Source: Spirochaetia bacterium (GTDB lineage Bacteria; Spirochaetota; Spirochaetia; SZUA-6; Bin103). Taken from it: a DNA stretch of 64,000 nucleotides. The notes under the pieces are model-generated. The model saw only the letters and a program-made list of their open reading frames with translations, was not told the DNA's origin and did not search any database. The stretch spans positions 1,056,001 to 1,120,000 of the forward strand of contig CBDAOI010000003.1 of assembly GCA_965198005.1 (NCBI GenBank). Reading direction: 5' to 3'. Numbering within the stretch: the first letter of the stretch is position 1; every line of letters starts with the position of its first letter. The translations under genes were made by a program, and so were the position numbers. Shown piece by piece: positions 1 through 64,000 of the stretch.

Positions 1-579
1 CCCAGAAGATCGGGGTTGCGATCGCGCCCGGCGAGATGCTGTTGACCCGGATGTTGCACGGGCCCAGCTCCACCGCCGCCACCGGGTGGCCGCCACCACC
101 GCCGCCTTGGCCGCGCTGTAGAGGATGGACCCGTGGCCGACGCGGTGGGCGGCGACGCTGGCATTGTTGATGATCGAGCCGCCGCCCCCGCGTTTCATGT
201 GCGGGACGGTGTGCTTGATCGCCAGCAGCACGCTGTTGAACAGCAGCCCCAGCGCCGACCGGATCTGCGCCTCCTCGATTTGGTCGATCGGGGGCACGCG
301 CTCGCCGGCGCCGGCGTTGTTGAACAGGCAGTCGATGCGCCCGAAGCGCGCCACCGCCGCCTGCGCCAGCGCCTGCAGATCGGCCTCGCGCGCCACGTCG
401 GTGCGGACGAAGATGGCGCGCTCGCCGAGCCGCTCGGCCAGCGCCTCCCCCTTGGCGCGCGAGCGGGCGGCCATCACCACCGCCGCCCCCTGTTGGATGA
501 ACACTTCGGAGGTGCGCTCGCCGATGCCGCTGGTGGCGCCGGTGATGATCGCGACCTTGCCCTGCAACCTGCCGCCCAC
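1..579 (-). pseudogene. Short-chain dehydrogenase/reductase (SDR), runs off the left edge, with a 1-nt frameshift near 82-84 (pseudogene or sequencing error)
   Basis: Manual translation from GTG at 579 gives MGGRLQGKVAIITGATSGIG (TGxxxGIG), NNAG and YSAAK. The expected continuation ELGPCNIRVNSISPG is in another frame (offset 50 nt rather than 51). Confidence 0.8.
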
Positions 580-739
580 GGCGCGATTGTGCTGCGAACC
601 TCGCCACGCGGCAAGCGGGAACGCGGGGGTGGCGGGCGCGGGGATCGGAGCCGCGCGGTATTTGACCGACTTGGCGCCATGCGCATCCGGACGCCCGGCA
701 CGATGGGCCAGAAACCTCCGTCGCGGCCGCGGACGCGCG

Positions 740-768
740 TTGACATGAGCTGACTCGTTAGGCATTCT
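740..768 (+). promoter_or_regulatory. Putative sigma70 promoter of the antitoxin, probably leaderless
   Basis: TTGACA(740-745)-N17-CATTCT(763-768); ATG at 776 lies at the expected start site and has no SD. Confidence 0.45.
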
Positions 769-775
769 GTATAAC

Positions 776-1021
776 ATGAAGTCGTTCAACGTGCGGCACA
801 TCCAGCATCGGCTCGCCGACGTGCTTGCCGAAGTCGAGGGCGGCGAGGAGATCGAGATCGTGCGTCGCGGCCGTCCGGTGGCGCGGATCGTTCCGTTGCG
901 GTTGGTCGCGCCGCCGTGCGACTGGAGCCACGCCGCGGGTCGCCTGCGGGAAGCCTACTCCGAGCCTGTCGGCGGCATTGCTGCAGCGGATCTCATTGCC
1001 GATGGGCGCGGCGAACGGTGA
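776..1021 (+). CDS. Phd/YefM (prevent-host-death) family antitoxin
   Basis: 81 aa; N-terminal pattern 'LADVLAEVEGGEEIEIVRRGRPVARIVP' is typical of Phd/VapB antitoxins. Confidence 0.85.
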   Translation: MKSFNVRHIQHRLADVLAEVEGGEEIEIVRRGRPVARIVPLRLVAPPCDWSHAAGRLREAYSEPVGGIAAADLIADGRGER

Positions 1022-1065
1022 GCCTCTATTACGATTCCGGCGTACTGACTGGAAAGTCACGCTAG
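1018..1065 (+). pseudogene. Remnant of a VapC/PIN toxin (first ~10 codons only)
   Basis: GTG overlaps the antitoxin stop (GTGA). It reads MSLYYDSGVLTGKSR*, resembling the PIN beta1 'YxDsS/GvL' motif, and ends at the stop of the convergent gene. Confidence 0.6.
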
Positions 1066-2747
1066 TCCGCGGGCGGGTTCCAGCGCGGCGGCGAGCTGCT
1101 GTCGGCGGGGTCGGTTACCACCTCCACCACCGCCGGCCGCCCGGCGGCCGCGGCCTGCTCCAGCGCGCCCCGGATCTCGGCGGGACGTTCCACCCGGACG
1201 GCGAACGCGCCCATGGCCGCGGCGACCGCGGCCAGGTCCACGTCGTTGAACTTCCACAGCGGGCTGGAATCGGTGCCGGGCACGCGGGCGAACGCCTTGT
1301 CGTCGCCGGCCTTGTCCTGAATCAGGCCGCGGTTGTTGTTGATCACGATGATCACCGGCACGTTCCAGCGCACCGCGGTCTCGATTTCGCCCAGGTGGTA
1401 CCAGAATCCGCCGTCGCCGGTGAAGCACACCACCTGCCGGTCCGGCAGCGCCAGCTGGGCGCCGACCGCGGCCGGCAGTGCCCAGCCCAGGGACCCGGCA
1501 CAGCGCAGGTAGGACTGCCGCGGATGGTTCAGGTCCACCATCGAAGCGGTCCAGATGCCGGCATGGCCGGTGTCCGATACCAGCACCGCGTCGCGGGCGA
1601 GAAACTCGGTGAGCTCCGTGCACAACCGCTCCGGGATGATCGGAACCGCCTCCGACCGGGCGCGCGGCGCCACCTCCGCGCGCCACTCCCGCACCAGGCC
1701 GCGCACCCGTGACAGCCAGTCGGCCCGGCCGCTCCCGCCCTCCACCGCTTCGATCAGGCGCCGGGTGGTGGCCTTCGCGTCGCCGTGCAGCGAGACCTGG
1801 ATCGAATAGTTGCGGCCCAGCTCCGACGGGTCGAGGTCGATCTGAATCACCGGCGTGTCGACGCTCGGTATCTTCCATTCATTGGTTACCTGGCTGCCGG
1901 TGTGGCTGCCGATGAACAGCACCAGGTCCGCCTCGTGCACCACGCGGTTGGCGCACCAGCGCGAGTAGGTGCCGACCACGCCCACCGCCAGCCGGTGCTG
2001 GTCCGGAATCGTGCCCTTGGCGTTGAGCGAGGTGGCGACCGGGATGGACAGCTTCTCGGCCAGCTCCAGCACCTCGTGCTGCGCCTGTGACGAGGTGACG
2101 CCGCCGCCGGCGACGATGACCGGACGCTCCGCTCCCGCCAGCGCCCGCGCCGCCTGCCGCACCGTGTTCGGATCCGCCTCCGGACGAAACGCGGGCCGCC
2201 GGGTGAAGGGCGACTCCACCAGCACCTCGAGGTCCGCTTCACCCTCCATGATTACGTTGCCGGAGATCCCCTGCAGGTCGAGGTGCACCGGTGCGGTGGC
2301 TCCGGTGGTGGCTTCGCGGAACGCCAGCCGCAGCAGGTGCGGAAACTGCTCGACCGTCTCGACCAGTCCGCTGAACTTGGTTACCGGCGCGAACAGCCCG
2401 GCGTGCTCGATCTCCTGGTACGCGTTCCGGAACTGCTCGGCCGGCGTCTTGCGCCCGGTCAGAGCGATGACCGGGGACAGGGCGAGATAGGCGTCCTGGA
2501 GCCCTGCCGCCAGATTGGCGGCACCGACCGATTGGGCCAGACACAGCGCGGGGCGGTTGCACGCCCGCGCGTACCCGTCGGCCATGTAGGCGGCCGCCTT
2601 CTCGCCGTGCGTCACGATGCTGGTGACGCCGCGCGCGCTCAGTTCCGCGAGCCCGAGCGACGCGATTGCGGGCGACACGAATACGTGCGCAACCCCGTAT
2701 GCGTGCAGCGTCTCCGCGAAGAATGCGGCCCCTGTGGTCCGTCCCAT
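1062..2747 (-). CDS. Thiamine-diphosphate-dependent enzyme, acetolactate synthase large-subunit-like
   Basis: 561 aa; HGEKAAAYMADGYAR and a C-terminal GDGG...NN ThDP-binding motif. Substrate not determinable. Confidence 0.9.
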   Translation of the reverse strand: MGRTTGAAFFAETLHAYGVAHVFVSPAIASLGLAELSARGVTSIVTHGEKAAAYMADGYARACNRPALCLAQSVGAANLAAGLQDAYLALSPVIALTGRKTPAEQFRNAYQEIEHAGLFAPVTKFSGLVETVEQFPHLLRLAFREATTGATAPVHLDLQGISGNVIMEGEADLEVLVESPFTRRPAFRPEADPNTVRQAARALAGAERPVIVAGGGVTSSQAQHEVLELAEKLSIPVATSLNAKGTIPDQHRLAVGVVGTYSRWCANRVVHEADLVLFIGSHTGSQVTNEWKIPSVDTPVIQIDLDPSELGRNYSIQVSLHGDAKATTRRLIEAVEGGSGRADWLSRVRGLVREWRAEVAPRARSEAVPIIPERLCTELTEFLARDAVLVSDTGHAGIWTASMVDLNHPRQSYLRCAGSLGWALPAAVGAQLALPDRQVVCFTGDGGFWYHLGEIETAVRWNVPVIIVINNNRGLIQDKAGDDKAFARVPGTDSSPLWKFNDVDLAAVAAAMGAFAVRVERPAEIRGALEQAAAAGRPAVVEVVTDPADSSSPPRWNPPAD

Positions 2748-2779
2748 GGCACCTCCCGTAGCGGCGCATAATACACCGG

Positions 2780-2807
2780 TTGACGTTTTCTCATGAGACC
2801 GTATTAT
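2780..2807 (+). promoter_or_regulatory. Putative sigma70 promoter for the fliM-flhF operon
   Basis: TTGACG(2780-2785)-N16-TATTAT(2802-2807) in an AT-rich divergent intergenic region. Confidence 0.55.
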
Positions 2808-2918
2808 AGAACACTACGTTGCCCGCCCCACGCGGCGGGGACGGGGTCGCTGTTCGTGGGAGCCGCTTTCCCGCCCTGGAAGTTGGCCGAGGCGAACCGC
2901 GAAAACTGGGGGAAATGC

Positions 2919-3914
2919 GTGGACGTTATCAGTCAACGCCGCACGGCGCCGCCGCGGCGCACCGGCGACGCCGGCATCGGTCAGCCGGCTGTCAGGCCGC
3001 TCAGCCTGGGGCGGCCGGAGCACCTGTCGCCCGAACAGATCGCCGGACTGTCGGCGGTGCACGAGGGCTTCGCCCGGCGCGCCGGCGAGGCGCTGTCGGC
3101 GTACCTGCGCAGCCCGGTCCGACTCCACCTGAAGACCGTTCAGCAGCTCTCGTACGAGGAGTGCGCCCGGGCCCTGCCGGATCCCGGCGCCCTGGCCGTG
3201 GTGGAGTTGGAGCCGTTCGCCGGCACGGCGCTGCTGGCGGTCGATCAACCGTTCGCGTTTGCGGCGATAGACCGGCTGCTTGGCGGCCGGGGCGACTCTG
3301 CGGCGCCCGCGCGCGGCCTGAGCGACATCGAGCGCGCGGTAATGGAGAACATCGTGCACCGGCTGATGGCGCCTCTGGCCGCGGCGTGGCAGCCGGTACG
3401 GGCGCTCCGGCCGCGGTTGAGCCGCATCGAAACCGCCCCGGAACAGGCCCGGATCGCCGCGCCGCGGGAGGCCGTGGTGCGGCTGACGTTCGACCTCCGC
3501 CTGCGCGCGGCCGGGACCATGCATTTCCTGATTCCTCTTTCGGCCCTGGCCCCGGTCAGGAGCAGGCTCGGACCACGGTCGTGCGGGCACGCCGAGCGCC
3601 GGGAGGAGCGCGGCGCCGAAGCCGGCGGCCGCGGCGGCGGCCGCGCGCGCTCGCAACGGGCGACGCTCGGTGAGTTGCTGCGGGCGGCGCCGTTGCCGGT
3701 GACCGTGGAGCTCGGGGGCGCCTGCGTACCGTTGCGCGCCATCCTCGAGCTGACGGCGGGCGACGTGCTGCCGCTGGACCGGGTGCGGCCGGGCGACGAG
3801 CTGGCGGTTAAGGTAGGCGGCAGAACGAAGTTCATGGGGCGGCCGGGCGTGGTAGGCGGCCGGCTCGCCGTCCAGATCCGGGCACCGGCGCGGGTCGGGG
3901 GCGGGCCGGAATGA
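2919..3914 (+). CDS. fliM: Flagellar motor switch protein FliM (divergent; CheY-binding N-terminus degenerate)
   Basis: RP..LS.EQI..L...HE.FAR, IDRLLGGRG, LSDIER and a C-terminal SpoA domain. Start taken at GTG 2919 (MDVISQ). Confidence 0.85.
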   Translation: MDVISQRRTAPPRRTGDAGIGQPAVRPLSLGRPEHLSPEQIAGLSAVHEGFARRAGEALSAYLRSPVRLHLKTVQQLSYEECARALPDPGALAVVELEPFAGTALLAVDQPFAFAAIDRLLGGRGDSAAPARGLSDIERAVMENIVHRLMAPLAAAWQPVRALRPRLSRIETAPEQARIAAPREAVVRLTFDLRLRAAGTMHFLIPLSALAPVRSRLGPRSCGHAERREERGAEAGGRGGGRARSQRATLGELLRAAPLPVTVELGGACVPLRAILELTAGDVLPLDRVRPGDELAVKVGGRTKFMGRPGVVGGRLAVQIRAPARVGGGPE

Positions 3915-4273
3915 GTGCCGCCGACGTGCAGCCCATGCAGCTTGCCAGCCTGCAGCCGGAGGCCGAAACCGGCCACCACCGGACGCCGGCCGACATCGGG
4001 TTCCTGAAGGACGTGGACCTGCGGATCACGGTGGAGCTCGGCGGCACCACGCGGACGATCGGGGAGATTCTGGGCCTCGGCACCGGGTCGGTGATCGAGC
4101 TCGACAAGCTGGCGGGCGAGCCGGTCGAGATCCTGGTCAACCGCACGCCGATCGCCCGCGGCGAGGTGGTGGTGATCGACGACGCGTATGGCGTGCGGGT
4201 CACGGAGATCATGGCCGGCGTGCGGATGGGCGACGATGGAGCGGGCAACGGCTCCCGCGTCGAGGCGGGCTAG
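3911..4273 (+). CDS. fliN: Flagellar switch protein FliN (SpoA domain only)
   Basis: DV.LRITVELG, GSVIELDKLAGEPVEILVN, ARGEVVVIDD.YGVRVTEI. Confidence 0.92.
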   Translation: MSAADVQPMQLASLQPEAETGHHRTPADIGFLKDVDLRITVELGGTTRTIGEILGLGTGSVIELDKLAGEPVEILVNRTPIARGEVVVIDDAYGVRVTEIMAGVRMGDDGAGNGSRVEAG

Positions 4274-5003
4274 CGGCCTGCGCACCGTGGGTCGCCGCAG
4301 GCCGGCACGCGCACCCGCGGCACTGGTACTGCTGCTCATCGGGAGCGCGGTGCTTGGGCTGATCGGTCCGCTCGCCGCCCAGGAGCCGCAGCCGTCCACG
4401 CCGGAGCCGGCGGCGGGCGCCGCCGATCCCGCGCGCGACCTGACCCCGCTGCCCGGAACCGGGGAGTCGGCCGCGCTGGCGGTTGCACGCGCTCCCGCCG
4501 GCGGCGCGGCCCCGTCCACCTGGGACTTCGTGCGCATGGTGCTGGTGCTGGCCGCGGTGCTGGCCGCCATCTATCTGGTTTTCCTGTTGGTCAAGCGCAG
4601 CACGTCGGGACGGGTGCGGGAGAACGACCTGATCACCCTGGTCGGCTCGCGCACGCTCGGCGGCGGGCGCCACCTGCACTTGGTGCGGGTGGGTACGTCC
4701 TACTACCTGGTGGGGGCGGCGGACGAGTCGGTCAACCTGATTGCCGAGATTACCGACGGTGAGAGCCTCGACACGCTGAAGCTCGAGCTGTCCACGGCAA
4801 CGGTCGCGGGGCGGCGCAGTTTTGCGGACGTGCTCGGCGAGGCGTTCGGCGGCATCGGCGCGGGCGGCAGCCGGGGCCACGGTCACGGCGTCCTGCTTTC
4901 CGGCGGCGAGGCCGCCGCCGGAAGCGTGCTCGGCCAGCGGCGCCGCGGGGTCCAGAACGTGCACCGTCGACCCGGGCGGGGAGGGGCCGATGCCGGCAGT
5001 TGA
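4236..5003 (+). CDS. fliO: Flagellar biogenesis protein FliO/FliZ
   Basis: TM segment 'FVRMVLVLAAVLAAIYLVFLLVK' followed by 'LGGGRHLHLVRVG..YYLVG....VNLIAEI'; lies between fliN and fliP. Start uncertain. Confidence 0.8.
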   Translation: MERATAPASRRASGLRTVGRRRPARAPAALVLLLIGSAVLGLIGPLAAQEPQPSTPEPAAGAADPARDLTPLPGTGESAALAVARAPAGGAAPSTWDFVRMVLVLAAVLAAIYLVFLLVKRSTSGRVRENDLITLVGSRTLGGGRHLHLVRVGTSYYLVGAADESVNLIAEITDGESLDTLKLELSTATVAGRRSFADVLGEAFGGIGAGGSRGHGHGVLLSGGEAAAGSVLGQRRRGVQNVHRRPGRGGADAGS

Positions 5004-5793
5004 CCGCCGCTGGTGCGCCGGCGGCCTGCTCGCGCTGCTGGTGCTGGGCCAGCTCCTGGCACCGGCCCCGGCGGCCGCCCAGGAGCTGGTGGACGCGCTC
5101 GCCGACGGTGTGGGGTTTCCGTTCGTCGATCTGTCGGTGCGCGACGCCCAGTCGAACCGGGAAGTGCTGCTGTCGCTGCAGTTCCTGCTGCTGCTGGCGG
5201 TGGTGTCGCTGGCGCCTTCCCTGATCGTCCTGATGACCTCGTTCGTGCGGCTGGCGATCGTATTCGACTTGGTCAAGCGGGCCTTGTCGCTGCAGCACGT
5301 GCCGCCGCACCAGGTGCTGATGGGCATCGCCCTGTTTCTCACCCTGTTCATCATGTGGCCCACGCTCGACACGGTGAACCGCACCGCGCTGCAGCCGTTC
5401 GCGCGCGGCGAACTGAACACCGAACAGCTCCTGCAGCGGGCCGAGACGCCGGTGCGGGAGTTCATGTTTCGCCAGCTCGGGGACGACGCCGACAACATCC
5501 GTCTGTTCATGCGCATGCGCGACCTGCCGAAGCCGGCCACGCGCGCCGACGTGCCCACCTACATCCTGATCCCCGCCTTCATCCTGCACGAGCTGACGGT
5601 GGCCTTCAAGATCGGGATTCTGATCTTCGTGCCGTTCGTGATCATCGACCTGGTGGTGGCCACGGCACTGATTTCGATGGGCATCATCGTGCTCCCGCCG
5701 ATGCTGATCTCGCTGCCGTTCAAGCTGATCCTGTTCGTGCTGGTGGACGGCTGGGACCTGATCACGATGCAGGTGATCGCGAGCTTTCGCTGA
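4990..5793 (+). CDS. fliP: Flagellar export gate protein FliP
   Basis: MTSFVR, PPHQVL, LIPAFILHEL..AFKIG, LPFKLILFVLVDGW. Confidence 0.96.
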   Translation: MPAVDRRWCAGGLLALLVLGQLLAPAPAAAQELVDALADGVGFPFVDLSVRDAQSNREVLLSLQFLLLLAVVSLAPSLIVLMTSFVRLAIVFDLVKRALSLQHVPPHQVLMGIALFLTLFIMWPTLDTVNRTALQPFARGELNTEQLLQRAETPVREFMFRQLGDDADNIRLFMRMRDLPKPATRADVPTYILIPAFILHELTVAFKIGILIFVPFVIIDLVVATALISMGIIVLPPMLISLPFKLILFVLVDGWDLITMQVIASFR

Positions 5794-6074
5794 TGGACGG
5801 GGCCATGACAATGGGCGCGGCGGTGACTCTGGCGCGCGACGGCGTGCTGCAGTTGCTGATGATCGCGGGACCGATCCTCGGGGTGAGCGTGATCGTCGGC
5901 CTGGTGATCTCGATTCTCCAGGCGACCACCTCGATTCAGGAGCAGACGCTCACCTTCGTCCCCAAGATCCTCGCCCTGCTCGGCGTGGTATTCCTGCTCG
6001 CGCCCTGGCTCGGCGGTTCGATGGTGGAGTTTACTCGCCGCCTGTACGCGGCGATTCCGGGGATGGCGCTGTGA
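5793..6074 (+). CDS. fliQ: Flagellar export gate protein FliQ
   Basis: GLVISILQATTSIQEQTLTFVPK. Start at ATG 5793 or 5805. Confidence 0.95.
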   Translation: MDGAMTMGAAVTLARDGVLQLLMIAGPILGVSVIVGLVISILQATTSIQEQTLTFVPKILALLGVVFLLAPWLGGSMVEFTRRLYAAIPGMAL

Positions 6075-6916
6075 CCGCGGGCGGACTGCTGGACGGGCTG
6101 GTGACGCTCGACGACTGGTACGTGGGCCTGCTGGTATTTGCCCGGGTGCTCGCCATGATCCAGGTGGCGCCGCTGTTCTCGTCGTCCGCCGTCCCCCAGA
6201 TCGCCAAGTTCGGTCTGGCGCTGTTCCTTACGGTGATTCTGCTGCCGTGGGTGCTGGAGCGCGGCTATCCGGTGCCCGCGTCCGGCGTGCAGTATGCACT
6301 GCTGCTGCTCGGTGAGGCGCTGGTGGGCCTGCTGATCGGGTTTCTGATCTACCTGGCGGTCGCGGCGTTTCAGGTGGCGGGGCAGTTCCTTTCGCTGCAG
6401 CTCGGGTTCGACTCGGCCGAGGTGTTCGACCCGTTCAGCCGCAGCTCGCTGCCGTCGCTCGGCCAGTTGTTCCACCTGCTCGCGCTGCTGGTGTTCCTGA
6501 GCGTCGGCGGGGTGCACCGGTTCATGCTGACCGGCCTGCTCGGTTCGTTCCAGGCGCTGCGTGCCGGCGATCTGGCCGCGCCGGCGCTGCTGGGCACGCT
6601 GTCGCGCGGTCTGGGCACCCTGTTCGCGACCGCGTTCGCCATCGCGTTTCCGGTGTTCGGCGCGCTGGCGCTGGTGTCGGTCGCCCTGGCGCTGTTGGCC
6701 AAGGCGGCGCCGCAGATGAACCTGCTCATTCTGGGCGTGCCGATCGCGACGGCCGCCGGGCTGGTGATCCTGGTGCTGGCGCTGCCGGTGCTGCTGGAGG
6801 CGGTGGCGGCGGTCATCGACGGAGCGTTCGTGGAGTTGCGCCAACTGCTCGCGCGGCTGGCCGCCGAGCCCCGGCCGGCGCTGGATTCGGCCGCGGTCAG
6901 GGGAGGAGCGCTGTGA
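6071..6916 (+). CDS. fliR: Flagellar export gate protein FliR
   Basis: FARV..MI.VAPLFS, AFQVAGQ...QLGF, KAAPQMN. Confidence 0.93.
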   Translation: MTAGGLLDGLVTLDDWYVGLLVFARVLAMIQVAPLFSSSAVPQIAKFGLALFLTVILLPWVLERGYPVPASGVQYALLLLGEALVGLLIGFLIYLAVAAFQVAGQFLSLQLGFDSAEVFDPFSRSSLPSLGQLFHLLALLVFLSVGGVHRFMLTGLLGSFQALRAGDLAAPALLGTLSRGLGTLFATAFAIAFPVFGALALVSVALALLAKAAPQMNLLILGVPIATAAGLVILVLALPVLLEAVAAVIDGAFVELRQLLARLAAEPRPALDSAAVRGGAL

Positions 6917-7992
6917 GCGGCTGGTCCGGCGCGGAACACGAGGGGCGTACCGAGGCCCCCAGCGCCGCCCGACTGCGGGCTGCCCGCAGCGCGGGAGTGG
7001 TGCCGCGCACCACCGAGCTGCCGGCGGCGATGACGCTGGTGGGCGCGGTCGCGGCCCTGGCGGTGCTGGGACGTTCGGCGGTGGCCACGGTGAGGGAGAT
7101 GCTGCGCGTGTTCTTGATGCAGGCTGCCACGCCCGAGGTGGCGGCCACGCCGGCGAGCGCCGAGCTGGCATTCTCCTACCTGCTCCGTCTGGTGCTGCCC
7201 GTGGCCGGGATCGGCTTGGTGGCCGCGCTGGCCGGGAATCTGGTGCAGGTCCGGCCGCGGCTCGCGGTCAGACCGGTTGCGCCCGATTGGCACCGGATCG
7301 TTCCCCGGTTCCTCAGTTACTTCAGGCGTGCGCTGTTTTCCGCCGAGGCGGCCTACCGGCTGGCCGCCACCGCGCTCAAGGTGCTGGTCATCGCGGCGCT
7401 CGCGGGCGCGACCATTCACGCCGTGCTCGAGCGGCTGGCCGGTAGCGTGCGGATGCCGCTCGAAGCCGCCGGCGCACTGTTAGCGGCGGCGGCGCTGCGC
7501 ATGGCCGGCAGCGTGGCGCTGCTGCTGCTGGCCCTGGCGATTGCCGACTATCTGGTGCAGCGCCGGCGCCACCGCCGGGCACTGCGGATGACCCCGCGCG
7601 AGGTGCGCGAGGAGCGCCGCCGGCAGGAGCCCGATCCCCAGGTGCGCCGCCGGCTGCGCGCCCGCATGCGCGAGTTGCTGTCGCGCGACCTGGCGCGGCA
7701 GGTGGCGGGTGCGGCGGCGGTCATCACCGGCGGCGCGCGCTGGGCGGTGGCGGTGCGCTGGACCGGGCACGCCCTGGCGGCGCCGGTGGTGGTGGCCAAG
7801 GGGCTGGACGAGGCCGCCGGCAGGATCCGCGCGGCCGCCGCCGCCCACCCGGTGCCGCTGGTGGAGCGCCCGCAGTTGGCGCGGGTGCTGGCCGAGTACG
7901 TCGAGGTCGGCGACCCGGTCCCCGCCGCGTACTTCCGGCCGCTGGCGGAGGCACTGGCGCGGACCGCACCGGGGGAGGTGCCGGATGGCTGA
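6913..7992 (+). CDS. flhB: Flagellar export switch protein FlhB, lacking the NPTH autocleavage motif
   Basis: RTEAPS..RL, LRMT.REVREE...E.DPQV, APVVVAKG.D, PLVE.P.LAR. The expected VITNPTH reads VITGGAR. Confidence 0.9.
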   Translation: MSGWSGAEHEGRTEAPSAARLRAARSAGVVPRTTELPAAMTLVGAVAALAVLGRSAVATVREMLRVFLMQAATPEVAATPASAELAFSYLLRLVLPVAGIGLVAALAGNLVQVRPRLAVRPVAPDWHRIVPRFLSYFRRALFSAEAAYRLAATALKVLVIAALAGATIHAVLERLAGSVRMPLEAAGALLAAAALRMAGSVALLLLALAIADYLVQRRRHRRALRMTPREVREERRRQEPDPQVRRRLRARMRELLSRDLARQVAGAAAVITGGARWAVAVRWTGHALAAPVVVAKGLDEAAGRIRAAAAAHPVPLVERPQLARVLAEYVEVGDPVPAAYFRPLAEALARTAPGEVPDG

Positions 7993-9997
7993 CGCAAAGA
8001 CCGCCGGCCCGTACGCCTTCAGCGGCTGGCAGCGGCGCAGCGACGTGCTGGTGGCCCTGTTCGTGATCGTGTTCATCCTGATGATGTTGATTCCGCTGCC
8101 GGCAGTGGTGCTCGACCTGTTCATGGCGCTCAACATCTGTCTCGGCCTGCTGGTCATTCTGATCGTGCTCTACACCCGGAGTCCGTTGGAGTTCACCATC
8201 TTTCCGACGCTGCTGCTGCTGGCCACGGTGTTCGGGCTGGCTCTCAACGTCTCGTCGACGCGGCTGATTCTGGCACAGGGCGCGGCCTTCGAGGGTCGCA
8301 TCGTGCGCGCGTTCGGAAGCTTCGTCGTGGGCGCTCCGGGTACCGCCGGCTACGTCATCGGCGCGATCATCTTCACCATGATCATGGCCGTGCAGTTCGT
8401 GGTCATCACCAAGGGCGCCACGCGGGTAGCCGAGGTGGCGGCCCGCTTCACCCTGGACGCCCTTCCCGGCAAGCAGATGGCGATCGACGCGGAGTACAAC
8501 TCCGGCCTGCTGTCGGAAGCGGAAGCGACGCGGCGCAAGAACGAGCTGCGGCGCGAGACCGACTTCTACGGCGCCATGGACGGCGCCTCGAAGTTCGTGT
8601 CCGGGAACGTGCGCGTCGGGGTTCTGATCACGCTGATCAACCTGGTCGGCGGGCTGATCGTGGGCGTCGCGGTGCGCTCCGAGCCCCTGGCCGCGGCGGC
8701 GGGAACCTACGTGTCGCTGACCATCGGCGACGGCCTGGTAACGCAGCTCCCGGCGCTGCTGATTTCCACCGCCACCGGGATCATCGTGACGCGCGCCGTC
8801 TCCGATGCCTCGTTCGGCCGCGACCTGGCGCGCCAGCTTGCGCTGCACCATCGGCCGTTCTACATCGCCGCGGGTTTCCTCGCGGTGCTTGCCCTGCTGC
8901 CCGGCTTTCCCGTGCACGTGTTGCTGCCGCTGGCCGCGGTGCTCGGCTGGTGCGGCCATGCCATCGGCCGCCGGCAGGCGGGCGCCGCCGGCGCCGAACC
9001 ACCAGCCGCCACCGAGCCGGGCCCTGCCGCGCGGGCGGCGTCGCCGCCAGCCGCCGCCGCGCCGGTGGCCCCCGTGTCACCGGTGGCGCCGCCCGATCCG
9101 CTGGCGGTCGAGTTGGGGTATGGACTGGTGCCGCTGGCCGAGGAGGAGGGCGGTACCGACCTGTTGCAGCGGCTGGCCGCCGTGCGCCGCGCCGCGGCGC
9201 AGGAACGCGGCCTGGTGGTGCCGCCGGTTCGGATTGCCGACAACCTGAACCTGCGGCCCACCGAGTATGCCGTCAAGATCCGCGGCGTCGAGGTGGAGCG
9301 CGACCGCCTGCGCGGCGGCGCGCAGGAGCTGGCTGCCCGCCTGACACGGATCATCGAGCGGCGCGCGGCCGACCTGCTCGGTCGAGAAGACGTGAAGTCG
9401 ATGCTCGAGGCGCTCCGGGGGGACTATCCGACCGTGGTCGAAGAAGCCACGGCGACGCTGTCGGTCGGCGAGATTCAGCGCGTGCTGCAGGCGCTGTTGG
9501 CAGAGGGGGTGTCGATACGCGATCTGGTGGCTATTCTCGAGGCGCTCGGCGACTACGCGCCCGAACGGCGGGACACCGGGTTTCTGGTGGAACGGGTGCG
9601 CCGGACACTGGCGCGGCAGATTTCGCAGCAGCACGCGGGCACGGACGGGGTACTGCACGTCCTGACGCTGGCGCCGGACCTGGAACGGCGGGTGATCGAA
9701 GCCGCCGCGGAGGGCGCCGACGAAGGTCCGAACGGCGGTGCGGCGGCCGGCGGCCGCTCGGCGGAGTGGCGGCGGCACTGGGTCGGCGCCCTGGCGGAGG
9801 CGGTCGCGGAGGCCGAGCGGCGGGGGCACCCGCCGGTGGTGTTGTGCCCCGCGCCGGCACGGGCGTGGGTGCGGGCCGCCACCCGGCGCGAGCTCCCGCA
9901 CCTGGTGTGCCTGGCGGACACCGAGCTGGCCGAGGTCGCCGTGACAGCGCTGGCGGAAGTGCAGCCGGAGCGGCCGGCGGGAGAGGGCGGGCGGTGA
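7985..9997 (+). CDS. flhA: Flagellar export protein FlhA with an internal deletion in the cytoplasmic domain
   Basis: RVAEVAARFTLDALPGKQMAIDA, DFYGAMDGASKFV, LTIGDGLV.QLPAL, ELGYGLVPL, LLAEGVSIRDL. ATG 7985 overlaps the flhB end. Confidence 0.95.
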   Translation: MADAKTAGPYAFSGWQRRSDVLVALFVIVFILMMLIPLPAVVLDLFMALNICLGLLVILIVLYTRSPLEFTIFPTLLLLATVFGLALNVSSTRLILAQGAAFEGRIVRAFGSFVVGAPGTAGYVIGAIIFTMIMAVQFVVITKGATRVAEVAARFTLDALPGKQMAIDAEYNSGLLSEAEATRRKNELRRETDFYGAMDGASKFVSGNVRVGVLITLINLVGGLIVGVAVRSEPLAAAAGTYVSLTIGDGLVTQLPALLISTATGIIVTRAVSDASFGRDLARQLALHHRPFYIAAGFLAVLALLPGFPVHVLLPLAAVLGWCGHAIGRRQAGAAGAEPPAATEPGPAARAASPPAAAAPVAPVSPVAPPDPLAVELGYGLVPLAEEEGGTDLLQRLAAVRRAAAQERGLVVPPVRIADNLNLRPTEYAVKIRGVEVERDRLRGGAQELAARLTRIIERRAADLLGREDVKSMLEALRGDYPTVVEEATATLSVGEIQRVLQALLAEGVSIRDLVAILEALGDYAPERRDTGFLVERVRRTLARQISQQHAGTDGVLHVLTLAPDLERRVIEAAAEGADEGPNGGAAAGGRSAEWRRHWVGALAEAVAEAERRGHPPVVLCPAPARAWVRAATRRELPHLVCLADTELAEVAVTALAEVQPERPAGEGGR

Positions 9998-11295
9998 CCA
10001 CCGCGTACTTCAAGGTGCAGGGCACGACCCCGCGTGAGGCGCTCGCCAACATGAAGCGGCTGTATGGACCGGACGCCCGCATACACTCTCACCGCGTGGT
10101 CAAGATCGGAGGACTGTTCGGCCTGTTCAAGCGCGACGGAGTAGAGATTACCGGGTTCGTGGATCCGCCGGCGGCGTACGCCGCGGCGACCGCGTCGGAA
10201 CCGGCCCCGGCCGACGCGGAGCCGGCCGCGGCCCAGCAGCGGTTGGCGTACGAGCAGCGCCGGATCCTGGAGCAGACGCCCTCCGGGGCCGGTCTGCGGC
10301 GGCTGGTAGACGAGGTGGCGGCACTGCGCGCCCGGCTCGACCGCTCGTTGCCGGAGACCGCCGAGGTGACCGTACGGCTCGGTGAGCATCCGTGTCTGCT
10401 CGCATTGGACGCACTGCTGGTGCGCAACGACTTCGCCCCCGGCTACCGCGCGCGGCTGCTCGATCGGGTACGGTCGGAGTTCACCCTGCAGCAGCTTGAG
10501 GACCGGGCCGCCGTGCACCGCTACGTGGCCCTGCAGATCGGCCGTGCGCTGTCGGTGGCGCAACCCTTGACCGGGACCGACGACACCGCCGCCGGCGGGC
10601 CGCTGGTGTGCATCGTGGTCGGTCCGACCGGCGTCGGCAAGACCACCACAATCGCCAAGCTGGCGGCGATCCACGGCCTCGGCAACGGCGCCGGCGAACG
10701 CCGGAACGTGCACATCGTGACGATCGACAACTATCGCATCGGCGCCCGCCAGCAGATCGAGACCTACGGCGAGATCATGCGCATTCCGGTCACCACGGCC
10801 GAAACCGCGGAGGATCTCAAGAAGGCGGTGGCGCTCGGGCGCGACCTGGACCTCATCTTCGTCGACACGGTCGGCCGCAGTCCGGCCGACTACGCCCGCC
10901 TAGGCGAAATGCGCGCCGTGCTGGAGGCAGCCGGCCGGCGCAGCACGACCCAGCTTGCCGTGAGCGCCACCACCAAGCATCCGGACCTCGAGCAGATCCT
11001 GCGCCAGTTCGAGCCGTTCGGATACGACACCGTGATCGTCACCAAGCTCGACGAGACCGCCGCCATCGGCAACGTGCTGTCCGTGCTGGCGGAGCGCCGC
11101 AAGCCGGTCTCCTACCTGTGCGACGGGCAGGTGGTGCCGCAGGACATCGCACGGGCATCGATCGGACGGTTGCTGGTCAGCCTGGAGGGGTTCGAGCTCG
11201 AGCGTGCGGCGCTGGAGCGTGAGTTCGGGACCTTCGGGGAGGCGCCGGCGCCGTCCGCCGGGAAAGAGCGGATGCCGATCTTGACCTCGCCGTGA
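9994..11295 (+). CDS. flhF: SRP-family GTPase FlhF
   Basis: GPTGVGKTTTIAKLAA, D.YRIGA, DTVG, TKLDE, GQ.VPQD. GTG 9994 overlaps the flhA stop. Confidence 0.93.
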   Translation: MTTAYFKVQGTTPREALANMKRLYGPDARIHSHRVVKIGGLFGLFKRDGVEITGFVDPPAAYAAATASEPAPADAEPAAAQQRLAYEQRRILEQTPSGAGLRRLVDEVAALRARLDRSLPETAEVTVRLGEHPCLLALDALLVRNDFAPGYRARLLDRVRSEFTLQQLEDRAAVHRYVALQIGRALSVAQPLTGTDDTAAGGPLVCIVVGPTGVGKTTTIAKLAAIHGLGNGAGERRNVHIVTIDNYRIGARQQIETYGEIMRIPVTTAETAEDLKKAVALGRDLDLIFVDTVGRSPADYARLGEMRAVLEAAGRRSTTQLAVSATTKHPDLEQILRQFEPFGYDTVIVTKLDETAAIGNVLSVLAERRKPVSYLCDGQVVPQDIARASIGRLLVSLEGFELERAALEREFGTFGEAPAPSAGKERMPILTSP

Positions 11296-11309
11296 TTTAT
11301 ACCTACGCT
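11281..11309 (+). promoter_or_regulatory. Putative internal sigma70 promoter for fliA
   Basis: TTGACC(11281-11286)-N17-TACGCT(11304-11309) across the flhF 3' end. Confidence 0.45.
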
Positions 11310-11343
11310 CTCGGAAATTGGGTTGTGTCCGTGGGGCGATGCT

Positions 11344-12168
11344 ATGGCGCGTGACAGCCGGGAGCTAGGCGTGGCAGATCCGGTCCCGGAGGCCGCTGAC
11401 GCCGTTCCGGAAGAAGAGCTGTGGAGGCGCTACCGGCAGCGCCGGGATCCCAAGATACGCGACCACTTCATCCGCCAGTACGCGCCGTTGGTCAAGTACG
11501 TGGCCGGCAAGATGGCGGTGGGCATGCCCGGCAACGTGGAGTTCGACGACTTGGTGGGCTACGGCGTGTTCGGGCTGTTCGACGCCATCAAGAAGTTCGA
11601 TCCGACCAAGCACGTCAAGTTCAAGACCTACGCCGTGACGCGGATTCGCGGAGCGATCTTCGACGAGTTGCGCACCATCGACTGGGTGCCGCGCTCGGTG
11701 CGCCAGAAGGCGCGCGAGGTCGAGGAAGCCGTGCGCACCCTGGAAGCGAAGCTCGGACGCGCCGCCACCGACGCCGAGATCGCCAAGAAGATGAACATGC
11801 CCCCGGACGAGTTCCAGCAGCTCATGCTCAAGATCAGCGGCACCTCGATCCTGTCGCTCAGCGACGTGTGGTACAGCGGTGACGACAATGACCGCATCTC
11901 GGTGGCGGAGAGTATCGAGTCTCCGACCAGCCTCAATCCCGATTCGATCGTGGAGAAGGATGAGATCAAGCGGGTGATCGTCGAGGCAATCGGCGAACTG
12001 TCGGAGAAGGAGCAGAAGGTGCTGGTGCTCTACTATTACGAGGATCTCACGCTGAAGGAGATCGGTGAAGTGCTGGAAGTCACCGAGTCGAGAGTCTCCC
12101 AACTCCACACCAAGGCGATCATCCGACTGCGCGCCAAGCTGACCAATCTGAAACGTGGTGTCGCCTGA
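11344..12168 (+). CDS. fliA: RNA polymerase sigma-28 factor (FliA/WhiG family)
   Basis: [61 protein letters not shown]. Confidence 0.96.
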
Positions 12169-12222
12169 GCCCGTCTAGCCGAGGCGGGGCGTGCGGCGGC
12201 CGCGCATTCCCCGGCCGGGCGG

Positions 12223-12250
12223 TAATGCGCAGGGACGGAATGGTCGATAT
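12223..12250 (+). promoter_or_regulatory. Candidate sigma28-type promoter
   Basis: TAAT-N16-GTCGATAT versus consensus TAAA-N15/16-GCCGATAA/T. Confidence 0.4.
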
Positions 12251-12255
12251 GCAGA

Positions 12256-13581
12256 GTGATGCATTATTCCCGGTACCGCACCCTGGAACGGCAGCAGGTA
12301 GTGCCCCGCAACGGGCACAGCCGATTCGCGCGCGCAGCGCCCCGTGCGCTCCGTAACCAGCAGCCGAGCACGCGCCGCCCGTCCGCCCGCCGGACCCCGA
12401 CTGCGTCCCGCTCCCCGGTCGCACTGCTCGGCGCGACGGCGCGGTCCATGGCCCGCGGCCGGAGCAGCGTGCGCGAGCTGGTGCGCAAGGTCCACGCCGC
12501 CGCGGCCGCACTGTTGTCCCGCATGGTAATCCGGCCGATGCATGCCACCGCCACGGTGCTGCTGGTGGTGGCTGCCCTGACCGCAACCACTCTGGCCCAG
12601 ATCGCCCCCAGCGAGCCCAGCCCACGGCTGTCGCCGCAGGTGTTGACGGACGGACTGGCGACCCCGGCGACGGTGCACTTGGCCGCGGCAGTCCCGGGCA
12701 CGGGCGCAGCGCCGGGTTCGGTCGTGGCATCGTCGGCCGGCGCAGCGACCGGAATCGCTACCGTGGCGACCGCCGGCGCCGCGTTGCCTGCCGAGCCGGC
12801 GAACGCGGCGAACCCGGCGAACCCGGCGGTGTCGACCGCCGCCCAGGGCCTCCCGCCAATCCAGCGGGTTCACCCGCACCAGGTGGTGAGCGGCGATACG
12901 CTGTCGGGGCTGGCGGCGCGGTTCGGGATTACGCTCGATACGATCATCAGTTTCAATGACATCAAGCGTGCCCGCGACCTGCGCGTGGGACGCGAGCTGA
13001 CCATCCCCGCCGCATCGGGAGTGCGCTACGAGGTGCGCCGGGGTGACAGTCTGAGCGGCATCGCGGTGCGCCACGGCGTGGATCTCAGCACCGTGCTCGC
13101 GGCCAATGCGGTGCAGGGCGAGTTGATCACGCCGGGGCAGGTCCTGATGATCCCCGGCGGCCGCCTGGGTGAGAACGAGCTCAACCGCGTGCTCGGACGG
13201 CTGTTCGTGTGGCCGGCCCGCGGGCGACTGACCTCCGGCTACGGTTACCGCAACGATCCGTTCACCGGAATCCGCAAGTTTCACAACGGCATCGACATCG
13301 CCAACGCCCAGGACACCGCGGTGGTAACGGCGATGGGTGGCAGCGTGGCGATGCTGGGTTACAACGGAAACTACGGGCGCTACCTGATCATCCGCCATCA
13401 GGATGGCTTCCAGACTCTGTACGCGCATCTGCACAAGATAGTCGTGGAACGCGGCCAACGGGTGCGTCAGGGACAGCGCGTCGGTTCGATGGGGACCACG
13501 GGATACAGCACCGCCAGTCATCTGCATTTTTCCATCTTCCAGCATGGCCGCCACGTCAATCCGGTGAAGCATCTCGACTGA
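12256..13581 (+). CDS. LysM x2 + M23 peptidase (true start may be later, e.g. ATG 12523)
   Basis: Two GD(T/S)LS.(L/I)A LysM repeats; M23 motifs HNGID, YAHL, HLHF. Confidence 0.9.
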   Translation: MMHYSRYRTLERQQVVPRNGHSRFARAAPRALRNQQPSTRRPSARRTPTASRSPVALLGATARSMARGRSSVRELVRKVHAAAAALLSRMVIRPMHATATVLLVVAALTATTLAQIAPSEPSPRLSPQVLTDGLATPATVHLAAAVPGTGAAPGSVVASSAGAATGIATVATAGAALPAEPANAANPANPAVSTAAQGLPPIQRVHPHQVVSGDTLSGLAARFGITLDTIISFNDIKRARDLRVGRELTIPAASGVRYEVRRGDSLSGIAVRHGVDLSTVLAANAVQGELITPGQVLMIPGGRLGENELNRVLGRLFVWPARGRLTSGYGYRNDPFTGIRKFHNGIDIANAQDTAVVTAMGGSVAMLGYNGNYGRYLIIRHQDGFQTLYAHLHKIVVERGQRVRQGQRVGSMGTTGYSTASHLHFSIFQHGRHVNPVKHLD

Positions 13582-13610
13582 GTAAGCCGCACCCCGCGAA
13601 CGTATCTTCC

Positions 13611-13638
13611 CCCATTCTGCACAATTGTGCAGAATGGG
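13611..13638. repeat. Perfect 28-bp palindrome
   Basis: CCCATTCTGCACAA|TTGTGCAGAATGGG is its own reverse complement. Confidence 0.95.
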
Positions 13639-13650
13639 TGGCGGATCGGA

Positions 13651-14655
13651 ATGAGGACTGACGCAAGGCAGCGCCGGCGCGGCCGCGGGAGGCGGTGGCT
13701 GGCGATTCTGGCCGCCGGTTGCGTGGCCGCACTGGTCGTTCAGGCTACCGTGATCGGGCCCACGCGCACGGCGCCGTACGATGAAGGGGAGTACCTGTTG
13801 TTCCCGGGCGATTGGCTGGCCACGACCCGGAACGCCTACCCGCAGGTCGGGGCCGGGGGATTTGCCGCGAGCGCGCACGGGGTCGGCGGCAGCGCCGAGG
13901 GAATCGACCCGCCACCGTTGTCGCTCGCCAGCAAGTACTACCGGGTGCGGCGCGGCGACACCTTTACCGGCATCGCTGCCCGGTTCGGGTTGACCCTGGA
14001 CACGATCGCCTCGTTTAACCGGGACGCCGGGGTCGGGGTGCATCAGCTCGCCATCGGCGAGTTGGTCAAGATTCCGAACCAGGATGGGATCTACCTGCCG
14101 GTAGGCGACGATCTGGCGCAACTCAGCCTGGAACAGGGAGTGTTGCCGGAGACGGTGCTGGTAGCCAACGGCGTCGATCTCGACGAGTTGACGCCGGCCA
14201 CGGAATTGTTCTTTCCCGGCGTCCAGCACTCCGGGCACGAGCTGGCCATGGTGACCGGGGCCGCATTCACGCGTCCGACCGCCGGCTGGGTGAGTTCCCG
14301 GTTCGGTCCGCGGATCGACCCGTTCACCGGCACCCGGAGTTTCCACCACGGGGTCGACCTTGCGGCGCCGCATGGGACCGCGGTGCGCGCCACCCAGGAT
14401 GGCAAGGTAGCCGCCACCGGCCACAGCCGGGTGTTGGGCAAGTACATCATCATCACCCACTACGTGGCCGGGTACTCCTCACTGTACGGCCACCTGCATC
14501 GGGTCTACGTGCGCCGCTCCGAACGGGTGCGCGGCGGTGAGCCGATCGGCACCGTCGGCGCTACCGGGCAGGTGACCGGTCCCCACCTGCACTTCGAACT
14601 ACGGCGCGGCAAGATCCGGCTCGACCCCGCGCAGTTCATCTCCGGTCTCCGCTGA
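13651..14655 (+). CDS. LysM + M23 peptidase
   Basis: N-terminal TM, GDTFTGIA LysM, HHGVD, YGHL, GPHLHFE. Confidence 0.9.
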   Translation: MRTDARQRRRGRGRRWLAILAAGCVAALVVQATVIGPTRTAPYDEGEYLLFPGDWLATTRNAYPQVGAGGFAASAHGVGGSAEGIDPPPLSLASKYYRVRRGDTFTGIAARFGLTLDTIASFNRDAGVGVHQLAIGELVKIPNQDGIYLPVGDDLAQLSLEQGVLPETVLVANGVDLDELTPATELFFPGVQHSGHELAMVTGAAFTRPTAGWVSSRFGPRIDPFTGTRSFHHGVDLAAPHGTAVRATQDGKVAATGHSRVLGKYIIITHYVAGYSSLYGHLHRVYVRRSERVRGGEPIGTVGATGQVTGPHLHFELRRGKIRLDPAQFISGLR

Positions 14656-14675
14656 GTCGGTCCGCCGCTAGCGGT

Positions 14676-14723
14676 CGGACGGGATGGGCCAAAAGCGGCG
14701 CCCCGGCGGCGGTTTTGGGGCGT
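14676..14723 (+). repeat. Dispersed hairpin repeat, copy 1 (copy 2 at 51689-51725)
   Basis: CGGACGGGATGGGCCAAAAGCGGCG[ccccggcggcg]GTTTTGGGGCGT; CCAAAA/TTTTGG stem; between convergent genes. Confidence 0.8.
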
Positions 14724-17539
14724 CAGCTTCCGTGGCAGTGCTTGTATTTCTTGCCGCTGCCACACGGGCACGGTTCGTTGCGGCCGACCTTGGGCCCGGC
14801 GCGCTGTTCCTGCACCGTGCCGGCAACGTTGCGCACCGCGGCCGCCCGCCGGCCGATGGCGCTGCGGGCGCCGCCGCCGTTGGCCGCATCCGGGGCGCCG
14901 GCGCCGGCCGCCGGGGCGAGCGTACCGTTGGTTTCCGGAGCCGCGGTGCGACCGCCGCCGCCGGCGGCAAACTGACCCATCGACAGGTGACGGGCGTGCT
15001 GTCCGCGCTGCGGGCCCTGCTGCCGGGAGTGGCGGATGGTGACTTTGAACACCTTTTCCGCAATTGCGCTGCGGATCTCCGCCAACATCCGGTCGAAGAT
15101 CTGAAACCCCTCCAGCTTGTACTCCAGCAACGGGTTCTTCTGGCTGTAGGCCCGTAGGCGTACCGCCTCCTGCAACGCCCCGAGGTGCTCCAGGTGATCC
15201 TGCCAGCGGGCGTCGATGGCCCGCAGATACTCGTAGCGGATGAACAGGTTGAAGCCTGCGCCGCCCACCTCGGCGGCCTTTTCCTCCAGCGTCGCGCGCA
15301 ACTCCGCCACCACGGTCTGCTCGAACTCGCCGCGCGCAAGACCCGTGTAGTGCTCGGCGGCGTGCCGCGGAGTAAAGAAATAGCGCGACTTGAGGGCTCC
15401 GAGCACGTTCGTCCAGTTGGGTCGCGCGCCCTGTTCGCCATCGGCCTGCTCGAGCAGAGCGGCGACGTCGTCGGCCACGGTATCGGTCACGCGCTTGATC
15501 AGGTCGGTGTCGGCCATGATCTGGTCGCGCTTGGCGTAGATGAACTTGCGCTGCTCGTTGAGCACGTTGTCGAAGTCGAGCAGGTGCTTGCGGAGTTCGA
15601 AGTTCCGCTCCTCGACCCGGCGCTGGGCCCGCTCCAGCGACTTGTTGATCCAGGGATGGGCCAGCGGCTCGCCGTCGGTCATCCCCACGCGGGCGATCAT
15701 GTTGCGCAGGTTCTCCCCGAACAGCCGCATCAGGTCGTCGTCCAGCGAGATGTAGAAGCGCGAGTGGCCGGGGTCGCCCTGGCGTCCGGAACGGCCGCGT
15801 AGCTGGTTGTCGATGCGGCGTGACTCGTGGCGCTCGGTGCCGATCACGTTGAGCCCCCCGGTGTCCCGGACCGCGTCGTAGTTCGCCTGCCACTTGGGCA
15901 GCGCCTCCGCCAGCGCGCGCTCGACCGCGGCGTGGTTGTGCCCGCCCTTGCGCCGCGCCTCGAACTCCACGTTGCCGCCCAGCTTGATGTCGGTGCCGCG
16001 CCCCGCCATGTTGGTGGCAATGGTGACCGCGCCGGACGCCCCGGCCTGAGCGATGATGGCGGCCTCGCGTGCGTGATTCTTGGCGTTGAGCACCTCGTGG
16101 CGAACGCCGCGCCGCGTCAGCGTGGTCGACAACTGCTCCGACTTCTCGATCGAGACGGTGCCCACCAGAACCGGCTGACCCCGTTCGTGGCACTCCGCTA
16201 TCTCGTCCCCGATCGCCGCCAGCTTGTCCTGCTCGGTGGCGAAGATCACGTCGTCGTCGTCGGCGCGCACTACCGGCCGGTTGGTGGGAATGACCACCAC
16301 GTCGAGCCCGTAGATGCGGCTGAACTCCGTGGCCTCGGTATCCGCGGTGCCGGTCATGCCCGACAGCTTGTCGTACAGCTTGAAGTAGTTCTGGAACGTG
16401 ATCGACGCCAAGGTTCGGTTGCGCTGCAGAATCCGGATCCGTTCCTTGGCTTCGATCGCCTGGTGCAGTCCGTCGGAGTACCGCCGGCCGTGCAGGATGC
16501 GGCCGGTGAACTCGTCGACGATCTCGACCTTGCCGTCCTGCACCACGTAGTCGACGTCACGGTGAAACAGACGGTGCGCGCGGAGTGCCTGGGTGAAGTA
16601 GTGGATCAGCTCGAAGTTGTCGTCGGTGAACAGCGAGTCGGCGATGATCTTGCGCTGCTTGAGGATCTGTTCGACGGCGCCCATGCCCTGATCGGTGAAC
16701 GAAATGCGCTTGCTCTTCTCGTCCACCTTGTAGTCGCCGTCGAGCACGAACCCCTCCGCCTCATCGGGGTAGTCGCCGGTTTCCGGATCCTTGGCGACCT
16801 CCCTGAGCTGCCCGACCAGGGGGTTGACCTGGGCGAAACGGGCGGTATCGTCGTCCGCCGCGCCCGAGATGATCAGCGGAGTGCGCGCTTCGTCGATCAG
16901 GATGGAATCGATCTCATCGACGATGCAGAAGTGGTGCCCGCGCTGCGCCTTCTCGCGTTCATCCCACTGCATGTTGTCGCGCAGGTAGTCGAAACCGAAC
17001 TCGTTGTTGGTGCCGTAGGTGACGTCGCAGCGATAGGCGGCATGCTTCTGCACACCGTCCATGTTGGCGAGGACCACACCCACGGAGATCCCGAGCAGGT
17101 CGAACACCCGCCCCATCCAGTCCGCATCGCGCTCGGCCAGATAGTCGTTGACGGTGACGACGTGGACGCCCCGCCCGAGAAGGGCATTGACGTAGGCCGC
17201 GGTTACGCTGGCCAGGGTCTTTCCCTCACCGGTCTTCATCTCGACGATCGAGCCGCGGTGCAGAACCGCCCCGCCCATGAGCTGGCAGTCGTAGATGCGT
17301 TCGCCCAGGCGCCGGCGCGCGGCTTCGCGCACCAGCGCGAATGCCTCCGGCCGCAGGTCGTCCAGTTCGGCGCCGGCCGCGAGCCGCGCGCGCAACCGGG
17401 CGGTGGCGGCGGGGAACGCGGCGGCGTCGAGGGCGAGCATCTCCGCTTCCAGCTCGTTGACCCGCCCCACCAGCGGTGTCAGCGCCTTCAGATCGCGCTC
17501 GCCCTTCGACCCGAGCACCTTCTCAAGCACATTGTCCAT
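14723..17539 (-). CDS. secA: Preprotein translocase ATPase SecA
   Basis: [53 protein letters not shown]-terminal [14 protein letters not shown]. Confidence 0.98.
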
Positions 17540-17590
17540 GCTGTGCAATGTAGCTTGCGGTTCCGGCGCCGGTCTACGTACCATTGCGGA

Positions 17591-18784
17591 GTGCGCCGTC
17601 GCGCCCATCTATACGCCCTGCTCGGTACGCTGATGCTGGCCGCCTGCGCGCGGCAACCGACGCCGGAACTGGCCCGCGACGAGTTGTTCACGCTCAGCAT
17701 CGGCCCGCTCGACGAGCAGCTCAATCTGTTGCGCATTGCCGGCGCCGCGGCCCGTTCCGCCACCAGCATCTACATGCGCGACGGGCTGTTCTATATCGCC
17801 AACGGCAGTGGCGACAAGGTGATGCAGCTCTCCTCCTACGGTGACCTGATTCTGCTCATCTACGATCCCGACTCCAATCCCGAACCGGTCGGGTTCGCCC
17901 GCCCCGCCGGCGCCGGCGCGCGCGGCTTCGCTGCTACCCGGAGCGCGGTGCCGCACGCATTCAACCAGCTCAGTCATATCGCGGTGGACCGCGGCGGCCG
18001 CATTGCGGTGGTCGACGCAGTTGCCGCGGCCGGCGGCGCGGCCGGCGGGCAGATCGTGCGGCGGTTCTCGCCGCGGGGCGAGCATCTGGACGACCTCGGT
18101 CAGCAGGGCGCGGGCGGCGCGCCGTTCCCGCTGGTGCATCGTCTCACGGTCACCGCGGACGACGGTCTGGCGGTTACGGCGCGCAGCCTCCGCCAATGGC
18201 TGGTGTTCTGGTACGATGGCGCCGGCACGTTGCTGGAGCGGACGGAGTTGCCGCATGTCCGGCAGGTCGGCGAACAGGAGGCGCTGGTGACTCGGGACGT
18301 GTTTCCCCACCTCCGGGAGCGCCGACTTACGCTGGTGGTGGAGGCCTGGCTCCCGTCCGGCGGCCCGCGCGCGGAGGAGGCCGCCGCGACGAGCGGTACT
18401 CCCGCCGGCGCCGACCGGCTCGGTGGCCCCGAGATCCGCGTGTACGACGTGGCTTCGCGCAGCGTGGTAGCCGAGTTTCCCGTGCCGGACAGCGCAGCCG
18501 AAACGGTAGGCGCGGCATCCTACCATCCGCTCGGAGTGACCAGCGGCGGGCAACTGTTCCTGACCCGGCGGGAGGACGACCGGACCCACTCGCTGCTGAT
18601 CCTGGGCCGTGGTGGTCGGGTGATCACGCGGCGGTTGCTGAAGCTGGAGGAGGCGGGATTGAGTTACGTCAGTTTGGGCATGACGGCCGGCGGCGTGCTG
18701 TTCGGACTGCTGGCCGAAGCCGACACCGCGCGCGTGGTGTGGTGGCGCGGCGATCTGCTGATTTCCGGAGGGAACCTGCATTGA
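17591..18784 (+). CDS. Putative lipoprotein (LIC12708-like, probable beta-propeller)
   Basis: Lipobox-like LAAC after a hydrophobic segment; '[13 protein letters not shown]', '[11 protein letters not shown]...KVM..SSYGDLI'. Family recognition is from memory. Confidence 0.7.
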
Positions 18785-20394
18785 CCACGCTTGAGGTCGG
18801 CCCGGCTGCCCATCGCCGGCTCCGCCCCCTGCCGGTGGTGACCGGCGCGGAGATGGCGGAGATCGACCGCCGCGCCCAGACCGAGTATGCGCTGCCCGCC
18901 GACGTACTGATGGAGAACGCGGGCGCCAACGCCTACGCCGCGGTGCGCGAGCACCTGTGGGGGGGATCGGTGCCGGCCGCGCCGTTGGTGTTCATCGCCG
19001 GGCGCGGCAACAACGGCGGTGACGCCCTGGTCATGGCGCGCCACGCCCGCGCCGGCGCCGCGGCCGAGGTGGCGGTGGTGCTCGCCGGCGGCGAACCGCA
19101 GGCGGGCGGCCCGGCGGCCCGGAACCTGTCCGCGTGTCGTGCCGCCGGCATCCCCGTCGTGCGCTGGGAGGGGGAACGCGCCGCCGCCGGCCGGACCATT
19201 GCCGCCGCGGCCTGGATCTTCGACGGCATTGCCGGCACCGGCCTCGCCGGTGCCTTGCGGCCGCCGGCGGCCGCGGTGGTGGCGCAGATCAACGCCGCTC
19301 CCGCGCGCGTGGTGGCGCTCGACGTGCCGAGCGGCCTGTGGGACCGTTACCGTGGCGGTCCCCTGGTGCGCGCGGCCGCCACCGTCACCATGGGGCTGCC
19401 GAAGCGCTGTCTCTACCTGCCGGCCGCTCGCACCGCGGCCGGCGAGGTGCTGGTGGTGGCGGTCGGGTTCCCGCGGCCGCTGCTGACCGCGGGGTGCACG
19501 CTGCTGACCGCGGATCTGTTGCCCGGCCTGCTCCCGGCCACGCCGCCGGACGCGCACAAGGGCACGCGCGGCCACCTGGCGGTGTTCGCCGCGGCCCCCG
19601 GCACCACCGGCGCGGCTCATCTGGCGACGGCCGCGGCCGCCGCCGCCGGTGCGGGCCTGGTCACCCTGTACGTCGACGCCGCGACCTACCGGATCGTGGC
19701 CCCGGCGGCGCGTTCCACCATGATTCGTCAGTTCGAGGCCGCCGGCGAGTCGCAGCCGGCGGCGCGGCTCGGGCGGCACCAGGCACTGCTTGCGGGGCCG
19801 GGCTGGGGGACGCGCCCGGAGCGGCGCGACCTGCTTGCGAAGGTGCTGGAGGCGCCGCTGCCGGGGGTGCTCGATGCGGACGGGCTGACGCTGCTGGCGC
19901 AGCTTGCGGCGGCCGAGGGCGCGCCCCGCACGTTGCACGGCCGCTGGGTGCTGACCCCGCATCCCGGCGAGATGGGCCGCTTGCTCGACCTCCCCACGGC
20001 CGAGGTTACCGCCGATCCGATGGCGGCCGCGGCGGCCGCCGCGGACCGCTGGCAGGCGACGGTGATTCTCAAGGGGCACGTGACCTGCATAGCCGACTAC
20101 GCGGACGTGCCGCCGGCGCTGCTGGACCGCAGCAATCCGGCGCTCGCTACCGGCGGCGCCGGCGACGTGCTGGCGGGGGTGGTGGCCGGCTTGCTGAGCC
20201 GCGGTATGGCGCCCGCGGCGGCGGCGCGCGCGGCAGTGCTGATTCACGCCGAGGCGGGGGACCGGGCACGGCGGGAGCGCGGCTGGTTCCGGGCGGAGGA
20301 TCTGCTCCCGCATATCGGCCGCGCCGCCGGCCCGCGCGAGCCAGCCGAGGGGGATGCCGCGAATGCCGCGAATTCCGTGAACGCGGCTTATTGA
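18781..20394 (+). CDS. nnr: Bifunctional NAD(P)H-hydrate epimerase/dehydratase
   Basis: LMENAG, GRGNNGGD, DVPSG, HKGTRG, GPGWG, DADG, LTPHPGE, ATGGAGDVLAG. Confidence 0.93.
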   Translation: MTTLEVGPAAHRRLRPLPVVTGAEMAEIDRRAQTEYALPADVLMENAGANAYAAVREHLWGGSVPAAPLVFIAGRGNNGGDALVMARHARAGAAAEVAVVLAGGEPQAGGPAARNLSACRAAGIPVVRWEGERAAAGRTIAAAAWIFDGIAGTGLAGALRPPAAAVVAQINAAPARVVALDVPSGLWDRYRGGPLVRAAATVTMGLPKRCLYLPAARTAAGEVLVVAVGFPRPLLTAGCTLLTADLLPGLLPATPPDAHKGTRGHLAVFAAAPGTTGAAHLATAAAAAAGAGLVTLYVDAATYRIVAPAARSTMIRQFEAAGESQPAARLGRHQALLAGPGWGTRPERRDLLAKVLEAPLPGVLDADGLTLLAQLAAAEGAPRTLHGRWVLTPHPGEMGRLLDLPTAEVTADPMAAAAAAADRWQATVILKGHVTCIADYADVPPALLDRSNPALATGGAGDVLAGVVAGLLSRGMAPAAAARAAVLIHAEAGDRARRERGWFRAEDLLPHIGRAAGPREPAEGDAANAANSVNAAY

Positions 20395-20419
20395 CCAGTC
20401 GGCGCCGGGCCGGTATGGT
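20391..20419 (+). promoter_or_regulatory. Putative sigma70 promoter
   Basis: TTGACC-N17-TATGGT upstream of the 20463 gene. Confidence 0.55.
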
Positions 20420-20462
20420 GAGGCTCTGATCGCCCCTGAACGAGAGAGGAGCACGGAGCGCG

Positions 20463-20930
20463 ATGCAACTCTATTTTCTGTCAGTCACAGCCAACCTGCT
20501 TGCGGGTGCCGTCCTGGCCAGCGACTATCTGGTGGGCCGCTATCCCGCCCTGGAGCCGTTGCGCATGCTGTTCGAGCGGCGCGCCACCCGTCTGACCCTG
20601 GCCGTCATCACGGCGCTGGTCGGCGTGTTGAAACTGTTCGTGTACACCAACTATGCGGACGCGGGTCAGGTCGCGCTGCTGGCGGACCTGCTGCCGGCGC
20701 TGGCCGGGATCGTGGCGGGTGCGACCCTGGCCGGTCAGGCGCTGGAGTTCGGCACCGAGCGCGCCGACGAGGCCGCCCCACCCGAGAGCGAGACGGCGCC
20801 CATGGTCGACACCGACGGGACGGTCGAGAAAGCGAGCCGGTTCGCTCAGCGCAACCGGGTGGTGGTCGGCTTCGCCGGAATCGGCGCCGCGGTACTTCAC
20901 TTCCTGTTCGGCGGCGTCGTGCTGTTTTGA
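20463..20930 (+). CDS. Hypothetical 4-TM membrane protein
   Basis: SD-like GAGGAG/GGAG upstream, four hydrophobic segments, GC3-biased codons. Confidence 0.75.
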   Translation: MQLYFLSVTANLLAGAVLASDYLVGRYPALEPLRMLFERRATRLTLAVITALVGVLKLFVYTNYADAGQVALLADLLPALAGIVAGATLAGQALEFGTERADEAAPPESETAPMVDTDGTVEKASRFAQRNRVVVGFAGIGAAVLHFLFGGVVLF

Positions 20931-22967
20931 TCAGCGGCCGGCTGCCGCCGCGGCAGCCTGGGATCGTTTGATCACGTCATCGGCGAGACGTCCGGTCACC
21001 GGCGCGTATTCGGCGAACTCGACCTCGAACGACCCCGTACCCGAGGTCATCGACTTGAGATCGATGGCGTAGCGCAACAGTTCCGCCTGCGGCACCAGCG
21101 CCTTGACCTCGAGCATGCCGCCGCCGATCGGTTCCTGGCCCTGAATGCGTCCGCGCCGCCCGCTCAGGTCCGACAGCACGTCGCCCAGATAATGCTCTTC
21201 GACCGAGACCGTAAGGTTGGAAATCGGCTCCAGCAGCACCGGCCGGGCCTTGCCCAGCGCGTCGCGCAGCGCCCCGCGCGCCGCCAGCGAGAAGGCCAGC
21301 TCGGACGAGTCGACCGAGTGCTCCCTGCCGTCCACCAGCGTCACCTCGATTCCCATCACCGGGTACCCGGCCAGCACGCCGCTGGTCATTCCTTCGCGGA
21401 GCCCTTTCTCGACTCCGGGAATGTAGCCGCGTGAGATGGCGCCGCCGAAGATCTGGTTGACGAACTGGAACTCTTCGCCGCCCCGTGGCACCGGCTTGAC
21501 CTTGATCTCGACCTTGGCGTATTGGCCGTGGCCGCCGGTCTGTTTCTTGTGCTGATACTCGGCCGCCGCCGATCCCGCGATCGTCTCGCGGTAGCCGACC
21601 CGCGGGACCTTGGTCTCGACCTCGATCTTGGCGGCGCGCTTGATCTTGTCCAGCACCACGGTGAGCTGGAGTTCGCCCATGCAGGACGCCACGTTCTCGC
21701 GCGTCTCTCCGTTGTAGGCGACCTTGAAGGTCGGATCTTCCTCCCCGGCGCGGGCCAGGAACTGGCCGAGCTTGTCGTCGTCCTTCTTGGAAGCCGCCGC
21801 CACCGTGACCGCGTGCACCGGCTGCGGCAGATCCAGCGGAGGATAACTGACGTCCGACCCCTGGGCCAGAGTGTCTCCCGTGGCGGCGGTCGACAGCTTG
21901 GTGAGGACGCCGACGTCGCCGGTTGCCAGGGCGGGGGTCTCCGTCAGTTTGCCCCCTTGCAGCAGGTACACCTTCGAAATCCGTTCCTTCTTGCGGTCAC
22001 GCTGGTTGGTCAACTCGGTGTCCGGCTTGAGCGTGCCCTGCATCATCCTGATCCACGACAGCTTGCCCGAGTACTGGTCGAGGCTGGTCTTGAACACGAA
22101 CGCCTCCGGACCGTCCGCGGCGTCGGCGGCGGACGCGTCCGGGGCCGGCGCCGCGAGCTGTACCAGGTCGAGCACGCTGGTGACGCCGGCGCCGGCGGTC
22201 ACGGCGCCCGCTACCACCGGCACCACCGCCCCGGACCGCAGGGCAATGGCGAGACCGGTGCGGATCTCTTCGTCGCTCAGGGTTTCCTCATCGAGGTATT
22301 TCTCCATCAGCACGTCGTCGCCCTCGGCGGCTCCCTCGATGAGATCCTGGCGGTACTGCTCCACCTCGTCGGCCAGCTCGGACGGCACGTCGGCCGCGGC
22401 TTCCCGTCCGTCGTCCTGCACCAGCGCCGTGCCGCGGAGCAGGTCCACCACCCCGGAGAACCCCGCGCCGGCCCCGATCGGAACGGCCACCGGGACGAAG
22501 GTGCCGGGCAGTTTCGCGCGCAGATCGGCGAGCGTGTCGGCGAAGCTGGCGTGCTCCTTGTCCATCTGATTGACGAACACGATCCGCGGCTTGGCCGCGG
22601 CCTCGAGGCGGCGCCACAGCTTGGCGGTCTCGATCTGGACGCCCACGTCGGCGCCGACCGTCACGATCGCGGTTTCGGCCACGTGCAGCGCCGCCACCGC
22701 CTCCCCGATGAAGTCGGCCGAGCCGGGGGTGTCGAGCAGGTTGACCTTGGCGCCATTCCACTCGAGGTGCCCGAGGGCGGTGTGAATCGAGATCCCGCGC
22801 GCTATCTCTTCCTCGGTGCGGTCGCTGACCGACTTGCCGGCGTCCACCGGCGCGAACTTGGGCACCTCGCCGCCGCGCACCAGCGCCAGTTCCATGAGCG
22901 ATGTCTTTCCCGTGCCGCCGTGACCGATGATCGCGACGTTGCGGATGTCGGAAGAAGCGATGCTCAT
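20931..22967 (-). CDS. fusA: Elongation factor G paralogue (EF-G II type: divergent G domain, canonical domain IV loops)
   Basis: GHGGTGKT, RGISI, DTPG, NQMD, MGELQL, KKQTGGHGQY, HSVDSS; AAGGAG SD before ATG 22967. Confidence 0.92.
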   Translation of the reverse strand: MSIASSDIRNVAIIGHGGTGKTSLMELALVRGGEVPKFAPVDAGKSVSDRTEEEIARGISIHTALGHLEWNGAKVNLLDTPGSADFIGEAVAALHVAETAIVTVGADVGVQIETAKLWRRLEAAAKPRIVFVNQMDKEHASFADTLADLRAKLPGTFVPVAVPIGAGAGFSGVVDLLRGTALVQDDGREAAADVPSELADEVEQYRQDLIEGAAEGDDVLMEKYLDEETLSDEEIRTGLAIALRSGAVVPVVAGAVTAGAGVTSVLDLVQLAAPAPDASAADAADGPEAFVFKTSLDQYSGKLSWIRMMQGTLKPDTELTNQRDRKKERISKVYLLQGGKLTETPALATGDVGVLTKLSTAATGDTLAQGSDVSYPPLDLPQPVHAVTVAAASKKDDDKLGQFLARAGEEDPTFKVAYNGETRENVASCMGELQLTVVLDKIKRAAKIEVETKVPRVGYRETIAGSAAAEYQHKKQTGGHGQYAKVEIKVKPVPRGGEEFQFVNQIFGGAISRGYIPGVEKGLREGMTSGVLAGYPVMGIEVTLVDGREHSVDSSELAFSLAARGALRDALGKARPVLLEPISNLTVSVEEHYLGDVLSDLSGRRGRIQGQEPIGGGMLEVKALVPQAELLRYAIDLKSMTSGTGSFEVEFAEYAPVTGRLADDVIKRSQAAAAAAGR

Positions 22968-23045
22968 GGCTGTGATCTCCTTGCAGGCACGTTCGGGGTG
23001 CGCGGCGCGTCGCTCGGGGCGGGGCGACCGGCGCACCGACTCCAC

Positions 23046-23074
23046 ATCGTAGACCGGCGCGAACGGCTTGTCAA
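23046..23074 (-). promoter_or_regulatory. Putative sigma70 promoter of the EF-G II gene
   Basis: Minus strand TTGACA-N17-TACGAT. Confidence 0.65.
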
Positions 23075-23215
23075 CCGACCGGATCGAACTGGCCATGCCT
23101 GACGAAACCGCACACGACGGGGAGTCGCCTTCGATCATCCAACGGTTACCGAGTCCGCTACACCACGTCGTACATGCGCTGTCCTCCGTGCTGGCCCATC
23201 GGTCTGACGGCCGCC

Positions 23216-23249
23216 TTGCATCCTTCCTGATTTTGCATGACAATGTCAT
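23216..23249 (+). promoter_or_regulatory. dinJ-yafQ promoter with overlapping palindromic operator
   Basis: TTGCAT-N17-GACAAT; ATGACA-A-TGTCAT inverted repeat (23237-23249) covers the -10, as expected for TA autorepression. Confidence 0.55.
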
Positions 23250-23278
23250 TCATTCAAGACCGACAAGGAGAATCGACC

Positions 23279-23542
23279 ATGGCTGCAAATCAGCTCGTCC
23301 AGGCCCGCATCGACGGAGCCGTGAAAGAAGAGGCGGCCGCCGTGCTGGCCGCAATGGGCCTGACCGTGTCCGATGCCGTGCGGCTACTGCTGACCCGGGT
23401 TGCGCAGGACAAGACCCTGCCGTTCGCGCCTCTGATTCCAAACGCCGTCACCATCGAGGCGATGAAGGAAGCCCGCAAGGGCGGCCTCCTGCAATTCGAC
23501 AGCGTGCAAGCTCTCATGGGCGATCTGCATGCGCAAGATTGA
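23279..23542 (+). CDS. dinJ: RelB/DinJ family antitoxin
   Basis: VQARID..VKEEAAAVLAAMGLTVSDAVRLLL.RVA..K.LPF..LIPN..TIEAM; AAGGAG SD. Confidence 0.92.
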   Translation: MAANQLVQARIDGAVKEEAAAVLAAMGLTVSDAVRLLLTRVAQDKTLPFAPLIPNAVTIEAMKEARKGGLLQFDSVQALMGDLHAQD

Positions 23543-23660
23543 GCGCACCGGCCAGTTCAGGCGCGATTACAAGCGCGAGGCCAGGGGCCAGCACCGGACG
23601 ACACTCGACGCCGACTTGGTGCCCATCCTGGTTGCCCTGGCCGATGACCAGCCGCTGGAG
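23471..23660 (+). repeat. 190-bp direct repeat, copy 1 (dinJ 3' end + yafQ 5' part)
   Basis: Matches 26380-26569 with about 6 substitutions by manual alignment. Confidence 0.95.
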
Positions 23661-23732
23661 CCTCGGCACTACGACCATGCGCTGAGCGGCGATTGGAAAG
23701 ATCACCGCGATTGCCACGTGAAGCCTCGTTGA
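23529..23732 (+). pseudogene. yafQ: YafQ family toxin, 3'-truncated (67 aa)
   Basis: IERTGQFRRDYK...DHALSGDWKDHRDCHVKP then stop. The conserved 'DLVLIY...LVRLGSHSEL' C-terminus is missing. Confidence 0.85.
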
Positions 23733-23763
23733 AGTCCGGCTCCCCCGTGAAACGCCAGTGAGG

Positions 23764-24009
23764 TCATCGCGCCGGCGCGCTGCAGCGCTCCGAGAATGCG
23801 CGCCTGCAGGTACTCGCGCGCGACGTTCCGGCCTCCCAGGGCGGCGCCAGGGTATACAGTCCGCGCCGCAGTTGCCGAACCCGCCCGCTGCGCGTCCAGC
23901 GCGAGAGCTGGCGCCGCAGATCGGCAGGGTCAACGGCCCCCGCCAGCAGCAACCCGGTCTCGAACAGCGGCTCATCCGCCACGATTTCCGCCAACTCCTG
24001 AAATCGCAT
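23764..24009 (-). pseudogene. N-terminal fragment of an AbiEi-like (type IV TA) antitoxin/regulator
   Basis: MRFQEL..IV.DEPLFETGLLLAG.VDP..LRRQLSRW..SG...QLRRGLYTLAPPW, then unrelated sequence. No cognate nucleotidyltransferase follows. Confidence 0.65.
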
Positions 24010-24184
24010 TGCCACAAGTTACCATTTTGGGCAGACTATTGCCACAGGAACATCGAAGAGCGCGCGGCTGCTACGTGCCCGAACGCGCGCGCGGCCGCTG
24101 CATCAACGGCGGTGCAACGGCGGTGCCGCACTCGATTGCCTCCCGCGCCTTGGACACGATAGAGTCAGTGCTCAGGCTACCGTA

Positions 24185-24469
24185 GTGATCACCTCCCGCG
24201 CCCACCCGCGCATTCCCTACGGCGAGCCGCAGGCGCTGCTGTCGCTGCTCGTGGTCGCCCCGGCCGGCCTGCCGCTGGCCCTGGCCTGCCGGCGGCTGCA
24301 CCGCAAGGGCTATCGCGTCACCGCCTGGGTAGCAATGGCCGTACTGGCGGTCGCCACCGTCGCCGCCACCCTGATCGCCGGCCTGCTCGGCCCCGCCGCC
24401 ATCATCATCTACGCCCTCGTAATAAGCCTCCCCGTCTGGCTCGCCGGCTCCCTCCTCCGCAAGCATTAG
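24185..24469 (+). CDS. Small hypothetical 3-TM membrane protein (possibly a fragment)
   Basis: Three hydrophobic segments and C-ending codon bias. Confidence 0.55.
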   Translation: MITSRAHPRIPYGEPQALLSLLVVAPAGLPLALACRRLHRKGYRVTAWVAMAVLAVATVAATLIAGLLGPAAIIIYALVISLPVWLAGSLLRKH

Positions 24470-25021
24470 ACCGGCTCCATACACCAGCCCCCAACGGCAC
24501 CAGCCCAAGCCCGCGCTTATTCGGCATTTTCCAATACCGATTTTGGCAGAGAATAGATTGCCAAGAAATCCATGGCCGAATATCTTGTACACTGGAATGT
24601 CATCATCGTCGAGGTTGAGGGTGGTGATGGCGCGGCAGACTGCGTAGCGGCGCTGCTGGCCGCGCTCGCGGCCGACCCGCGACATCGACTTTCCGCTCGG
24701 CGGCCAGTCAATCGCATGGATCCTGGATCTGCTTGTCGATCCCGTTCCGTACCACGTGCAACTCTTCGTCTCGGCACTTCGCAATGCGTGTAGAGCAGAC
24801 CCCTCGCGGGTGTCGCCGGAAACGATCGAGCGTTGTTTTGAAGAGCAGCTCGCGGGCGAAAGCGGAACCGCCCATCCGGAAGCTCAGCGACCGGATTTTC
24901 GACGTCGTGGTGGCCCCCGGCTTGTTGGGAGAACCTGCCTCCGGAGCGCCTCCGCCACGCTGGATGCGCTGGTTGCCGGTTGCTTGACGCCGCTGCGGTT
25001 CGGGAATAGGTTCAGAGAGCC

Positions 25022-26144
25022 ATGCCGGCGTCAGGAAGCCCTGAGCGCAGCGACCGCGCCGTTGCGCTGATCAATGACTTGTTGGCGGCTTCCGCTGAGA
25101 CCGCCAGCGTCGAGTTCAAGGAGAACAACTCCGCGCCCGTTCTGATCGGGAAATACATCTCGGCGCTCGCCAACGCCGCGGCCCTCGAAGAGGAGCACTT
25201 CGGGTACCTGGTGTGGGGGGTGCGTGACTCCGATTACACGGTGATCGGCACCACCTTCGATCCGCACTCGGTCGTACGGAACGGCCAACCGCTGCCGTTT
25301 TGGCTGGCGCAGCGAATCGCCCCGGACGTGGCGTTTCGATTTCAGACCGTGGCACACCCCGCCGGACGGGTGGTGCTGCTGACGATTCCGGCTGCCACGG
25401 TAAGTCCCGTGGACTTTGACCGCACGGCGTATCTCCGGATCGGATCAGCGACGCCACGCCTGGCCGACTACCCCGACCGGCAAAGGGCACTGTGGAGAAA
25501 GCTCCAGCCATTCCTTTGGGAGACCGGCATCGCCGCGAGTTTCCTGACCGAAGATGAGGTGCTTGCCCGCATCGACTATCCCAGCTACTTCGACCTCACC
25601 GACCAGCCGCTGCCGAACAGTCGACACGGTATCGTACAACGTCTGAGCCAGGACCGGATCATCATCCACGATGCCGGAGGCCGCTGGAACATCACCCATC
25701 TCGGGGCAATACCGGTTCATCGACGCACCGCCGCGGTCACGCAACGAAGCACTCGCCGCGTTCATGCGCCGCATGAAACTCTGCGAAGAACAGGGCACGG
25801 GAATCGACAAGGTGGTGGCGGCCGTGGAACGCCGGCAGATGCCGCCACCTGATTTTCAGGTGGGAAACGGCCGGATAGAGGCGACGCGGGCGATTCTCTT
25901 CGCGCCGGCCGGGTTCGCGGACACCATGATTCAGGAACGGGTGCGGGCCTGTTACCAACATGCCGCGCTGAAGTTTCTGGAGCGCGGCGTATTGACCAAT
26001 GCCAGCCTGCGGCAGCGCTTTGGCCTGACTGGACGAGACAGCGCGAAGGTGTCGCAGGTGATCCGCCTCGCCCGCGACCGCGGCCTGATCAAACCTGCCG
26101 ACCCCACACACCTGCGATCCGGCTACGTGCCTTTCTGGGCGTAA
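25022..26144 (+). pseudogene. Schlafen/AlbA_2 + ATP-binding (HATPase_c_4-like) + wHTH protein, internally deleted and frameshifted
   Basis: 'E...VEFKEN...IGKYISALAN...GYLVWGV' in ORF 25022. 'RFID.PPRSRNE.LA..MRR...CEEQGTGIDKV...YVPFWA' in another frame from ~25712. Confidence 0.75.
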
Positions 26145-26364
26145 GCCGGCAAGGTCAGCACCGGGAGCACCTTCCTGGAGCATGCTGCCGACTGGGAGCC
26201 GGGTGCGGTACGTCGCGCCGGCTCTAAACCGCTCTAAATCGACGTGGCGCCGCCGGCACCGAGTCGAGCCCCACTGCCCGCCGACTACGTAGGGCGCACC
26301 GCAGCCGTCATCGATAGACTGTAGATCGTAATAGTGAGGCAGAGCGGCCTCGAGATCGTCGACC

Positions 26365-26451
26365 ATGGCCACGCACGTTGCCCGCAAGGGCGGCCTCCTG
26401 CAGTTCGACAGCGTGCAAGCTCTCATGGACGATCTGAATGAGCAAGATTGA
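26365..26451 (+). pseudogene. Internally deleted second dinJ copy (28-codon in-frame mini-ORF)
   Basis: TCGACCATGGC start context identical to dinJ; MATHV joined to ARKGGLLQFDSVQALMDDLNEQD*. Confidence 0.7.
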
Positions 26452-26569
26452 GCGCACCGGCCAGTTCAGGCGCGATTACAAGCGCGAGGCCAGGGGCCAG
26501 CACCGGGCGTCACTCGACGCCGACTTGGTGCCCATCCTGGTTGCCCTGGCCGATGACCAGCCGCTGGAG
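26380..26569 (+). repeat. 190-bp direct repeat, copy 2
   Basis: Matches 23471-23660. Confidence 0.95.
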
Positions 26570-26695
26570 GTCGTCGCGCAGTGGGAGCACGAGGCGATCA
26601 GCGAACGCACCGCCGCGGCCCTCGCCGCCAAGCGTGCCCGCGGCGAGCGCATCAGCGGCCAGGCCCCTAGCGCCACGAAGGCGGCCGCGTGGTAG
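26438..26695 (+). pseudogene. Chimera: yafQ 5' half fused in frame to a serine-recombinase (resolvase) fragment
   Basis: YafQ residues up to DQPLE, then [33 protein letters not shown], matching the resolvase E-helix pattern AqwEre.I.ERt...l..k...G. Confidence 0.7.
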
Positions 26696-28724
26696 TCGAG
26701 GCGCCTGCGGGGGTGCGCGGCGCGAAGTGGGTGAAGAACATGGCGAATGCGCCGCGGCCCCGGGTCAGGCTGCGGAGCGTCGTCGAGTACCCGAACATGC
26801 GCGCCAGCGGCGCGTGCGCGGTTACCTGCTCGGCCCCGGCGCGCGACTCCACGCCGAGCACGGTCGCGCCGCGAGTGCCGAGGTTGCCGATTACGTCGCC
26901 GAGAAACTCCGCGGGCACCGTGACGTCCACTTCCATGACCGGCTCCAGCAGCACCGGCTCCGCTTGCCGGCAGGCGTCGGAGAAGGCCAGTGCTCCCGCC
27001 GCCTCGAATGCCACCGCCGACGAGACCGCCTCGTAGGTGGCGGCCTCGACGATGACCGCGATGTCGATGGTCTGGTAACCGTACAGCACACCGGAGCTCA
27101 TGGCGTTGCGGATTCCCCGTTCCAGTGCTTGCGCCACCGCCGCGGGCAAGGTCCCGCCGGCCAGCTCGCTCGCCACCCGGTTGCCGCCGCCCGGCGCCTG
27201 CGGCTCCACCCGCAGGGTGAGCTCGGCCAGGTGCAGGTTCCCGGCGATAGTACGCTGGAAACGTTGGTGGAAGCGGGCGGACCTGCTGATCGACTCGCGG
27301 TAGGAGACCTGCGGCTGACCGACCCGCGTTTCGACCCGGAACTCCGCCGACAGCCGCCGGACCACCACGTCGAGGTGCAACTCACCCATCCCCGAGATCA
27401 CGATCTGGCCGGTCTCCGCACTCTCCTCGACGAAGAAGGTGGGGTCTTCACGTGCGATCAGCTCCAGCGCCCCCCGCAGCCTTCCGGCCTCCGCCAGCGT
27501 GCGCGGCTCCACGGCCGCGGCAATGACGGGTTGCGGAAAGCTCATCCGCTCCAGCAGCAGGTCGACGCCGGCGCCCGCCAGGGTGTCGCCGGTGCGGACG
27601 TGCTTGAATCCGACCGCCACGGCGATGTCGCCGGCGGCGAGCTCGTCCAACGGCTGCGATCGATTGGCGTGCATCCGCAACAGCCGGCCGATCCGCTCGC
27701 GCCCGCCGCGGCCGACGTTGCGCACGGTGGCGCCGGTCTTGAACCGGCCCGCGTACGCCCGCACGTAGGTCAGGAGTCCTGCCTCCCGGTCGGTGCGCAG
27801 CTTGAACGCCAGACCCACGGGAGCGCCGGTCCGCGTGCGCGCCAACGCTACCGGATTGCCGGCACGGTCCAGCGCCGTGGCGGGCGCCAGCTCGTCCGGA
27901 CCCGGCAGGTAGTCGACCACCGCGTCGAGCAGGGGCTGGACACCGACGTCACGCAGTGCCGATCCACAGAACACCGGAAAGAAATCGTTGGCGATGGTGC
28001 GCCGGCGAATCTCGCGCCGCAGCAGCCCGGCCGGTATCGGAGCGCCCTCCAGGTAGCGCGCGGTAATCTCGTCCGAGGTGTTGGCCAGCTCGTCGAGCAG
28101 GCGTTCGCGCGCCGCCGCCGCCGCGCCGGCCAGCTCCGGGGGGATCGGCCCCCGCTCCACCTGTTCCCCGCGGGGACCCTTGAACCGGAGCGCGACCTGG
28201 TCGATCAGGTCGACGATGCCCGTAAACGCGGCCTCGGTCCCGAACGGAAGCTGCAGGGGCACGGGTCGTACGCCGAGCTTGGCCGCCATCTCGCCGACCA
28301 CCGCCTCGAACCGCGCTCCGACCCGGTCGAGCTTGTTGATGAACGCGATGCGCGGCACGCGGTAGCGGTCGCTCTGCCGCCACACCGCCTCGGACTGCGG
28401 TTCGACGCCCTCGACCGCGGAGAAGATCCCGACCGCCCCGTCGAGGACGCGCAGCGCCCGTTCGACCTCGGCCGTGAAATCGACGTGACCGGGGGTGTCG
28501 ATGAGGTTGATCTGGTGGGCGCGCCAGAAGCAGGTGGTGGCCGCCGCGGTAATCGTGATGCCGCGTTCCTGTTCCTGGCTCATCCAGTCCATGGTGGCCT
28601 CGCCGTCGTCGACCTCGCCGATGCGGTGGCTCCGGCCGGTGTAGAACAGGATCCGTTCGGTGGTGGTGGTCTTGCCGGCATCGATATGGGCGATGATGCC
28701 GATGTTGCGGACCCGGTCAGCCAT
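26667..28724 (-). CDS. fusA: Elongation factor G paralogue (canonical G domain, degenerate domain IV; recycling-type EF-G2-like)
   Basis: [48 protein letters not shown] and HDVDSS loops replaced. Confidence 0.92.
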
Positions 28725-28733
28725 GGGACCCGG

Positions 28734-29501
28734 TCAAGCCGCGCGCCGCGCGCTGGTGCCCGGGAGGAGCAGGGTCGCCATCAGCCGGCACCGCACGCCA
28801 CCGCCGTCGCGGCGCGAGGAGTGGAGCCGGGGACTGCAACACGTGCACTCGGTGACGACCTCGAGGTCACGTACGCCCAGGCGGCGCAGCAGGACCACGT
28901 TGGCCGCGCCCAGGTCGAGGTAACGCAGCCCGGCCGCCGTCCGTACCGCGGCCGGACCGTAGGCGTGCCGAAACCGATCGTACCGGGCCCGGTCGACGTG
29001 GTAGCAGCAGGCGCCGATTCCCGGCCCGATGACTGCCCGCAGCCGGTCGGGCGCGACCCGGAACCGGGACTGCAGCGCGCGCACCGCGACCGCCGCGATG
29101 CCGGTGCCGCGCCAGCCGGAGTGCAGCAGGGCGTAGCCACCCCCGGGGGCAGCCAACATGATCGGCAGACAATCCGCCATGGAGGCCATCAGCACCACGC
29201 CGTGCGCCGCGCAGGCCGGCCCGGCGACGATGCCGTCGGCGCCGTCAGCCGCCCACAGCCCGGGCCCGTCGGCCGCGCCGGCGCCGCTCGGCCACAGCCG
29301 GCGGCAGTCGGATGCGGGTACCACCCGGCGCGAATGGACCTGCCGCACGCGCCGCAGCCGTGCAGGCGCGATTCCCAGCCGTGCGAGCAGCGCCCGGAGC
29401 GGCTCCGGCCGGCGCACGTCGCCGGCTGAGCGCAACGAAACCACGGCCTGAAATCCCGCCCCGACCGGCAGCTCCAACTCGGTGGCGGTGGGCCGGAGCA
29501 T
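28734..29501 (-). CDS. pgeF: PgeF/YfiH purine nucleoside phosphorylase (laccase-domain protein)
   Basis: QVHS, ADG, ADCLPI, HSGWRG, GPGIGACCY, CTCC. Confidence 0.9.
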   Translation of the reverse strand: MLRPTATELELPVGAGFQAVVSLRSAGDVRRPEPLRALLARLGIAPARLRRVRQVHSRRVVPASDCRRLWPSGAGAADGPGLWAADGADGIVAGPACAAHGVVLMASMADCLPIMLAAPGGGYALLHSGWRGTGIAAVAVRALQSRFRVAPDRLRAVIGPGIGACCYHVDRARYDRFRHAYGPAAVRTAAGLRYLDLGAANVVLLRRLGVRDLEVVTECTCCSPRLHSSRRDGGGVRCRLMATLLLPGTSARRAA

Positions 29502-29527
29502 CGCCCGCGGCCCACCCCGACCGGGCG

Positions 29528-30115
29528 TCAGTCGTCGGATACCGGGACCAGCGCCGCGGCCGCGATCAGCTTCACCGCGTCGCCGATCAGGAACGGCGTC
29601 AGGCCCAGGGCGAGGGCGGTGACCAAGCCGCCGTCGACGAACCGCGCCAGCCAGGGCACCCCGAACAGATAGATCACCAGGTTGCCGGCGAGCATCATCA
29701 GCACCACCTGCCAGCGTTGGCCACCGCTCAGGTAGGAGCGCAGCCAGGCGATGAGCACCGCCGCCGCCAGGAACCCCATCAGGTAGCCGCCCGAGGGACC
29801 GGCCAACACGGCTGCCCCGGCCGCGCCGCCGGCAAAGAAGGGCAGCCCCAGCAAGCCTTGCGCCAGATACGCCGCCACCGCCGCCGGCCCGCGCCACCCC
29901 GGCAGCAACACCGGCAGCAGCAGCACCCCGAACGTCTGCCCGGTAATCGGAATGGGGGTGAATGGCAGGTTGATGCGGATCTGCGCGCACAGTGCCAGCA
30001 GCAGCGATCCGGTGAGCACCGTCACCACGTCGGTCATGATCGGGCCGATACCGGCCGGCGCCAGCGCCCGGTCGGCGGGCCGGTCCGCGTACCTGAAGGA
30101 AAAGCCGTTCGCCAT
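29528..30115 (-). CDS. bioY: Biotin transporter BioY
   Basis: PFTPIPITGQTFGV, GLPFFAGG, GPSGGYL.GF, PFLIGD.VK. Confidence 0.92.
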   Translation of the reverse strand: MANGFSFRYADRPADRALAPAGIGPIMTDVVTVLTGSLLLALCAQIRINLPFTPIPITGQTFGVLLLPVLLPGWRGPAAVAAYLAQGLLGLPFFAGGAAGAAVLAGPSGGYLMGFLAAAVLIAWLRSYLSGGQRWQVVLMMLAGNLVIYLFGVPWLARFVDGGLVTALALGLTPFLIGDAVKLIAAAALVPVSDD

Positions 30116-30234
30116 GGCCCTGACCCTAACTCCGTGCGCCGCCTCACGCAAGCAGCCACGTTGTGCGCGGTTGTGCGCGTTGTGCGCTGTGCGTACTTGA
30201 CGTGCCGTCGGTTGCGGGGCTCTAGTCACGCGAC

Positions 30235-31824
30235 ATGTCAGTTCGCGTGCGCTACGCTCCTTCTCCGACCGGCCGCCAGCACGTCGGCAACGTCCGCACC
30301 GCCCTGTTCGACTACCTGCTGGCGCGTTCCTGCGGCGGCACCTTGGTCCTGCGGATCGAGGATACCGACCGCCGACGGTTCGATCCGGGCGCGCTGCAGG
30401 ACGTGTACGACACCCTCACCTGGCTCGGCCTGCAGTGGGACGAGGGGCCGGACGTGGGCGGGCCGCATGCGCCGTACGTGCAGTCGGAGCGGCTCGACTT
30501 CTACCGCACGGTAGCCGAACGGCTGGTGGAGCGCGGCCATGCCTATCGCTGCTACTGCAGCGCCGAGCGGCTGCAGCGGGTGCGCGCCGCCGCCAACGGC
30601 TACGACCGCAAGTGCCGCACCCTGGCGCCCGCCGAGCGGCTGGAGCAGGAGCGCCGCGGCGGCCGCGCCGTGATCCGATTCAAGGTGCCCCTGGAAGGCG
30701 CCACCCGTTGCGATGACCTGCTGCTGGGCACCGTCGAACGGCAGAACCGGGACCTCAGCCCGGATCCCGTGCTGCTGAAGTCGGACGGCTTTCCGACCTA
30801 TCACCTGGCGGCCACGGCCGACGATCACGCGATGCGCATCAGCCACGTGCTGCGCTCCCAGGAGTGGGTGTCGTCGGCGCCGCTGCATCTCCTGATCTTC
30901 GAGGCGTGCGGCTGGCAGCCGCCGCGCTACGTTCATCTGCCGCCGGTGAACGGTCCCGACGGCAAGAAGCTGGGCAAGCGCCACGGCGCCACCAGCGTCG
31001 GCGAATTCCGCGCGCGCGGGTTCCTGCCGGAGGCGCTGGTCAACTGCCTGGCGCTGCTCGGCTGGTCGCCGGGTGACGACCGCGAGCTGTTTCGCCTCGA
31101 GGAGTTGGCGCAGGTGTTCAGCCTCGAGCGGCTCGGCCGCGCCGGGGCGGTGTTCGACCATCGCAAGCTGGAGTGGTTCAACGGCCACTACATTCGTATG
31201 TTGTCGCCGGCGCGGCTGGCCGCGGCCATGGCGCCCTACCTGCAGGCGGCCGGTATCCAGGTGGCGGACGCGGCGCAGGGAGCGGCCCTCGCCGAGCTGT
31301 TGCGCGAGCGGCTGGCGGTGCTGGACGAGGCGCCGGCACGCGCGGCGTTCCTGGCCGCCGACCGGGAGCTTGCGGCGGCGGAGTTGGTGCCCAAGCGGTT
31401 GACCGCCGTCCGGGCGGCGGCGGTGCTGCGCGGCGCGGAGCCGCTGCTGGAGGAGCCGCCCCGGGCGGCGGACGAGCATGCGCTGGAGGAGCGGCTGCGG
31501 GAGCTGGCCGCCACGCTCGGGGTGAAGTTTGGAGACCTGATGATGACGATTCGACTGGCGACGACCGGGAGCAAGGTATCGCCGCCGCTGTTTGGTTCGC
31601 TACGCCTGCTCGGCGGAGAGCGGGTGCGGCGCCGCCTGGCGCAGGCGCAGGCCACGGTCGAAGCGGCGACCGCCGCGGACCGCACGGCGGCGGGCACTGC
31701 CGCCACCACTGAAGCCTCAGCCGAAGCCTCAGCCGAAGCCGGCAACGATGCCACGGCGCCCGCCACAACGCCGGCAACCGCGACCGACGCCCCCGGCGCC
31801 GCCGCCGACCAGCGCGCAGGCTGA
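30235..31824 (+). CDS. gltX: Glutamate--tRNA ligase
   Basis: VRYAPSPTG.QHVGN, LRIEDTD, PTYHLA, KLGKR; Ala/Thr-rich C-terminal tail. Confidence 0.96.
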   Translation: MSVRVRYAPSPTGRQHVGNVRTALFDYLLARSCGGTLVLRIEDTDRRRFDPGALQDVYDTLTWLGLQWDEGPDVGGPHAPYVQSERLDFYRTVAERLVERGHAYRCYCSAERLQRVRAAANGYDRKCRTLAPAERLEQERRGGRAVIRFKVPLEGATRCDDLLLGTVERQNRDLSPDPVLLKSDGFPTYHLAATADDHAMRISHVLRSQEWVSSAPLHLLIFEACGWQPPRYVHLPPVNGPDGKKLGKRHGATSVGEFRARGFLPEALVNCLALLGWSPGDDRELFRLEELAQVFSLERLGRAGAVFDHRKLEWFNGHYIRMLSPARLAAAMAPYLQAAGIQVADAAQGAALAELLRERLAVLDEAPARAAFLAADRELAAAELVPKRLTAVRAAAVLRGAEPLLEEPPRAADEHALEERLRELAATLGVKFGDLMMTIRLATTGSKVSPPLFGSLRLLGGERVRRRLAQAQATVEAATAADRTAAGTAATTEASAEASAEAGNDATAPATTPATATDAPGAAADQRAG

Positions 31825-31826
31825 CC

Positions 31827-33158
31827 GTGGCAGTTTCCATGGACACCCTGGTGGCGCTGTGCAAGCGGCGCGGCTTCATCTTCCCGTCCAGCGACGTGTA
31901 CGGCGGCCTCGCCTCGGCCTGGGACTACGGCCCCCTCGGCGCGGCCCTCAAGAACCGGCTGCGGGACGTCTGGTGGCGCGAGATGACCCAGCTCCACGAC
32001 AACATCGTGGGCCTCGACGCGGCCATCCTGATGCACCCGCGGGTGTGGGAAGCGTCCGGTCACGTCGAGAACTTCACCGACCCGCTGGTCGACTGCCGCA
32101 ACTGCAAGGCGCGCTTCCGCGCCGACCAGATTGCGGACCCGTCCGGCCGCTGCCCGCAGTGCGGGGCGCCGGAGCTGACCGACGCGCGCCAGTTCAATCT
32201 GATGTTCCGCACCCACCTCGGGCCGGTGCAGGACGCCGGCAGCGTGGTCTATCTGCGTCCCGAGACCGCCCAGGGCAGCTACGTCAACTTCAAGAACGTG
32301 CTGCAGTCGAGCCGGCTCAAGATCCCGTTCGGGATCGCGCAGGTGGGCAAGGCGTTCCGCAACGAGATCACCACCAAGAGCTTCATCTTCCGTACCTGCG
32401 AATTCGAGCAGATGGAGATGCAGTACTTCGTCCATCCCAGCGAGGACGTGCGCTGGTTCGAGCACTGGAAGGAGCGCCGCTTCCAGTACTACCTCGACCT
32501 CGGCATCGACCCCGACAACCTGCGGTTTCATCAGCACGGCCCGGACGAGCTGGCCCACTACGCGCGCGACGCGTACGACATCCAGTACCGGTTTCCGTTC
32601 GGCTGGCAGGAACTGGAGGGGATCCACAACCGCACCGACTACGACCTGAAGCGGCACATGGAATTCGCCGGCAAGGATCTGAGCTATCTGGACGAGAGCA
32701 GCCGCCAGCGCTACGTGCCGTTCATCATCGAGACCGCGGTCGGGCTCACCCGGTCGGTGCTGATGGCGCTGGCCGATGCCTACGCCGAGGACGAGGTGGG
32801 CGGCGAGCGGCGCGCGCTGCTGCGCTTCCACCCGCAAGTGGCCCCGATCACCGTCGGCGTGTTCCCGCTGGTCAAGAAGGACGGTCTGGCGGAGCGGGCG
32901 CGTGCCATCGAGGAGGAGCTGCGCGAGTCGTTCGCCACCTTCTACGACCAGGGCGGGGCGATCGGCCGCCGCTACCGCCGGCAGGACGAGATCGGCACGC
33001 CGTTCTGCGTCACCGTGGACTACCAGACGATGGACGACGATACGGTGACGTTGCGCTTCCGCGACTCCACGCGGCAGGAGCGGGTGGCGCGGCGCGAGTT
33101 GACGGCACGCCTGCAGGAGGCGACCCGCAGCTACCGGCGGGTGGCGGCGGCGGGGTGA
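31827..33158 (+). CDS. glyS: Glycine--tRNA ligase (homodimeric alpha2 type)
   Basis: CKRRGF, WDYGPLG, LRPETAQG, GKAFRNEI, GRRYRRQDEIGTPFC. Confidence 0.96.
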   Translation: MAVSMDTLVALCKRRGFIFPSSDVYGGLASAWDYGPLGAALKNRLRDVWWREMTQLHDNIVGLDAAILMHPRVWEASGHVENFTDPLVDCRNCKARFRADQIADPSGRCPQCGAPELTDARQFNLMFRTHLGPVQDAGSVVYLRPETAQGSYVNFKNVLQSSRLKIPFGIAQVGKAFRNEITTKSFIFRTCEFEQMEMQYFVHPSEDVRWFEHWKERRFQYYLDLGIDPDNLRFHQHGPDELAHYARDAYDIQYRFPFGWQELEGIHNRTDYDLKRHMEFAGKDLSYLDESSRQRYVPFIIETAVGLTRSVLMALADAYAEDEVGGERRALLRFHPQVAPITVGVFPLVKKDGLAERARAIEEELRESFATFYDQGGAIGRRYRRQDEIGTPFCVTVDYQTMDDDTVTLRFRDSTRQERVARRELTARLQEATRSYRRVAAAG

Positions 33159-33178
33159 GCGGCGGGGGCCGCCCGCGC

Positions 33179-34462
33179 ATGGCAACCACGGTCGGCGGGA
33201 GCGCCGCCGGGGGCGTAGCGCCCGCTAGCGCGGGCGCCGACGCGGGCGCGCTGGCCACCCTCGCGCGGCGCGGGCTGGTCAAGCAGACCACCGGCAACGA
33301 GGCGCTGGCGCGGCTGCTGGACGCCGCTCCGGTGACCTTCTACCTGGGCATCGACCCCACCGGCCCGAGCCTGCACGCCGGCCACCTGGTGGGCCTGCTG
33401 GCGATGGCGCACCTGCAGCGCGCCGGCCATCAGCCGGTGCTGCTGATCGGCGGCGGCACGGCGCGGGTCGGCGATCCGTCGGACAAGGACGACATGCGGC
33501 CGCTGCTGCCGGTGGAGGAGGTGGCGCGCAACGCCGAGCTGATGCAGCGCCAGGTCGGCCGCTTTATCGATCTGGAGCGCACCATCGTGGTCGACAACGC
33601 CGCGTGGCTGGCCGATCTGGGCTATCTCGACTTCCTGCGCGAGATCGGGCGCCATTTCTCGGTGAACCGCATGCTCGGCTTCGAGGCCTACCGGCGGCGG
33701 CTCAAGACCGGCTTGAGCTTTCTGGAATTCAACTACCTCCTGCTGCAGGCCTACGACTACCTGCTGCTGCACCAGCGCTACGGCTGCCTGCTGCAGATCG
33801 GCGGCGACGACCAGTGGGCGAACATTCTGGCGGGGGTCGACCTCATCCGGCGCGTGCAGCAGGCGGAGGCGCACGCGCTGACCTGGCCGCTGGTGACCAC
33901 CGCCGACGGCAAGAAGATGGGCAAGACCGCGGCCGGGGCGCTGTTCCTCGATCCGGAGCGGGTTACCCCCTACCAGTTCTACCAGTACTGGATCAACGTG
34001 CCGGATGCGGATGTCGGCAAGCTGCTGGCGCTGCTTACCCTGCTGCCCGAGGCGGAGGTGGCCGAGCTGAGCCGGCTGCGCGATCAGGCGACGGGTGCGG
34101 CCAAGCAGCGGCTGGCGCTGGAGCTGACCGGCATGGTGCACGGCGCGGAGCAGGCGCAGCGGGCGCAGGCGGCCAGCCGCGCGCTGTTTGCCGGCGCCGG
34201 CGGCAACCGTGACGCGATGCCGAGCGCGCCGCTGGCCGCCGCCGAACTGGCCGCCGGCGTGCCGCTGGTGGAGTTGCTCGCGCGCAGCTCGCTGTGCGCC
34301 TCCAGGAGCGACGCCCGCCGCCTGATCGAGCAGGGCGGCGCGCGGGTGGGGGACACGGTGCGCACCGACGTCCACGCGGTCGTCGGTCCGGCCGACGCGG
34401 CCGCGGGCGAGATCGTGCTGCGGGCCGGCAAGAAACGGTTCTTCCGCTACCGGATACGGTAA
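33179..34462 (+). CDS. tyrS: Tyrosine--tRNA ligase
   Basis: YLGIDPTGPSLHAGH, QIGGDDQW.NI, KMGKT, C-terminal S4 domain. Start at 33155 or 33179. Confidence 0.96.
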   Translation: MATTVGGSAAGGVAPASAGADAGALATLARRGLVKQTTGNEALARLLDAAPVTFYLGIDPTGPSLHAGHLVGLLAMAHLQRAGHQPVLLIGGGTARVGDPSDKDDMRPLLPVEEVARNAELMQRQVGRFIDLERTIVVDNAAWLADLGYLDFLREIGRHFSVNRMLGFEAYRRRLKTGLSFLEFNYLLLQAYDYLLLHQRYGCLLQIGGDDQWANILAGVDLIRRVQQAEAHALTWPLVTTADGKKMGKTAAGALFLDPERVTPYQFYQYWINVPDADVGKLLALLTLLPEAEVAELSRLRDQATGAAKQRLALELTGMVHGAEQAQRAQAASRALFAGAGGNRDAMPSAPLAAAELAAGVPLVELLARSSLCASRSDARRLIEQGGARVGDTVRTDVHAVVGPADAAAGEIVLRAGKKRFFRYRIR

Positions 34463-34517
34463 CGCCCCGCCCCGCCGCCCCGCCGCCGGAGCCACCGTGC
34501 CACCGCTCCAGCCCGGC

Positions 34518-34546
34518 TTGACTTCGGCGCCGGCGGGCGGTACCGT
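34518..34546 (+). promoter_or_regulatory. Putative sigma70 promoter of rpsT
   Basis: TTGACT-N17-TACCGT. Confidence 0.55.
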
Positions 34547-34593
34547 AAATGTTCGGATAGTGGCGACTTGGATTCGCCCAGAGGAGGTACGCT

Positions 34594-34860
34594 GTGCCCG
34601 CCAAACGATCGGCTGCCAAGCGCCAACGGCAAAACGCGAAACGCCGGGTCCGCAATCGCGCCGTGTTGAGTCGTGTGCGGACCACCCTGCGCAAAGCGCG
34701 CGAGGCGCTGGCGGCGGGGGGAACCGCCACGGACGAACATCTGGTGGCCGCGGTCCGGGAACTGGATCGCGCCGTTTCCAAGGGCACGTTGAAGCGTAAC
34801 ACCGCGGCCCGCCGCAAGCGGCGTCTGCATGCACGGGCGGCGCGCGTGGCGTCGGCCTGA
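34594..34860 (+). CDS. rpsT: 30S ribosomal protein S20
   Basis: SAAKR.RQN.KRR.RN, LDRAVSKG..K.NTAAR.K.RL; GAGGAG SD. Confidence 0.95.
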   Translation: MPAKRSAAKRQRQNAKRRVRNRAVLSRVRTTLRKAREALAAGGTATDEHLVAAVRELDRAVSKGTLKRNTAARRKRRLHARAARVASA

Positions 34861-34916
34861 CCCCGGAATCATCCGCGCCGGCGAACGGCCGTGGCGAATC
34901 CCGGCGGAGAGCGCGT

Positions 34917-35219
34917 GTGGGCAAGGAGCGGAAGCTGACCAAGGCTCAACTCGTCGACAGCATTTACCTCGACGTAGACGTTGCCAAGAAAGACGTTCAC
35001 CAGGTTCTTGACCTGTTTTTCGAAGCGGTGAAGGACGGGTTGCTGGAGGATCGCGTGATCGAGTTGCGCGGCTTTGGCACCTTCGAGCTGCGCACCCGCC
35101 GCGGCCGTCAGGCGCGCAATCCGAAGACCGGCGAGACGGTACGCGTGGGCGAGCACGGGGTGGCCGTGTTCCGGCCCGGCCGCGAACTGAAGCAGAAGGC
35201 GTGGGAGATCCGGGGCTGA
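34917..35219 (+). CDS. HU/IHF family DNA-binding protein (Hbb-like)
   Basis: LTKAQLV, IELRGFGTFE, ARNPKTGE, FRPGREL. Confidence 0.93.
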   Translation: MGKERKLTKAQLVDSIYLDVDVAKKDVHQVLDLFFEAVKDGLLEDRVIELRGFGTFELRTRRGRQARNPKTGETVRVGEHGVAVFRPGRELKQKAWEIRG

Positions 35220-35241
35220 CTCCGGAGTCTGTCGGCTGACC

Positions 35242-36954
35242 ATGCCCGCGCCGCGGGCGCCTTCCTTGACCGACACGACCGCACCGATTGCCGGCGGCCG
35301 GCCCGGCCGCAACCGGGCGGTCGCGCTGCTGTGGAGCGGCAGCGGCGACCTGGGGCTGCTCCTGGTCGCCGCGGTGCTGTTCGCGCTGGCCCACCCCAAC
35401 CCGCTCATGCAGTGGGGGCTCGGGCCGCTGGCGTTCGTGGCGCTGGCGCCGGTGTTCATGGTGCTGCGGCGCGCCGGCTGGGTGCGCGTGCTGCCGTACG
35501 GCGTGGCGTTCGGGTACGTCAGCTACGCCCTCTACAACTACTGGCTGGCCACCTTCCATCCGCTGGCGATCATCATCGTGCCGGTGGTGTACATGGGTTG
35601 GTTCCTGCTCCTGTTCCCGCTGCTGAAGCTGGCGGACAGTCTCCTGCCGCGCTACGGCTATCTGCTCCAGGTGCTGCTGTGGGCGGGCTACGAGTACGCC
35701 AAGAGCCTCGGCTTTCTGGGATACAGCTACGGCATCCTCGGTTACAGCCAGTACCTGTGGACCGACTTCATCCGGATCGCCGGGGTCACCGGCGTCTGGG
35801 GCGTATCGCTGCTCGTGATCGCCGCGTCCGCGCTGCTCGGGCGGCTGCTGACCGCCGCCCTGGAGGCGGGAGCTTGGCCGTGGCGGCGCGCGGTCTGGCG
35901 CCCGTACCTCCGGCTCCACCGGATCCCGCTGCTGGCGTACGCGCTGCTGCTGGTCGCCAACGTGGGCTACGGCGCGGCCACCCGGACCGACTACAGCCAG
36001 GAGCGGCAGTGGCGCGTGGCCCTGATCCAACAGAACGTCGATCCCTGGCGCGGCGGCTTCTACGCCTACGAGCGGTCGCTGGAGACGCTGCTGCGCCTGA
36101 GCGACGCGGCGCTGCGGGAAGACCCGGAGATCGTCATCTGGTCCGAAACCTCGTTCGTGCCGGGCATCGACTGGCACACCCGGCACCGGACCGACCCGCG
36201 CCGGTTCGCGCTGGTGCAGCGGCTGCGCGCCTATCTGGATCGCCAGACCGTGCCGTTCGTGGTGGGCAACGACGACGGCCAGTTGGAGCGCACCGACGCG
36301 GGCGAAGAGCGCGTCGACTACAACGCGGCGATCGTGTTCGAGGAGGGGGAGATCGTCGAGACCTACCGCAAGGTGCGCCTGGTGCCGTTTACCGAGAGCT
36401 TTCCGTTCAAGGAGCAACTGCCCGGCATCTACAACTGGCTGCTCGAGGCCGACACCCACTTCTGGAAGCCGGGCACCGAGTACGTGGTGTTCGACGCCGC
36501 CGGCGTGCGCTTCTCCACCCCGATCTGTTTCGAGGACACCTTCGGCTACCTCGGGCGCGAGTTCGTGCGTCATGGAGCGCAGGTACTGGTGAACATGACC
36601 AACGACTCCTGGTCGTTCTCGGTGGCGGCGGAGGTCCAGCACATGACGATGGGGGTGTTCCGGGCGGTCGAGAACCGCCGGTCGATGGTGCGCTCCACCA
36701 ACGGCGGGATGACGGTCACGATCGACCCGGACGGCCGCATACTGGACCTGCTCGAGCCGTTCACCGACGACTACCTGATCGGCACCGTGCCGGTCGTGGA
36801 GGGGCCGCCAACGCTGTACACACGCTGGGGAGACTGGCTCGGTGTCCTGGTGCTGGCCGCGGCGCTGCCGTGGCTGGCGGGTGCCGGCCTGCGGCGCGTG
36901 GTCGCGGGAGGTGACCGGCCGCGCCCCCGGCCGCGGCGCCGGCGGCACCGTTGA
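35242..36954 (+). CDS. lnt: Apolipoprotein N-acyltransferase
   Basis: Multi-TM N-terminus; nitrilase triad in WSET, YRKVRLVPF.E, ICFED; RAVEN, NGG. Confidence 0.93.
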   Translation: MPAPRAPSLTDTTAPIAGGRPGRNRAVALLWSGSGDLGLLLVAAVLFALAHPNPLMQWGLGPLAFVALAPVFMVLRRAGWVRVLPYGVAFGYVSYALYNYWLATFHPLAIIIVPVVYMGWFLLLFPLLKLADSLLPRYGYLLQVLLWAGYEYAKSLGFLGYSYGILGYSQYLWTDFIRIAGVTGVWGVSLLVIAASALLGRLLTAALEAGAWPWRRAVWRPYLRLHRIPLLAYALLLVANVGYGAATRTDYSQERQWRVALIQQNVDPWRGGFYAYERSLETLLRLSDAALREDPEIVIWSETSFVPGIDWHTRHRTDPRRFALVQRLRAYLDRQTVPFVVGNDDGQLERTDAGEERVDYNAAIVFEEGEIVETYRKVRLVPFTESFPFKEQLPGIYNWLLEADTHFWKPGTEYVVFDAAGVRFSTPICFEDTFGYLGREFVRHGAQVLVNMTNDSWSFSVAAEVQHMTMGVFRAVENRRSMVRSTNGGMTVTIDPDGRILDLLEPFTDDYLIGTVPVVEGPPTLYTRWGDWLGVLVLAAALPWLAGAGLRRVVAGGDRPRPRPRRRRHR

Positions 36955-36999
36955 CAACGAGGCGGCAGGTGCGCGAGGATCGACTTACGTCCGCTACCC

Positions 37000-37728
37000 A
37001 TGCCGGTGCTTGATACTGCGCACGCGAAAATCCTCCTGGTCGACGACGAGCCGATCAATCTCGAATTGTTCGAGGTGATGCTGTCCAAGCTCGGCTTTCA
37101 GGTGTCGATGGCGGCCAACGGCGAGCAGGCGCTGGAACTGCTTGCCGAGGTGGAGCCCGATCTGATCATTCTCGACAACCTGATGCCGGGGATCTCCGGC
37201 TGGGAGGTGACCAGGAGAATCAAGCACGACGCCGCCTACGCCGCCTTTCGGCACGTCCCGATCATCATGTTCTCGGCGCTGGACGGTATCGAGGATCGGA
37301 TCGAAGGACTGGAGCTGGGAGTCGACGACTATATCGCCAAGCCGTTCCGGTTCTCAGAGGTGCTGGCGCGGATCCGGGCGGTTCTGCACCGGCACGAGCT
37401 GACCCGGCAGTTGGCGCGCCGCGAGCACCGGTTGGGAATCATCGAGGCGCTGAACGAGTCGCTGGTGTTCTTTTCCCAGCACGTCAAGCGTCCGTTGCAG
37501 GAACAGGTGGAACGCGCCACGCAGCTGCGCCGGCAGGGAGACGTCACCGAGTTGCGGGCGTTCGCGGCGGTCGTGCAACAGCAGGCGCAGAACTTCCTGA
37601 CCACGCTCACCGAGTTGGAACGCGAGATCACCGACGTGCGGGACCAGGGCCAGCGGCTGAAGGAGGGCGATCTCGGTCTCGAAGAGCTGCAGGCGCTGAT
37701 TCACGAACGCCTGAGCGGGCGCACGTGA
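37000..37728 (+). CDS. Response regulator: REC domain plus coiled-coil/DHp-like C-terminus
   Basis: ILLVDD, LDNLMPG, FSA, GVDDYIAKPF; no DNA-binding domain recognised. Confidence 0.88.
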   Translation: MPVLDTAHAKILLVDDEPINLELFEVMLSKLGFQVSMAANGEQALELLAEVEPDLIILDNLMPGISGWEVTRRIKHDAAYAAFRHVPIIMFSALDGIEDRIEGLELGVDDYIAKPFRFSEVLARIRAVLHRHELTRQLARREHRLGIIEALNESLVFFSQHVKRPLQEQVERATQLRRQGDVTELRAFAAVVQQQAQNFLTTLTELEREITDVRDQGQRLKEGDLGLEELQALIHERLSGRT

Positions 37729-37794
37729 TCGGCCGGGATCGAGGAGGGTTCACCGATGAGGGCAACCGTGTTTCACGCGATGTCGCAGCCGCGG

Positions 37795-37823
37795 TTGACA
37801 CGCCGTTAGCGGAGGGGTACAGT
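37795..37823 (+). promoter_or_regulatory. sigma70 promoter upstream of rho
   Basis: TTGACA-N17-TACAGT; implies a leader of about 255 nt. Confidence 0.7.
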
Positions 37824-38087
37824 AAGTGGGTTACCGGGTGTGACGTGCTCGGTTCGGCCCCCCGGACAGCGGACGGCGGGGCCGTTACGCGCGACTCTTC
37901 TTCCGAGTCGGCAAGGTCACTCCGTGACACCGAAGACGATGCATCGTCCGCGGGGACCGGTATTTTCGGACCAGAAACCATAGGCCGGCAGGTGCACCCT
38001 GACGGTGCAGTTGCCTCGAACGTGTAGTGAATTATTCCTCGTTTACGGAGTCTCATTCCAGGAATCTCATTGCAAGGAGTCTCATCA

Positions 38088-39782
38088 ATGGAAGACGACA
38101 GCCAGACTACTCCCGCATTCGACGACCTGACCGAGCCGGCGGCCGCTCCGGTGGAGCAGCCGGCCGCAGCCGCCGACGCCGATCCTGCGCCGCCGCGGCG
38201 CAACGACCGCAATGACAACGGGGCGGATGAACGGACGGTGCGCCGCGGCCGCAAGCGCCGGCTGCGGGTCGAGCTGGTCGACGACAGAGATGCCGACCAG
38301 TTCCCGGCCGGCCTGATGGAGCGCGAGCGCGACCGGCGGGAACGGCCGGATCGGCAGCGCCCGCGGCGCGACTACGACGGCGGGTCCCACGACGGCATGC
38401 TTCCCGGCCGGCGCCGGGGCCGCGGCCGGGTCCGTGGCGGCAGTCCGCCCCCGGGCGGTCTGCCGCCGGCGCATCTCCCGCCCCCGGCGCCGCTGACCGG
38501 CAACGAGGAGAAGCTGCATATCAACGAGCTGTCGGTAAAGCCGATCACCGAGCTGCGCGCAATGGCGGTCGCCCTGGGCGGCAATCACGAGTCGCTGGTC
38601 TCCATGAAGAAGCAGGAGATCATCTTCACCATCCTCAAGCAGCATACCGAGCGCAACGGCGTGATCTATGCGCACGGCGCGCTCGAGATCCTGCCCGACG
38701 GCTACGGCTTCCTGCGCTCGTCGAACTACAGTTATCTGCCGGGCCCCGACGACATCTACATCTCGCCGTCGCAGATTCGCCTGTTCAATCTCAAGACCGG
38801 CGACACGGTCTCCGGCCAGATCCGCTCGCCCAAGGAGCAGGAGCGGTTCTTCGCCCTGCTGCGCGTGGAAACGGTGAACTTCGACGAGCCGGCGGTAGCC
38901 CAGGGGCGGATCCCGTTCGAGAGTCTTACGCCGCTGTACCCGCACGAGCGGATCAACATGGAAACCGTGAACGGTGAGCCGGCCACGCGCATGATCAACC
39001 TGTTCTGTCCGATCGGAAAAGGGCAGCGCGGTCTGATCGTCTCGCCGCCGCGTGCCGGCAAGACGGTGATCATGCAGCGCATCGCCAACGCCATCACCGA
39101 GAATGATCCCGACATCTTTCTGATCGTGCTGTTGATCGACGAGCGCCCGGAAGAAGTGACCGACATGCAGCGCAACGTGCAGGGCGAGGTGGTGTCCTCT
39201 ACCTTCGACGAGCAGGCCACGCGGCACGTGCAGGTGGCCGAGATGGTGATCGAGAAGGCCAAGCGGCTGGTGGAGCACGGCAAGGACGTGGTGATTCTGC
39301 TCGATTCGATCACCCGGCTGGCGCGGGCCTACAACCAGACCGTGCCCACCTCGGGCAAGATCCTGTCGGGCGGCGTGGACTCGAATGCGCTGCACAAGCC
39401 CAAGCGGTTCTTCGGCGCCGCGCGCAACGTGGAGGGCGGCGGCAGCCTGACCATCGTCGCCACCGCCCTGATCGAGACCGGCAGCCGCATGGACGAGGTG
39501 ATCTTCGAGGAGTTCAAGGGCACCGGCAACATGGAGATCAAGCTCGACCGCCGCCTGGCCGATCGCCGCCTGTACCCGGCGATCAACATCAACGCCTCCG
39601 CCACGCGCAAGGAGGAGCTGCTGCTGACCGAACAGGAACTGGCCAAGATGTGGGTGCTGCGCAAGGTGATCGGGCCGATGGACGAGGTCAGCGTGGTCGA
39701 GCTGCTGCTGGCGCGGATGCGCCTGAGCAAGAACAACGAGGCGTTCCTGCGGTCCATGAACACCACCGCCATCTCCGAGTAG
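38088..39782 (+). CDS. rho: Transcription termination factor Rho with a long N-terminal extension
   Basis: [60 protein letters not shown]. Confidence 0.98.
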
Positions 39783-40609
39783 TGCCTGACGCCGCGGTCG
39801 CCGCGCGGGAGATCAGCCTGCTGATCGACGGCGCGCGCATTCTCGACCGGGTGGAGCTGACCCTGCGCGCCGGCGAGCGCTGGGTGGTGTTGGGCCCGAA
39901 CGGCAGCGGCAAGACCTCGCTGGTGCGGCTGTTCGCGGGCTACGGCTACCCCTCCACCGGCACGCTGTGGGTACTCGGCGAACGGTTCGGGCGCACCGAC
40001 CTGCGCCGGCTGCGGATCCGGATCGGCTGGGTGCACGGCGACCTGCACTATCAGATTCCCCCGTTCATGACCGCCGCCGAGGTGGTCCTGGCGCGCGCCC
40101 GCGGCGGACTGGTGCTGTACGGCGACGTGCCTGCCGCCGAGGCGGCCCGGGCCTGCGCTCAGCTTGCCCAGCTCGAGGTCGAGATGTTGGCGGCGCGGCG
40201 GTTCGCGACCCTGTCGACCGGCGAGCGCCAGCGCGTCCTGATCGCGCGCGCGCTCGTTCCCGAGGTGGAGCTGCTGCTGCTGGACGAGCCCGCGATCGGT
40301 CTCGATCCGGCGGCGCGCGAGCGGTTCCTGGACGACTTGGCGGCGCTGTATCGGCGGCGTCCCGAGTTGACCGTGGTGTACGTCACCCACGACGTCGGCG
40401 AGCTTACCGCCCACTACGACGGCGTGCTGCTCCTGGACCGGGGACGGGTAGTCGCCTGCGGGCCGCCCGCCGCGGCCCTTACCGGGGCCCATCTGCAGGC
40501 GGTATTCGGTCCGCACTGCCGTCTCGACCGCCACGGCGACCGCTACGCGATCCGGTTCGCCGCGCCGCGACCAGTGCGCCGAACAGCGCCAGCAGCCCGG
40601 CGGCGATGA
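39782..40609 (+). CDS. Orphan ABC transporter ATP-binding protein (ModF-like)
   Basis: GPNGSGKT, LSTGERQR, LLLLDEP, VTHD; GTG overlaps the rho stop (TAGTG). Confidence 0.88.
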   Translation: MPDAAVAAREISLLIDGARILDRVELTLRAGERWVVLGPNGSGKTSLVRLFAGYGYPSTGTLWVLGERFGRTDLRRLRIRIGWVHGDLHYQIPPFMTAAEVVLARARGGLVLYGDVPAAEAARACAQLAQLEVEMLAARRFATLSTGERQRVLIARALVPEVELLLLDEPAIGLDPAARERFLDDLAALYRRRPELTVVYVTHDVGELTAHYDGVLLLDRGRVVACGPPAAALTGAHLQAVFGPHCRLDRHGDRYAIRFAAPRPVRRTAPAARRR

Positions 40610-42097
40610 CCGCCGGCAGGTAATCGCCGAAGCGCGTATACACGGTCGGGTGGGTCGGACGGTATACGGGCACCTGCAGCCGCAGGGCGTACTCGGTGAA
40701 CAACGGCGCCGGGGAGCCGATCACGCGTCCCCACGGATCGATGGCGGTGGTCACCCCGCCGTTGGTGGCGCGCACCAGGACCCGCCGGTTCTCCACCGCC
40801 CGCAGCTTGGCCGCCACCAGGTGCTGGGTCTCGGCAGACACGGTCCGCGACCAGGCGTCGTTGGTCAGGTTGATCAGCAGGTCGGCGCCGGCGCGTACGA
40901 AGCGCCGGTTGATGTAGGGAAAGGAATCTTCGAAGCAGATCGGCGCGGCGAAGCGGAGCGTGCCTCCGGCGCGCAGGGGCAGCGCAAACACGGTCCATCT
41001 GCTGCCCGCCGCCCAGGTGGCGTGCAGCCCGACGACGTCATTGAAGAAGCGCCGCACCGCCGGCACCTCCCAGAACGGCACGCTCTCCGCGAACGGCACC
41101 AGATGGCGCTTGCCGTAGTGGTCCAGCACCCGGCCGCCGGGGCCGACCAGGAGGGCCGCGTTCATCGCCTGCACCGGGTCGTGTTCCAGCAGCCACGGAA
41201 TGCCGGTCAGCAGCGGCACCGACAGACCGGTAACCGCGGCCGGTACGCGCGGTTGCGTCGTCTCCCCGCCGGGGAGGACCGGGTACGTTACCGCCGTCTC
41301 GCTCCATACCACCAGGTCCGGCGGGTGCCGGCGGGCCGCGATCGCGTCGGCGGTGAGGCGTTGCAGCGTCTCCACGGTCTCCTCGGCATCGCCGGTCAAC
41401 CACGGATTGCTGTTGTGCTGGACCAGGACCAGGTCAGCGGTGCCGGTGGCGGGGATCTCCCTGCCCAGTGCGGCGGTGCCGTAGCCGAGCGCGGCCGCCA
41501 CCAGGCACGCCACCGCCGCGGTGCCCCTCCACCGGTGCGCCGGGATGGGAGTGCCGCGCGGGTAGAGCGCCGGCTCGAGCCACTCGGCCGCGATCGCGTT
41601 GACCAGCGCCATCAGCAGCGACAGCCCCCAGACGCCGGTAATGTCGACCAACTGGATCAGGGGCGTGAGGCCGTGCACGGGATAGGCGATCAGGCCCCAC
41701 GGGTAGCCGAGAAAGCCGGACGACTTGAGATACTCGTAGAGCGCCCACACCGCGGCGATCGCGAACGGACGGTAGGTCGCGGGTACGCTGGAGGTGAACC
41801 GCAGGATCGGGGCCAGCAGCGCATGCCAACCGAGGTAGGCGAGGGTGACGCCCCCCAGAGTCCAGACCGAGAAATCCTGAAAGAAGAGCAGCCAGTAGTT
41901 GGTCAGCAGGCTCGAGAGCGTGCCGAACACGGCCCCGATGCCCACCGCCTGACGGTAGCTCGGCGTGTGGTAGAGCGCGACCAGCAACGGCGCCAGGGCG
42001 ACCGTCCCGAACAGCGGACTGCCGAGGGAAAACAGCTCGTTGGGCAGGGCCAGCGCGAGCAGCACCGCCGAGACGACGGCGAGCAGCAGGCGCAGGT
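40479..42097 (-). CDS. lnt: Second apolipoprotein N-acyltransferase (start unresolved; reading frame continues into tRNA-Leu)
   Basis: GFLGYPWG, WSET, YGKRHLVPFAE, ICFED, NLTNDAW, RAVENRR. Confidence 0.9.
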
Positions 42098-42183
42098 TGC
42101 CGGAGACCGGACTCGAACCGGTACGGTCCGTCAGGACCAAGGGATTTTAAGTCCCCAGTGTCTGCCAATTTCACCACTCCGGC
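42098..42183 (-). tRNA. tRNA-Leu(UAA)
   Basis: GCCGGAG acceptor stem, GGGGA-CTTAAAA-TCCCT anticodon arm, long variable arm, GTTCGAGT; CCA not encoded. Confidence 0.95.
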
Positions 42184-42283
42184 ACATCCGTCACGTCTCC
42201 ATGGTACCGGTAAACGGCAGCATCTGCCCACGGGCACCGAATCCCGAAGAACACGGAATCCCCGATATCTCCGATATCCCCGA

Positions 42284-42331
42284 TTGACCGGCTTGACCGG
42301 CTTGACCGGCGCGGTGCCGCCGCGGTAGGTT
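42284..42331 (+). promoter_or_regulatory. Triple tandem TTGACCGGC containing the putative rplU -35
   Basis: 3x TTGACCGGC (42284-42310); the last TTGACC is N18 from TAGGTT. Confidence 0.5.
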
Positions 42332-42364
42332 TCCGGGCACGAGACACGTTGTTCTCGCCGAATC

Positions 42365-42676
42365 ATGTATGCATTAGTGGAAATTCAGGGACGGCAGTAT
42401 CGCGTACGCGAGGGGGCCCGGATCACCGTCGACCGCATGGCGGACGCCGGCGAGACCGTCGAGTTGAGCGGCGTGCTGCTGGTGGCGCACGACGGCGAGG
42501 TTCGCATCGGGCGGCCCTACGTGGCCGGGGCGCGGGTGACAGCCACGCTCCAGGGACACACCCGCGGGCGCAAGGTGGTAGTCTACAAGTATCGCCGGCG
42601 CAAGCACTATCGCCGCAAGCAGGGGCATCGCCAGGCGCTGACGCGGCTGCGGATCGATTCGATCGAGGTGGCCTGA
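42365..42676 (+). CDS. rplU: 50S ribosomal protein L21
   Basis: [32 protein letters not shown]. Confidence 0.97.
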
Positions 42677-42930
42677 TGGCACACAAGAAGGGTGGCGGAA
42701 GCTCGCGCAACGGTCGCGATTCGCGTGGCCAGCGACTCGGAGTAAAGCGGTTCGGCGGTGAGGTGGTGACCGCGGGGACGATCCTGGTGCGGCAACGCGG
42801 AACCCGCCTGCACGCCGGCGACAACGTCGGCTGCGGTCGCGACCACACCTTGTACGCACGCGTCACCGGCACCGTGACGTATCTGACGCGGCGCGGGCGC
42901 ACGCTGGTCGCGATCGATCCGCTCACCTGA
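42676..42930 (+). CDS. rpmA: 50S ribosomal protein L27
   Basis: [16 protein letters not shown]...RLGVK, RQRGT, GRDHTL. Confidence 0.97.
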
Positions 42931-42940
42931 TACCGGTGGC

Positions 42941-43957
42941 GTGTCGGGATTCGTCGACCAGGCCACGATTACCGTAAGCTCGGGCGCCGGAGGCAGGGGC
43001 GTGGTCTCCTTCCGGCGCGAAAGGTATGTCCCGCGCGGGGGCCCCGACGGCGGCGACGGCGGCCGCGGCGGCGACGTGATCTTCGTCGTACGACGAAACC
43101 TGCATACGCTCGCGCACCTGACCGGGCGGCGCGAGTATCGGGCCGAGGACGGCCGTCCCGGCGGCGCGCGCCGGCAGTCCGGGGCTGGCGGCGCCGCGGT
43201 GCGGATCCTGGTGCCGCCCGGTACCGCGGTGCATGACGCCGCTTCCGGGGATCTGGTGTGCGATCTGATCGAGCCTGACCGGGAGTGGGTGTGCCTGCAG
43301 GGCGGCGGCGGCGGTGCCGGCAACGTCCGGTTCGCGACCGCCGTACGCCGGGCGCCGCGCATCGCGACGCCCGGCCGCCCGCGCCGCGAGTTGCGGCTGC
43401 GGCTCGAGCTCCGGATGATCGCCGACATCGGTCTGGTGGGATTGCCCAACGCCGGCAAGTCGACCCTGCTGCGGTCCCTGACCAACGCCAGGCCGCGGGT
43501 CGCCGCCTATCCGTTCACCACCACCATCCCCCATCTGGGGGTGCTCCGCGAACGCGATCGGTGGGACCGGTTGCCGGACGTCGTAATCGCCGACATTCCC
43601 GGTATTCTGGAGGGAGCGTCGGCCGGCGCCGGCCTCGGGCTGCGGTTTCTCGACCACGTCACGCGCGCGCGCATGCTGGCGTTCGTCATCGATCTTACCG
43701 AACTTGCCGATCGTGCAGTGGTCGAACGTGATCCGGTCGGGCTGCTGGAAACCGAGCTGCGCTCCTACCGCCCGGAGTTGGTGGAGCGACCGCGGGTGGT
43801 CATCGGCACCAAGCAGGACCTGGACGTCGACGGCTCCCTCGGCGCGGGTCTCCGTGCCCGTTACCCGGAGGAGCGGGTCGTGACCGTCTCCGCCCGATCC
43901 GGAATCGGCCTTCCGCAGCTGCGCGGCCTGCTGTGCGAGCTGGCCCACGCCGCGTGA
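42941..43957 (+). CDS. obgE: GTPase ObgE/CgtA
   Basis: FRRERYVPRGGPDGGDGG, GLPNAGKST, YPFTT, DIPG. Confidence 0.96.
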   Translation: MSGFVDQATITVSSGAGGRGVVSFRRERYVPRGGPDGGDGGRGGDVIFVVRRNLHTLAHLTGRREYRAEDGRPGGARRQSGAGGAAVRILVPPGTAVHDAASGDLVCDLIEPDREWVCLQGGGGGAGNVRFATAVRRAPRIATPGRPRRELRLRLELRMIADIGLVGLPNAGKSTLLRSLTNARPRVAAYPFTTTIPHLGVLRERDRWDRLPDVVIADIPGILEGASAGAGLGLRFLDHVTRARMLAFVIDLTELADRAVVERDPVGLLETELRSYRPELVERPRVVIGTKQDLDVDGSLGAGLRARYPEERVVTVSARSGIGLPQLRGLLCELAHAA

Positions 43958-44565
43958 GTCGGCAGCCGGCGCCGATCGGCTCGCGGCGCGTGGCGCTGCT
44001 GGGCGGCTCGTTCGACCCGGTCCACGTCGCCCATCTGCACATTGCGGAAGTAGTGCTTGCCACGGGTCGGTACGACCAGGTATTGCTGGTGCCGGCGCAC
44101 CTCCCGTCGCGCCCGTCAGCCGCGTGCCTGGCCGCCGGGGAACACCGGTTGGCGATGCTGCGCCTGGCGATTGCCGGCAGGCCGGGCTTCGCGGTGTCCG
44201 ACCTGGAGCTGCGGCGCGGCGGCGTCTCCTACACCGTCGACACGGTGCGCGAGCTGCAGCGCGCGCGCCTGGTGAGCGCGCATCCCGGTTTGGTGGTGGG
44301 CGACGATCTCGGCCCGGAACTGAATTCCTGGCGCGAGGCGCCGGCGCTGTTGGCGATGGTCGAGCTTCTCGTAGCGCGGCGCAGCCCACGACCGGCCGCG
44401 CTGGCGCTGCCGCACCGTGCGCTCGGCAACCATCTGCTGCCGCTGTCCTCGTCCGCGGTACGCGCCCGCGTGCGTGCCGGCAAGGTGATCCGGTTCCTGG
44501 TGCCGGACGCCGTGGCGGCTTACATTACCGAGCACAATCTGTATGGCACGGACTACGGTCACTAA
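43954..44565 (+). CDS. nadD: Nicotinate-nucleotide adenylyltransferase
   Basis: GGSFDPVH.AH, SYTVDT, SSSAVR. Confidence 0.93.
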   Translation: MSRQPAPIGSRRVALLGGSFDPVHVAHLHIAEVVLATGRYDQVLLVPAHLPSRPSAACLAAGEHRLAMLRLAIAGRPGFAVSDLELRRGGVSYTVDTVRELQRARLVSAHPGLVVGDDLGPELNSWREAPALLAMVELLVARRSPRPAALALPHRALGNHLLPLSSSAVRARVRAGKVIRFLVPDAVAAYITEHNLYGTDYGH

Positions 44566-45811
44566 CGCCGGTTATCCGTCCACCCGGCGCGGCGGTCGTT
44601 CCTCCGGTACCCGACTCGGTCGGCGTGAGGGACGAGACCGTCACTATCTGCTGCTGATCGCCATCATCCTGTTGCTCGGCGGTGCCGTGACCTGGGCCGT
44701 AACGGAGCTCCGCAGTGACGAGGTTACCCAATGGCTGCAGGAGGACAAGCAACTGGTCGGGATAATCGTGGTCTCGGATCCCGACCATCGCGTGGCCTTC
44801 GAGGTGCTGTTCGCGGATACCGGAACCGGCCAGGCAGCGCTGCTGTTCGTGCCGGGGAACCTGGGAACGTTGATCGAGAGTCGCAATCGCATGGACGCCC
44901 TGGAGACCGTCTACCAGCAGCCCGGCGCCGCGGCGCCGCTGATCGCTCAGCTCACCGATCTGCTCGGCGTAGAGCCGCAGTTCGTGCTCGACCTTACCGG
45001 TACGCGGATGCGTGATCTGGTGGACCTGGTCGGCGGCGTCCAGGTGTTCATTCCCGATTCCGTAGATACCCGGAGCGCCGGCGGCGAAGTGCTGCTGCCG
45101 TCCGGGTCGGTGCTGCTCGACGGCGACAAGGCACTGGCCTATCTCGGCTACACGGTCGACGGCGAGCCGTTGCTTGAGCGCGCCGGACGGATCCACCGGC
45201 TGCACCACGGGCTGCTCAAACGGCTGCGCGAGCAGCCCCGGCTCATGCAGGACGAGAGCGTCCGGCGGCTGCTGTATCGCCGACTGGACACCGATCTGAC
45301 GGCGCGCGGGTTGGCCACGCTCATGTCGGTGCTCTCCGAGCTTCGTCCCGAGCAGATGATATTCCAGTACGCTCTCGGTCAGCCGCAGCTCGTAGATGGT
45401 CGCACGCTGCTGTTTCCCTACTACGAAGGCGGACTGGTGCGGGAGGCGACCGCCCAGATCGTCGGGAATCTGGCTACGGACAACTCCGGGTCCGGTGTCG
45501 GCGGCGGCAGCGGCCGTTCGGCGACCGTCGAGATCCTGAACGGTACCGATGTTCCGGGCTTGGCGCGCCGTACCGCCAATCTGTTCCAGAGCTTCGGCTA
45601 CGGCGTTCGCACCATCGCCAACGCCGACCACAACCAGCACGTCGTCACGCGGGTGATCGACCGCCGCGGCCGACCCGAGCTGGCTTCCGAGGTGGTGGAG
45701 CTGATGGGCTGCAGTTCGGACCGGATCGCCACCGAGATCGCCACAGATGCGGCGGCGGACATCACAATCGTGCTCGGCGGCGACTTCAACGGTAGACGCT
45801 GCGATGGATAG
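44543..45811 (+). CDS. LCP-family protein with LytR_C domain
   Basis: N-terminal TM, LVDLVGGV, LLDGDKA, VEILNGT..PGLA.R, DITIVLGGDF. Confidence 0.85.
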   Translation: MARTTVTNAGYPSTRRGGRSSGTRLGRREGRDRHYLLLIAIILLLGGAVTWAVTELRSDEVTQWLQEDKQLVGIIVVSDPDHRVAFEVLFADTGTGQAALLFVPGNLGTLIESRNRMDALETVYQQPGAAAPLIAQLTDLLGVEPQFVLDLTGTRMRDLVDLVGGVQVFIPDSVDTRSAGGEVLLPSGSVLLDGDKALAYLGYTVDGEPLLERAGRIHRLHHGLLKRLREQPRLMQDESVRRLLYRRLDTDLTARGLATLMSVLSELRPEQMIFQYALGQPQLVDGRTLLFPYYEGGLVREATAQIVGNLATDNSGSGVGGGSGRSATVEILNGTDVPGLARRTANLFQSFGYGVRTIANADHNQHVVTRVIDRRGRPELASEVVELMGCSSDRIATEIATDAAADITIVLGGDFNGRRCDG

Positions 45812-46169
45812 TCCCCTGGGAGAGGGGCAGGCGTGCGCCTTGGGGCGGCTGCTGGACGAGCACCAGTGCACGGGCACGGTGGTCCTTGACATCTCCGCCG
45901 TGAGCGACGTAGCGGACTTCTTCATCATCGCCACCGCCCGCAGCTCGACCCACCTGCGCGGCGTCCATGGCTACGTGCTGGACTATCTCAGGGAACAGGG
46001 GATCCGGCCCCTGGCCGGGCACAAGCGGGCGCACGACAATCTCTGGCTGCTGGTAGATCTCGGACCCATCGTGGTGCACCTGATGGAGCACGACACGCGT
46101 GCGTTCTACGAGCTGGAGAAGCTCTGGTTCACCGGTCGCGTGGTGGACTACTCCTCGAATTCGTCGTAA
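45804..46169 (+). CDS. rsfS: Ribosome silencing factor RsfS
   Basis: DFFIIATA.S..H, WLLVDLG..VVHLM...R.FYELEKLW. Confidence 0.95.
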   Translation: MDSPLGEGQACALGRLLDEHQCTGTVVLDISAVSDVADFFIIATARSSTHLRGVHGYVLDYLREQGIRPLAGHKRAHDNLWLLVDLGPIVVHLMEHDTRAFYELEKLWFTGRVVDYSSNSS

Positions 46170-46660
46170 TCGCGGATGTCGTCGTCATCATCCTCGAAGG
46201 TATCCCCTTCGACCATGACTCCGTCCGTCTCCTTGTCGAGCTCGCCGTCGTCGCCGTCGTCGTCGTCATCATCATCATCATCATCGTCGTCGTCGTCGTC
46301 GGTGAATTTCGCCGCCCCGGCGGGGCTGTCGCCGAGGTCGTCGTCGTCGAGTTCATCCGAGTCCTTGTCGTCCTCCTCTTCCTCATCGTCCTCGTCGTCC
46401 TCCTCGTCGTCGTCGTCGTCGTCCTCGCCATCGTCGAACTCGCCGTCGAGGTCGTCCTCGTCGTCCTCCTCTTCCTCATCATCGAGGTTGTCGTCCTCGA
46501 ACTCCTCGTCGTCGTCCTCGAATCCATCCTCAAAGTCGTCGTCGAAGTCCTCGAAGTCACCGCCGAGGCCGGCTGCCTCCAGGTAGCCTCGAGCCGAATC
46601 GCCACCGCCGGAGGGGACGGTACCGGCACCACACCGCATAGGGGTCAATAACGAAGCCAA
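46148..46660 (-). CDS. Hyperacidic low-complexity protein (~170 aa)
   Basis: AGAGAGGA SD just before TTG at 46660. The last 136 residues are about 69% Asp/Glu by manual count, with mixed codons and periodic Phe/Leu. Confidence 0.65.
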   Translation of the reverse strand: MASLLTPMRCGAGTVPSGGGDSARGYLEAAGLGGDFEDFDDDFEDGFEDDDEEFEDDNLDDEEEEDDEDDLDGEFDDGEDDDDDDEEDDEDDEEEEDDKDSDELDDDDLGDSPAGAAKFTDDDDDDDDDDDDDDDGDDGELDKETDGVMVEGDTFEDDDDDIRDYDEFEE

Positions 46661-46791
46661 GGTTCCTCTCTTTACACCATCCAGTAGCAGATCCGCCACC
46701 GCGCCGCCCCTTCGGGGGACGGATGACGGGGCCTCACCGTCGTGTGCCAGCATTCTATGAGCCACGTGTCGAGTTGTGTCAACGCATGCGC

Positions 46792-46820
46792 TGGACAAGT
46801 TTGGGATCTTGTTCTATGTT
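46792..46820 (+). promoter_or_regulatory. Putative sigma70 promoter of the spoVG-tRNA-rplY operon
   Basis: TGGACA-N17-TATGTT. Confidence 0.5.
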
Positions 46821-46863
46821 CAGTGCCCGTGCTGGCAGCCGCCGCGCGAGTTCGGAGGTTTTC

Positions 46864-47145
46864 GTGGAGATCACCGATATCCGTATCAAGCGAACCGCCT
46901 CCGAGGGTAAGCTGATGGCGTACGTCACGGTTACGTTCGGCGGCTGCTTCGTGGTACACAACATCAAGGTTATCCAGGGGCTGCAGGGTCCGTTCGTGGC
47001 CATGCCCAGCCGCAGGACCAGAACCGGCGAGTACAAGGATATCGCGCACCCGATCAACTCGGAGTTCCGCAATGTGCTCCAGAAGCGTATTCTGGAGGTG
47101 TACCAGCGGACTTCAGCCGCTCCGCCCGAAGCCGAAGCGGATTGA
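46864..47145 (+). CDS. spoVG: SpoVG family nucleic-acid-binding protein
   Basis: MEITDIRI, FVVHNIKVI, FVAMPSR, YKDIAHPIN; GGAGG SD. Confidence 0.96.
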   Translation: MEITDIRIKRTASEGKLMAYVTVTFGGCFVVHNIKVIQGLQGPFVAMPSRRTRTGEYKDIAHPINSEFRNVLQKRILEVYQRTSAAPPEAEAD

Positions 47146-47162
47146 AGCGTCTGTGTTCACCA

Positions 47163-47234
47163 TGGGACGTCGGCAAGTGGTAAGCCACCGGTTTTTGGTA
47201 CCGGCACTCGCAGGTTCGAATCCTGCCGTCCCAG
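47163..47234 (+). tRNA. tRNA-Gln(UUG)
   Basis: TGGGACG acceptor, CCGGT-TTTTGGT-ACCGG anticodon arm, GTTCGAAT. Confidence 0.95.
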
Positions 47235-47330
47235 CAACCGGAGCGTTGCGCCGGCCGCGCGCGCACCGGACACCGGCACCGGATCACATGCACCGCAGCC
47301 GCCCGGGTGGCTGCCAGGGAGTTCGTTCAC

Positions 47331-47963
47331 ATGGCTGACCGCAGTTTGACCGCCGCCCTGCGCGCGGAGACCAAGAAGGGTGCGGCGCGTCGTTTGCGCC
47401 GCCAGGGACGGATCCCCGCCGTCATGTACGGGCACCGCGAGCCGGTGCTGCTGAGCATCGACGCCCTGGAGTTCTCGCGCAAGTTTCAACAGATATCGGA
47501 AAGCACGATCATCCATCTCACCGCCGGCGGCGAGAGCTACGACGTGCTGGTAAAGGATTATCAGGCCGACCACCTCGCCGACCGGATCAACCACATCGAC
47601 TTCTTCGAGATCGAGCGGGGCAAGCTGCTGCGGGCCAAAGTGCTGCTGCACTTTGTCGGCAACCCGATCGGGGTGCGTGAGGGGGGGCTGCAGGAGTTGC
47701 TCCTGCATGAGGTGGACGTGGAGAGTCTGCCCAAGGATCTGCCGGAGCGGCTCGACGTGGAACTCGAGCCGCTGGCGGTCGGCCAATCGGTGCGCGTCTC
47801 GGAGCTGACCCCGCCGGAGGGAGTACGGATACTGAATTCCCCCGATCAGGTAGTCGTGTTGATCGCTCACAAGGTGGAGGAGGTGGCGCCGGACGAAGCC
47901 GAGGACTCGGATGAGGAGTTGGATGCCGCCGACGAGGGTGCGGTCGACGAGGACGAGGTCTGA
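47331..47963 (+). CDS. rplY: 50S ribosomal protein L25/Ctc
   Basis: ARRLRRQGRIPAVMYG, HIDF, G.PIGVREGG, acidic tail. Confidence 0.95.
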   Translation: MADRSLTAALRAETKKGAARRLRRQGRIPAVMYGHREPVLLSIDALEFSRKFQQISESTIIHLTAGGESYDVLVKDYQADHLADRINHIDFFEIERGKLLRAKVLLHFVGNPIGVREGGLQELLLHEVDVESLPKDLPERLDVELEPLAVGQSVRVSELTPPEGVRILNSPDQVVVLIAHKVEEVAPDEAEDSDEELDAADEGAVDEDEV

Positions 47964-48024
47964 CGCGCGAGTCGAGTGCACGGCGCCACGTGCCGGCGCC
48001 GGATCCGGGTAGCACGGGCGGGCG

Positions 48025-48606
48025 ATGGGCCTCGTCTTGGTCGGTCTGGGCAACCCGGGGTTGCGCTATGCCCGGACCCGGCATAATGCCGGGTTTCAGG
48101 TAGTGGACTGTGTCGCTCGGCGGCTCGGGGTACGGTTGCACCGGCGCCCGCGCCGCAGCTATGCGCTGGCGCGGGTGCGGTTCGAGGGTGCGCCGCTGAC
48201 ACTGGTGCGGCCGCTGACCTACATGAACACCGCGGGCGCGGTGGTGAAGCCGGTGCTCGCCGAAAGCAACGCCGAGGTCGCGGACCTGATGGTGGTGTGC
48301 GACACCATGGATCTGGAGCCGGGTGCGAGCCGGTTGCGGCTGAGCGGGTCGTCGGCCGGCAACAAGGGGCTGGACTCGATCCTGCGCGTGCTCGGCACCG
48401 AGCAGGTGAAGCGGATCTACCTCGGCGTCGGTCGCCCGCTCCCTGGAGTGCCGGTGATAGAGCACGTGCTCGGGCGGCCGCGGGGAGCCGCGGCGCGCGC
48501 GCTCGAGCAGGCGGTGGAGCGGGTCTGCGCGAACCTCGAACTGCTCATGCAGGGCGACTACGGGCGGGCGATGAACCGGATCAACCAGCGGGGGCCGGCG
48601 GCGTGA
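48025..48606 (+). CDS. pth: Peptidyl-tRNA hydrolase
   Basis: GLGNPG..Y..TRHNAG, PLTYMN, GVGRP, HVL. Confidence 0.93.
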   Translation: MGLVLVGLGNPGLRYARTRHNAGFQVVDCVARRLGVRLHRRPRRSYALARVRFEGAPLTLVRPLTYMNTAGAVVKPVLAESNAEVADLMVVCDTMDLEPGASRLRLSGSSAGNKGLDSILRVLGTEQVKRIYLGVGRPLPGVPVIEHVLGRPRGAAARALEQAVERVCANLELLMQGDYGRAMNRINQRGPAA

Positions 48607-49694
48607 GCGGCCGGCGGGCGTCCGACCCGCTGCACCGGACCCGTCTGGCGGTGGAGCGGGCCGCGTTGCCGCGTCCCGCCACGGTGGTGGTAGCCATGTC
48701 GGGCGGCCCCGACTCGGCGGCCTTGGGTCTGACCCTGTGCCGTGTGGCGCCGCAACTCGACCTGCGCGTGGTGGCCGCCCACTACGACCACGGACTGCGC
48801 GCGGCCGCCTCCCGCGCCGAGGAACGGACTGTGGTGCGGCGGCAGGCGGCGGTGCTGGGATTGGAGTTGGTGGAGGGCGCGGCACCGCCGGGGCACCTCC
48901 AGCGCCGTCGGCAGGTCAGCGGCCGCAGCGTGGAAGAGCTCGCGCGCGAGCAGCGCTACGCCTTTCTGCTCGCCGTGCTGGCCAAGCGCCGCGCCCACTG
49001 TCTCGCGGTTGGCCATCACCTGGATGACGATCTGGAGACGATTCTCATGCGCGCGTTGCAGGGCAGCCTGCACGGCGGCGGCATTCCGTTCCGCAGCGGC
49101 GTAGTGCTGCGTCCGCTGCTGCACGTGCGCCGGGCCACGCTGCGCGCGTACGTGGCGGCCGCCGGGCTGCCCGTGCTGGAAGACCCGACCAATTGCGATC
49201 GGCGCCTGCTGCGGAATCGGATTCGAGGTGTGCTGCCGGCGTTGGAGGCGGCCGTTCCCGGTATGGCCGGCAACCTGCCCGCCCTGGCGCAGGCCGCGGC
49301 GGGCGGGTGGCACCGGGTTCTGGAGGAGGCGCAGCGGGAGGTGCCGTGGCGCTACGGGTACGATCGCGCGCGCGGCGTCCACTACACCGTGCGGGCGGTC
49401 AGTTTCTGGGGGGCGGCACCGCTGGTGCGGCAGGCGGCCCTGTACCGCGTGTATGACGCCGTGTCCAGCGCCGGCGTCAGCGGGCGCCACGGCCGCCCGC
49501 GGCTGCCGCGCCGGTTCCTGCGCACGTTGCTGGGTGCGCCGCCGGCGCACGGGCGGCTGCAGCTCAGCGGCCACGGCGTATCCATTACCTGCGGCCCGGT
49601 CCTGGTGTGTGTGGCCCGGCAACCCCGGCAAGCGGTGCGGCCGGCGGGGCCGGCGGCGTCAGGTTGTCTCCGGCCGCCACAATCGCTATCTTAA
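48603..49694 (+). CDS. tilS: tRNA(Ile)-lysidine synthase
   Basis: SGGPDS, DHGLR, EELAR..RY, HHLDD..ET, RPLL, EDPTN, RNRIR. Confidence 0.92.
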   Translation: MSGRRASDPLHRTRLAVERAALPRPATVVVAMSGGPDSAALGLTLCRVAPQLDLRVVAAHYDHGLRAAASRAEERTVVRRQAAVLGLELVEGAAPPGHLQRRRQVSGRSVEELAREQRYAFLLAVLAKRRAHCLAVGHHLDDDLETILMRALQGSLHGGGIPFRSGVVLRPLLHVRRATLRAYVAAAGLPVLEDPTNCDRRLLRNRIRGVLPALEAAVPGMAGNLPALAQAAAGGWHRVLEEAQREVPWRYGYDRARGVHYTVRAVSFWGAAPLVRQAALYRVYDAVSSAGVSGRHGRPRLPRRFLRTLLGAPPAHGRLQLSGHGVSITCGPVLVCVARQPRQAVRPAGPAASGCLRPPQSLS

Positions 49695-49762
49695 CCCTGT
49701 TCGAGCGTACCCCGCGCCGTTGCAGCAGCGTGTGACCGGCGTCATTCTCGGGTCAGCGAAAC

Positions 49763-51655
49763 GTGAGTAGCGGCGACAACAAAAATCCTCAGCGGAAAGG
49801 TCCCGACTCGGGGTTCCCGAAGTTCAACTTCAACAATCGCGCCGCGCTTGTCACGCTCGTCATTCTGATCGTCATATTTCTGTTCATCTTCGTGTACAAT
49901 CAGGGTTCGTACACGCAGGAAGTGGCGTACTCCGTGTTCCTGAACTATCTCAACCAGGACTTGGTGGAGACGGTCGAGATCATCGACGGCTACGAGATTC
50001 AGGGGCAGCTCAAGGGGCGTCCCGGCGAGGTATTCAGAACTACCATCCCCTATTCCGATCCCGATCTGATGCGCAAGCTGGAGGAACGGACCGTCCAGGT
50101 CACCGGCCGGCCGCGCAACGTGTCGCCGTTGCGGGTGTTCGTCGACTTTCTGCCCTGGGTGTTCGGGTTCTTCTTCATCTGGTTCATGTTCCGCCAAGTG
50201 CAGGGCAGCGGGAACCGGGCCTTTTCGTTCGGCAAGAGTCGCGCCAAGCGCTACGACGAGGCCGCCAAGAAGATCAGTTTCACCGACGTCGCGGGTCAGG
50301 ACGAGGCCAAGTACGAGCTGCAGGAGGTGGTCGAGTTCCTCAAGGACCCGGGCAAGTTCGTCAAGTTGGGAGCACGCATCCCCAAGGGGGTGTTGCTGGT
50401 TGGCATGCCGGGGACCGGCAAGACGCTGCTGGCCAAGGCGATCGCCGGGGAGGCCAACGTCCCCTTCTTCCACATGTCCGGCTCCGACTTCGTGGAGATG
50501 TTCGTCGGCGTCGGGGCGAGCCGGGTCCGCGACCTGTTCGAGCAAGGGCGCAAGAATGCCCCGTGCATCCTGTTCATCGATGAGCTGGATGCGGTGGGGC
50601 GCACCCGCGGCGCCGGTTACGGCGGCGGCCACGACGAACGCGAGCAGACGCTCAACCAGATGCTGGTCGAGATGGACGGGTTCGATACCAAGGAGGGGGT
50701 GATCATCATCGCCGCTACCAATCGGCCCGACGTGCTCGACGCCGCGCTGCTGCGGCCCGGCCGGTTCGATCGGCAGGTGGTGGTGGACATGCCCGACGTC
50801 CGGGGGCGGGAGGAGATCCTCGGTATCCATATCAGGAAGATCCCGATCGCCGCCGGCGTCGATCTGAACCGGGTCGCCCGGGCCACCCCGGGCACGTCGG
50901 GCGCGGATCTGGCCAACATCGTCAACGAAGCTGCGTTGCTGGCCGCGCGCAAGAACAAAGAGCGGGTCGACATGGACGACTTCGAGGAGGCGCGCGACAA
51001 GATCATGATGGGGGTCGCGCGCCATTCGATGGTGCTGGAGCCCGAGGAACGCGAGATGACCGCCTGCCACGAGTCGGGCCACGCGTTGCTGCACTACCAC
51101 CTGGAGCACGCCGACCCGCTGCACAAGGTCACGATCGTCCCGCACGGCAATGCGCTCGGGGTCGCGTTCTCGCTGCCCGAGAAGGACTACTATTCGCGCG
51201 GCCGGGGGTGGCTGCTGGACCGCATCACCATCGCCATGGGCGGCTACGCGGCCGAACGGATCACCTACAGCGAAACCTCTACGGGAGCCAGGAACGATAT
51301 CGAGCAGGCTACCGCTCTGGCGCGCAGGATGGTGTGCGAGTGGGGCATGAGCGACACCCTGGGCCCGATCGCGTACGGCCAGAAGGATGAGCCGATCTTT
51401 CTGGGCAAGGAGATCGCGCGCCACAAGGGCTATTCGGAGGAAACCGCGCGCACGATCGACGCGGAGGTCAACGAAATCGTGACCTCCCGCCTCAACCGCG
51501 CCACCGAGTTGCTCAAGGAACATCGAGACCAGATGGAGCTGTTGGCCACCACCCTGGTACGGGAGGAGACGCTGGATGATGTCGAGATTCGCAAGCTGCT
51601 CGGCCTCGAGCCACGTCAATCCTCGTCCGGAGAGAGCAACCAGCGGGCCAGTTAG
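49763..51655 (+). CDS. ftsH: ATP-dependent zinc metalloprotease FtsH
   Basis: Two [43 protein letters not shown]. Confidence 0.98.
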
Positions 51656-51682
51656 GAGTCTGTCGGATTGCGACGGACTCCT
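51654..51682 (+). terminator. Strong hairpin at the ftsH stop (no U-tract; terminator or stabiliser)
   Basis: AGGAGTCTGTCG-gattg-CGACGGACTCCT, 12-bp stem. Confidence 0.45.
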
Positions 51683-51688
51683 GGCGGA

Positions 51689-51725
51689 CGGACGGGATGG
51701 GCCAAAAGCGGCGGTTTTGGGGCGT
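51689..51725 (+). repeat. Dispersed hairpin repeat, copy 2, overlapping the protease start
   Basis: CGGACGGGATGGGCCAAAAGCGGCGGTTTTGGGGCGT. Confidence 0.8.
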
Positions 51726-53532
51726 TAGGACGGCCGCCGCCATCCTGCTGGGGGCGTGGCTGGGCTTGGCGGCGCTCGCCGGTTGCGTCACCCGGCCGCA
51801 TTCCGCCGTTCCCTCACTCGGTGCCGTCTACGTAGAAGAAATCGAGCAGATGGTGGCCGGCGGCGAGGCGCTCGCCGCCATTCCACGAATCGTGGCCCTG
51901 CGCAGCCGGGCGGACGCTCCGGTCGCCGCCGCCACGCTCGACGAGCTGCGCCGCACGGCGATCTCTGCGGTGCGCCGCGAGCTGGAACGGGCGCGGAACG
52001 AACAGCGCTACCTGGACGCGGCGGCGCTGGTGGCGTCGCTGGCCATTCTGCCGGACGGCGGCGTGGCCGGCGACGGGGCCCGCGGCGGGCAGGCGGCGCC
52101 GCTGATAGTCGATCTGTACCGGAGTGAAGTGCGGCGGCTCGCGGCGGACGGTCATGAGGTGAGTGCTCTGGCGATCGGGTTGCCGGAGCTGGAACGGGAG
52201 GAGTTGCCGTTCACGGAGGCGGACCTGCAGGAGCTGGCGGGCCTCGCTGCCCGGGTGGGCAACCGCGGCGCGTTGGTGCGGATCGCGCAGGCGGCGTCGG
52301 CGCGCGGACTGGCCGTGCGGCTGCCCACGCTGCCCCCGGCGCCGCCGTTTGCCGAGATGCTGGCGGGAACGGTAACCGTGGAGGTGGACCGCGGTCTCGA
52401 CGTGAGGGGCGGTGTGGGGGTCCCCGATCGGGTGATCGGCAGCGGGTTCTTCGTCGATCGGCACGGTCATCTGCTCACCAACTACCACGTGATCGAGAGC
52501 GAGGTCGATCCCGCCTACGAGGGCTACTCGCGGCTGTTCATCCGGCTCTCCGATCAGGATGATCAGAAGGTTTCGGCCAAGGTGGTGGGTTACGACCGGA
52601 TCTTCGACCTGGCGTTGCTGAAGACCGAGGTCAGGCCGGAGTACGTGTTCGCCTCCGCCGGAGCCGGTGAGCTGGTGAGCGGCGCTCCGGTGGTGGCGAT
52701 CGGGTCGCCCGGCGGGCTCGCCAAGACGGTCACGTCCGGCATCGTCTCGGCCACCGGGCGTCCGTTTCTTCAGCTCGGCGACGCGTTGCAGGTGGACGCG
52801 CCGCTCAATCCGGGCAACAGCGGCGGGCCGCTGCTGAGTCAGGACGGGGAACTGGTCGGCGTCACCTATGCCGGAATCGAGGAATTCGAGGGGATCAACT
52901 TCGGGATTCCGTACGTCTGGATACAGTACGTGCTGCCGCGGCTGTACCGGGGCGGCGCGGTTGTCCATCTGTGGCTGGGGGCCAACGTGCATCGGCAGGC
53001 GGGCGAGTTGGTGGTGAATTACGTGGTCCCCGGGTCTCCGGCCGCGATCGCGGGACTGGCGGTCGACGACGTGCTGCTCCAGGTGGGGAAGCATCGGGTG
53101 GACGGCGTCGCGGAGGTGCAGCGCCGGCTGCTCGGCTATCACGCCCCCACCCTGATCGAGCTGGTCGTGCGGCGCGGCGGGGCGGAACGTCGTCTCCTGG
53201 CGAGTCCGGGCGAGCGGCCCCACTTGCCGCTGGAACTGGCCCTCGAACGGGACACGCGCGACCGCGTGCTGGTGCCGCTGTTCGGGTTCGGCGTGGAGCA
53301 GGTGGGCGAGAGCCTGTTCGGTACCGACTACCGGGTGACGCGGGTGATTCCGGGGTCGCTCGCCGACGATACCGACATTGCGGTCGACGATCCGGTACGG
53401 GTCAGCCGCTTTCGCGTGGACGAGGAGGCGCGGGTCGCCAGTCTGCTGATCACGATCAAGCGGCGGCGCGGAGGCTTTCTGGAGAGCACGCTGCTGCTGG
53501 CGGTGAGCCTCGAACAGCGGTACTTTCTGTAG
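51697..53532 (+). CDS. S1C (HtrA-like) serine protease with PDZ domain, probable lipoprotein
   Basis: LAGC lipobox, GSGF, TNYHV, DLAL, NPGNSGGP, PGSPA PDZ. Confidence 0.9.
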   Translation: MGQKRRFWGVRTAAAILLGAWLGLAALAGCVTRPHSAVPSLGAVYVEEIEQMVAGGEALAAIPRIVALRSRADAPVAAATLDELRRTAISAVRRELERARNEQRYLDAAALVASLAILPDGGVAGDGARGGQAAPLIVDLYRSEVRRLAADGHEVSALAIGLPELEREELPFTEADLQELAGLAARVGNRGALVRIAQAASARGLAVRLPTLPPAPPFAEMLAGTVTVEVDRGLDVRGGVGVPDRVIGSGFFVDRHGHLLTNYHVIESEVDPAYEGYSRLFIRLSDQDDQKVSAKVVGYDRIFDLALLKTEVRPEYVFASAGAGELVSGAPVVAIGSPGGLAKTVTSGIVSATGRPFLQLGDALQVDAPLNPGNSGGPLLSQDGELVGVTYAGIEEFEGINFGIPYVWIQYVLPRLYRGGAVVHLWLGANVHRQAGELVVNYVVPGSPAAIAGLAVDDVLLQVGKHRVDGVAEVQRRLLGYHAPTLIELVVRRGGAERRLLASPGERPHLPLELALERDTRDRVLVPLFGFGVEQVGESLFGTDYRVTRVIPGSLADDTDIAVDDPVRVSRFRVDEEARVASLLITIKRRRGGFLESTLLLAVSLEQRYFL

Positions 53533-53542
53533 CCTGAAGCAC

Positions 53543-55342
53543 ATGACCTCGACCACCCGCAACTTCTGCATCATCGCCCACGTCGACCACGGCAAGTCGA
53601 CGCTCGCCGATCGGTTCATTCAGCGTGCGCACCTGGTCTCGGAGCGGGAGTTCCACGATCAGATGCTCGATTCGATGCCGATCGAGCGCGAGCGCGGCAT
53701 CACCATCAAGTCGCAGGCGGTCTCGATCCCGTTTCCGGTAAACGGTACGCCGTACAACCTCAATCTGGTGGATACGCCGGGACACGTCGACTTCACCTAC
53801 GAGGTGTCGCGGGCGATCTGTTCGTGTGAGGGCGCGCTGCTCCTGATTGACGCCTCCCAGGGGGTCGAGGCGCAAACGCTGTCCAACTTCTATCTGGCGC
53901 TGGAGCAGGGTCTGGAGATCATTCCCGTGATCAACAAGACCGACCTGCCGGGAATCGACTACGACTGGCTGGCGGAGCAGATCGACCGCGATCTGGGGAT
54001 GGATCCGGAGCGTGCCATCCGGGTGTCGGCCAAGCGCGGAACCGGGATGGACGAGTTGCTGGCGGCCATCGTCACGCGGGTGCCGCCGCCGAGCGGGCGG
54101 CGCGATGACCCGTTGCGGGCGCTGATCTTCGATTCGGTATACGACCCCTACCGCGGGGTGGTGATCCACCTGCGGGTATTCGACGGTGCCATCGCGCCCG
54201 GCATGCCGTTGCGCTTCTGGTCCACCGGCAGCGTGCACACGGTGGAAGAAACCGGCACCTTCGGGGTCGGCACGACCAGCCGGACCGCCGGGCTGGCCGC
54301 CGGCGACGTAGGCTACCTGGTGGCCGGGGTGAAGGAGATCGCGGACGCCCGCGTCGGCGACACCGTGACGCGCGACGATCTCCCCTGCAGCGAGCCCCTG
54401 GCCGGCTTTCGTGAGGTAAAGCCGGTAGTGTTCGCCTCGATCTACCCGGTCGACTCCAACGACTGCGACGAGCTGTCCGCGGCGCTCGACCGGCTGGCGC
54501 TGAACGACGCCTCCCTTACCTACGAGAAGGACAGCTCGGCGGCGCTGGGGTTCGGGTTCCGCTGCGGGTTTCTCGGCATGCTCCACCTGGAGATCATGCA
54601 GGAGCGGCTGGAGCGGGAGTTCGACTTGGCGGTGATCGTGACCGTGCCGACCGTGCGCTACCGCGTGCACCGGAGCGACGGCACCGAGCTGGCCGTGGAC
54701 AACCCGCTGGACTACCCCGACCCCGCCCAGGTCGAGCGCGTCGAGGAACCGTTCATCCGCGCCAGCATCATCACGCCGACCGAGTACGTCGGGGCGGTAA
54801 TCGGGCTGTGCCTGGCCAAGCGCGGCACCCAGCGGTCGATGAACTACCTCGATCAGCGGCGGGTGGAGCTGGTGTACGACCTGCCGCTGGCGGACGTGAT
54901 CTACGAATTCTACGACACCTTGAAGTCGGTGAGCCGCGGCTACGCCTCATTCGACTACGAGCTGACCGACTATCGGCCGTCCGACCTGGTGCGGCTGGAC
55001 ATCCTGCTCAACGGCCGTACGGTGGACGCGCTCGCCCAGCTCGTGTTCCGCGCAGGCGCGCGCCAGCGCGCGCACGAGATCTGTCGCCGGCTCAAGGACG
55101 AGATTCCGCGCCACCAGTTCAAGGTGCCGATCCAGGGCGCCGTGGGCAGCCAGATCATTGCCCGCGAGACCGTGTCCGCGGTGCGCAAGGACGTCACGGC
55201 CAAGTGTTACGGCGGCGACGTTACGCGCAAGCGCAAGCTGCTCGAGCGCCAGAAGGAGGGCAAGAAACGGATGAAGCAGATCGGCGACGTGCAACTGCCC
55301 AAGTCCGCCTTTCTGGCAGTGCTGAAACCCCCAGCCGCGTAG
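53543..55342 (+). CDS. lepA: Elongation factor 4 (LepA)
   Basis: RNFCIIAHVDHGKSTLADR, GFRCGFLGMLH, KCYGGDVTRKRKLL. Confidence 0.98.
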   Translation: MTSTTRNFCIIAHVDHGKSTLADRFIQRAHLVSEREFHDQMLDSMPIERERGITIKSQAVSIPFPVNGTPYNLNLVDTPGHVDFTYEVSRAICSCEGALLLIDASQGVEAQTLSNFYLALEQGLEIIPVINKTDLPGIDYDWLAEQIDRDLGMDPERAIRVSAKRGTGMDELLAAIVTRVPPPSGRRDDPLRALIFDSVYDPYRGVVIHLRVFDGAIAPGMPLRFWSTGSVHTVEETGTFGVGTTSRTAGLAAGDVGYLVAGVKEIADARVGDTVTRDDLPCSEPLAGFREVKPVVFASIYPVDSNDCDELSAALDRLALNDASLTYEKDSSAALGFGFRCGFLGMLHLEIMQERLEREFDLAVIVTVPTVRYRVHRSDGTELAVDNPLDYPDPAQVERVEEPFIRASIITPTEYVGAVIGLCLAKRGTQRSMNYLDQRRVELVYDLPLADVIYEFYDTLKSVSRGYASFDYELTDYRPSDLVRLDILLNGRTVDALAQLVFRAGARQRAHEICRRLKDEIPRHQFKVPIQGAVGSQIIARETVSAVRKDVTAKCYGGDVTRKRKLLERQKEGKKRMKQIGDVQLPKSAFLAVLKPPAA

Positions 55343-55353
55343 GAGTCCGATGG

Positions 55354-56910
55354 CTAGAATATCGCCTGGGTGGGCGGTCCCTGCACCGGGGTGCTCTGGG
55401 CCTGGGTGAAGCGCCCGATCGCTTCCTGGAAGTTGTCGACCAGGAGCTCGGACTCGAACACGTTGCGCTGAAGATCCTGCGGTACGGCGGTGGCCACGAA
55501 GTACTCGTGGAACGACTCCAGGTCGCGCTGCGTGGTCTCGTCGATGGTGCGTTCCTCGCGGAGCTGCAGCACCAGGATGCCGGTGTCGAGTGCAATCGGG
55601 CCCGAGATCTCGCCCGGCCCGAGGCTGAAGCCGCGCGCAAAGAACTCTTCGTGGTACGGTGCGGTCCGGAGCAGGTCGCTGTCGAGGTCGAGCGCGCGCA
55701 CCGGCTGCGTGAGCAGCAGATTGCGGAAATTGATCGGGAAGAACTCGCTCTCGACGGTCTCGACTCCCAACGCGGCGGCGGCCGCGGCGAAGCCGTCGGC
55801 CAGCGCCTGCTGCCGGAACCGCTCCGCCTCGGCGACGTGGAAGTCCTGGACGAAGCCGCGCTCGTAGCGGCTCAGGTAGTCCTGCACCGCGGCCCATACC
55901 TCGGCATCGCCGAAGTCCGGCTCGATCATCTCCGTGTCCGCACGGTAGATCACCTCGCCGAAGCGGCTGGACAACACGTCGGTGGTCTCCCCCGTACTCA
56001 GGGCGAACACCGCTTCCGCGAGCGTAGCGTCCTCGAAGTCGCGCTCCAGGTCGTAGTAGTACTTCCAGCCGACGTCGCCACCGGTGGCTACATCGTCCAG
56101 AGAGTACAGGCGCGCCAGCTCTTCGAAGCTCGCGGAGCCGTCCCGCAGCCGCTGGAGCACGTCCGCGCTCTCCCCACTGCCCGCGCGCACCCGAATCCGG
56201 CTGAGCTTGATCCGGCGGAACAGGTCCGTGCGCTCCTGGCCGAGTTCGATCAGGCGCGCCTCCGGGAGCTGGTCGAAGCTGAATGCAGCGACCATGAAGC
56301 TGCGTTCCGTGGTGCCCATCGCCTGAAAGAACGCGCCCGCCTTGGAACTGGTGTTCACCTCGGCCAGGTCGCGGAAGTACTGGCGCTCCACGAGCTGCTC
56401 GGCCACCAGCTTCCGGTTGGTCCGCTTCTGCGAGGCCGGCGTGGCGTTGTACCGGTCCTCGCTGAACACCCCGCCGATCACGTACGGACCGGTACGGATC
56501 AGCTCGCTGTCGATCAGGTTGTCGGAGACCGTCAGGTCGGAGCCGGCGGCCCGGTCCAGCACCGCGACCCGGAAGGTGGCGCGTTGAAACGCCTGGCGGA
56601 TGATGGTGTAGAGCTCGGAGCCGTCAGAGTCGGCGCGGTTCAGTCCCCGGCGCTGATCCGAAATCTGCAGGATCTGACTGTGGAAGTAGTTGCCGGGTTT
56701 GTGGACGATCTCCACGCCGTCGTAGAACCCGAAGACCGTGGACGAGCCGACGCCGGCGAACCGGCCGATCGCCGGCGCGCCGATGAAGGACACCGTGATC
56801 AGCACCAGCACGATCACGCTGCCGATATAGAGCAGCGGGTTGGACTTGCGCTGCGCCGCAATGGCGGCATGCGGGCGCTTCGGGGAAGTGCGTTCGTGTT
56901 TCTTTGCCAT
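55354..56910 (-). CDS. Membrane-anchored PpiD/SurA-like chaperone with parvulin domain
   Basis: N-terminal TM, helical SurA-like region, 'SFEELARLYS.D....GGDVGW', GEISGPI. Confidence 0.8.
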   Translation of the reverse strand: MAKKHERTSPKRPHAAIAAQRKSNPLLYIGSVIVLVLITVSFIGAPAIGRFAGVGSSTVFGFYDGVEIVHKPGNYFHSQILQISDQRRGLNRADSDGSELYTIIRQAFQRATFRVAVLDRAAGSDLTVSDNLIDSELIRTGPYVIGGVFSEDRYNATPASQKRTNRKLVAEQLVERQYFRDLAEVNTSSKAGAFFQAMGTTERSFMVAAFSFDQLPEARLIELGQERTDLFRRIKLSRIRVRAGSGESADVLQRLRDGSASFEELARLYSLDDVATGGDVGWKYYYDLERDFEDATLAEAVFALSTGETTDVLSSRFGEVIYRADTEMIEPDFGDAEVWAAVQDYLSRYERGFVQDFHVAEAERFRQQALADGFAAAAAALGVETVESEFFPINFRNLLLTQPVRALDLDSDLLRTAPYHEEFFARGFSLGPGEISGPIALDTGILVLQLREERTIDETTQRDLESFHEYFVATAVPQDLQRNVFESELLVDNFQEAIGRFTQAQSTPVQGPPTQAIF

Positions 56911-57014
56911 GGATTCGGGGAGCTTGCCACGAATAGTAGCGCAAGCCGCGGGTTGCGACAACAGGGGGTTTCCGCGCGAACCGGGTGCGCAGCGCTGCGG
57001 AGCGCACGCAAGCG

Positions 57015-57044
57015 TTGACAGCGGCGCCGGTCGGCACCTATATT
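57015..57044 (+). promoter_or_regulatory. Putative sigma70 promoter of the tRNA pair
   Basis: TTGACA-N18-TATATT. Confidence 0.6.
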
Positions 57045-57061
57045 GAGCGGGCAGTTGAACT

Positions 57062-57135
57062 GGGGGCGTGGCGAAGGTGGTTATCGCGCCGGCCTGTCAA
57101 GCCGGAGGCCGCGGGTTCAAGTCCCGTCGCTCCCG
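57062..57135 (+). tRNA. tRNA-Asp(GUC)
   Basis: GGGGGCG/CGCTCCC acceptor, CCGGC-CTGTCAA-GCCGG, GTTCAAGT. Confidence 0.95.
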
Positions 57136-57152
57136 AACCAGCATCACGTTTG

Positions 57153-57225
57153 CGGGCTGTGGCGCAGTGGCTAGCGCGCTCGGTTCGGGACCGAGAGGTC
57201 GGGAGTTCAAGTCTCCCCAGCCCGA
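57153..57225 (+). tRNA. tRNA-Pro(CGG)
   Basis: CGGGCTG/CAGCCCG acceptor, CTCGG-TTCGGGA-CCGAG, GTTCAAGT. Confidence 0.95.
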
Positions 57226-57273
57226 CATCCCGCCGCACTCCAGATCAGGCGCATCCGAACCGAAACTTAGGCT

Positions 57274-58131
57274 ATGAGGCGCACATCTCTCGGTAGCGTC
57301 CCGGTGCCGGTGTCGCTTGGCGGCCGCGGCGGCCGGTACCGGTTGCGGTGGTGGGTGCTCGGACTGGCCCTGCTGGTCGCAGTTGCCGCGCCGGCGCCGG
57401 CCGACTCCGGGCGTACGCATCGCGTGGCCGCGGGAGAGACTCTGTATCGGATCGCCAAGAACTACGGGATTACCGTGGACCTGTTGCGTGACGCGAACGC
57501 GATTACCGATCCGACCCGGTTGCGCGTCGGCCAGGAGCTGGTCATCCCGCGCGCGCACGTGGTGCGGCCGGGCGATACGGTGTACGCCCTGAGCCGCCGG
57601 TTTCAGGTCGAAGTGGCGGAGATTCTGCGCGCCAATGGCATCACCGATCCGACCTCGATGGAGATCGGGGAACTGCTGGTGATACCGGGGGGCAACGGGG
57701 AGGCGGCGCGCCGACCCGAGGCCGCGGCCACCGTCGCCCGCGCGGCGCCCGCCGCGTCCACGCGCCCCGTGAGCGACGAGAATCGGTTGTGGCCGCTACA
57801 CGGCCCGCGCCGCCGGCTCACCGGCAAGCTCACGGGAATCGTAATCGCGGGCCAGGAGGGGGCGGCGGTACGCTCGGTGTCGTCCGGCACCGTGCGCTGG
57901 GCCAGCCCCAGCCGCGGGTTTGGACACGTGGTCCTGGTGCAGAATCCGTTGGGGTACATCTTCGGGTACCTCGGCAACAGCGAGACCTTGGTGGACGTGG
58001 GCGATCGGGTCGAGATCGGCACCGAGATCGGGCGCCTCGGCATCAACCCGCACGATGACCAGCCCAGCCTGTACTTCGTGGTGTTCAAGGACGGGCGCCC
58101 CGCCGACCCGTCACTCGCGCCGCGCGTGTGA
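57274..58131 (+). CDS. LysM x2 + degenerate M23 domain protein (NlpD/EnvC-like)
   Basis: GETLYRIA and GDTVYAL LysM repeats. The M23-like domain lacks HxxxD and HxH (reads LTGIV, SLYF), so it is probably non-catalytic. Confidence 0.85.
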   Translation: MRRTSLGSVPVPVSLGGRGGRYRLRWWVLGLALLVAVAAPAPADSGRTHRVAAGETLYRIAKNYGITVDLLRDANAITDPTRLRVGQELVIPRAHVVRPGDTVYALSRRFQVEVAEILRANGITDPTSMEIGELLVIPGGNGEAARRPEAAATVARAAPAASTRPVSDENRLWPLHGPRRRLTGKLTGIVIAGQEGAAVRSVSSGTVRWASPSRGFGHVVLVQNPLGYIFGYLGNSETLVDVGDRVEIGTEIGRLGINPHDDQPSLYFVVFKDGRPADPSLAPRV

Positions 58132-59195
58132 CCACCTATCGCTTCGCCGCGGCGCCGCCGGTTACGCGGGTACTGTTCAATGACGAGCTGGCCGCCGCGT
58201 TGCGCGCCGCGGCCAACCGGGTGGTGGTGTTCGACGGCACCACGGCGCGGCTGTTCGGCGCGGGGGTGCCGGACCCGGTGCTGCTGGAAGACCGGGAGCG
58301 CGCCAAGGGCTGGAGCTCCGTGGAGCGGGTGCTGCTGGCCGCGCACGGACGCGGCCTGGACCGGGCCGGTGAGATCGTGGGCGTCGGCGGCGGCGCGGTG
58401 TGCGACGTGGCCGCGTTCGCGGCGTCGATCTATCTGCGCGGCGTGCGCCTGATGCTGATCCCGACCACGGTCACCGCGATGGTGGATGCCGCGCTGGGCG
58501 GCAAGACCGGCATCAACCTGCGCCAGGGCAAGAACCTGGTCGGCACGTTCTACCCCGCGCACACGCTGGTGATCGTGCCGCGCGTGGTGGGGCACCTGTC
58601 CGACGTCGACTACCTGGACGGGCTGGCCGAGGTGATCAAGACCGCCCTGCTGGGGGACGCCGAGCTGCTGGCGCTGCTGGAGCGGCAGCGCGCGGGAGTT
58701 CTGGCGCGGGCGCCGGCCCTGGTGGGCGAGTACGTGCGCCGCTGCCTGGCGGTCAAGGCGCGGTTCGTGGCCGGCGACCTGCGCGAGGAACGCGGGACGG
58801 CGGTGGGGCCGGACGGCACGTCGCGGGCGTTTCTCAACCTGGGACACACCTTCGCGCATGCGCTGGAGTCGGCGTCCGGGTTTGCCTGGACCCACGGCGC
58901 GGCGGTGGCGTGGGGCATCGTGCGCGCCATGCGCCTGGGCCGGGCGCTGGGCGTGACCGACCCCGCGTACGCGGCGCGCGTCGAGCGCTTGGTGCGCGCC
59001 TACGGGTACCGGCTGACCGCGGGCGGGATCGATCCGGACCGCCTGCTGGCCGCGATGCGGTCGGACAAGAAGCGGAGCGGCAACGAGCTGCGCTTCGTTC
59101 TGCAGCGCGCTCTGGCGCAGACCGTGCTGCAGGCAGTGGACCCTGCGCAGGTGCGCCGGGTCCTGGCGGACGACGACGGCCGCAACGCGGGATAA
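58128..59195 (+). CDS. aroB: 3-dehydroquinate synthase
   Basis: GGGAVCD, PTT..AMVDAALGGKTG.N, KNLVGTF, LNLGHTFAHALE, HG.AVA.G, DKK. Confidence 0.95.
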   Translation: MTTYRFAAAPPVTRVLFNDELAAALRAAANRVVVFDGTTARLFGAGVPDPVLLEDRERAKGWSSVERVLLAAHGRGLDRAGEIVGVGGGAVCDVAAFAASIYLRGVRLMLIPTTVTAMVDAALGGKTGINLRQGKNLVGTFYPAHTLVIVPRVVGHLSDVDYLDGLAEVIKTALLGDAELLALLERQRAGVLARAPALVGEYVRRCLAVKARFVAGDLREERGTAVGPDGTSRAFLNLGHTFAHALESASGFAWTHGAAVAWGIVRAMRLGRALGVTDPAYAARVERLVRAYGYRLTAGGIDPDRLLAAMRSDKKRSGNELRFVLQRALAQTVLQAVDPAQVRRVLADDDGRNAG

Positions 59196-59219
59196 GCCTG
59201 GGTAAGCCTTGGATAAGCC

Positions 59220-61853
59220 CTACAGCAGTTCGGATACGCGCCGGTAGACTGCGCTGAGGCGGGCCTGCTGCGCGTTGTCCAGCGTGCCGGCGGGCGCGTC
59301 GGCCAGTTCCTCCAGCGCCGCCAGGCTATCGGCCACCGCGCTCTGCAGAGTGCGGCGCGCCGCCAGCCGGAAGCGGCCGTGCGAATCGGTGCGCAGCGCC
59401 AGGAAGGCGAGCTGGGTGCCGGCGGGGGTGCGCGGGGCGAGCGCCAGCACATGGTCGAGCCGCCGCACCAGGGGAGCGGCGTCGCCGGGAAGCTGCATCG
59501 GCTCGCGCGGCCAGGTTGCGTCAACGCGGTGGTCGGGGTCGGCCTTGCGCAGCACCTCGAACAGGACCGGCAGGCGGGCGCCGGTCATCACCTCGGCCCC
59601 GTCCAGCATGATCCGGCCGCGCAGCTTGCGGTGGGCGGCCAGCGCCCGCCGGCCGGCGCGCCGCGCCAGCGGCGCCGCCTGCCGCCACGGCAGGGTGACC
59701 ATCTGCCCCTTGCTGCCGTGCGCGGACAGCGCGAAGGTCTCGCCCAGGATGCGCACCTGGGCCTCGGCGCGCCGCGCCCAGCCGCGGTCGGGCGGTTCGT
59801 CCACCGCCGCCGCGGCTCCGCGCCTCCGGCGGCGCCGGCCGCCGTCCCGCGCCGCGGCCGGCGCCGCCGCCACCAGGTCGGCCAGCAGATCGGGCGACAG
59901 CGCCTGCACTTCCGCGCGCTGCAGCGGCGACACCGAACGGGCGTAGGTGCGCGACGTGCGCACGACCTCGCCGGCGACGATGAAGCGGGCCTGCTGCCCG
60001 TACATGCCGGATCCCGGGTGGATGAAGATGTTGCCGGCGGTGGGGCTGCGGTAGCGTCCGGGCCCCACGGCCACGCACACGAACTGGATCAGCCCGCGCG
60101 CCACCGCGCACAAGTAATGGCTCAGCGCGGCGTCAGTCGCGCCGCCGCTCGCGCCGCCGCTTGCGCCCTCGGTGGCACCACCGCCATCTCCACCGGCGGC
60201 GCGCGGCGCGAACCGCGCGGCCGGAACCCCGAGGCCGGTGACGATCTCCTCGAGTTGCGTCTTGATGTTGAGAATCTCGTGCATCGTACGCGGCTCAAGG
60301 TAGTTGCGCGCGCAGAACTCCTCCCGGTCGCGGCTGTCGCGGAAGTCCCGGAACAGGTGCAGATAAGCCACCAGGTCGCCGAGCGGGTGGCGAAACCGGT
60401 GGTGCGCGTGGCGCGCCTCCAGCTCGTGCCCCTCGGGCAGCACCAGCGGGCTCGGCACCGACAGAAACGCGGCGGCGATCAGCGTCTCCTCCAGCACGTC
60501 CGGGTAGCGGCGGATCGCTTCCACCAGCATGCGCGCGTGGCGCGGGAGGATCGGAAACTGCACCATCAGCCGGCCGGCCTCGGTCAGCGACCGGTCCGCA
60601 TCGAGGGCGTCCAGCAGTTCCAGCAGGCGGACGGCGCCGGCGATCCGTTCCGCTCCGGGTGACGACAGAAAGTCGAACTCCTCGTAATCGCTGATCCCGA
60701 GATCGGCCATGCGCAGCACCACCTCGGACAGGTCGGTGCGGTGGATCTCCTCCAGTTGGAACAGCGGACGCTGGCGGTAGGACTCCTCGGAGTAGAGGCG
60801 GTAGCAGACGCCGGGCCCGGTACGGCCCGCGCGGCCCCGGCGCTGGTTGCAGGAAGCGTGCGCGATCGGTTGTTCGGTAAGGGCCGCGGTGAAGGTGCGC
60901 GGGTTGTAGGAGTTGATCTTTCCCAGCCCCGCGTCGATCACGAAGCCGATGCCGGGGATGGTGAGGCTGGTCTCGGCGATGTTGGTGGCCACCACCATTT
61001 TGCGCCGGCCCGGAAACGAATCGAACACGCGTCCCTGCTCCGCCTGAGACAGCCGCGCGAACAGCGGCAGCAGTTGCCAGCGGCGGCTCTCGTGGCGGGC
61101 GCCGAGCCGGGCGATACAGGCGCGGATGTCGCGCTCGCCGGAGAGGAAAATCAACACGTCGCCGCGCTCGCGCGCGCGGTCGATCTCCAGCACCACCGTT
61201 TCGATGCCGTCCAGAAGCTGCTCGGGGTCGCCGGCCGGCTGGAACGGACGGTAGAGGATCCGCACCGGATGCTGCGGCGTGTCGATACGCACGATCGGGC
61301 ATTGATCGAAGTACTCCGAAAACACCTCGGCGTTGATCGTGGCGGAGGACACGATCACCTTGAACTCGGGACGCTGCGCCAGCACCCCCTTGAGCAGCCC
61401 GAGCGCGAAGTCGATGTTGAGCGAGCGTTCATGCGCCTCGTCGATGATCAGCACCGTGTACTCGCGCAGCAGGCGGTCGTGCTTGAGCTCCTGCAGCAGC
61501 ACGCCGTCGGTCATGAACTTGATCCGGGTGCGGGCGGTGGTAGTGTCCTCGAACCGCATCTTGTAGGCCACCAGATCGGCCGGCACGTCGCCGGTGGCCA
61601 GGAGCTGGGCGCGGATGAAGTCGCTCACCGACACCGCGGCGATGCGGCGCGGCTGGGTCACGCCGATGCGGTGCGTGCCGGCGTACCCCGCTTCGTACAG
61701 GATGCGGGGAAGCTGGGTGGTCTTGCCGGAACCGGTGGGGCTCTCGACTACGATCACGGGGCTGCGCGCGAGCTGCTCCAGGATTTCCTCCCGGTGGCGG
61801 GACACGGGCAGCGCGGCGGCCAGTTCGATGATTGCCGCGGAGTCGGGTTGCAT
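59220..61853 (-). CDS. hrpA: ATP-dependent DEAH-box RNA helicase HrpA-like
   Basis: PTGSGKT, TQPRRIAA, DEAHERS, SAT, ATNIAETS, QRRGRAGR, HA2/OB region. Confidence 0.93.
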   Translation of the reverse strand: MQPDSAAIIELAAALPVSRHREEILEQLARSPVIVVESPTGSGKTTQLPRILYEAGYAGTHRIGVTQPRRIAAVSVSDFIRAQLLATGDVPADLVAYKMRFEDTTTARTRIKFMTDGVLLQELKHDRLLREYTVLIIDEAHERSLNIDFALGLLKGVLAQRPEFKVIVSSATINAEVFSEYFDQCPIVRIDTPQHPVRILYRPFQPAGDPEQLLDGIETVVLEIDRARERGDVLIFLSGERDIRACIARLGARHESRRWQLLPLFARLSQAEQGRVFDSFPGRRKMVVATNIAETSLTIPGIGFVIDAGLGKINSYNPRTFTAALTEQPIAHASCNQRRGRAGRTGPGVCYRLYSEESYRQRPLFQLEEIHRTDLSEVVLRMADLGISDYEEFDFLSSPGAERIAGAVRLLELLDALDADRSLTEAGRLMVQFPILPRHARMLVEAIRRYPDVLEETLIAAAFLSVPSPLVLPEGHELEARHAHHRFRHPLGDLVAYLHLFRDFRDSRDREEFCARNYLEPRTMHEILNIKTQLEEIVTGLGVPAARFAPRAAGGDGGGATEGASGGASGGATDAALSHYLCAVARGLIQFVCVAVGPGRYRSPTAGNIFIHPGSGMYGQQARFIVAGEVVRTSRTYARSVSPLQRAEVQALSPDLLADLVAAAPAAARDGGRRRRRRGAAAAVDEPPDRGWARRAEAQVRILGETFALSAHGSKGQMVTLPWRQAAPLARRAGRRALAAHRKLRGRIMLDGAEVMTGARLPVLFEVLRKADPDHRVDATWPREPMQLPGDAAPLVRRLDHVLALAPRTPAGTQLAFLALRTDSHGRFRLAARRTLQSAVADSLAALEELADAPAGTLDNAQQARLSAVYRRVSELL

Positions 61854-61913
61854 TCTCCAGTGTACCCCAACCATGCTACCCTGGGCGAGCGCGCACGAGG
61901 CACACCGGCAGCC

Positions 61914-63059
61914 ATGGCACTTCCGCGACAGATTCGTCCGCCCCGGGGGGCGGAGCGCACCGAGCAGGAGATCGTGCTCTACGTGCGCAGTATCCCGTTT
62001 CTGACGCCGCGCGAGATCGCGGCCACGATCCGCGGCCTGGGCTACGTCGGGCAGGACCGCGCGGTCACGGTGGCGGCGCTGATGGCCCATCGCCACGTGT
62101 CGCGCCTGCGCAAGATCTACCTCGAGGGGGTGAGCCGCGACCTGCTGCCGGCCAAGACCAACCTGCTGCTGGTCGGCCCGACCGGGTGCGGCAAGACCTA
62201 CCTGGTGGAGCTGCTGTTCCGGCACGTGCTGCATCTGCCGACGGTGATCGTGGATCTGACCGGCTACTCCGAGACCGGCTACGTGGGCCAGGACGTCACG
62301 TCGATCCTCACGCGCCTGCTCTATGCCGCCGACCTCAGCCAGGCGGCGACCTCGGTCGGGGTGGTGTGCCTGGACGAGTTCGACAAGGTGGCGTCGGGCC
62401 AGAACAACGCGGTGTTCGCCGGCGCCGGGACCACCAAGGACGTGTCGGGGGTCGGGGTCCAGCGCGAGCTGCTCAAGATGCTCGAGACAGTCGAGGTGGC
62501 GGTGCCGAACGAGCTGTCCCACTCCGAGTACGGCGCGCGCACGCTGCTGTCCACCTCCGACATCGCCTTCATAAGCTGCGGCGCGTTCTCGGGATTCAAG
62601 GGGGTGACCGACGCCGGACGGGCGGAGGGGATCGGCTTCGGCCGCACCGGCGACGCCCGCGACCTGGAGCGGATCGCGGTGTCCTACAGCGAGGACGAGG
62701 TCGGGACCGTGCGCCATTTCCAGAGCTACGGGTTCCTGCCGGAGCTGATCGGCCGCTTCAAGCGCATCGTTCCGTTCCAGGCGCTGTCCGCCGGCCAGCT
62801 CATGCAGATCCTCCGGCAGAACATCCTCAAGCAGTACACCAACGAGTTCCTGTTCGACGAGATTCGGCTGGAGGTGGACGACGACGTCCTGGAGCTGATG
62901 GTCGAGCGGGCGCTGGGCAAGGAGACCGGCGCGCGCGGGCTGGAGGCGGTGTTCATGCGCTGCCTGGAGGACGCCGCGTTCGAGGCGTACTCCGAGCAGG
63001 GCGCGAGCCGTATCCGGCTGCTGCGGCAGGGCGGCGAGGTGACTTTCAAGCTGTCGTGA
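61914..63059 (+). CDS. ClpX-like AAA+ unfoldase lacking the N-terminal zinc-binding domain
   Basis: GPTGCGKT, GYVGQDV, LDEFDK, DVSG.GVQ..LLK, IGF loop, PELIGR, TGARGL. Confidence 0.88.
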   Translation: MALPRQIRPPRGAERTEQEIVLYVRSIPFLTPREIAATIRGLGYVGQDRAVTVAALMAHRHVSRLRKIYLEGVSRDLLPAKTNLLLVGPTGCGKTYLVELLFRHVLHLPTVIVDLTGYSETGYVGQDVTSILTRLLYAADLSQAATSVGVVCLDEFDKVASGQNNAVFAGAGTTKDVSGVGVQRELLKMLETVEVAVPNELSHSEYGARTLLSTSDIAFISCGAFSGFKGVTDAGRAEGIGFGRTGDARDLERIAVSYSEDEVGTVRHFQSYGFLPELIGRFKRIVPFQALSAGQLMQILRQNILKQYTNEFLFDEIRLEVDDDVLELMVERALGKETGARGLEAVFMRCLEDAAFEAYSEQGASRIRLLRQGGEVTFKLS

Positions 63060-63105
63060 CGACCGGGGGCTGGGGTGGCCGCGCAGCCGGCGCAGGGGGT
63101 GGCGC

Positions 63106-63732
63106 TCAGGCCTCCGCGCCGGCGCTCCGCTCGAGCCAGAGCGCGTCCACCCGGCCGCGGAGTTGTTCCAGCCCGCCGCTGTTGTCGATTACCACGTCGG
63201 CGTAGGGGAGCCGTTCCGCGGGCGTGACCTGGGCGTCGATCACCGCCCGAATGGTCGCCTCCGGCATGCGGCCGCGCGCGCGCACGCGCTCGATCACCTG
63301 CGCTTCCGGCGCGGTGACCACCCAGACTTCGTCGAACATCCGGGTCCACTCAGCCGAGTTCCGGATCGCCTCGACCAGCAGCGGCACCTCCACCACGATG
63401 AGCTGCGCCCCGCGGCCGCGCGCGACGGCGACCTGGTCGCACAGCAGGCGGCGCACCTGGGGATGGACGATGGCGTTCAGCCGGTCGCGGGCCGCGGCGT
63501 CGCGGAACACGGTGGCGGCCAGCCGCGTGCGGGAAATGCTCCCGTCGGGCTCGACCATCTCCGCCCCGAAGGCGGCGACGATCGCGCGCCAGCCGGCGGT
63601 CTTCGGCAGGTACACTTGGTGCGCGGCCGTGTCGGCGTCGATTACCGCGGCCCCCCGTTCAGCGAGCAGACGCGCCACCGCCGACTTGCCGCTGCCGATC
63701 CCGCCGGTCACCCCGATTACCCGGCTCGCCAT
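63106..63732 (-). CDS. coaE: Dephospho-CoA kinase
   Basis: IGVTGGIGSGKS, IDAD, LNAIVHP, VPLLVE, ADVVIDNSG. Confidence 0.95.
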   Translation of the reverse strand: MASRVIGVTGGIGSGKSAVARLLAERGAAVIDADTAAHQVYLPKTAGWRAIVAAFGAEMVEPDGSISRTRLAATVFRDAAARDRLNAIVHPQVRRLLCDQVAVARGRGAQLIVVEVPLLVEAIRNSAEWTRMFDEVWVVTAPEAQVIERVRARGRMPEATIRAVIDAQVTPAERLPYADVVIDNSGGLEQLRGRVDALWLERSAGAEA

Positions 63733-63927
63733 CGTCCGCGTGTGATCCTCCTCCAAAGCCCGCGGCCGCTCATACTCGGCTTTGGGCAGGATACTGAAAG
63801 CGGCCCGCCCTGCACAAACCCCGACATCCGCCTGCCGCGCTCGCCGAGAACTGCCGCTACGGGATCGACTGTCAGGTTTCGGAAGCTACTGCAAGCCGGT
63901 GACCGTTCGGCGAGAGAAGATGCCGGT

Positions 63928-64000
63928 CTACTCGTAGCGCAGGACGTGGGCGACGCTCATGCGGGCGGTGCGCAGTACCGGGACCAGCGTGGCGCCGGCG
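63928..64000 (-). CDS. C-terminal end of an FtsX/LolC-E-like ABC permease (partial)
   Basis: ...AGATLVPVLRTARMSVAHVLRYE*, matching the P..RA......LRYE terminus of this family. Confidence 0.65.
   Translation of the reverse strand, partial: AGATLVPVLRTARMSVAHVLRYE

Follow-up and report, generated by a model that had tools for sequence, protein, structure and literature searches.

A reduced flagellar export cluster in a spirochaete genus that may have kept its gate for a non-motility role

A flagellar operon whose proteins have lost whole domains raises the question of whether the machine it encodes now does another job or is on its way out. We considered this for a 64,000-nucleotide stretch of DNA (the window, to which unlabelled positions refer) from a Spirochaetia genome (G000; four contigs, 4.9 Mb, 70% GC, 90% complete). 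We compared it with its own genus (g1, including G001 and G003-G008), the sister genus (g2, 13 genomes), the family as a whole (f1, 23 genomes) and 17 out-group genomes from flagellated sister families, four of which were used in alignments and one of which, G031, served as the reference. The spirochaete host suggested in a preliminary description of the locus is borne out by the names of the nearest FlhA homologues, Spirochaetia or Spirochaetales. Positions 2780-12168 hold one overlapping operon, fliM-N-O-P-Q-R-flhB-flhA-flhF-fliA, with a sigma-70-like promoter in front:

2780..2807, + strand: sigma-70-like promoter TTGACG-16-TATTAT, 10 of 12 positions matching
2919..3914, + strand: fliM, 331 aa from GTG 2919; FliM and FliMN_C domains, GGXG motif kept, CheY-P-binding N-terminal peptide lost
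3911..4273, + strand: fliN, short form, 120 aa (Pfam)
4236..5003, + strand: fliO (Pfam); start uncertain, 4236 or 4287
4990..5793, + strand: fliP (Pfam); Met-loop region MGIIVLPP at nt 5677-5700, against MGMIMLPP in out-groups
5793..6074, + strand: fliQ (Pfam)
6071..6916, + strand: fliR (Pfam)
6913..7992, + strand: flhB, full length (Pfam); GGAR for NPTH
7985..9997, + strand: flhA, 670 aa (FHIPEP); transmembrane domain highly conserved, D2 junction at residues 441-453, nt 9305-9343
9994..11295, + strand: flhF, SRP-type GTPase; G motifs intact (GPTGVGKTT, DTVGR, TKLDE)
11323..12168, + strand: fliA, sigma-28 type (Pfam); start 11323 or 11344

Pfam matches above the curated cut-offs were obtained for FliM with FliMN_C, FliN, FliO, FliP, FliQ, FliR, FlhB, FHIPEP (FlhA), an SRP54-type GTPase (FlhF) and a sigma-70 r2/r3/r4 protein (FliA). 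Together with start/stop overlaps of 1-14 nt at fliM/N, fliO/P, fliP/Q, fliQ/R, fliR/flhB, flhB/flhA and flhA/flhF and the site at 2780-2807, they confirm the overlapping operon with its own promoter described earlier. The FliP, FliQ, FliR, FlhB and FHIPEP domains in conserved gene order identify an export gate by descent. The promoter is rightly positioned, and its statistics are weak (one site versus 0.5 +/- 0.8 in shuffles of the 10-kb region). Because ATG 2793 falls within it, GTG 2919 is the likely FliM start. On the 5' side of the operon lies a TPP enzyme gene on the minus strand in place of motAB, fliL, rod or hook genes, as had been noted. In relatives, the neighbourhood includes hslVU upstream and a 149-aa ORF, absent from G000, with weak similarity to a DUF6115-matching ORF of the out-group. 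Two LysM-M23 peptidoglycan hydrolase genes adjoin fliA and are syntenic in g1 and g2. Beyond these neighbours, no conserved unknown partner gene adjoins the cluster.

Three domain-level lesions had been read from the locus, and all three held up on comparison. FlhA-C, which canonical export requires, consists of D1-D4 with a chaperone dimple at the D1-D2 interface in a canonical gate; here D2 is absent. Positions 404-454 of the Pfam FHIPEP profile are unmatched, the 48-51 or so residues missing relative to four out-groups correspond to D2, and against solved FlhA chains residues 445/449 map to 436/488 and residues 438/448 to 428/487. Modelled without D2, FlhA-C is predicted with confidence (pLDDT 87.6, pTM 0.79), and its fold finds solved FlhA-C structures with a probability of 1.0, so that D1, D3 and D4 are predicted to fold despite the loss. 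A profile search of the genome returned this single FlhA, in agreement with the presumed lack of a second, canonical copy. In FlhB, residues 273-276 (nt 7729-7740) read GGAR where all four out-groups have NPTH, the autocleavage site of a canonical gate; none of ten g1 FlhB sequences has NPTH, and all ten share Arg at the His position. Out-group FliM N-termini start MTEVLSQDEIDQLL, of which the window FliM retains a DVISQ remnant at most; the LSQDEIDQLL peptide is absent from all eight aligned g1 FliM sequences and kept in four aligned out-groups.

Smaller changes accompany these lesions. The window FliN is without the CheX/CheC-like N-terminal part of out-group FliY (370 aa). No flhG lies between flhF (end 11295) and fliA (start 11323/11344), as previously described, whereas G031 has a MinD/ParA-type FlhG and one further ORF there. 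The gate motifs had been called well conserved, which is correct for most of them but not for the FliP Met loop: all 12 family FliP sequences have GIIV and four out-groups GMIM. Elsewhere in the genome we found the expected fliF and fliG as orphans, the former at C3:939438 with YscJ_FliF and YscJ_FliF_C domains, the latter at C4:1468519 with N, M and C domains. By its genes, the organism thus has both basal-body rings, the FliF MS ring and the FliG/FliM/FliN C ring.

Other flagellar parts were not found in this genome, absences that are to be read against its completeness of only 90%. A Pfam search gave no matches to Flagellin_N or Flg_bbr_C, and G031 queries found neither FlgB, FlgC, FliE, FliK, FlgD or FlgE (tblastn) nor MotA, MotB or FliL. 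FliS and FlhG were not found, and CheW was present in none of five genomes. The absence of flagellin, rod/hook proteins, FliK, MotAB, FliS and chemotaxis genes (judged by CheW) had been anticipated. A motility organelle would need axial proteins (FliE, rod, hook, junction proteins, flagellin) and stator and chemotaxis input (MotA/MotB, CheW/CheA, the FliM peptide); neither was found in the locus or genome. Of two MotA_ExbB Pfam matches, the out-group MotA matches neither. The preliminary description's expectation of FliH and FliI was not borne out. The best match to the FliI model in the genome (215.7 bits, cut-off 379.5) is an F-type ATPase; FliI occurs in none of the 23 family genomes versus 17/17 out-groups, and FliH and FliJ in none of five genomes. 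No part of the ATPase complex of a canonical gate, FliH/FliI/FliJ, was found. A FliI-like ATPase in the window (38940-39683, 88.7 bits) is Rho. An injectisome would have an SctN ATPase, a secretin, a needle and an SctV-type gate protein. Judged by ATPase and gate protein, the locus is not one: no fliI_yscN-family ATPase was found, and its FlhA is closest to spirochaete flagellar FlhA.

The reduced set and its lesions recur in 7-9 other species of g1, and FlhA is one continuous match across the D2 junction in seven other g1 genomes (G001, G003-G008). Flagellated relatives are free of the lesions, as the preliminary description required: flagellated sister families keep D2 in 17/17 genomes, and NPTH and the FliM peptide in the four aligned. 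Flagellin and the rod/hook C-domain were found in 1/23 family genomes (closed genomes included) versus 17/17 out-groups. Erosion takes lineage-specific forms, affecting D2, D4, D2-D4 or FlhB-C or fusing FliM and FliN. FlhA is shortened further in G009 (489 aa) and G010 (459 aa), and of the ten FlhA sequences from metagenomes that are nearest, four lack D4 as well. Three of the 13 g2 genomes have only FliF without its FliG-binding tail, FliOPQR, FlhB without its C-domain, FlhA and FliA. The other ten have no FlhA, no FliF and no gate, which is therefore dispensable there. G002 probably carries a full flagellar set; contamination was rejected as the source of its flagellar contigs, whose GC of 64-66% matches that of its largest contigs (66-68%). 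If G002 is truly flagellated and within the genus, g1 and g2 may have kept the core independently. No literature description of a spirochaete with this reduced set was found, and the text of a sponge-spirochaete paper, supplements aside, contains no word starting 'motil' or 'flagell' (PMC11656744). Exact sequence pieces of the clade are present in sponge-labelled RNA libraries.

We next consider selection on the retained genes, using dN/dS on close pairs (NG86, which is crude for a genome of 70% GC). Values were lowest for FliA (0.03-0.13) and the FlhA transmembrane part (0.09-0.15; cytoplasmic part about 0.30), followed by FliQ (0.14-0.16), FliP (0.14-0.25), FlhF (0.18-0.27), FliR (0.24-0.27) and FliF (0.25-0.34). 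They were highest for FlhB (0.27-0.46), FliO (0.31-0.45), FliN (0.26-0.58) and FliM (0.31-0.67), and constraint on FlhB and the C-ring genes is relaxed. Flanking non-flagellar genes at the same loci gave 0.09-0.34, with one at 0.66. Since values of 0.1-0.45 resemble those of the flanking genes and lie well below 1, pure decay does not fit, in line with the main reading of the preliminary description. Identity to G031 points the same way for the gate core: other flagellated families versus G000 gave about 70 versus 62% for FliP and 68 versus 60% for FliQ, close to the HslU baseline (75 versus 68%), but 84 versus 36% for FliM and 60 versus 35% for FlhB. The rate at which the gate core evolves is thus close to baseline. 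All extracted orthologues are open frames, with no frameshift or stop across nine genomes at dS up to ~0.5-1.0; as long spurious ORFs abound in such genomes, open frames alone are little evidence. In four RNA libraries of one study, contigs contain stretches of 170-418 nt identical to parts of fliM, N, P, Q, R, flhA and fliA, weak support for transcription because DNA carry-over is possible. Operon stretches without such contigs (e.g., 4202-4935 and 10074-11174) are uninformative, and contig depth cannot rank genes.

What might the gate still export? FlgM, kept in the genome (94 aa, 34.3 bits, above the Pfam cut-off), is the sole recognised flagellar export substrate family found there; other canonical substrates were not found. 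Together with the retention of FliA, whose gene closes the gate operon, this could mean that export of the anti-sigma factor FlgM is the gate's sole remaining purpose, freeing FliA (sigma-28) for non-flagellar genes. We consider this very improbable, demoting it because the occurrence of FliA and FlgM in the family does not follow that of the gate: FliA occurs in 13/13 g2 genomes and full-length FlgM orthologues in 12/13, including the ten gate-less ones. By eye, the hexamers upstream of flgM in g1 and g2 are sigma-70-like rather than sigma-28-like. Moreover, the chaperone dock is deleted here, and FlgM is a late substrate, a class that FlhB(N269A) does not export (PMC7911332). A strict whole-genome scan for sigma-28 sites (TAAA-N14-16-[GC]CGAT[AT][AT]) gave one match, C2:741174 on the minus strand, from which no regulon could be derived; its surroundings are low in GC3 and offer no convincing gene downstream.

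To the reading that a spirochaete periplasmic flagellum survives in this cluster as a mere core, without axial structure or motor and selected for a non-motility role, we give an even chance. A repurposed gate is plausible, and the export gate probably serves another job now. This accords with the observed gene content, with the conservation of the reduced set and lesions across g1, with purifying selection and with a gate core near the baseline rate. Assembly can be pictured from flagellate orthologues: FlhF-GTP, with no FlhG to turn FlhF off, would set FliF in the membrane, FliF would form the MS ring round the FliPQR-FlhB gate with FliO aiding gate assembly, an FlhA ring without D2 would lie below the gate, and FliG, FliM and the short FliN would make a simplified C ring with neither CheY input nor stators. 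As to energy source and destination, the absence of FliH/I/J implies that any transport would be driven by proton-motive force alone, and that of FliE and the rod that the channel would open into the periplasm. With FlhB uncleavable and the D1-D2 chaperone dimple gone, the gate would have a single constitutive mode and take no chaperoned late substrates; its cargo would most likely be a small set of unchaperoned proteins, still passed into the periplasm. The earlier phrase "locked in early mode" does not stand, because the early (rod, hook) substrates are gone too and it matches no actual export programme. Type III export in Salmonella can do without ATPase activity (PMC4230889). Against selection for a non-motility role stand the failure to find canonical substrates other than FlgM, which is a late substrate, the inability of uncleavable FlhB to export late substrates in Salmonella (PMC7911332), the further shortening of FlhA-C in relatives and the absence of the gate from 10/13 g2 genomes. 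Only tentatively do we propose the more specific form, a minimal type III machine made up solely of an MS ring, a simplified C ring and the gate, driven by proton-motive force and delivering proteins to the periplasm of a spirochaete that is non-motile and probably associated with sponges. Such a machine would have no ATPase, neither rod nor needle, no specificity switch and no chaperone dock.

That the cluster is a relic of stepwise decay with little or no function, its gate genes simply the last to go, seems unlikely to us, and yet it stays a live rival because relatives have trimmed FlhA-C or FlhB-C more or lost the gate. The family forms a graded series, from the full set (out-groups, probably G002) through rings and gate in g1 and the g2 minimal set to none. 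The lineage-specific erosions and the top dN/dS of FliM, FliN, FliO and FlhB also agree with decay, and purifying selection would then be residual or reflect the cost of misassembled membrane complexes. However, dN/dS of FliP, FliQ, FlhA-TM, FlhF and FliF falls within the neighbouring housekeeping range, frames are intact in all nine genomes, and the deletions are clean, in frame and of whole domains, with the FlhA-C remainder predicted to be folded; independent retention in g1 and g2, should G002 be flagellated within the genus, would likewise speak against decay. Quite unlikely, in our view, is a membrane platform rather than a secretion device, in which FliF, FliPQR, FlhB-TM and FlhA-TM would serve membrane organisation or intercellular structures. 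The CORE (FliO/P/Q/R, FlhB, FlhA) is reported to be necessary for nanotube biogenesis, unlike the rest of the flagellum, and CORE-dependent nanotubes are reported in mutants without flagellin, flgB-fliF or fliI (PMC6456723, section 12). The genes of such a platform are present in the window. The nanotube role of the CORE is disputed. A 2026 preprint speaks of refuting 'a previous claim' (10.64898/2026.07.27.740770). Conservation is highest in the transmembrane parts (FlhA-TM, FliP, FliQ), several lineages can do without the cytoplasmic domains that handle substrates, the g2 minimal set amounts to the CORE plus FliF, and the LysM-M23 genes by fliA would suit such a role. A CORE-like platform nevertheless leaves the retention of FliG, FliM, FliN and FlhF in g1 unexplained.

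The three exact domain-level excisions affect late-substrate handling, switching and chemotactic control. The case as a whole is a natural experiment on which gate parts serve what and on gate use without the ATPase and FlhA-C domains. It bears on how secretion systems might arise from flagella, and it points to a spirochaete clade with large genomes in which motility was lost. If the minimal machine is real, it would represent, in a living organism, the 'flagellum stripped to its secretion core' that has been proposed as a stage between flagella and other secretion systems, and its relatives would be a natural deletion series (FlhA minus D2, D2 + D4, or D2 to D4; FlhB minus its C-domain).

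Buchnera retains rod, hook and FliH/I (ATPase) genes, none of which was found here, so that the analogy drawn in the preliminary description is loose. Buchnera aphidicola is alike in its symbiosis-linked filament loss, with basal-body and export genes kept and an exporter role proposed (PMC3246468, citing Maezawa 2006 and Toft & Fares 2008); the same source gives its apparatus as 15-28 proteins without fliCD. The present locus differs in lacking a detectable FliE, FlhA D2 and FlhB NPTH, and in its large, GC-rich genome. Lysobacter enzymogenes OH11 is likewise non-flagellated and expresses its remaining flagellar type III system, with non-flagellar export reported, but it keeps FlgD and FliI, deletion of which blocks secretion and neither of which was found here (PMC7688988). 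CORE-only species such as Myxococci, Chloracidobacterium thermophilum and Succinatimonas also kept gate genes after losing most flagellar genes; section 12 of PMC6456723 lists them from a homology table without domain-level analysis, whereas g1 also keeps the MS and C rings, FlhF and FliA, with lesions mapped and a graded series within one family. Each lesion has a studied counterpart among Salmonella mutants (fliHI deletion, FlhB(N269A), FlhA dimple; PMC4230889, PMC7911332, PMC8166844), of which the dimple mutations D456/F459/T490 weaken the docking of chaperones and increase secretion of the hook type (PMC8166844). Here the lesions co-occur naturally, the whole of D2 is gone where the mutants carry point changes, and no axial substrate is left. 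That non-flagellated bacteria can keep export genes is already known; the present case is unusually clean and unusually reduced.

Because the window has a GC content of 70%, spurious frames crowd raw ORF lists, and real genes were chosen by Pfam matches and third-position GC. Ten plus-strand genes, fliM to fliA, fill 2919-12168, overlapping by 1-14 nt at seven junctions. Two peptidoglycan peptidase genes follow directly.

Genes of the operon (Pfam matches all above the curated cut-off) and the two genes directly after fliA
2919-3914, plus strand, fliM
3911-4273, plus strand, fliN
4236-5003, plus strand, fliO
4990-5793, plus strand, fliP
5793-6074, plus strand, fliQ
6071-6916, plus strand, fliR
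6913-7992, plus strand, flhB
7985-9997, plus strand, flhA
9994-11295, plus strand, flhF
11323-12168, plus strand, fliA
12256-13581, LysM-M23 peptidase
13627-14655, LysM-M23 peptidase

One sigma-70-like site, TTGACG-16-TATTAT, was found, at 2780-2807; the statistics are weak, as shuffles gave 0.5 +/- 0.8 such sites. Since this site overlaps ATG 2793, the more likely fliM start is GTG 2919, which is provided with a GGGGGA Shine-Dalgarno sequence. The upstream flank is a minus-strand TPP enzyme gene, and downstream of the operon are housekeeping genes: the two LysM-M23 peptidases, SecA, EF-G paralogues, tRNA synthetases and Rho. The peptidase pair is syntenic in the window's genus (g1) and its sister genus (g2), and the flagellated out-group genome G031 has fapA and cheW there. 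Two EF-G-type and two apolipoprotein N-acyltransferase (Lnt) paralogues lie at 20931-23249, 26667-28733, 35191-36954 and 40479-42140.

The genome containing the window (four contigs, 4.89 Mb, 90.4% complete) encodes one FlhA, so the second flhA that would have spoken against the preliminary description does not occur. FliF and FliG had been expected and were both found: FliF, with both its domains, at C3:939438, 117 kb from the operon (in most g1 genomes fliF is directly upstream of fliM), and FliG, an orphan gene whose product has N, M and C domains, at C4:1468519. FlgM (94 aa) is encoded at C3:180104. The expected fliH and fliI did not appear. No FliI/YscN-family ATPase scored above the cut-off in this genome, the best match (215.7 bits vs 379.5) being an F-type ATPase, and FliH had no match. 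Pfam searches of the genome found neither Flagellin_N nor Flg_bbr_C, and the CheW, FliH, FliJ and FliS models matched none of five genomes (this one, three closed g1 and one g2).

We also queried the whole genome by tblastn (E <= 1e-3) with 34 ORFs taken from G031, where they occupy the canonical operon region. Those named by Pfam were FlgB, FlgC, FliE, FliF, FliG, FliH, FliI, FliK, FlgD, FlbD, MotA, MotB, FliL, FliY, FlhG-type, FapA and CheW; FlgE was named from rod/hook C-domain matches. Twenty of the 34 had no match at this threshold, including FlgB, FlgC, FliE, FliH, FliK, FlgD, FlgE, FlbD, MotA, MotB, FliL, FapA and CheW. The predicted lack of flagellin, fliK, fliS, motAB and cheW thus agrees with the Pfam and tblastn searches. 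The FliI query matched only F-type ATPase subunits (~30% identity). The sole match of the FlhG-type query was a ParA-like gene, 33% identical, in line with the reported absence of flhG.

The orphan fliG (L003, G000:C4:1458500-1478499) is flanked by a giant ORF of ~2,380 aa and, on the other side, by DUF1223, a cyclophilin-FKBP fusion and V-type ATPase operon genes; ATPases of the F type and the V type are both encoded in this genome. The strict sigma-28 consensus matched once in the genome, on the minus strand at about C2 741174, in surroundings with unusually low third-position GC (0.46-0.70) and no convincing ORF. This stretch may be a foreign island.

Alignment with flagellated relatives upheld all three lesions that had been read from the sequence. 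In FlhB the window has AVITGGAR, with GGAR at residues 273-276, vs VVITNPTH in four flagellated out-group genomes. N, P, T and H are absent from this site in all ten g1 sequences, and the His position is Arg in every one. According to a review, PMC7911332, the late-substrate switch depends on NPTH being cut between Asn269 and Pro270, and FlhB(N269A) secretes no late substrates.

In FlhA, Pfam profile positions 404-454 have no match, and in the alignment ~48-51 residues present in the out-groups and g2 are missing. Query residues 445/449 align to 436/488, and 438/448 to 428/487, in two solved FlhA chains. The missing stretch agrees with the boundaries of domain D2, which we take to be ~435-483. 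The gap takes in Pro-442, Asp-456 and Phe-459 (Salmonella numbering); PMC8166844 locates these residues within or next to the hydrophobic dimple where D1 meets D2, the binding site of the FlgN, FliS and FliT chaperone complexes. The D2-less cytoplasmic domain has a confident predicted structure (pLDDT 87.6, pTM 0.79), and this model matches FlhA-C crystal structures with probability 1.0 and TM ~0.56.

Out-group FliM proteins start MTEVLSQDEIDQLL; N-termini in g1 are variable and unrelated, and the window's FliM retains DVISQ at most of this peptide, as well as the GGXG motif. FliN has 120 aa in the window vs 370 aa in out-group FliY, which carries a CheX-type domain. A further change, missed in the preliminary description, affects the presumed gate loop of FliP (5677-5700), where all 12 sequences from the window's family (f1) have MGIIVLPP vs MGMIMLPP in four out-groups, both Met being replaced, by Ile and Val.

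We compared 40 related genomes, 23 others from f1 and 17 that belong to seven further families of its order. Each of the 17 out-group genomes has 3-5 flagellin-domain and five rod/hook C-domain matches, together with FliI, FliF and FliG. Sharing of the lesions by motile relatives had been named as a ground for rejecting the reading; for D2, the FlhA match is split by ~157 nt at the domain's position in all 17 flagellated out-groups, whereas FlhA is one continuous match in the seven g1 genomes that have the deletion in common. Among the 23 f1 genomes, flagellin and rod/hook domains occur only in G002, and FliI in none.

The ten other g1 genomes contain FlhA (9), FliF (9), FliG (10) and FliA (9). 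FlhA is only 489 aa long in G009 (L025 7843-9303, minus strand) and 459 aa in G010 (L026 7564-8940, minus strand), consisting of the transmembrane domain, linker and part of D1 and ending directly before flhF. FliM and FliN are apparently fused in G001, G005, G006 and G007 (L020, L022, L023, L024). The fused ORF (~285-380 aa) joins FliM middle and FliN C-terminal domains, and lacks the FliM C-terminal domain and FliN N-terminus. D2 is missing from each of the ten nearest FlhA proteins in metagenomes; four of these (548-588 aa) are without D4 as well.

Three of 13 g2 genomes (G011, G012, G015; L029, L030, L031) keep fliF, fliO-P-Q-R, flhB, flhA and fliA. Here fliF lacks its C-terminal tail, FlhB (261-280 aa) lacks the cytoplasmic C-domain, FlhA has D2, and FliM, FliN, FlhF and FliG gave no match with the queries used. 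Neither FlhA nor FliF was found in the other ten.

G002 (81% complete, 510 contigs) has flagellin genes (L060, L061, L063) on contigs of normal GC, and its hslV-hslU-flgB-flgC run (L062, C79) reaches a contig end. An unrooted tree of a single gene, HslU, places it as sister to the other g1 members (support 93/94). G002 is probably a flagellated basal member with an unassembled main operon, in which case the flagellar losses in g1 and g2 would be independent. If it also falls within the genus and carries NPTH and D2, the core common to g1 and g2 would be an end-state reached by convergence. By eye, the 160 nt upstream of flgM (L040-L059) are sigma-70-like in non-flagellated genomes (TTGACG... 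with TACAAT/TATAAT/GAATAT) and sigma-28-like in G002; in g2, flgM has a ~100-nt conserved leader, CCTCAAGAGGGGGAGGCC...CAGAACAGTGCGGTG.

Selection was estimated as NG86 dN/dS, calculated for the four closest pairs (G005/G006, G003/G004, G001/G007, G009/G010), and divergence as identity to G031, with HslU as yardstick.

dN/dS, and identity to G031 in other flagellated families vs the window's genome
FliA: 0.03-0.13; 78% vs 79%
FlhA: transmembrane part 0.09-0.15, cytoplasmic part ~0.30 (0.46 in the truncated pair); 74-76% vs 57%
FliP: 0.14-0.25; 68-73% vs 62%
FliQ: 0.14-0.16; 67-68% vs 60%
FlhF: 0.18-0.27
FliR: 0.24-0.27
FliF: 0.25-0.34
FlhB: 0.27-0.46; 60% vs 35%
FliO: 0.31-0.45
FliM: 0.31-0.67; 84% vs 36%
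FliN: 0.26-0.58; 86% vs 58%
FliG: identity 87-91% vs 59%
HslU (yardstick): identity 75% vs 68%
Non-flagellar genes, same loci: dN/dS 0.09-0.34, one 0.66

Where GC3 bias is strong, NG86 is apt to give too low a dS, which would make values below 1 conservative. At 0.03-0.67 in retained genes, these substitution ratios rule out pure decay, for which values near 1 had been anticipated, and are compatible with partial relaxation. Measured against HslU, sequence identities indicate that evolution of the gate core is almost normal and that change was fast in the C ring and FlhB once the flagellum had been lost.

Contigs of four RNA-library runs (X11, X12, X14, X15) from one study, labelled sponge metagenome, contain 166-418-nt pieces with 0-1 differences from window 2000-13000, covering fliM, fliN, fliP, fliQ, fliR, flhA, fliA and the downstream peptidase gene. 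As DNA carry-over is possible, we take them as presence of the organism in the samples and a weak hint of transcription. The clade may be sponge-associated.

On these data the set is a lineage-wide remnant maintained by selection, comprising MS ring, simplified C ring, export gate, FlhF and FliA. Axial parts, stators and ATPase complex are missing from it, as are the switch, the chaperone dock and any chemotaxis input. Going by the known roles of the orthologues, its assembled form would be a basal body without a rod, whose gate runs in one mode only, with a transport path ending in the periplasm. In Salmonella, ATPase activity is reported to be dispensable (PMC4230889), so transport, if there is any, would run on PMF. 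We give this complete reading about an even chance. The main rival, stepwise decay, is rather unlikely in our estimate; the graded series of reduction inside f1 speaks for it, and so does the gate being wholly lost in ten of 13 g2 genomes.

A membrane-platform role, like that of the CORE complex as outlined in part of the nanotube literature (PMC6456723), draws on conservation being highest in the transmembrane parts and on the repeated trimming of the cytoplasmic domains; on this basis we consider it conceivable, if improbable. Least probable is a gate serving as a switch for FlgM export, because FliA (13/13) and FlgM (12/13) are kept in g2 genomes with and without the gate, and because FlgM, a late substrate, should not pass an uncleavable FlhB, on the account in PMC7911332.

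Flagellar export genes kept without a filament are known from elsewhere: from Buchnera (PMC3246468), from Lysobacter enzymogenes OH11, which is reported to secrete non-flagellar proteins in a FliI-dependent way (PMC7688988), and from CORE-only species (PMC6456723). Our literature search, supplementary tables left aside, found no description of such a reduced set. What is new here is the degree of reduction, without ATPase, rod or hook; the whole-domain excisions in FlhA, plus a FlhB without its cleavage motif and a FliM without its peptide; the occurrence in spirochaetes; and a natural deletion series among relatives.

Follow-up and report, generated by a model that had tools for sequence, protein, structure and literature searches.

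The flhB operon

The window, that is, the whole stretch of 64,000 nucleotides of spirochaete DNA that was analysed, carries the operon fliMNOPQR-flhBAF-sigma28, which together with fliF and fliG makes up the flagellar genes kept in this lineage. The features of the operon are the following.

2793..3914, + strand: fliM (Pfam FliM, E 1e-45; FliMN_C, E 4.9e-20); start uncertain, ATG 2793 or GTG 2919
3911..4273, + strand: fliN, short, coding only the C-terminal SpoA-type domain (Pfam FliMN_C, E 3.6e-24); its ATG overlaps the fliM stop
4188..5003, + strand: fliO, start uncertain (Pfam FliO, E 8.7e-12)
4822..5793, + strand: fliP, start uncertain (Pfam FliP, E 1e-69; the domain spans residues 124-317 of the open frame)
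5805..6074, + strand: fliQ (Pfam Bac_export_3, E 1.6e-27)
6071..6916, + strand: fliR (Pfam Bac_export_1, E 5.7e-57); its GTG overlaps the fliQ stop
6913..7992, + strand: flhB, 359 aa (PF01312, PDB FlhB chains, AlphaFold2); its GTG start overlaps the fliR stop
7729..7740, + strand: GGC GGC GCG CGC, coding Gly-Gly-Ala-Arg (FlhB residues 273-276), which replaces the autocleavage tetrapeptide NP(T/E)H
7985..9997, + strand: flhA (Pfam FHIPEP, E 1.4e-207); its ATG lies 8 nt inside the flhB end
9994..11295, + strand: flhF, SRP-type GTPase (Pfam SRP54, E 1.2e-35; synteny with flhF of the flagellated relative G037); its GTG overlaps the flhA stop
11296..12168, + strand (open frame; start not fixed): sigma-28 (FliA/WhiG-type) sigma factor (Pfam Sigma70 r2/r3/r4)

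Start and stop codons overlap from fliM through flhF. The fliM translation has no recognisable N-terminal CheY-binding peptide and no flhG is found after flhF in the window. FliP is 66.5% identical to its G037 homologue (FliP and FliQ are 66-68% identical to a flagellated relative) and sigma-28 is 68-81% identical throughout the order. A sigma-28 regulon was sought in the window's own genome by a loose scan with a promoter pattern and was discarded as a candidate: there are three promoter matches, none with the usual spacing.

The gene order of the ancestral locus, hslU-fliF-fliMNOPQR-flhBAF-sigma-M23-secA, is found on contiguous 20-kb stretches in six genomes of the window's genus (g1), and the same genes are present in G006, whose locus is spread over two contigs. 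G003 has ~250-350 bp at the positions where G037 has flgB-flgC-fliE and fliG...fliL. The flagellar gene deletions in g1 took place in situ at the ancestral locus.

Short contigs of low depth from one study's four sponge metatranscriptome runs lie on parts of the operon with 0-1 mismatches, and fliM, fliN, fliP, fliQ, fliR, flhA and the sigma factor gene are matched at 100% identity. These contigs give no more than a weak hint, as carry-over of DNA is possible. In the same four runs flhB has no RNA cover in bins 6821-7454 and its motif region is met only by chimeric fragments. Between 70 and 99% of the words sampled from the 9.5-kb operon are present in eight sequencing runs from three studies.

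Loss of the cleavage site in FlhB

The 359-residue product of 6913-7992 (+) matches Pfam Bac_export_2 (PF01312) with an E value of 9.7e-78 and 262.2 bits (cut-off 24.4), residues 11-349 falling on profile positions 2-333 of 335, which corresponds to the full length. PDB FlhB chains match it in phmmer at E 3.4e-42 to 1.8e-25; at the level of sequence, these matches to solved FlhBs are to be considered decisive for its identification. The AlphaFold2 prediction (111-sequence alignment, mean pLDDT 92.7) features helices 35-71, 80-112, 144-176 and 183-223 and strands 269-272, 277-282, 292-298 and 316-318 with helices between them. Conservation extends to D212, which aligns with Salmonella D208 in the phmmer alignment on PDB chains, and to 38 of the 46 positions with at least 85% conservation among 107 FlhB cluster representatives from outside the lineage. 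Also retained in FlhB-C are A290, P291, L322, A323 and L326 (the Ala-Pro and Leu-Ala..Leu positions), which reportedly (Evans et al. 2013) make up the early-substrate docking patch. A four-residue patch is mentioned, without residue numbers, in one passage of PMC7771051.

Nucleotides 7711-7755 (GCG GCG GCG GTC ATC ACC GGC GGC GCG CGC TGG GCG GTG GCG GTG) code for AAAVITGGARWAVAV. The preliminary description of this DNA had read here an in-register replacement of the autocleavage tetrapeptide NP(T/E)H by GGAR at residues 273-276 (nt 7729-7740), and phmmer against PDB chains agrees: 'vitGGARwava' lies without a gap on 'vitNPEHfava' of 12du_A (E 3.4e-42) and, likewise, on 'vtNPTHysva' of 36hu_K1 and 'vtNPEHfsva' of 8z5s_x. 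The two columns of the scissile site are Asn in 97% and Pro in 99% of the 107 representatives from outside the lineage. An intact site elsewhere in the alignment had been named as a possible objection; Asn-Pro is found nowhere in the 359 residues, whose sole Asn is N109 in the membrane domain, and therefore the protein has no intact cleavage site at another position. With Gly-Gly in place of Asn-Pro, FlhB self-cutting through asparagine cyclisation would not be possible. Residues 273-276 are predicted by AlphaFold2 as a four-residue turn between strands 269-272 and 277-282 (pLDDT of the block 97). Sequence and model together thus suggest that the window's FlhB is not cleaved and stays a single polypeptide in which a plain four-residue turn takes the place of the NPTH loop.

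The loss of the motif in the full-length FlhB of the window's genome is confirmed. That it is no sequencing slip had been argued from the number of substituted codons; GGAR is not an assembly error because nine other species of the genus lost the site with different tetrapeptides and because words of the operon recur in the eight runs. Asn-Pro is absent from all ten full-length FlhBs of g1, whose tetrapeptides take seven forms (GGAR, HGGR, HGER twice, DGRR, DPAR, AAAR and DAAR three times). Positions 1-3 vary (G/H/D/A, G/P/A and A/G/E/R, respectively) and the loop length is constant. Position 4 is Arg in 10/10 members, a slight indication that the loop is under a new constraint and not simply drifting. 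The genus forms one clade in the FlhB tree (support 100/100), so that a single loss of the motif is enough. Motif loss is not common in flagellated spirochaetes, another objection that had been foreseen: the 16 readable FlhBs of flagellated relatives from seven sister families all carry NPTH (15) or NPVH (1).

Besides the query, seven of the best 150 cluster representatives are devoid of Asn-Pro: three from this lineage, P0017, which matches the N-terminal part only, and P0081, P0104 and P0120 from elsewhere. P0002, the nearest database relative (62% identical), has DQAG at the site and thus no Arg. The FlhB-related loci found by search are for the most part those of canonical FlhBs from Treponema and Alphaproteobacteria. 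The preliminary description knew of no well-described natural full-length FlhB without the motif. This stands for the literature, where phrase searches found no such description (the single match was a laboratory HrcU deletion), but not as a claim of uniqueness, given the ten proteins of g1 and, among the best 150 representatives, the three from beyond the lineage. Nothing on this lineage came up in the literature searched for spirochaetes of sponges or corals and their flagella, nor in a preprint on the retention of flagellar genes. A separate FlhB-C (FlhX/YlqH-like) gene, whose search had been proposed, is not found in the window's own genome (one PF01312 match in a 90%-complete assembly), nor is a second PF01312-type gene found with a protein query in the nine other g1 genomes. 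Free FlhB-CC (YlqH/FlhX-like) genes are present in five flagellated relatives and in G002.

Flagellar gene content and evolution of FlhB in the family

Gene content was surveyed in 24 genomes, the entire family, and compared with 17 genomes of other families. Flagellin (PF00669) and the rod/hook domain Flg_bbr_C (PF06429) are each found in a single family genome, the outlier G002, versus 17/17 in the other families, and FliK (PF02120) in 0/24 versus 16/17 genomes of sister families. The four g1 genomes tested gave no Flg_bb_rod, FliE or CheW, and no FliD or FliI above cut-off. The window's own genome has no match for PF00669, PF06429, PF00460, PF02049 or PF07195, all five matched by the control G037. 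Its best TIGR01026 (FliI) match reaches 215.7 bits for a cut-off of 379.5, and is therefore attributed to F/V-ATPase paralogues only, with no FliI. Searches by tblastn with G037 queries (1e-4) found no MotA, MotB, FliL, FliH or FliJ, and flgD and flgE queries likewise gave no match. Note that these absences are defined by HMM and tblastn searches on metagenome-assembled genomes (MAGs), the window's own being 90% complete, from which very diverged axial proteins could escape. G002, a MAG labelled as the same genus (81% complete, 510 contigs, with a SecA of only 67% identity), has flagellins, FlgC/FlgK-like genes and the free FlhB-CC gene mentioned above; the genus is therefore not uniformly non-flagellate, or the G002 bin is mixed.

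The preliminary description implied a flagellated host, with an alternative switch or a permanent rod/hook mode. This part did not hold, as no rod, hook, filament, FliK, FliE, FliD, FliI or CheW was detected, and by its gene content the window's spirochaete would not be flagellated. Since rod, hook, filament and FliK were detected neither in the genome nor in the genus, there would be nothing for FlhB to switch between.

The FlhB dN/dS, calculated with trimmed starts, is 0.28-0.59 in nine g1 pairs versus 0.09-0.20 in four flagellated pairs; the other relic genes range from 0.17 to 0.74 and secA from 0.11 to 0.19. Values of 0.7-1.0 for flhB in some pairs were set aside, as the stop-to-stop frames ran far upstream into fliR, and the fliM/fliN rows of G001, G005, G006 and G007 share one frame and are not independent. 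The median FlhB identity is 47% within g1 versus 58% over seven flagellated families, and SecA proteins of g1 are 77-81% identical. Path lengths in the FlhB tree are ~2.1 changes per site within g1 and ~0.7 over the flagellated families. FlhB of g1 evolves about three times faster than that of its flagellated kin and constraint on it is relaxed, while purifying selection persists. A dN/dS below 1 is a sign of selection and is silent on which function is selected. No frameshift or internal stop is found in the ten g1 species.

In the sister genus (g2) FlhB is truncated at about residue 260, before the motif, in 3/13 genomes and is not found in 10/13. The former three have lost the C ring, FlhF and FlhB-CC, and the latter ten all but sigma-28/FlgM. 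The window's own genome has a FlgM gene above the Pfam cut-off. FlgM-like genes and sigma-28 are each present in 13/13 g2 genomes, including the ten without a FlhB or FliF match, which weakens the idea that the relic gate is kept to export the anti-sigma factor FlgM.

Proposed roles of a probably uncleavable FlhB and comparison with known systems

The FlhB of the window, predicted to be uncleavable, is probably maintained for its structural role in a relic flagellar export gate, in non-flagellate, sponge-associated, high-GC spirochaetes. The lineage retains genes for the MS ring (FliF) and C ring (FliG, FliM, FliN), for the gate (FliO/P/Q/R, FlhB, FlhA), and for FlhF and sigma-28. It would have lost every axial protein (FliE, rod, hook, filament, cap) together with FliK as ruler of the hook, FliI as ATPase, and CheW. 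With no ruler and no cargo left, selection on the FlhB cleavage site would lapse and the site would drift to the seven tetrapeptide forms of g1; the sister genus would then delete the entire post-cleavage subdomain or lose the apparatus. FlhB itself would persist as a structural subunit of the gate, with purifying selection on it weakened. The membrane hairpins of canonical FlhB wrap FliPQR and its cytoplasmic domain lies under FlhA, an arrangement that may be extended to the window's FlhB.

A different reading is that the whole cluster, flhB included, is non-functional and disappearing, the motif loss being one of many neutral changes. The stepwise loss across the family (from the three g2 genomes without C ring, FlhF and FlhB-CC to the ten with only sigma-28/FlgM) is compatible with it, as are the roughly threefold FlhB change within one genus compared to seven flagellated families, a FlhB dN/dS 2-4 times that of flagellated kin, and the high GC, which makes long open frames cheap (many spurious ones are found in the window). 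This reading is nevertheless quite unlikely, since dN/dS is below 1 for every relic gene in every g1 pair and the strong codon bias (GC3 ~0.9) would raise, not lower, this ratio. Moreover, the ten species have no frameshifts or internal stops despite their SecA divergence, gene set and order are the same in the six contiguous g1 loci (with the same genes in G006), start/stop overlaps are retained, FliP and FliQ keep their identity to the flagellated relative, and 38/46 conserved FlhB positions persist; the RNA-library contigs add the weak hint already qualified. At the opposite end, a working flagellum whose FlhB switches uncleaved, or acts together with a separate, complementing FlhB-CC protein, is extremely improbable: although free FlhB-CC genes exist in five flagellated relatives and G002, no second PF01312 match was found in the own genome or, with a protein query, in the nine other g1 genomes, the ancestral locus has no space for the missing genes, and the reading is contradicted by a gene content in which flagellin, rod, hook, FliK, FliE, FliD, FliI and CheW were not found.

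Loss of cleavage may also have been selected, the uncleavable FlhB fixing the gate in one state for a new, non-flagellar periplasmic cargo. The invariant Arg at position 4 in 10/10 g1 members with its constant loop length, the kept A290, P291, L322, A323 and L326 of the reported docking patch, the export of non-flagellar proteins by the relic flagellar system of Lysobacter enzymogenes OH11 (PMC7688988) and the persistence of export at a lower level without the ATPase complex (PMC7911332) would all fit. Such an adaptation is, however, unlikely: no candidate cargo was found, positions 1-3 of the tetrapeptide vary freely as drift predicts, P0002 with its DQAG has no Arg, the sister genus does without the entire subdomain, and the docking-patch residues may persist merely as fold core. 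It is a tentative possibility that FliF, FliG, FliM, FliN, FliOPQR, single-chain FlhB, FlhA and FlhF form a working proton-driven gate without filament, rod or ATPase, locked in one state by the uncleavable FlhB and delivering non-flagellar proteins to the periplasm, or an FlhF-placed polar scaffold in a sponge symbiont. If true, type III machines would come in a third kind besides flagellum and injectisome, seen here early in its development.

To our knowledge, FlhB/SctU self-cleavage is regarded as near-universal in type III secretion. The window's lineage would provide a case of natural removal of this cleavage together with its genomic setting, in which substrates and ruler are lost first, the site next, after it the post-cleavage subdomain and last the gate. 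Such an ordered series separates two jobs of FlhB, that of structural gate subunit, kept under selection, and that of switch, which would be dispensable because nothing is left to switch. The minimal set of MS ring, C ring and gate preserved in ten divergent species makes the role of a flagellar export core without a flagellum a testable question on a defined gene set.

The window's FlhB is a full-length homologue of canonical FlhB/SctU proteins (Salmonella FlhB, Vibrio FlhB, the 372-aa FlhB chain 12du_A, YscU, EscU, SpaS). It shares with them, in its predicted structure, an alpha/beta C-domain joined through a linker helix to four long membrane helices, as well as the fliPQR-flhB-flhA gene order, D212 and most conserved C-domain residues. 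It differs by the change of Asn-Pro to Gly-Gly, which rules out the known self-cleavage chemistry, and by a genome without the partner FliK and without early or late flagellar substrates. YscU N263A and EscU N262A are the engineered non-cleaving counterparts of FlhB N269A. The window's FlhB resembles all three in its predicted single-chain FlhB-C with an intact fold. According to PMC7771051 and PMC7911332, non-cleaving laboratory mutants remain competent for export of the rod/hook type and for C-ring assembly, and N269A FlhB is unable to export late substrates. Unlike these mutants, the change in the window is natural, concerns the whole tetrapeptide, is fixed genus-wide and leaves no hook to over-extend.

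Relic flagellar systems offer a second comparison, of which that of Buchnera keeps rod and hook genes. Lysobacter enzymogenes OH11 (PMC7688988, PMC7277350) and the Buchnera basal bodies (PMC8109811) have no functional flagellin gene, expressed gate genes and a proposed new role. The window's lineage is similar to OH11 as described there (PMC7688988), being without a flagellin gene and with intact gate genes, but OH11 keeps FliI and the hook-assembly proteins and secretes FlgD, while the window's lineage is devoid of axial proteins and ATPase. Neither 'cleavage' nor 'NPTH' occurs in PMC7688988 on the Lysobacter system. Finally, all six genes of CORE, the FliOPQR-FlhBA platform put forward for nanotube formation (PMC6456723), are present in the window. 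An inner-membrane complex related to the fT3SS and described as 'hat-like' (bioRxiv 10.1101/2021.09.03.458937) is likewise a case of gate genes with an actual or proposed role apart from the flagellum. Those two are moonlighting assemblies of flagellated species with canonical FlhB, whereas the window's lineage keeps, in addition to its gate genes, those of the MS ring and C ring, and FlhF.

FlhB and its missing autocleavage site

Window 6913–7992, + strand: flhB, an open frame of 359 codons

The product of flhB matches the Pfam family Bac_export_2 (FlhB/YscU family) over nearly its full length (E 9.7e-78; residues 11–349 on profile positions 2–333 of 335). The replacement of the NPTH motif by GGAR, reported in the preliminary description, is confirmed by the codons and by alignment. 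Nucleotides 7729–7740 of the window read GGC GGC GCG CGC (Gly-Gly-Ala-Arg), inside AAAVITGGARWAVAV, and a phmmer search of all PDB chains places this segment gap-free on ...VITNPEHFAVA... of the 372-residue FlhB 12du_A (E 3.4e-42) and also on NPTH or NPEH of two further full-length FlhBs. Alignment with 110 cluster representatives shows that the Asn and Pro of the site are conserved at 97% and 99%, respectively, among the 107 sequences from outside the lineage, and the window FlhB retains 38 of the 46 positions conserved at at least 85%. An intact site elsewhere in the protein, considered in that description, is excluded since the single asparagine is N109 and Asn-Pro is found nowhere in the 359 residues. 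The AlphaFold2 model built on that alignment is confident (mean pLDDT 92.7) and predicts the usual hairpin, closed by a plain turn (strand 269–272, four-residue turn 273–276, strand 277–282). The search for a free FlhB-C gene (FlhX/YlqH), proposed at the same time, found none, since PF01312 has a single match in the entire assembly, which spans 4.89 Mb in 4 contigs and is 90% complete.

The gene is part of an operon ordered fliM-fliN-fliO-fliP-fliQ-fliR-flhB-flhA-flhF-sigma28, with overlapping stop and start codons at the fliM/fliN, fliQ/fliR, fliR/flhB, flhB/flhA and flhA/flhF junctions. It is preceded, on the opposite strand, by a thiamine-pyrophosphate enzyme gene and followed by two LysM-M23 peptidase genes and secA.

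Window 2793–3914: fliM, without a recognisable N-terminal CheY-binding peptide
Window 7985–9997: flhA, with an Ala/Pro-rich low-complexity insert at about residues 370–440
Window 11296–12168, + strand: sigma-28 gene, 68–81% identical across the whole order
Window 12226–14655, + strand: two tandem LysM-M23 peptidase genes, after the sigma factor gene

The FlhA insert separates the membrane part from the cytoplasmic domain, and the Pfam family match is in two stretches. The position of the LysM-M23 pair before secA is constant in flagellated and non-flagellated relatives. Sampled words of the operon are present at 70–99% in eight runs from three studies. Four RNA libraries of one study, labelled sponge metagenome, yielded short contigs with 0–1 mismatches on fliM, fliN, fliP, fliQ, fliR, flhA and the sigma gene, a weak hint that these genes are transcribed; none of the four gave such a hint for flhB itself.

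The site and the flagellar gene set across the family

The family is represented by 24 genomes, 11 of the genus of the window (g1; own genome and 10 others) and 13 of its sister genus (g2). Asn-Pro is absent from the site in 10/10 full-length g1 FlhBs, whose loop length is constant and whose fourth site residue is always Arg.

Site tetrapeptides in g1 genomes
GGAR: own genome
HGGR: G004
HGER: G003, G009
DGRR: G010
DPAR: G007
AAAR: G008
DAAR: G001, G005, G006

The site is NPTH (15) or NPVH (1) in all 16 readable relatives, drawn from seven further families in the order; a 17th (G033), whose FlhB gene is split across two contigs, was not read. The g2 protein ends around residue 260, ahead of the motif, in 3/13 genomes (G015, G011, G012; loci L028–L030, L068 and L069; 261–280 residues, with the stop just before the cleavage motif), so that the entire post-cleavage subdomain is deleted, and FlhB was not found in the remaining 10. 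In two of these three genomes similarity continues for about 10 residues beyond the TGA. A maximum-likelihood FlhB tree, from which fragment G026 was excluded, groups g1 and g2 each in one clade (100/100 each), and one loss of the site therefore suffices.

Flagellin (PF00669) and the rod/hook C-terminal domain (PF06429) are each found in 1/24 family genomes, the outlier G002, vs 17/17 in the other families, and FliK (PF02120) in 0/24 vs 16/17. Narrower tests covered four g1 genomes, namely the own one and G001, G003 and G010, which look complete, with the flagellated G037 as a control that matched each family. Flg_bb_rod, FliE and CheW were not found in any of the four, nor were FliD and FliI above cut-off, the best FliI scores (215–231 bits vs 379.5) being those of F/V-ATPase subunits. 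With no recognisable CheY-binding peptide in FliM and CheW found in none of the four genomes, the C ring seems to be cut off from chemotaxis input too. FliG was found in 4/4, and FliF in the own genome, 9/10 other g1 and 3/13 g2 genomes. The FliG of the own genome is orthologous to the copy encoded in the operon (62% identity vs 29% to the second G037 paralogue); fliG lies about 8.5–10 kb from V-type ATPase subunit genes in the four genomes.

G000:C3:939162–940838: fliF of the own genome, 116 kb from the operon
G000:C4:1467820–1468878: fliG of the own genome, on a contig other than the operon's

The outlier G002, labelled g1, carries flagellins and FlgC- and FlgK-like genes (contigs C183, C212, C64, C79) and a free 121-codon open frame with a FlhB-CC (YlqH-like) domain (L049/L103; C262:509–874). 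FliF and a full FlhB were not found in this MAG (81% complete, 510 contigs). SecA identity is only 67%, and the FlhB-CC contig has 65.5% GC; G002 may be a basal member that is flagellated, or else a mixed bin.

Comparison of the G037 operon by tblastn with the own genome and with 20-kb stretches of g1 genomes shows that the g1 losses are deletions in place. Six contiguous g1 loci share the order hslV-hslU, fliF, fliMNOPQR, flhBAF, sigma, M23 genes, secA, and G006, whose locus is on two contigs, has the same genes; unlike in the own genome, fliF heads the operon beside hslU in six other members. In G003, about 250–350 bp replace flgB-flgC-fliE and fliG-fliH-fliI-fliJ-fliK-flgD-flgE-motA-motB-fliL of G037; neither flhG nor the adjoining chemotaxis genes are left. 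In the two g2 loci fetched (G011, G012), fliF (partial match), fliOPQR, the N-terminal part of flhB, flhA and sigma remain; fliM, fliN and flhF had no tblastn match there.

Selection on the retained genes and their possible roles

FlhBs from different families among the seven flagellated ones share 52–66% identity (median 58%), those within g1 only 37–92% (median 47%), and g1 and flagellated relatives 26–43%; the own SecA is 77–81% identical to that of nine g1 genomes and 60–67% to other families. The NG86 dN/dS of flhB is 0.28–0.59 for nine g1 pairs (the most distant pair gives 0.73) vs 0.09–0.20 for four flagellated pairs, and that of the post-motif subdomain 0.39–1.03 vs 0.07–0.23. The other relic genes give 0.17–0.74 and secA 0.11–0.19 for the same g1 pairs; flhB values from that run, inflated by over-long frames, were excluded. 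As codon bias is strong (GC3 about 0.9), dN/dS would err high, not low. From these values, purifying selection on g1 flhB is relaxed but real.

According to PMC7771051 and PMC7911332, the switch to late substrates that FliK triggers depends on cleavage between Asn269 and Pro270; C rings and hooks still form in N269A mutants, which do not export filament proteins. The same papers describe the FlhB membrane part as wrapping FliPQR and export as persisting in part without the ATPase. With neither ruler nor early and late flagellar substrates, the switch would have no job and loss of its site would be expected after that of the cargo; the later subdomain deletion in g2 fits this logic. The preliminary observation is correct, and its interpretation has to be recast: the case is best read as a flagellar relic with a lapsed switch rather than as a flagellum lacking one. 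Unexpectedly, the ring-and-gate set has stayed whole, and under selection, in ten divergent species.

G000:C3:180086–180382, - strand, outside the window: FlgM (anti-sigma-28), 34 bits, over the Pfam cut-off

Export of FlgM is an unlikely reason for keeping the gate because sigma-28 and FlgM each persist in 13/13 g2 genomes, including the 10 in which neither FlhB nor FliF was found; the pair must control something other than flagella here. The retained set may instead export new cargo to the periplasm, form a polar scaffold with FlhF or have a nanotube-type role. A bolder possibility is that it works as a type III machine of a third kind.

FlhB variants in wider databases

When 1.84 billion cluster representatives were searched, Asn-Pro occupied the cleavage site in 143 of the top 150 matches (NPTH in 103; otherwise NPxH, NPTE and similar forms). 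Three of the seven others belong to this lineage: P0002 (DQAG; 62% identical, the nearest relative among the 150), P0005 (HGRR) and P0062 (DAAR). P0017 is a 623-residue protein matching in the N-domain only, which it carries at residues 294–551 behind an unknown N-terminal half, and P0081 (SPTR), P0104 (GPSG) and P0120 (AVGQ) are FlhBs from other sources. Phrase searches of a paper library turned up no account of a full-length FlhB that naturally lacks the motif.

Follow-up and report, generated by a model that had tools for sequence, protein, structure and literature searches.

The flagellar export protein FlhA encoded in the window (the whole stretch of DNA analysed, 64,000 nucleotides from a Spirochaetia bacterium) has lost subdomain D2 of its cytoplasmic part, FlhA-C, by an in-frame excision that is shared by the FlhA of its genus, a sponge-associated spirochaete lineage apparently without a flagellum. 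With a probability of roughly 70%, this excision is old and fixed, was tolerated because the clients of D2 are gone, and left a core that is under selection with a non-flagellar role. Every flagellar and injectisome export gate uses FlhA-C as its sorting platform, and studies of D2 have so far relied mainly on point mutants.

The flhA Gene and the Site of the Excision

The flhA frame starts with MADAKT at nucleotide 7985, and its stop codon ends at 9997. Its parts, in window coordinates, are as follows:

7985..9997, forward strand: flhA, 670 amino acids, with a transmembrane domain (about residues 1-330), a Pro/Ala-rich linker and cytoplasmic D1, D3 and D4, without D2
9098..9319, forward strand: first part of D1 (GYGLV motif, beta-sheet), mean identity 0.615 in the genus against 0.88 in motile relatives
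9311..9328, forward strand: RGGAQE junction, in which AQE (residues 446-448, nucleotides 9320-9328) replaces a D2 of about 51 residues
9329..9964 (boundaries approximate), forward strand: D1 return helix, D3 and D4

In the +3 frame, YAVKIRGVEVERDRL is read from nucleotide 9266 and RGGAQE from nucleotide 9311, with LAARLTRIIERRAADLLGREDV immediately after. The protein matches the Pfam FHIPEP profile with E = 1.4e-207 and 691.7 bits (gathering cut-off 29.1), yet the match is split into profile positions 2-403 and 455-654 of 657 within a single open frame that has no stop. Against the solved chain 12dv_B, residues 2-445 align with residues 2-436 at 459 bits, which includes the conserved N-terminal membrane domain (63% identical on average to that of motile relatives across residues 20-330), and residues 449-660 align with residues 488-694. 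The 51 residues of 12dv_B that lie between (437-487) stand opposite only three in the window FlhA, and the same split is repeated against 36hw_A2 (..428 / 487..) and 7amy_A (..427 / 484..). The gap is structural, appears against every reference, and is no chance pattern. The original prediction, made from the window alone, had described a clean in-frame loss of D2 at this site; the solved chains bear this out, as does a MAFFT alignment of 30 FlhA from related genomes, in which the site is a gap of about 50 columns.

In Salmonella FlhA-C, D1 comprises residues 362-434 and 484-503, and D2 residues 435-483. D2 is an insertion in D1, and with D2 excised a short turn leads from the final strand of D1 straight into the helix that re-enters D1. 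In the window FlhA that strand ends at about residues 441-445 and the helix begins at about residue 449. The usual four-subdomain layout is therefore incomplete, with D1, D3 and D4 present and D2 missing. The D1/D2 chaperone-docking dimple (Asp-456, Phe-459 and Thr-490 in Salmonella numbering) has lost its D2 half, and the equivalent of Thr-490 is Ala-451; none of the genus sequences has Thr at this site, which reads 'ATH' in all 17 motile relatives. That D2 forms half of a dimple in which Phe-459 helps to dock chaperone-substrate complexes, as originally predicted, agrees with the available part of a published study, where F459A affected the docking of FlgN-FlgK and left that of FlgD unaffected (PMC9431611).

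Among solved relatives, FlhA chains score higher (574, 401, and 337 bits) than SctV-type chains (321 and 284 bits), and the neighbouring genes are flagellar, which does not fit an injectisome SctV. The protein is a trimmed member of the FHIPEP family, and its descent and synteny mark it as an FlhA orthologue.

An AlphaFold2 model of D1-D3-D4 has a mean pLDDT of 89.9 and a pTM of 0.86, with pLDDT of 95 and 92 in the blocks that hold the junction (61-70 and 71-80). Foldseek superposes this model on solved FlhA-C with TMq of 0.78-0.82 overall (3mix, 0.80; 6ch1, 6ch2, 6ai0, and 3a5i, 0.79-0.82). D1, D3, and D4 are thus predicted to fold normally, and the confident junction and the superposition favor the earlier suggestion that the fold could survive removal of D2. 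The D1-D3 ring contacts may be preserved too, as originally proposed; a three-copy complex prediction of the D2-less FlhA-C scored 0.23, short of the mark of 0.42 needed for a verdict.

Distribution of the Gap and the Genes Retained Around It

The genome panel comprised 41 genomes, of which 30 contributed an FlhA to the alignment (10 of the genus, 3 of its sister genus, and 17 of seven other families). D2 is missing from 10/10 genus FlhA, whereas the 51-residue D2 is kept in 3/3 from the sister genus and 17/17 from the other families. The genus sequences share the position of the gap rather than carrying differing random deletions, and the linker at the junction is always a short turn of 3-7 residues, variable in sequence and length. 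Full-length, stop-free flhA frames occur in eight genus species whose FlhA are only about 60-67% identical to that of the window. Two species of the genus (G009 and G010) have also lost D3-D4, and some species have a degenerate GYXLI motif (GLALV). The assembly of G002, a flagellated genus member (81% complete), yielded no flhA. The sister genus has no FlhA in 10 of 13 genomes, carries a truncated FlhB-C, and lacks FliG, FliM, FliN, and FlhF.

Beyond these lineages, the best D2-bearing metagenomic match (P0002) shows no special closeness to the genus. D2-less FlhA also occurs at 9 of 71 loci of an unrelated planctomycete-like metagenomic clade, which lost D2 independently; in both clades the excision is exact at the domain borders. 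FlhA-C paralogues without transmembrane segments and without D2 are present in metagenomes as well. Whether the D2-less planctomycete-like loci had likewise lost the cleavage site of FlhB was also considered, and such a parallel was rejected, as locus L070 reads NPSQ against NPTE in D2-bearing relatives, with Asn-Pro kept. A scan of 400 genomes of the phylum returned about 19 with weak or split FHIPEP matches, and the 10 inspected held contig ends or frameshifts and no D2-less FlhA. A search of the window's genome for D2-like sequence elsewhere gave a best E of 0.088, and the supply of D2 in trans was rejected on this basis.

The flhA gene lies in a fliPQR-flhB-flhA-flhF setting. Its neighbors are:

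2793..3914, forward strand: fliM, the first operon gene here, with a divergent thiamine-pyrophosphate (TPP) enzyme gene upstream
3911..4273, forward strand: fliN, the C-terminal FliMN_C domain only, with no CheX-like FliY part
4188..5003, forward strand: fliO
4822..5793 (start uncertain), forward strand: fliP
5805..6074, forward strand: fliQ
6071..6916, forward strand: fliR
6913..7992, forward strand: flhB, with the NPTH autocleavage motif replaced by GGAR
10000..11295 (start approximate), forward strand: flhF, an SRP-type GTPase gene with no flhG after it
11323..12168, forward strand: fliA (sigma-28), 79% identical to the FliA of a motile relative
12226..14655, forward strand: two LysM + M23 peptidase genes

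The ancestral operon is hslU-fliF-fliM-fliN-fliOPQR-flhB-flhA-flhF-fliA, with fliG elsewhere. Eleven genes are co-retained, and their order is kept in G001, G003, G007, and G010. The peptidase pair follows fliA in the four other genus genomes examined and lies a few kb downstream in the sister genus. The 30 of 41 genomes that have FlhA are also the ones that have FliF, and all 11 genus genomes have FliG when the window's genome (G000) and G002 are counted. The NP[TV]H motif of FlhB is present in 17/17 motile relatives vs. 0/10 in the genus. Without Asn-Pro at the cleavage site of the genus FlhB, the specificity switch was probably lost along with D2 and FliK. D2 is one of several switch parts shed by the genus, along with the FlhB cleavage motif and the Thr-490 equivalent.

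A tblastn search of the window's genome with 31 flagellar-operon proteins of a motile relative (G037) found FliF, FliG, FliM, FliN, FliO, FliP, FliQ, FliR, FlhB, FlhA, FlhF, and FliA. The same search found no FlgB, FlgC, FliE, FliH, FliJ, FliK, FlgD, FlgE, FlbD, MotA, MotB, FliL, FapA, or CheW, and only weak matches to FliI and FlhG at the level of other ATPases. Profiles for FliS, Flagellin_N, and Flg_bb_rod each matched in 18 of 41 genomes (the 17 from other families and G002) and in none of the 10 D2-less genomes. FliD_C, FlgN, and MotB_plug matched in none of four genus genomes, with G037 as a positive motile control, and T3SS_ATPase_C and MCPsignal in none of five genomes; the genomes are 76-98% complete, and all these absences are to be read as 'not found'. 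The pattern is that of an orphan core, in which the gate genes (FliOPQR, FlhB, FlhA) are kept and the filament genes (Flagellin_N, FliD_C, FliS, FlgN) are missing.

An FlgM-like ORF is also retained (C3:180089-180370 of the genome). Strict sigma-28 promoters number zero genome-wide, with a single core match in a low-GC spot that has no clear downstream gene; four look-alikes lie inside paralogous transporter genes. Sigma-28 sites were also sought upstream of the flagellin genes of motile relatives, and nothing usable emerged. Two short contigs from sponge metatranscriptome libraries are identical to parts of flhA (9479-9657 and 9655-9856), though libraries of this type can carry DNA, and in them the uncovered parts of 8800-9900 are uninformative. 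The words 'flagell' and 'motil' are absent from a paper on a sponge spirochaete symbiont (PMC11656744).

Probable Tolerated Excision and Its Alternatives

The favored explanation starts from the role of D2. As half of the hydrophobic dimple, D2 helps to receive filament-type substrates borne by FliS, FlgN, and FliT, and it takes part in the hook-to-filament switch. The lineage appears to lack the filament, hook-filament junction, cap, chaperones, rod, hook, FliK, the FliHIJ ATPase, stators, and chemotaxis, while the compact operon that remains encodes the MS ring, the C ring, and the export gate in the membrane. With its clients gone, D2 would have been left without a task and its loss would have been costless. 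However, the sister genus lacks the same clients and yet keeps D2 in its three FlhA, so client loss permits the excision and does not force it. What remains may be an ATPase-independent gate driven by the proton-motive force, or a membrane platform, with a non-flagellar role; a candidate role is to pass FlgM, the anti-sigma factor, or other proteins into the periplasm. The original prediction had read the deletion as a tolerated excision rather than random damage, and the genus-wide gap, the intact predicted fold, and the contigs that bridge the junction point the same way.

The first alternative is that the operon is a non-functional leftover decaying neutrally, with the D2 deletion an early in-frame lesion that happened to be inherited. 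Whole-gene dN/dS is 0.208-0.219 in four genus pairs vs. 0.046-0.105 in three motile pairs, and FlhA-C shows a 2-4 fold relaxation of constraint as a whole, with 5-10 fold on D1. The 2-4 fold rise over motile relatives can be cited for decay, as can the low D1 identity, the loss of D3-D4 in G009 and G010, the eroded core of the sister genus, and an FlgM-like ORF as the sole known substrate left; relaxed FlhA-C constraint, D3-D4 loss, and FlhA-less sister genomes are all consistent with slow decay. Against it, dN/dS is about 0.21 for the whole gene and near 0.1 for its membrane domain, and by part the genus values are 0.08-0.12 (transmembrane), 0.18-0.32 (D1), 0.06-0.31 (D3), and 0.17-0.56 (D4). 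The gene is thus under purifying selection that is relaxed and is strongest on the membrane parts. Synonymous divergence is 0.16-0.44 per site even in the closest genus pairs, across which a neutral relic would not have remained open, and eight species nonetheless hold full-length frames. The eleven co-retained genes in conserved order and the well-conserved FliA further weigh against decay, which on balance is an unlikely account.

Adaptive re-tooling would instead make the removal of D2 itself the selected event, altering what the FlhA ring accepts or holding the ring in a single state, so as to serve a new substrate that needs no chaperone or a role other than secretion. The independent loss in the planctomycete-like clade, the D2-less paralogues without transmembrane segments, the disappearance of the FlhB cleavage site in parallel, and the precision of the excision in both clades can all be cited for it. 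Yet recurrent loss is equally expected of a dispensable inserted domain, the linker is free to vary within the genus, D1 evolves fast near the junction, the sister genus copes with D2, and the analysis identified neither a new partner nor a new substrate. Selected removal therefore seems improbable.

An artefact of assembly or binning is refuted, as is a frameshift mistaken for an in-frame deletion: the window's genome is a four-contig assembly with 90% completeness and one DNA run with the stretch may be its own source, but the frame is continuous and stop-free, the same gap occurs in nine other genus assemblies and in metagenomic protein P0001, and two runs, each from a different study, contain one contig apiece (X2, 4080 nt; X3, 5193 nt) that spans 8800-9900 unbroken, with a single base difference from the window (A>G at 9004) and no gaps. 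Read support across the junction, which the original prediction had left to be checked, is accordingly provided by the contigs of two studies, and the gap in 10/10 genus FlhA is not an assembly error.

Tolerated excision thus remains the preferred reading. A bolder reading, less likely than not, is that a type III core kept minimal by selection (MS ring, C ring, gate, and a D1-D3-D4 FlhA ring, lacking ATPase, rod, hook, ruler, and cleavage of FlhB) might act as a periplasm-directed export or signalling device driven by the proton-motive force, for example a repurposed FlgM/sigma-28 checkpoint. If so, the independent planctomycete-like loss would make the absence of D2 a general mark of export cores outside flagellum assembly.

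Comparison With Known Export Cores

The genus reveals what the export machine can shed once a flagellum is no longer built. Its natural D2 deletion has persisted through the radiation of the genus, together with losses of FliK, the chaperones, the ATPase, and the cleavage site in FlhB, and provides a comparative map that separates parts of the substrate-switch and late-substrate module from parts of the core gate. The lineages form a stepwise series from the full machine through D2-less and D1-only FlhA-C to cores with no C ring and finally to nothing, and the D2-less FlhA-C is natural material for structural and export tests.

The solved FlhA-C of Salmonella, Bacillus, Helicobacter, and Vibrio (3a5i, 6ch1-6ch3, 6ai0, 3mix, 3myd, 7amy) resemble the modeled spirochaete D1, D3, and D4 folds (TMq 0.79-0.82), and these relatives share the FHIPEP membrane domain and the operon place after flhB. 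They differ in that the spirochaete protein has no D2 (51 residues) and does not conserve the Thr-490 equivalent. In Salmonella, the non-cleaving FlhB variants N269A and P270A are locked in rod/hook-type export. The genus FlhB is similar in lacking Asn-Pro, but its change is natural, fixed in the lineage, and found where there is no hook or filament substrate.

The flagellin-less strain OH11 likewise keeps flhA, flhB, and fliPQR, and its gate genes are described, in the available part of the source, as expressed and required for non-flagellar protein secretion and twitching. According to the same part, OH11 retains FliI, rod, hook, the hook cap FlgD, and L/P rings, none of which belong to the spirochaete core, and it does not mention domain loss in FlhA, unlike the case here.

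In a survey available in part, Spirochaetota flagellar sets are nearly complete, and some genomes have rotor proteins without a filament, for which another function is asked (PMC12199754). The present lineage is an exception to these near-complete sets, and this spirochaete case joins the few known orphan flagellar cores. In the accessible portion of a study of such cores, the Bacillus subtilis CORE (FliOPQR-FlhBA) is a nanotube platform that functions independently of flagellin, the flgB-fliF genes, and FliI, and orphan COREs are reported in Myxococci, Chloracidobacterium, and Succinatimonas (PMC6456723). Those cores keep the gate without the rest of the organelle, as the spirochaete genus does, whereas the genus also keeps FliF and the C ring, and FlhA trimming is not described in that portion (PMC6456723). 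The spirochaete core belongs to the known kind of orphan flagellar export core, as a variant whose role we infer.

The D2 gap and its inheritance

The window (69% G+C) carries the order fliM-fliN-fliO-fliP-fliQ-fliR-flhB-flhA-flhF-fliA, two LysM/M23 peptidase genes come after fliA, and fliF sits 117 kb from the rest of the operon in the same genome (G000). The features considered here are:

7985 to 9997, flhA (protein start MADAKT), 670 aa
12226 to 14655, LysM and M23 peptidase gene pair 3′ of fliA
20934 to 23249 (-), EF-G-like GTPase gene with an N-terminal extension of ~100 residues
26670 to 28733 (-), second EF-G-like GTPase gene, <6 kb from the first

The M23 pair (related loci L060-L064) also follows fliA in all four other genomes of the genus examined, and in the sister genus the LysM and M23 pair lies a few kb downstream of fliA; motile control G037 has FapA after fliA instead.

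FlhA is a clear FHIPEP protein (Pfam, E=1.4e-207), the only one encoded in the window's genome, and the profile is matched as two pieces (2-403 and 455-654 of 657) within a single open frame. When aligned to solved chains, residues 2-445 and 449-660 correspond to 12dv_B residues 2-436 and 488-694, respectively, leaving three residues (AQE, nt 9320-9328) opposite 51 residues of the reference; alignments to 36hw_A2 and 7amy_A split at the same place. The absent stretch is subdomain D2 (about residues 435-483 in Salmonella numbering), as in the original prediction.

Protein searches with the window FlhA across its own and 40 related genomes found the protein in 30 of 41: nine of the ten other members of the genus (the missing one being G002), three of the 13 sister-genus genomes, and all 17 motile relatives, which represent seven further families within the order. 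D2 is absent at one same position in all 10 FlhA sequences of the genus, which bears out the original prediction of a D2 deletion, and the 51-residue D2 is kept in the three sister-genus and 17 other-family proteins. The few residues that replace it vary (RGGA-QE, RFGGD, RIGSN, RGARGCG, RPGGDCT, and others). Since these FlhA proteins share no more than about 60-67% identity with that of the window and all lack D2, the excision is older than the radiation of the genus. The metagenomic protein P0001 is an additional member of this type with an identical gap. Two sequencing runs, each from a different study, contain one contig apiece that spans positions 8800-9900 gap-free, although one of the runs may be the window's source sample. 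Separately, short contigs matching 9479-9657 and 9655-9856 occur in sponge metatranscriptome libraries, in keeping with a sponge association, and may stem from carried-over DNA.

FHIPEP was found in 396 of 400 other genomes sampled from the phylum. Among the 150 matches listed, almost all are full length, and the few shorter ones lack one profile end only; matches are weak or split in ~19 genomes, and the 10 inspected are contig ends or frameshifts. No further D2-less spirochaete FlhA was seen among these matches.

Residues 372-670 were modelled with AlphaFold2 from an alignment of 27 sequences. The model predicts a folded cytoplasmic domain (FlhA-C; mean pLDDT 89.9, pTM 0.86), in which the last D1 strand (64-70 in model numbering) passes through a four-residue turn into the returning helix (75-88), with pLDDT >90 on both sides of the junction. 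Foldseek places the model on Bacillus FlhA-C 3mix (TMq 0.80, 36% identity) and Salmonella FlhA-C 6ch1, 6ch2, 6ai0, and 3a5i (TMq 0.79-0.82), and also matches FlhA-C of Helicobacter and Vibrio. No D2-like sequence was found elsewhere in the window's genome (best E 0.088).

Missing clients of D2 and loss of switch parts

PMC9431611 describes substrate recognition by a hydrophobic dimple, conserved among FlhA proteins, where D1 meets D2; Phe-459 of D2 is required for docking of FlgN-FlgK but not of FlgD, and while the filament is assembled the FlhA linker binds the D1 and D2 domains of an adjacent subunit. In Pfam searches, FliS, Flagellin_N, and Flg_bb_rod were each matched in 18 of 41 genomes (the 17 other-family genomes and G002), and in none of the 10 D2-less or 13 sister-genus genomes. 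The Flg_bb_rod domain is the N-terminus common to rod, hook, and FlgK proteins. FliD_C, FlgN, and MotB_plug were absent from all four genomes of the genus tested and present in G037, and T3SS_ATPase_C and MCPsignal were found in none of five genomes.

When 31 proteins of the G037 flagellar operon (genes named by Pfam) were searched against the window's genome, FliF (45%), FliG (62%), FliA (79%), FliM, FliO, FliP, FliQ, FliR, FlhB, FlhA, and FlhF were found, as was the C-terminal part only of FliN. FlgB, FlgC, FliE, FliH, FliJ, FliK, FlgD, FlgE, FlbD, MotA, MotB, FliL, FapA, and CheW were not found, and FliI and FlhG gave only matches of the strength seen with other ATPases; all such absences mean "not found" in genomes 76-98% complete. 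The partners and steps tied to the dimple and to linker binding are all missing here, and excision of D2 was probably tolerated because its clients are gone.

Besides D2, the genus has lost other parts of the switch. The FlhB autocleavage motif NP[TV]H, present in all 17 motile relatives, is replaced in 10 of 10 members (GGAR in the window; DAAR, HGER, HGGR, DPAR, or AAAR elsewhere). Thr-490 of 36hw_A2 (a 692-aa chain) aligns to Ala-451 of the window FlhA; all 17 motile relatives read ATH at this site, no member of the genus has Thr there, and the sister genus has Asp or Gly. The D1 half of the dimple has drifted too. In two members, G009 (locus L054) and G010 (L053), FlhA is cut off soon past the D1 return helix and the next gene, flhF, starts directly, so D3 and D4 are gone as well; their FlhA membrane domain is still 76-90% identical to relatives.

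The sister genus followed a different reduction route from the same operon. Its three FlhB proteins (loci L021, L027, L032) end at about residue 262, directly before the cleavage site, and FliM, FliN, FliG, and FlhF were not found, yet its FlhA keeps D2. G002 (81% complete, 510 contigs) encodes FliS, three flagellins, a FlgL-like protein, and FlgB/FlgC, with neither flhA nor fliF assembled; its hslU-flgB-flgC contig has 66% G+C. Its HslU is 76-79% identical to those of the reduced members, which share 80-90% among themselves, and the sister genus shares 69-71% with the genus. On this single gene, G002 would be an early flagellated branch, and if so flagella were reduced separately in the two genera.

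Selection on the retained genes

Mean pairwise identity was compared between eight full-length FlhA proteins of the genus and 16 motile relatives, and dN/dS was estimated (Nei-Gojobori) for four close pairs from the genus and three motile pairs; the ratios may be somewhat inflated by strong codon bias at 70% G+C.

Identity and dN/dS of FlhA (window's genus; motile relatives)
Identity, membrane domain: 0.82; 0.74
Identity, first part of D1: 0.615; 0.88
Identity, D1b and D3: 0.69; 0.73
Identity, D4: 0.57; 0.60
dN/dS, whole flhA: 0.208-0.219; 0.046-0.105
dN/dS, membrane domain: 0.08-0.12; 0.05-0.14
dN/dS, D1: 0.18-0.32; 0.02-0.06
dN/dS, D3: 0.06-0.31; 0.08-0.18
dN/dS, D4: 0.17-0.56; 0.04-0.11

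Selection on flhA persists but is relaxed, and purifying selection on the core is strongest on the membrane parts. The distribution of FliF equals that of FlhA exactly (30/41 genomes), and FliG_C occurs in 11 of 11 genomes of the genus, G000 and G002 included, and in 0 of 13 of the sister genus. The order hslU-fliF-fliM-fliN-fliO-P-Q-R-flhB-flhA-flhF-fliA-M23-M23 is kept in G001, G003, G007, and G010, and the sister-genus genome G011 has hslU-fliF-fliO-P-Q-R-flhB(short)-flhA-fliA, with no fliM, fliN, or flhF. The genus retains a FlhA-C predicted to fold as D1-D3-D4 and a conserved MS ring/C ring/gate operon, and we favour the reading that the excision was tolerated and the reduced core still functions (probability roughly 0.7). 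Pure decay, with which the relaxation and the truncations in G009 and G010 are in keeping, is unlikely beside the persisting selection; adaptive re-tooling is more doubtful still. Separately, motile G025 has an extra, shorter FlhA-C-like frame (C17:21793-22776) beside a normal flhA, of 482 aa and 37-40% identical to residues 363-650.

D2 loss outside the genus and role of the core

The D2-less FlhA-C was searched against 1.84 billion representatives, and 16 proteins were retrieved from the best 150 of 4771 matches. P0001, P0005, and P0012 resemble the genus, and eight more lack D2: P0135, a full-length protein of 575 aa; the P0043 cluster, in which P0151 is full-length at 694 aa; and P0010, P0016, P0023, P0091, P0136, and P0007, which have no membrane domain. 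P0079, FlhA-C fused to an AAA+ ATPase, keeps a short D2 remnant, and D2 is present in P0097, P0002, P0003, and P0008. Most membrane-domain-less proteins, on 1-5 kb contigs, may be gene fragments; these FlhA-C-like proteins, P0079 included, come from low-GC metagenomic contigs, and in P0007 a FlhB-C-like segment is fused to FlhA-C in two copies.

Scanning metagenomes with P0151 turned up 311 relatives, and the 80 best loci were retained. Near-full-length FlhA was obtained from 71, with D2 missing in nine (L065-L071, L074, L096; some mutual duplicates) and kept in the other 62. The nine are neighboured by DUF1573, sulfatase-related, and GFO/IDH/MocA genes, flhF, and fliA, a context that looks planctomycete-like; in L070, flhF and flhG are also absent between flhA and fliA. 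Full-length P0151 and P0135 belong to this second, unrelated clade. D2 has thus been removed independently on at least two occasions, at matching domain borders.

[quoted passage not shown] One published analogue is flagellar export in Salmonella, reportedly possible independent of the ATPase (PMC4230889). A 94-aa FlgM-like ORF is retained in the window's genome (34 bits, above the cut-off), is present in G011 and weak in G003, and was not found in G001 or G007. The retained pair of FliA and this ORF suggests FlgM as one concrete candidate substrate. The sole near-consensus sigma-28-type site in the genome, C2:741150-741174 (-), sits in locally AT-rich sequence and has no clear downstream gene.

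Full-text searches of openly available papers turned up no description of a FlhA naturally lacking D2; orphan flagellar cores and partial flagellar sets are already known. In non-flagellated Lysobacter enzymogenes, a FT3SS-like relic secretes non-flagellar proteins (PMC7688988). PMC6456723 describes nanotubes that depend on the flagellar CORE of Bacillus subtilis, independent of flagellin, the flgB-fliF genes, and FliI, as well as orphan COREs in Myxococci and others. These systems, too, are published analogues of the reduced core.
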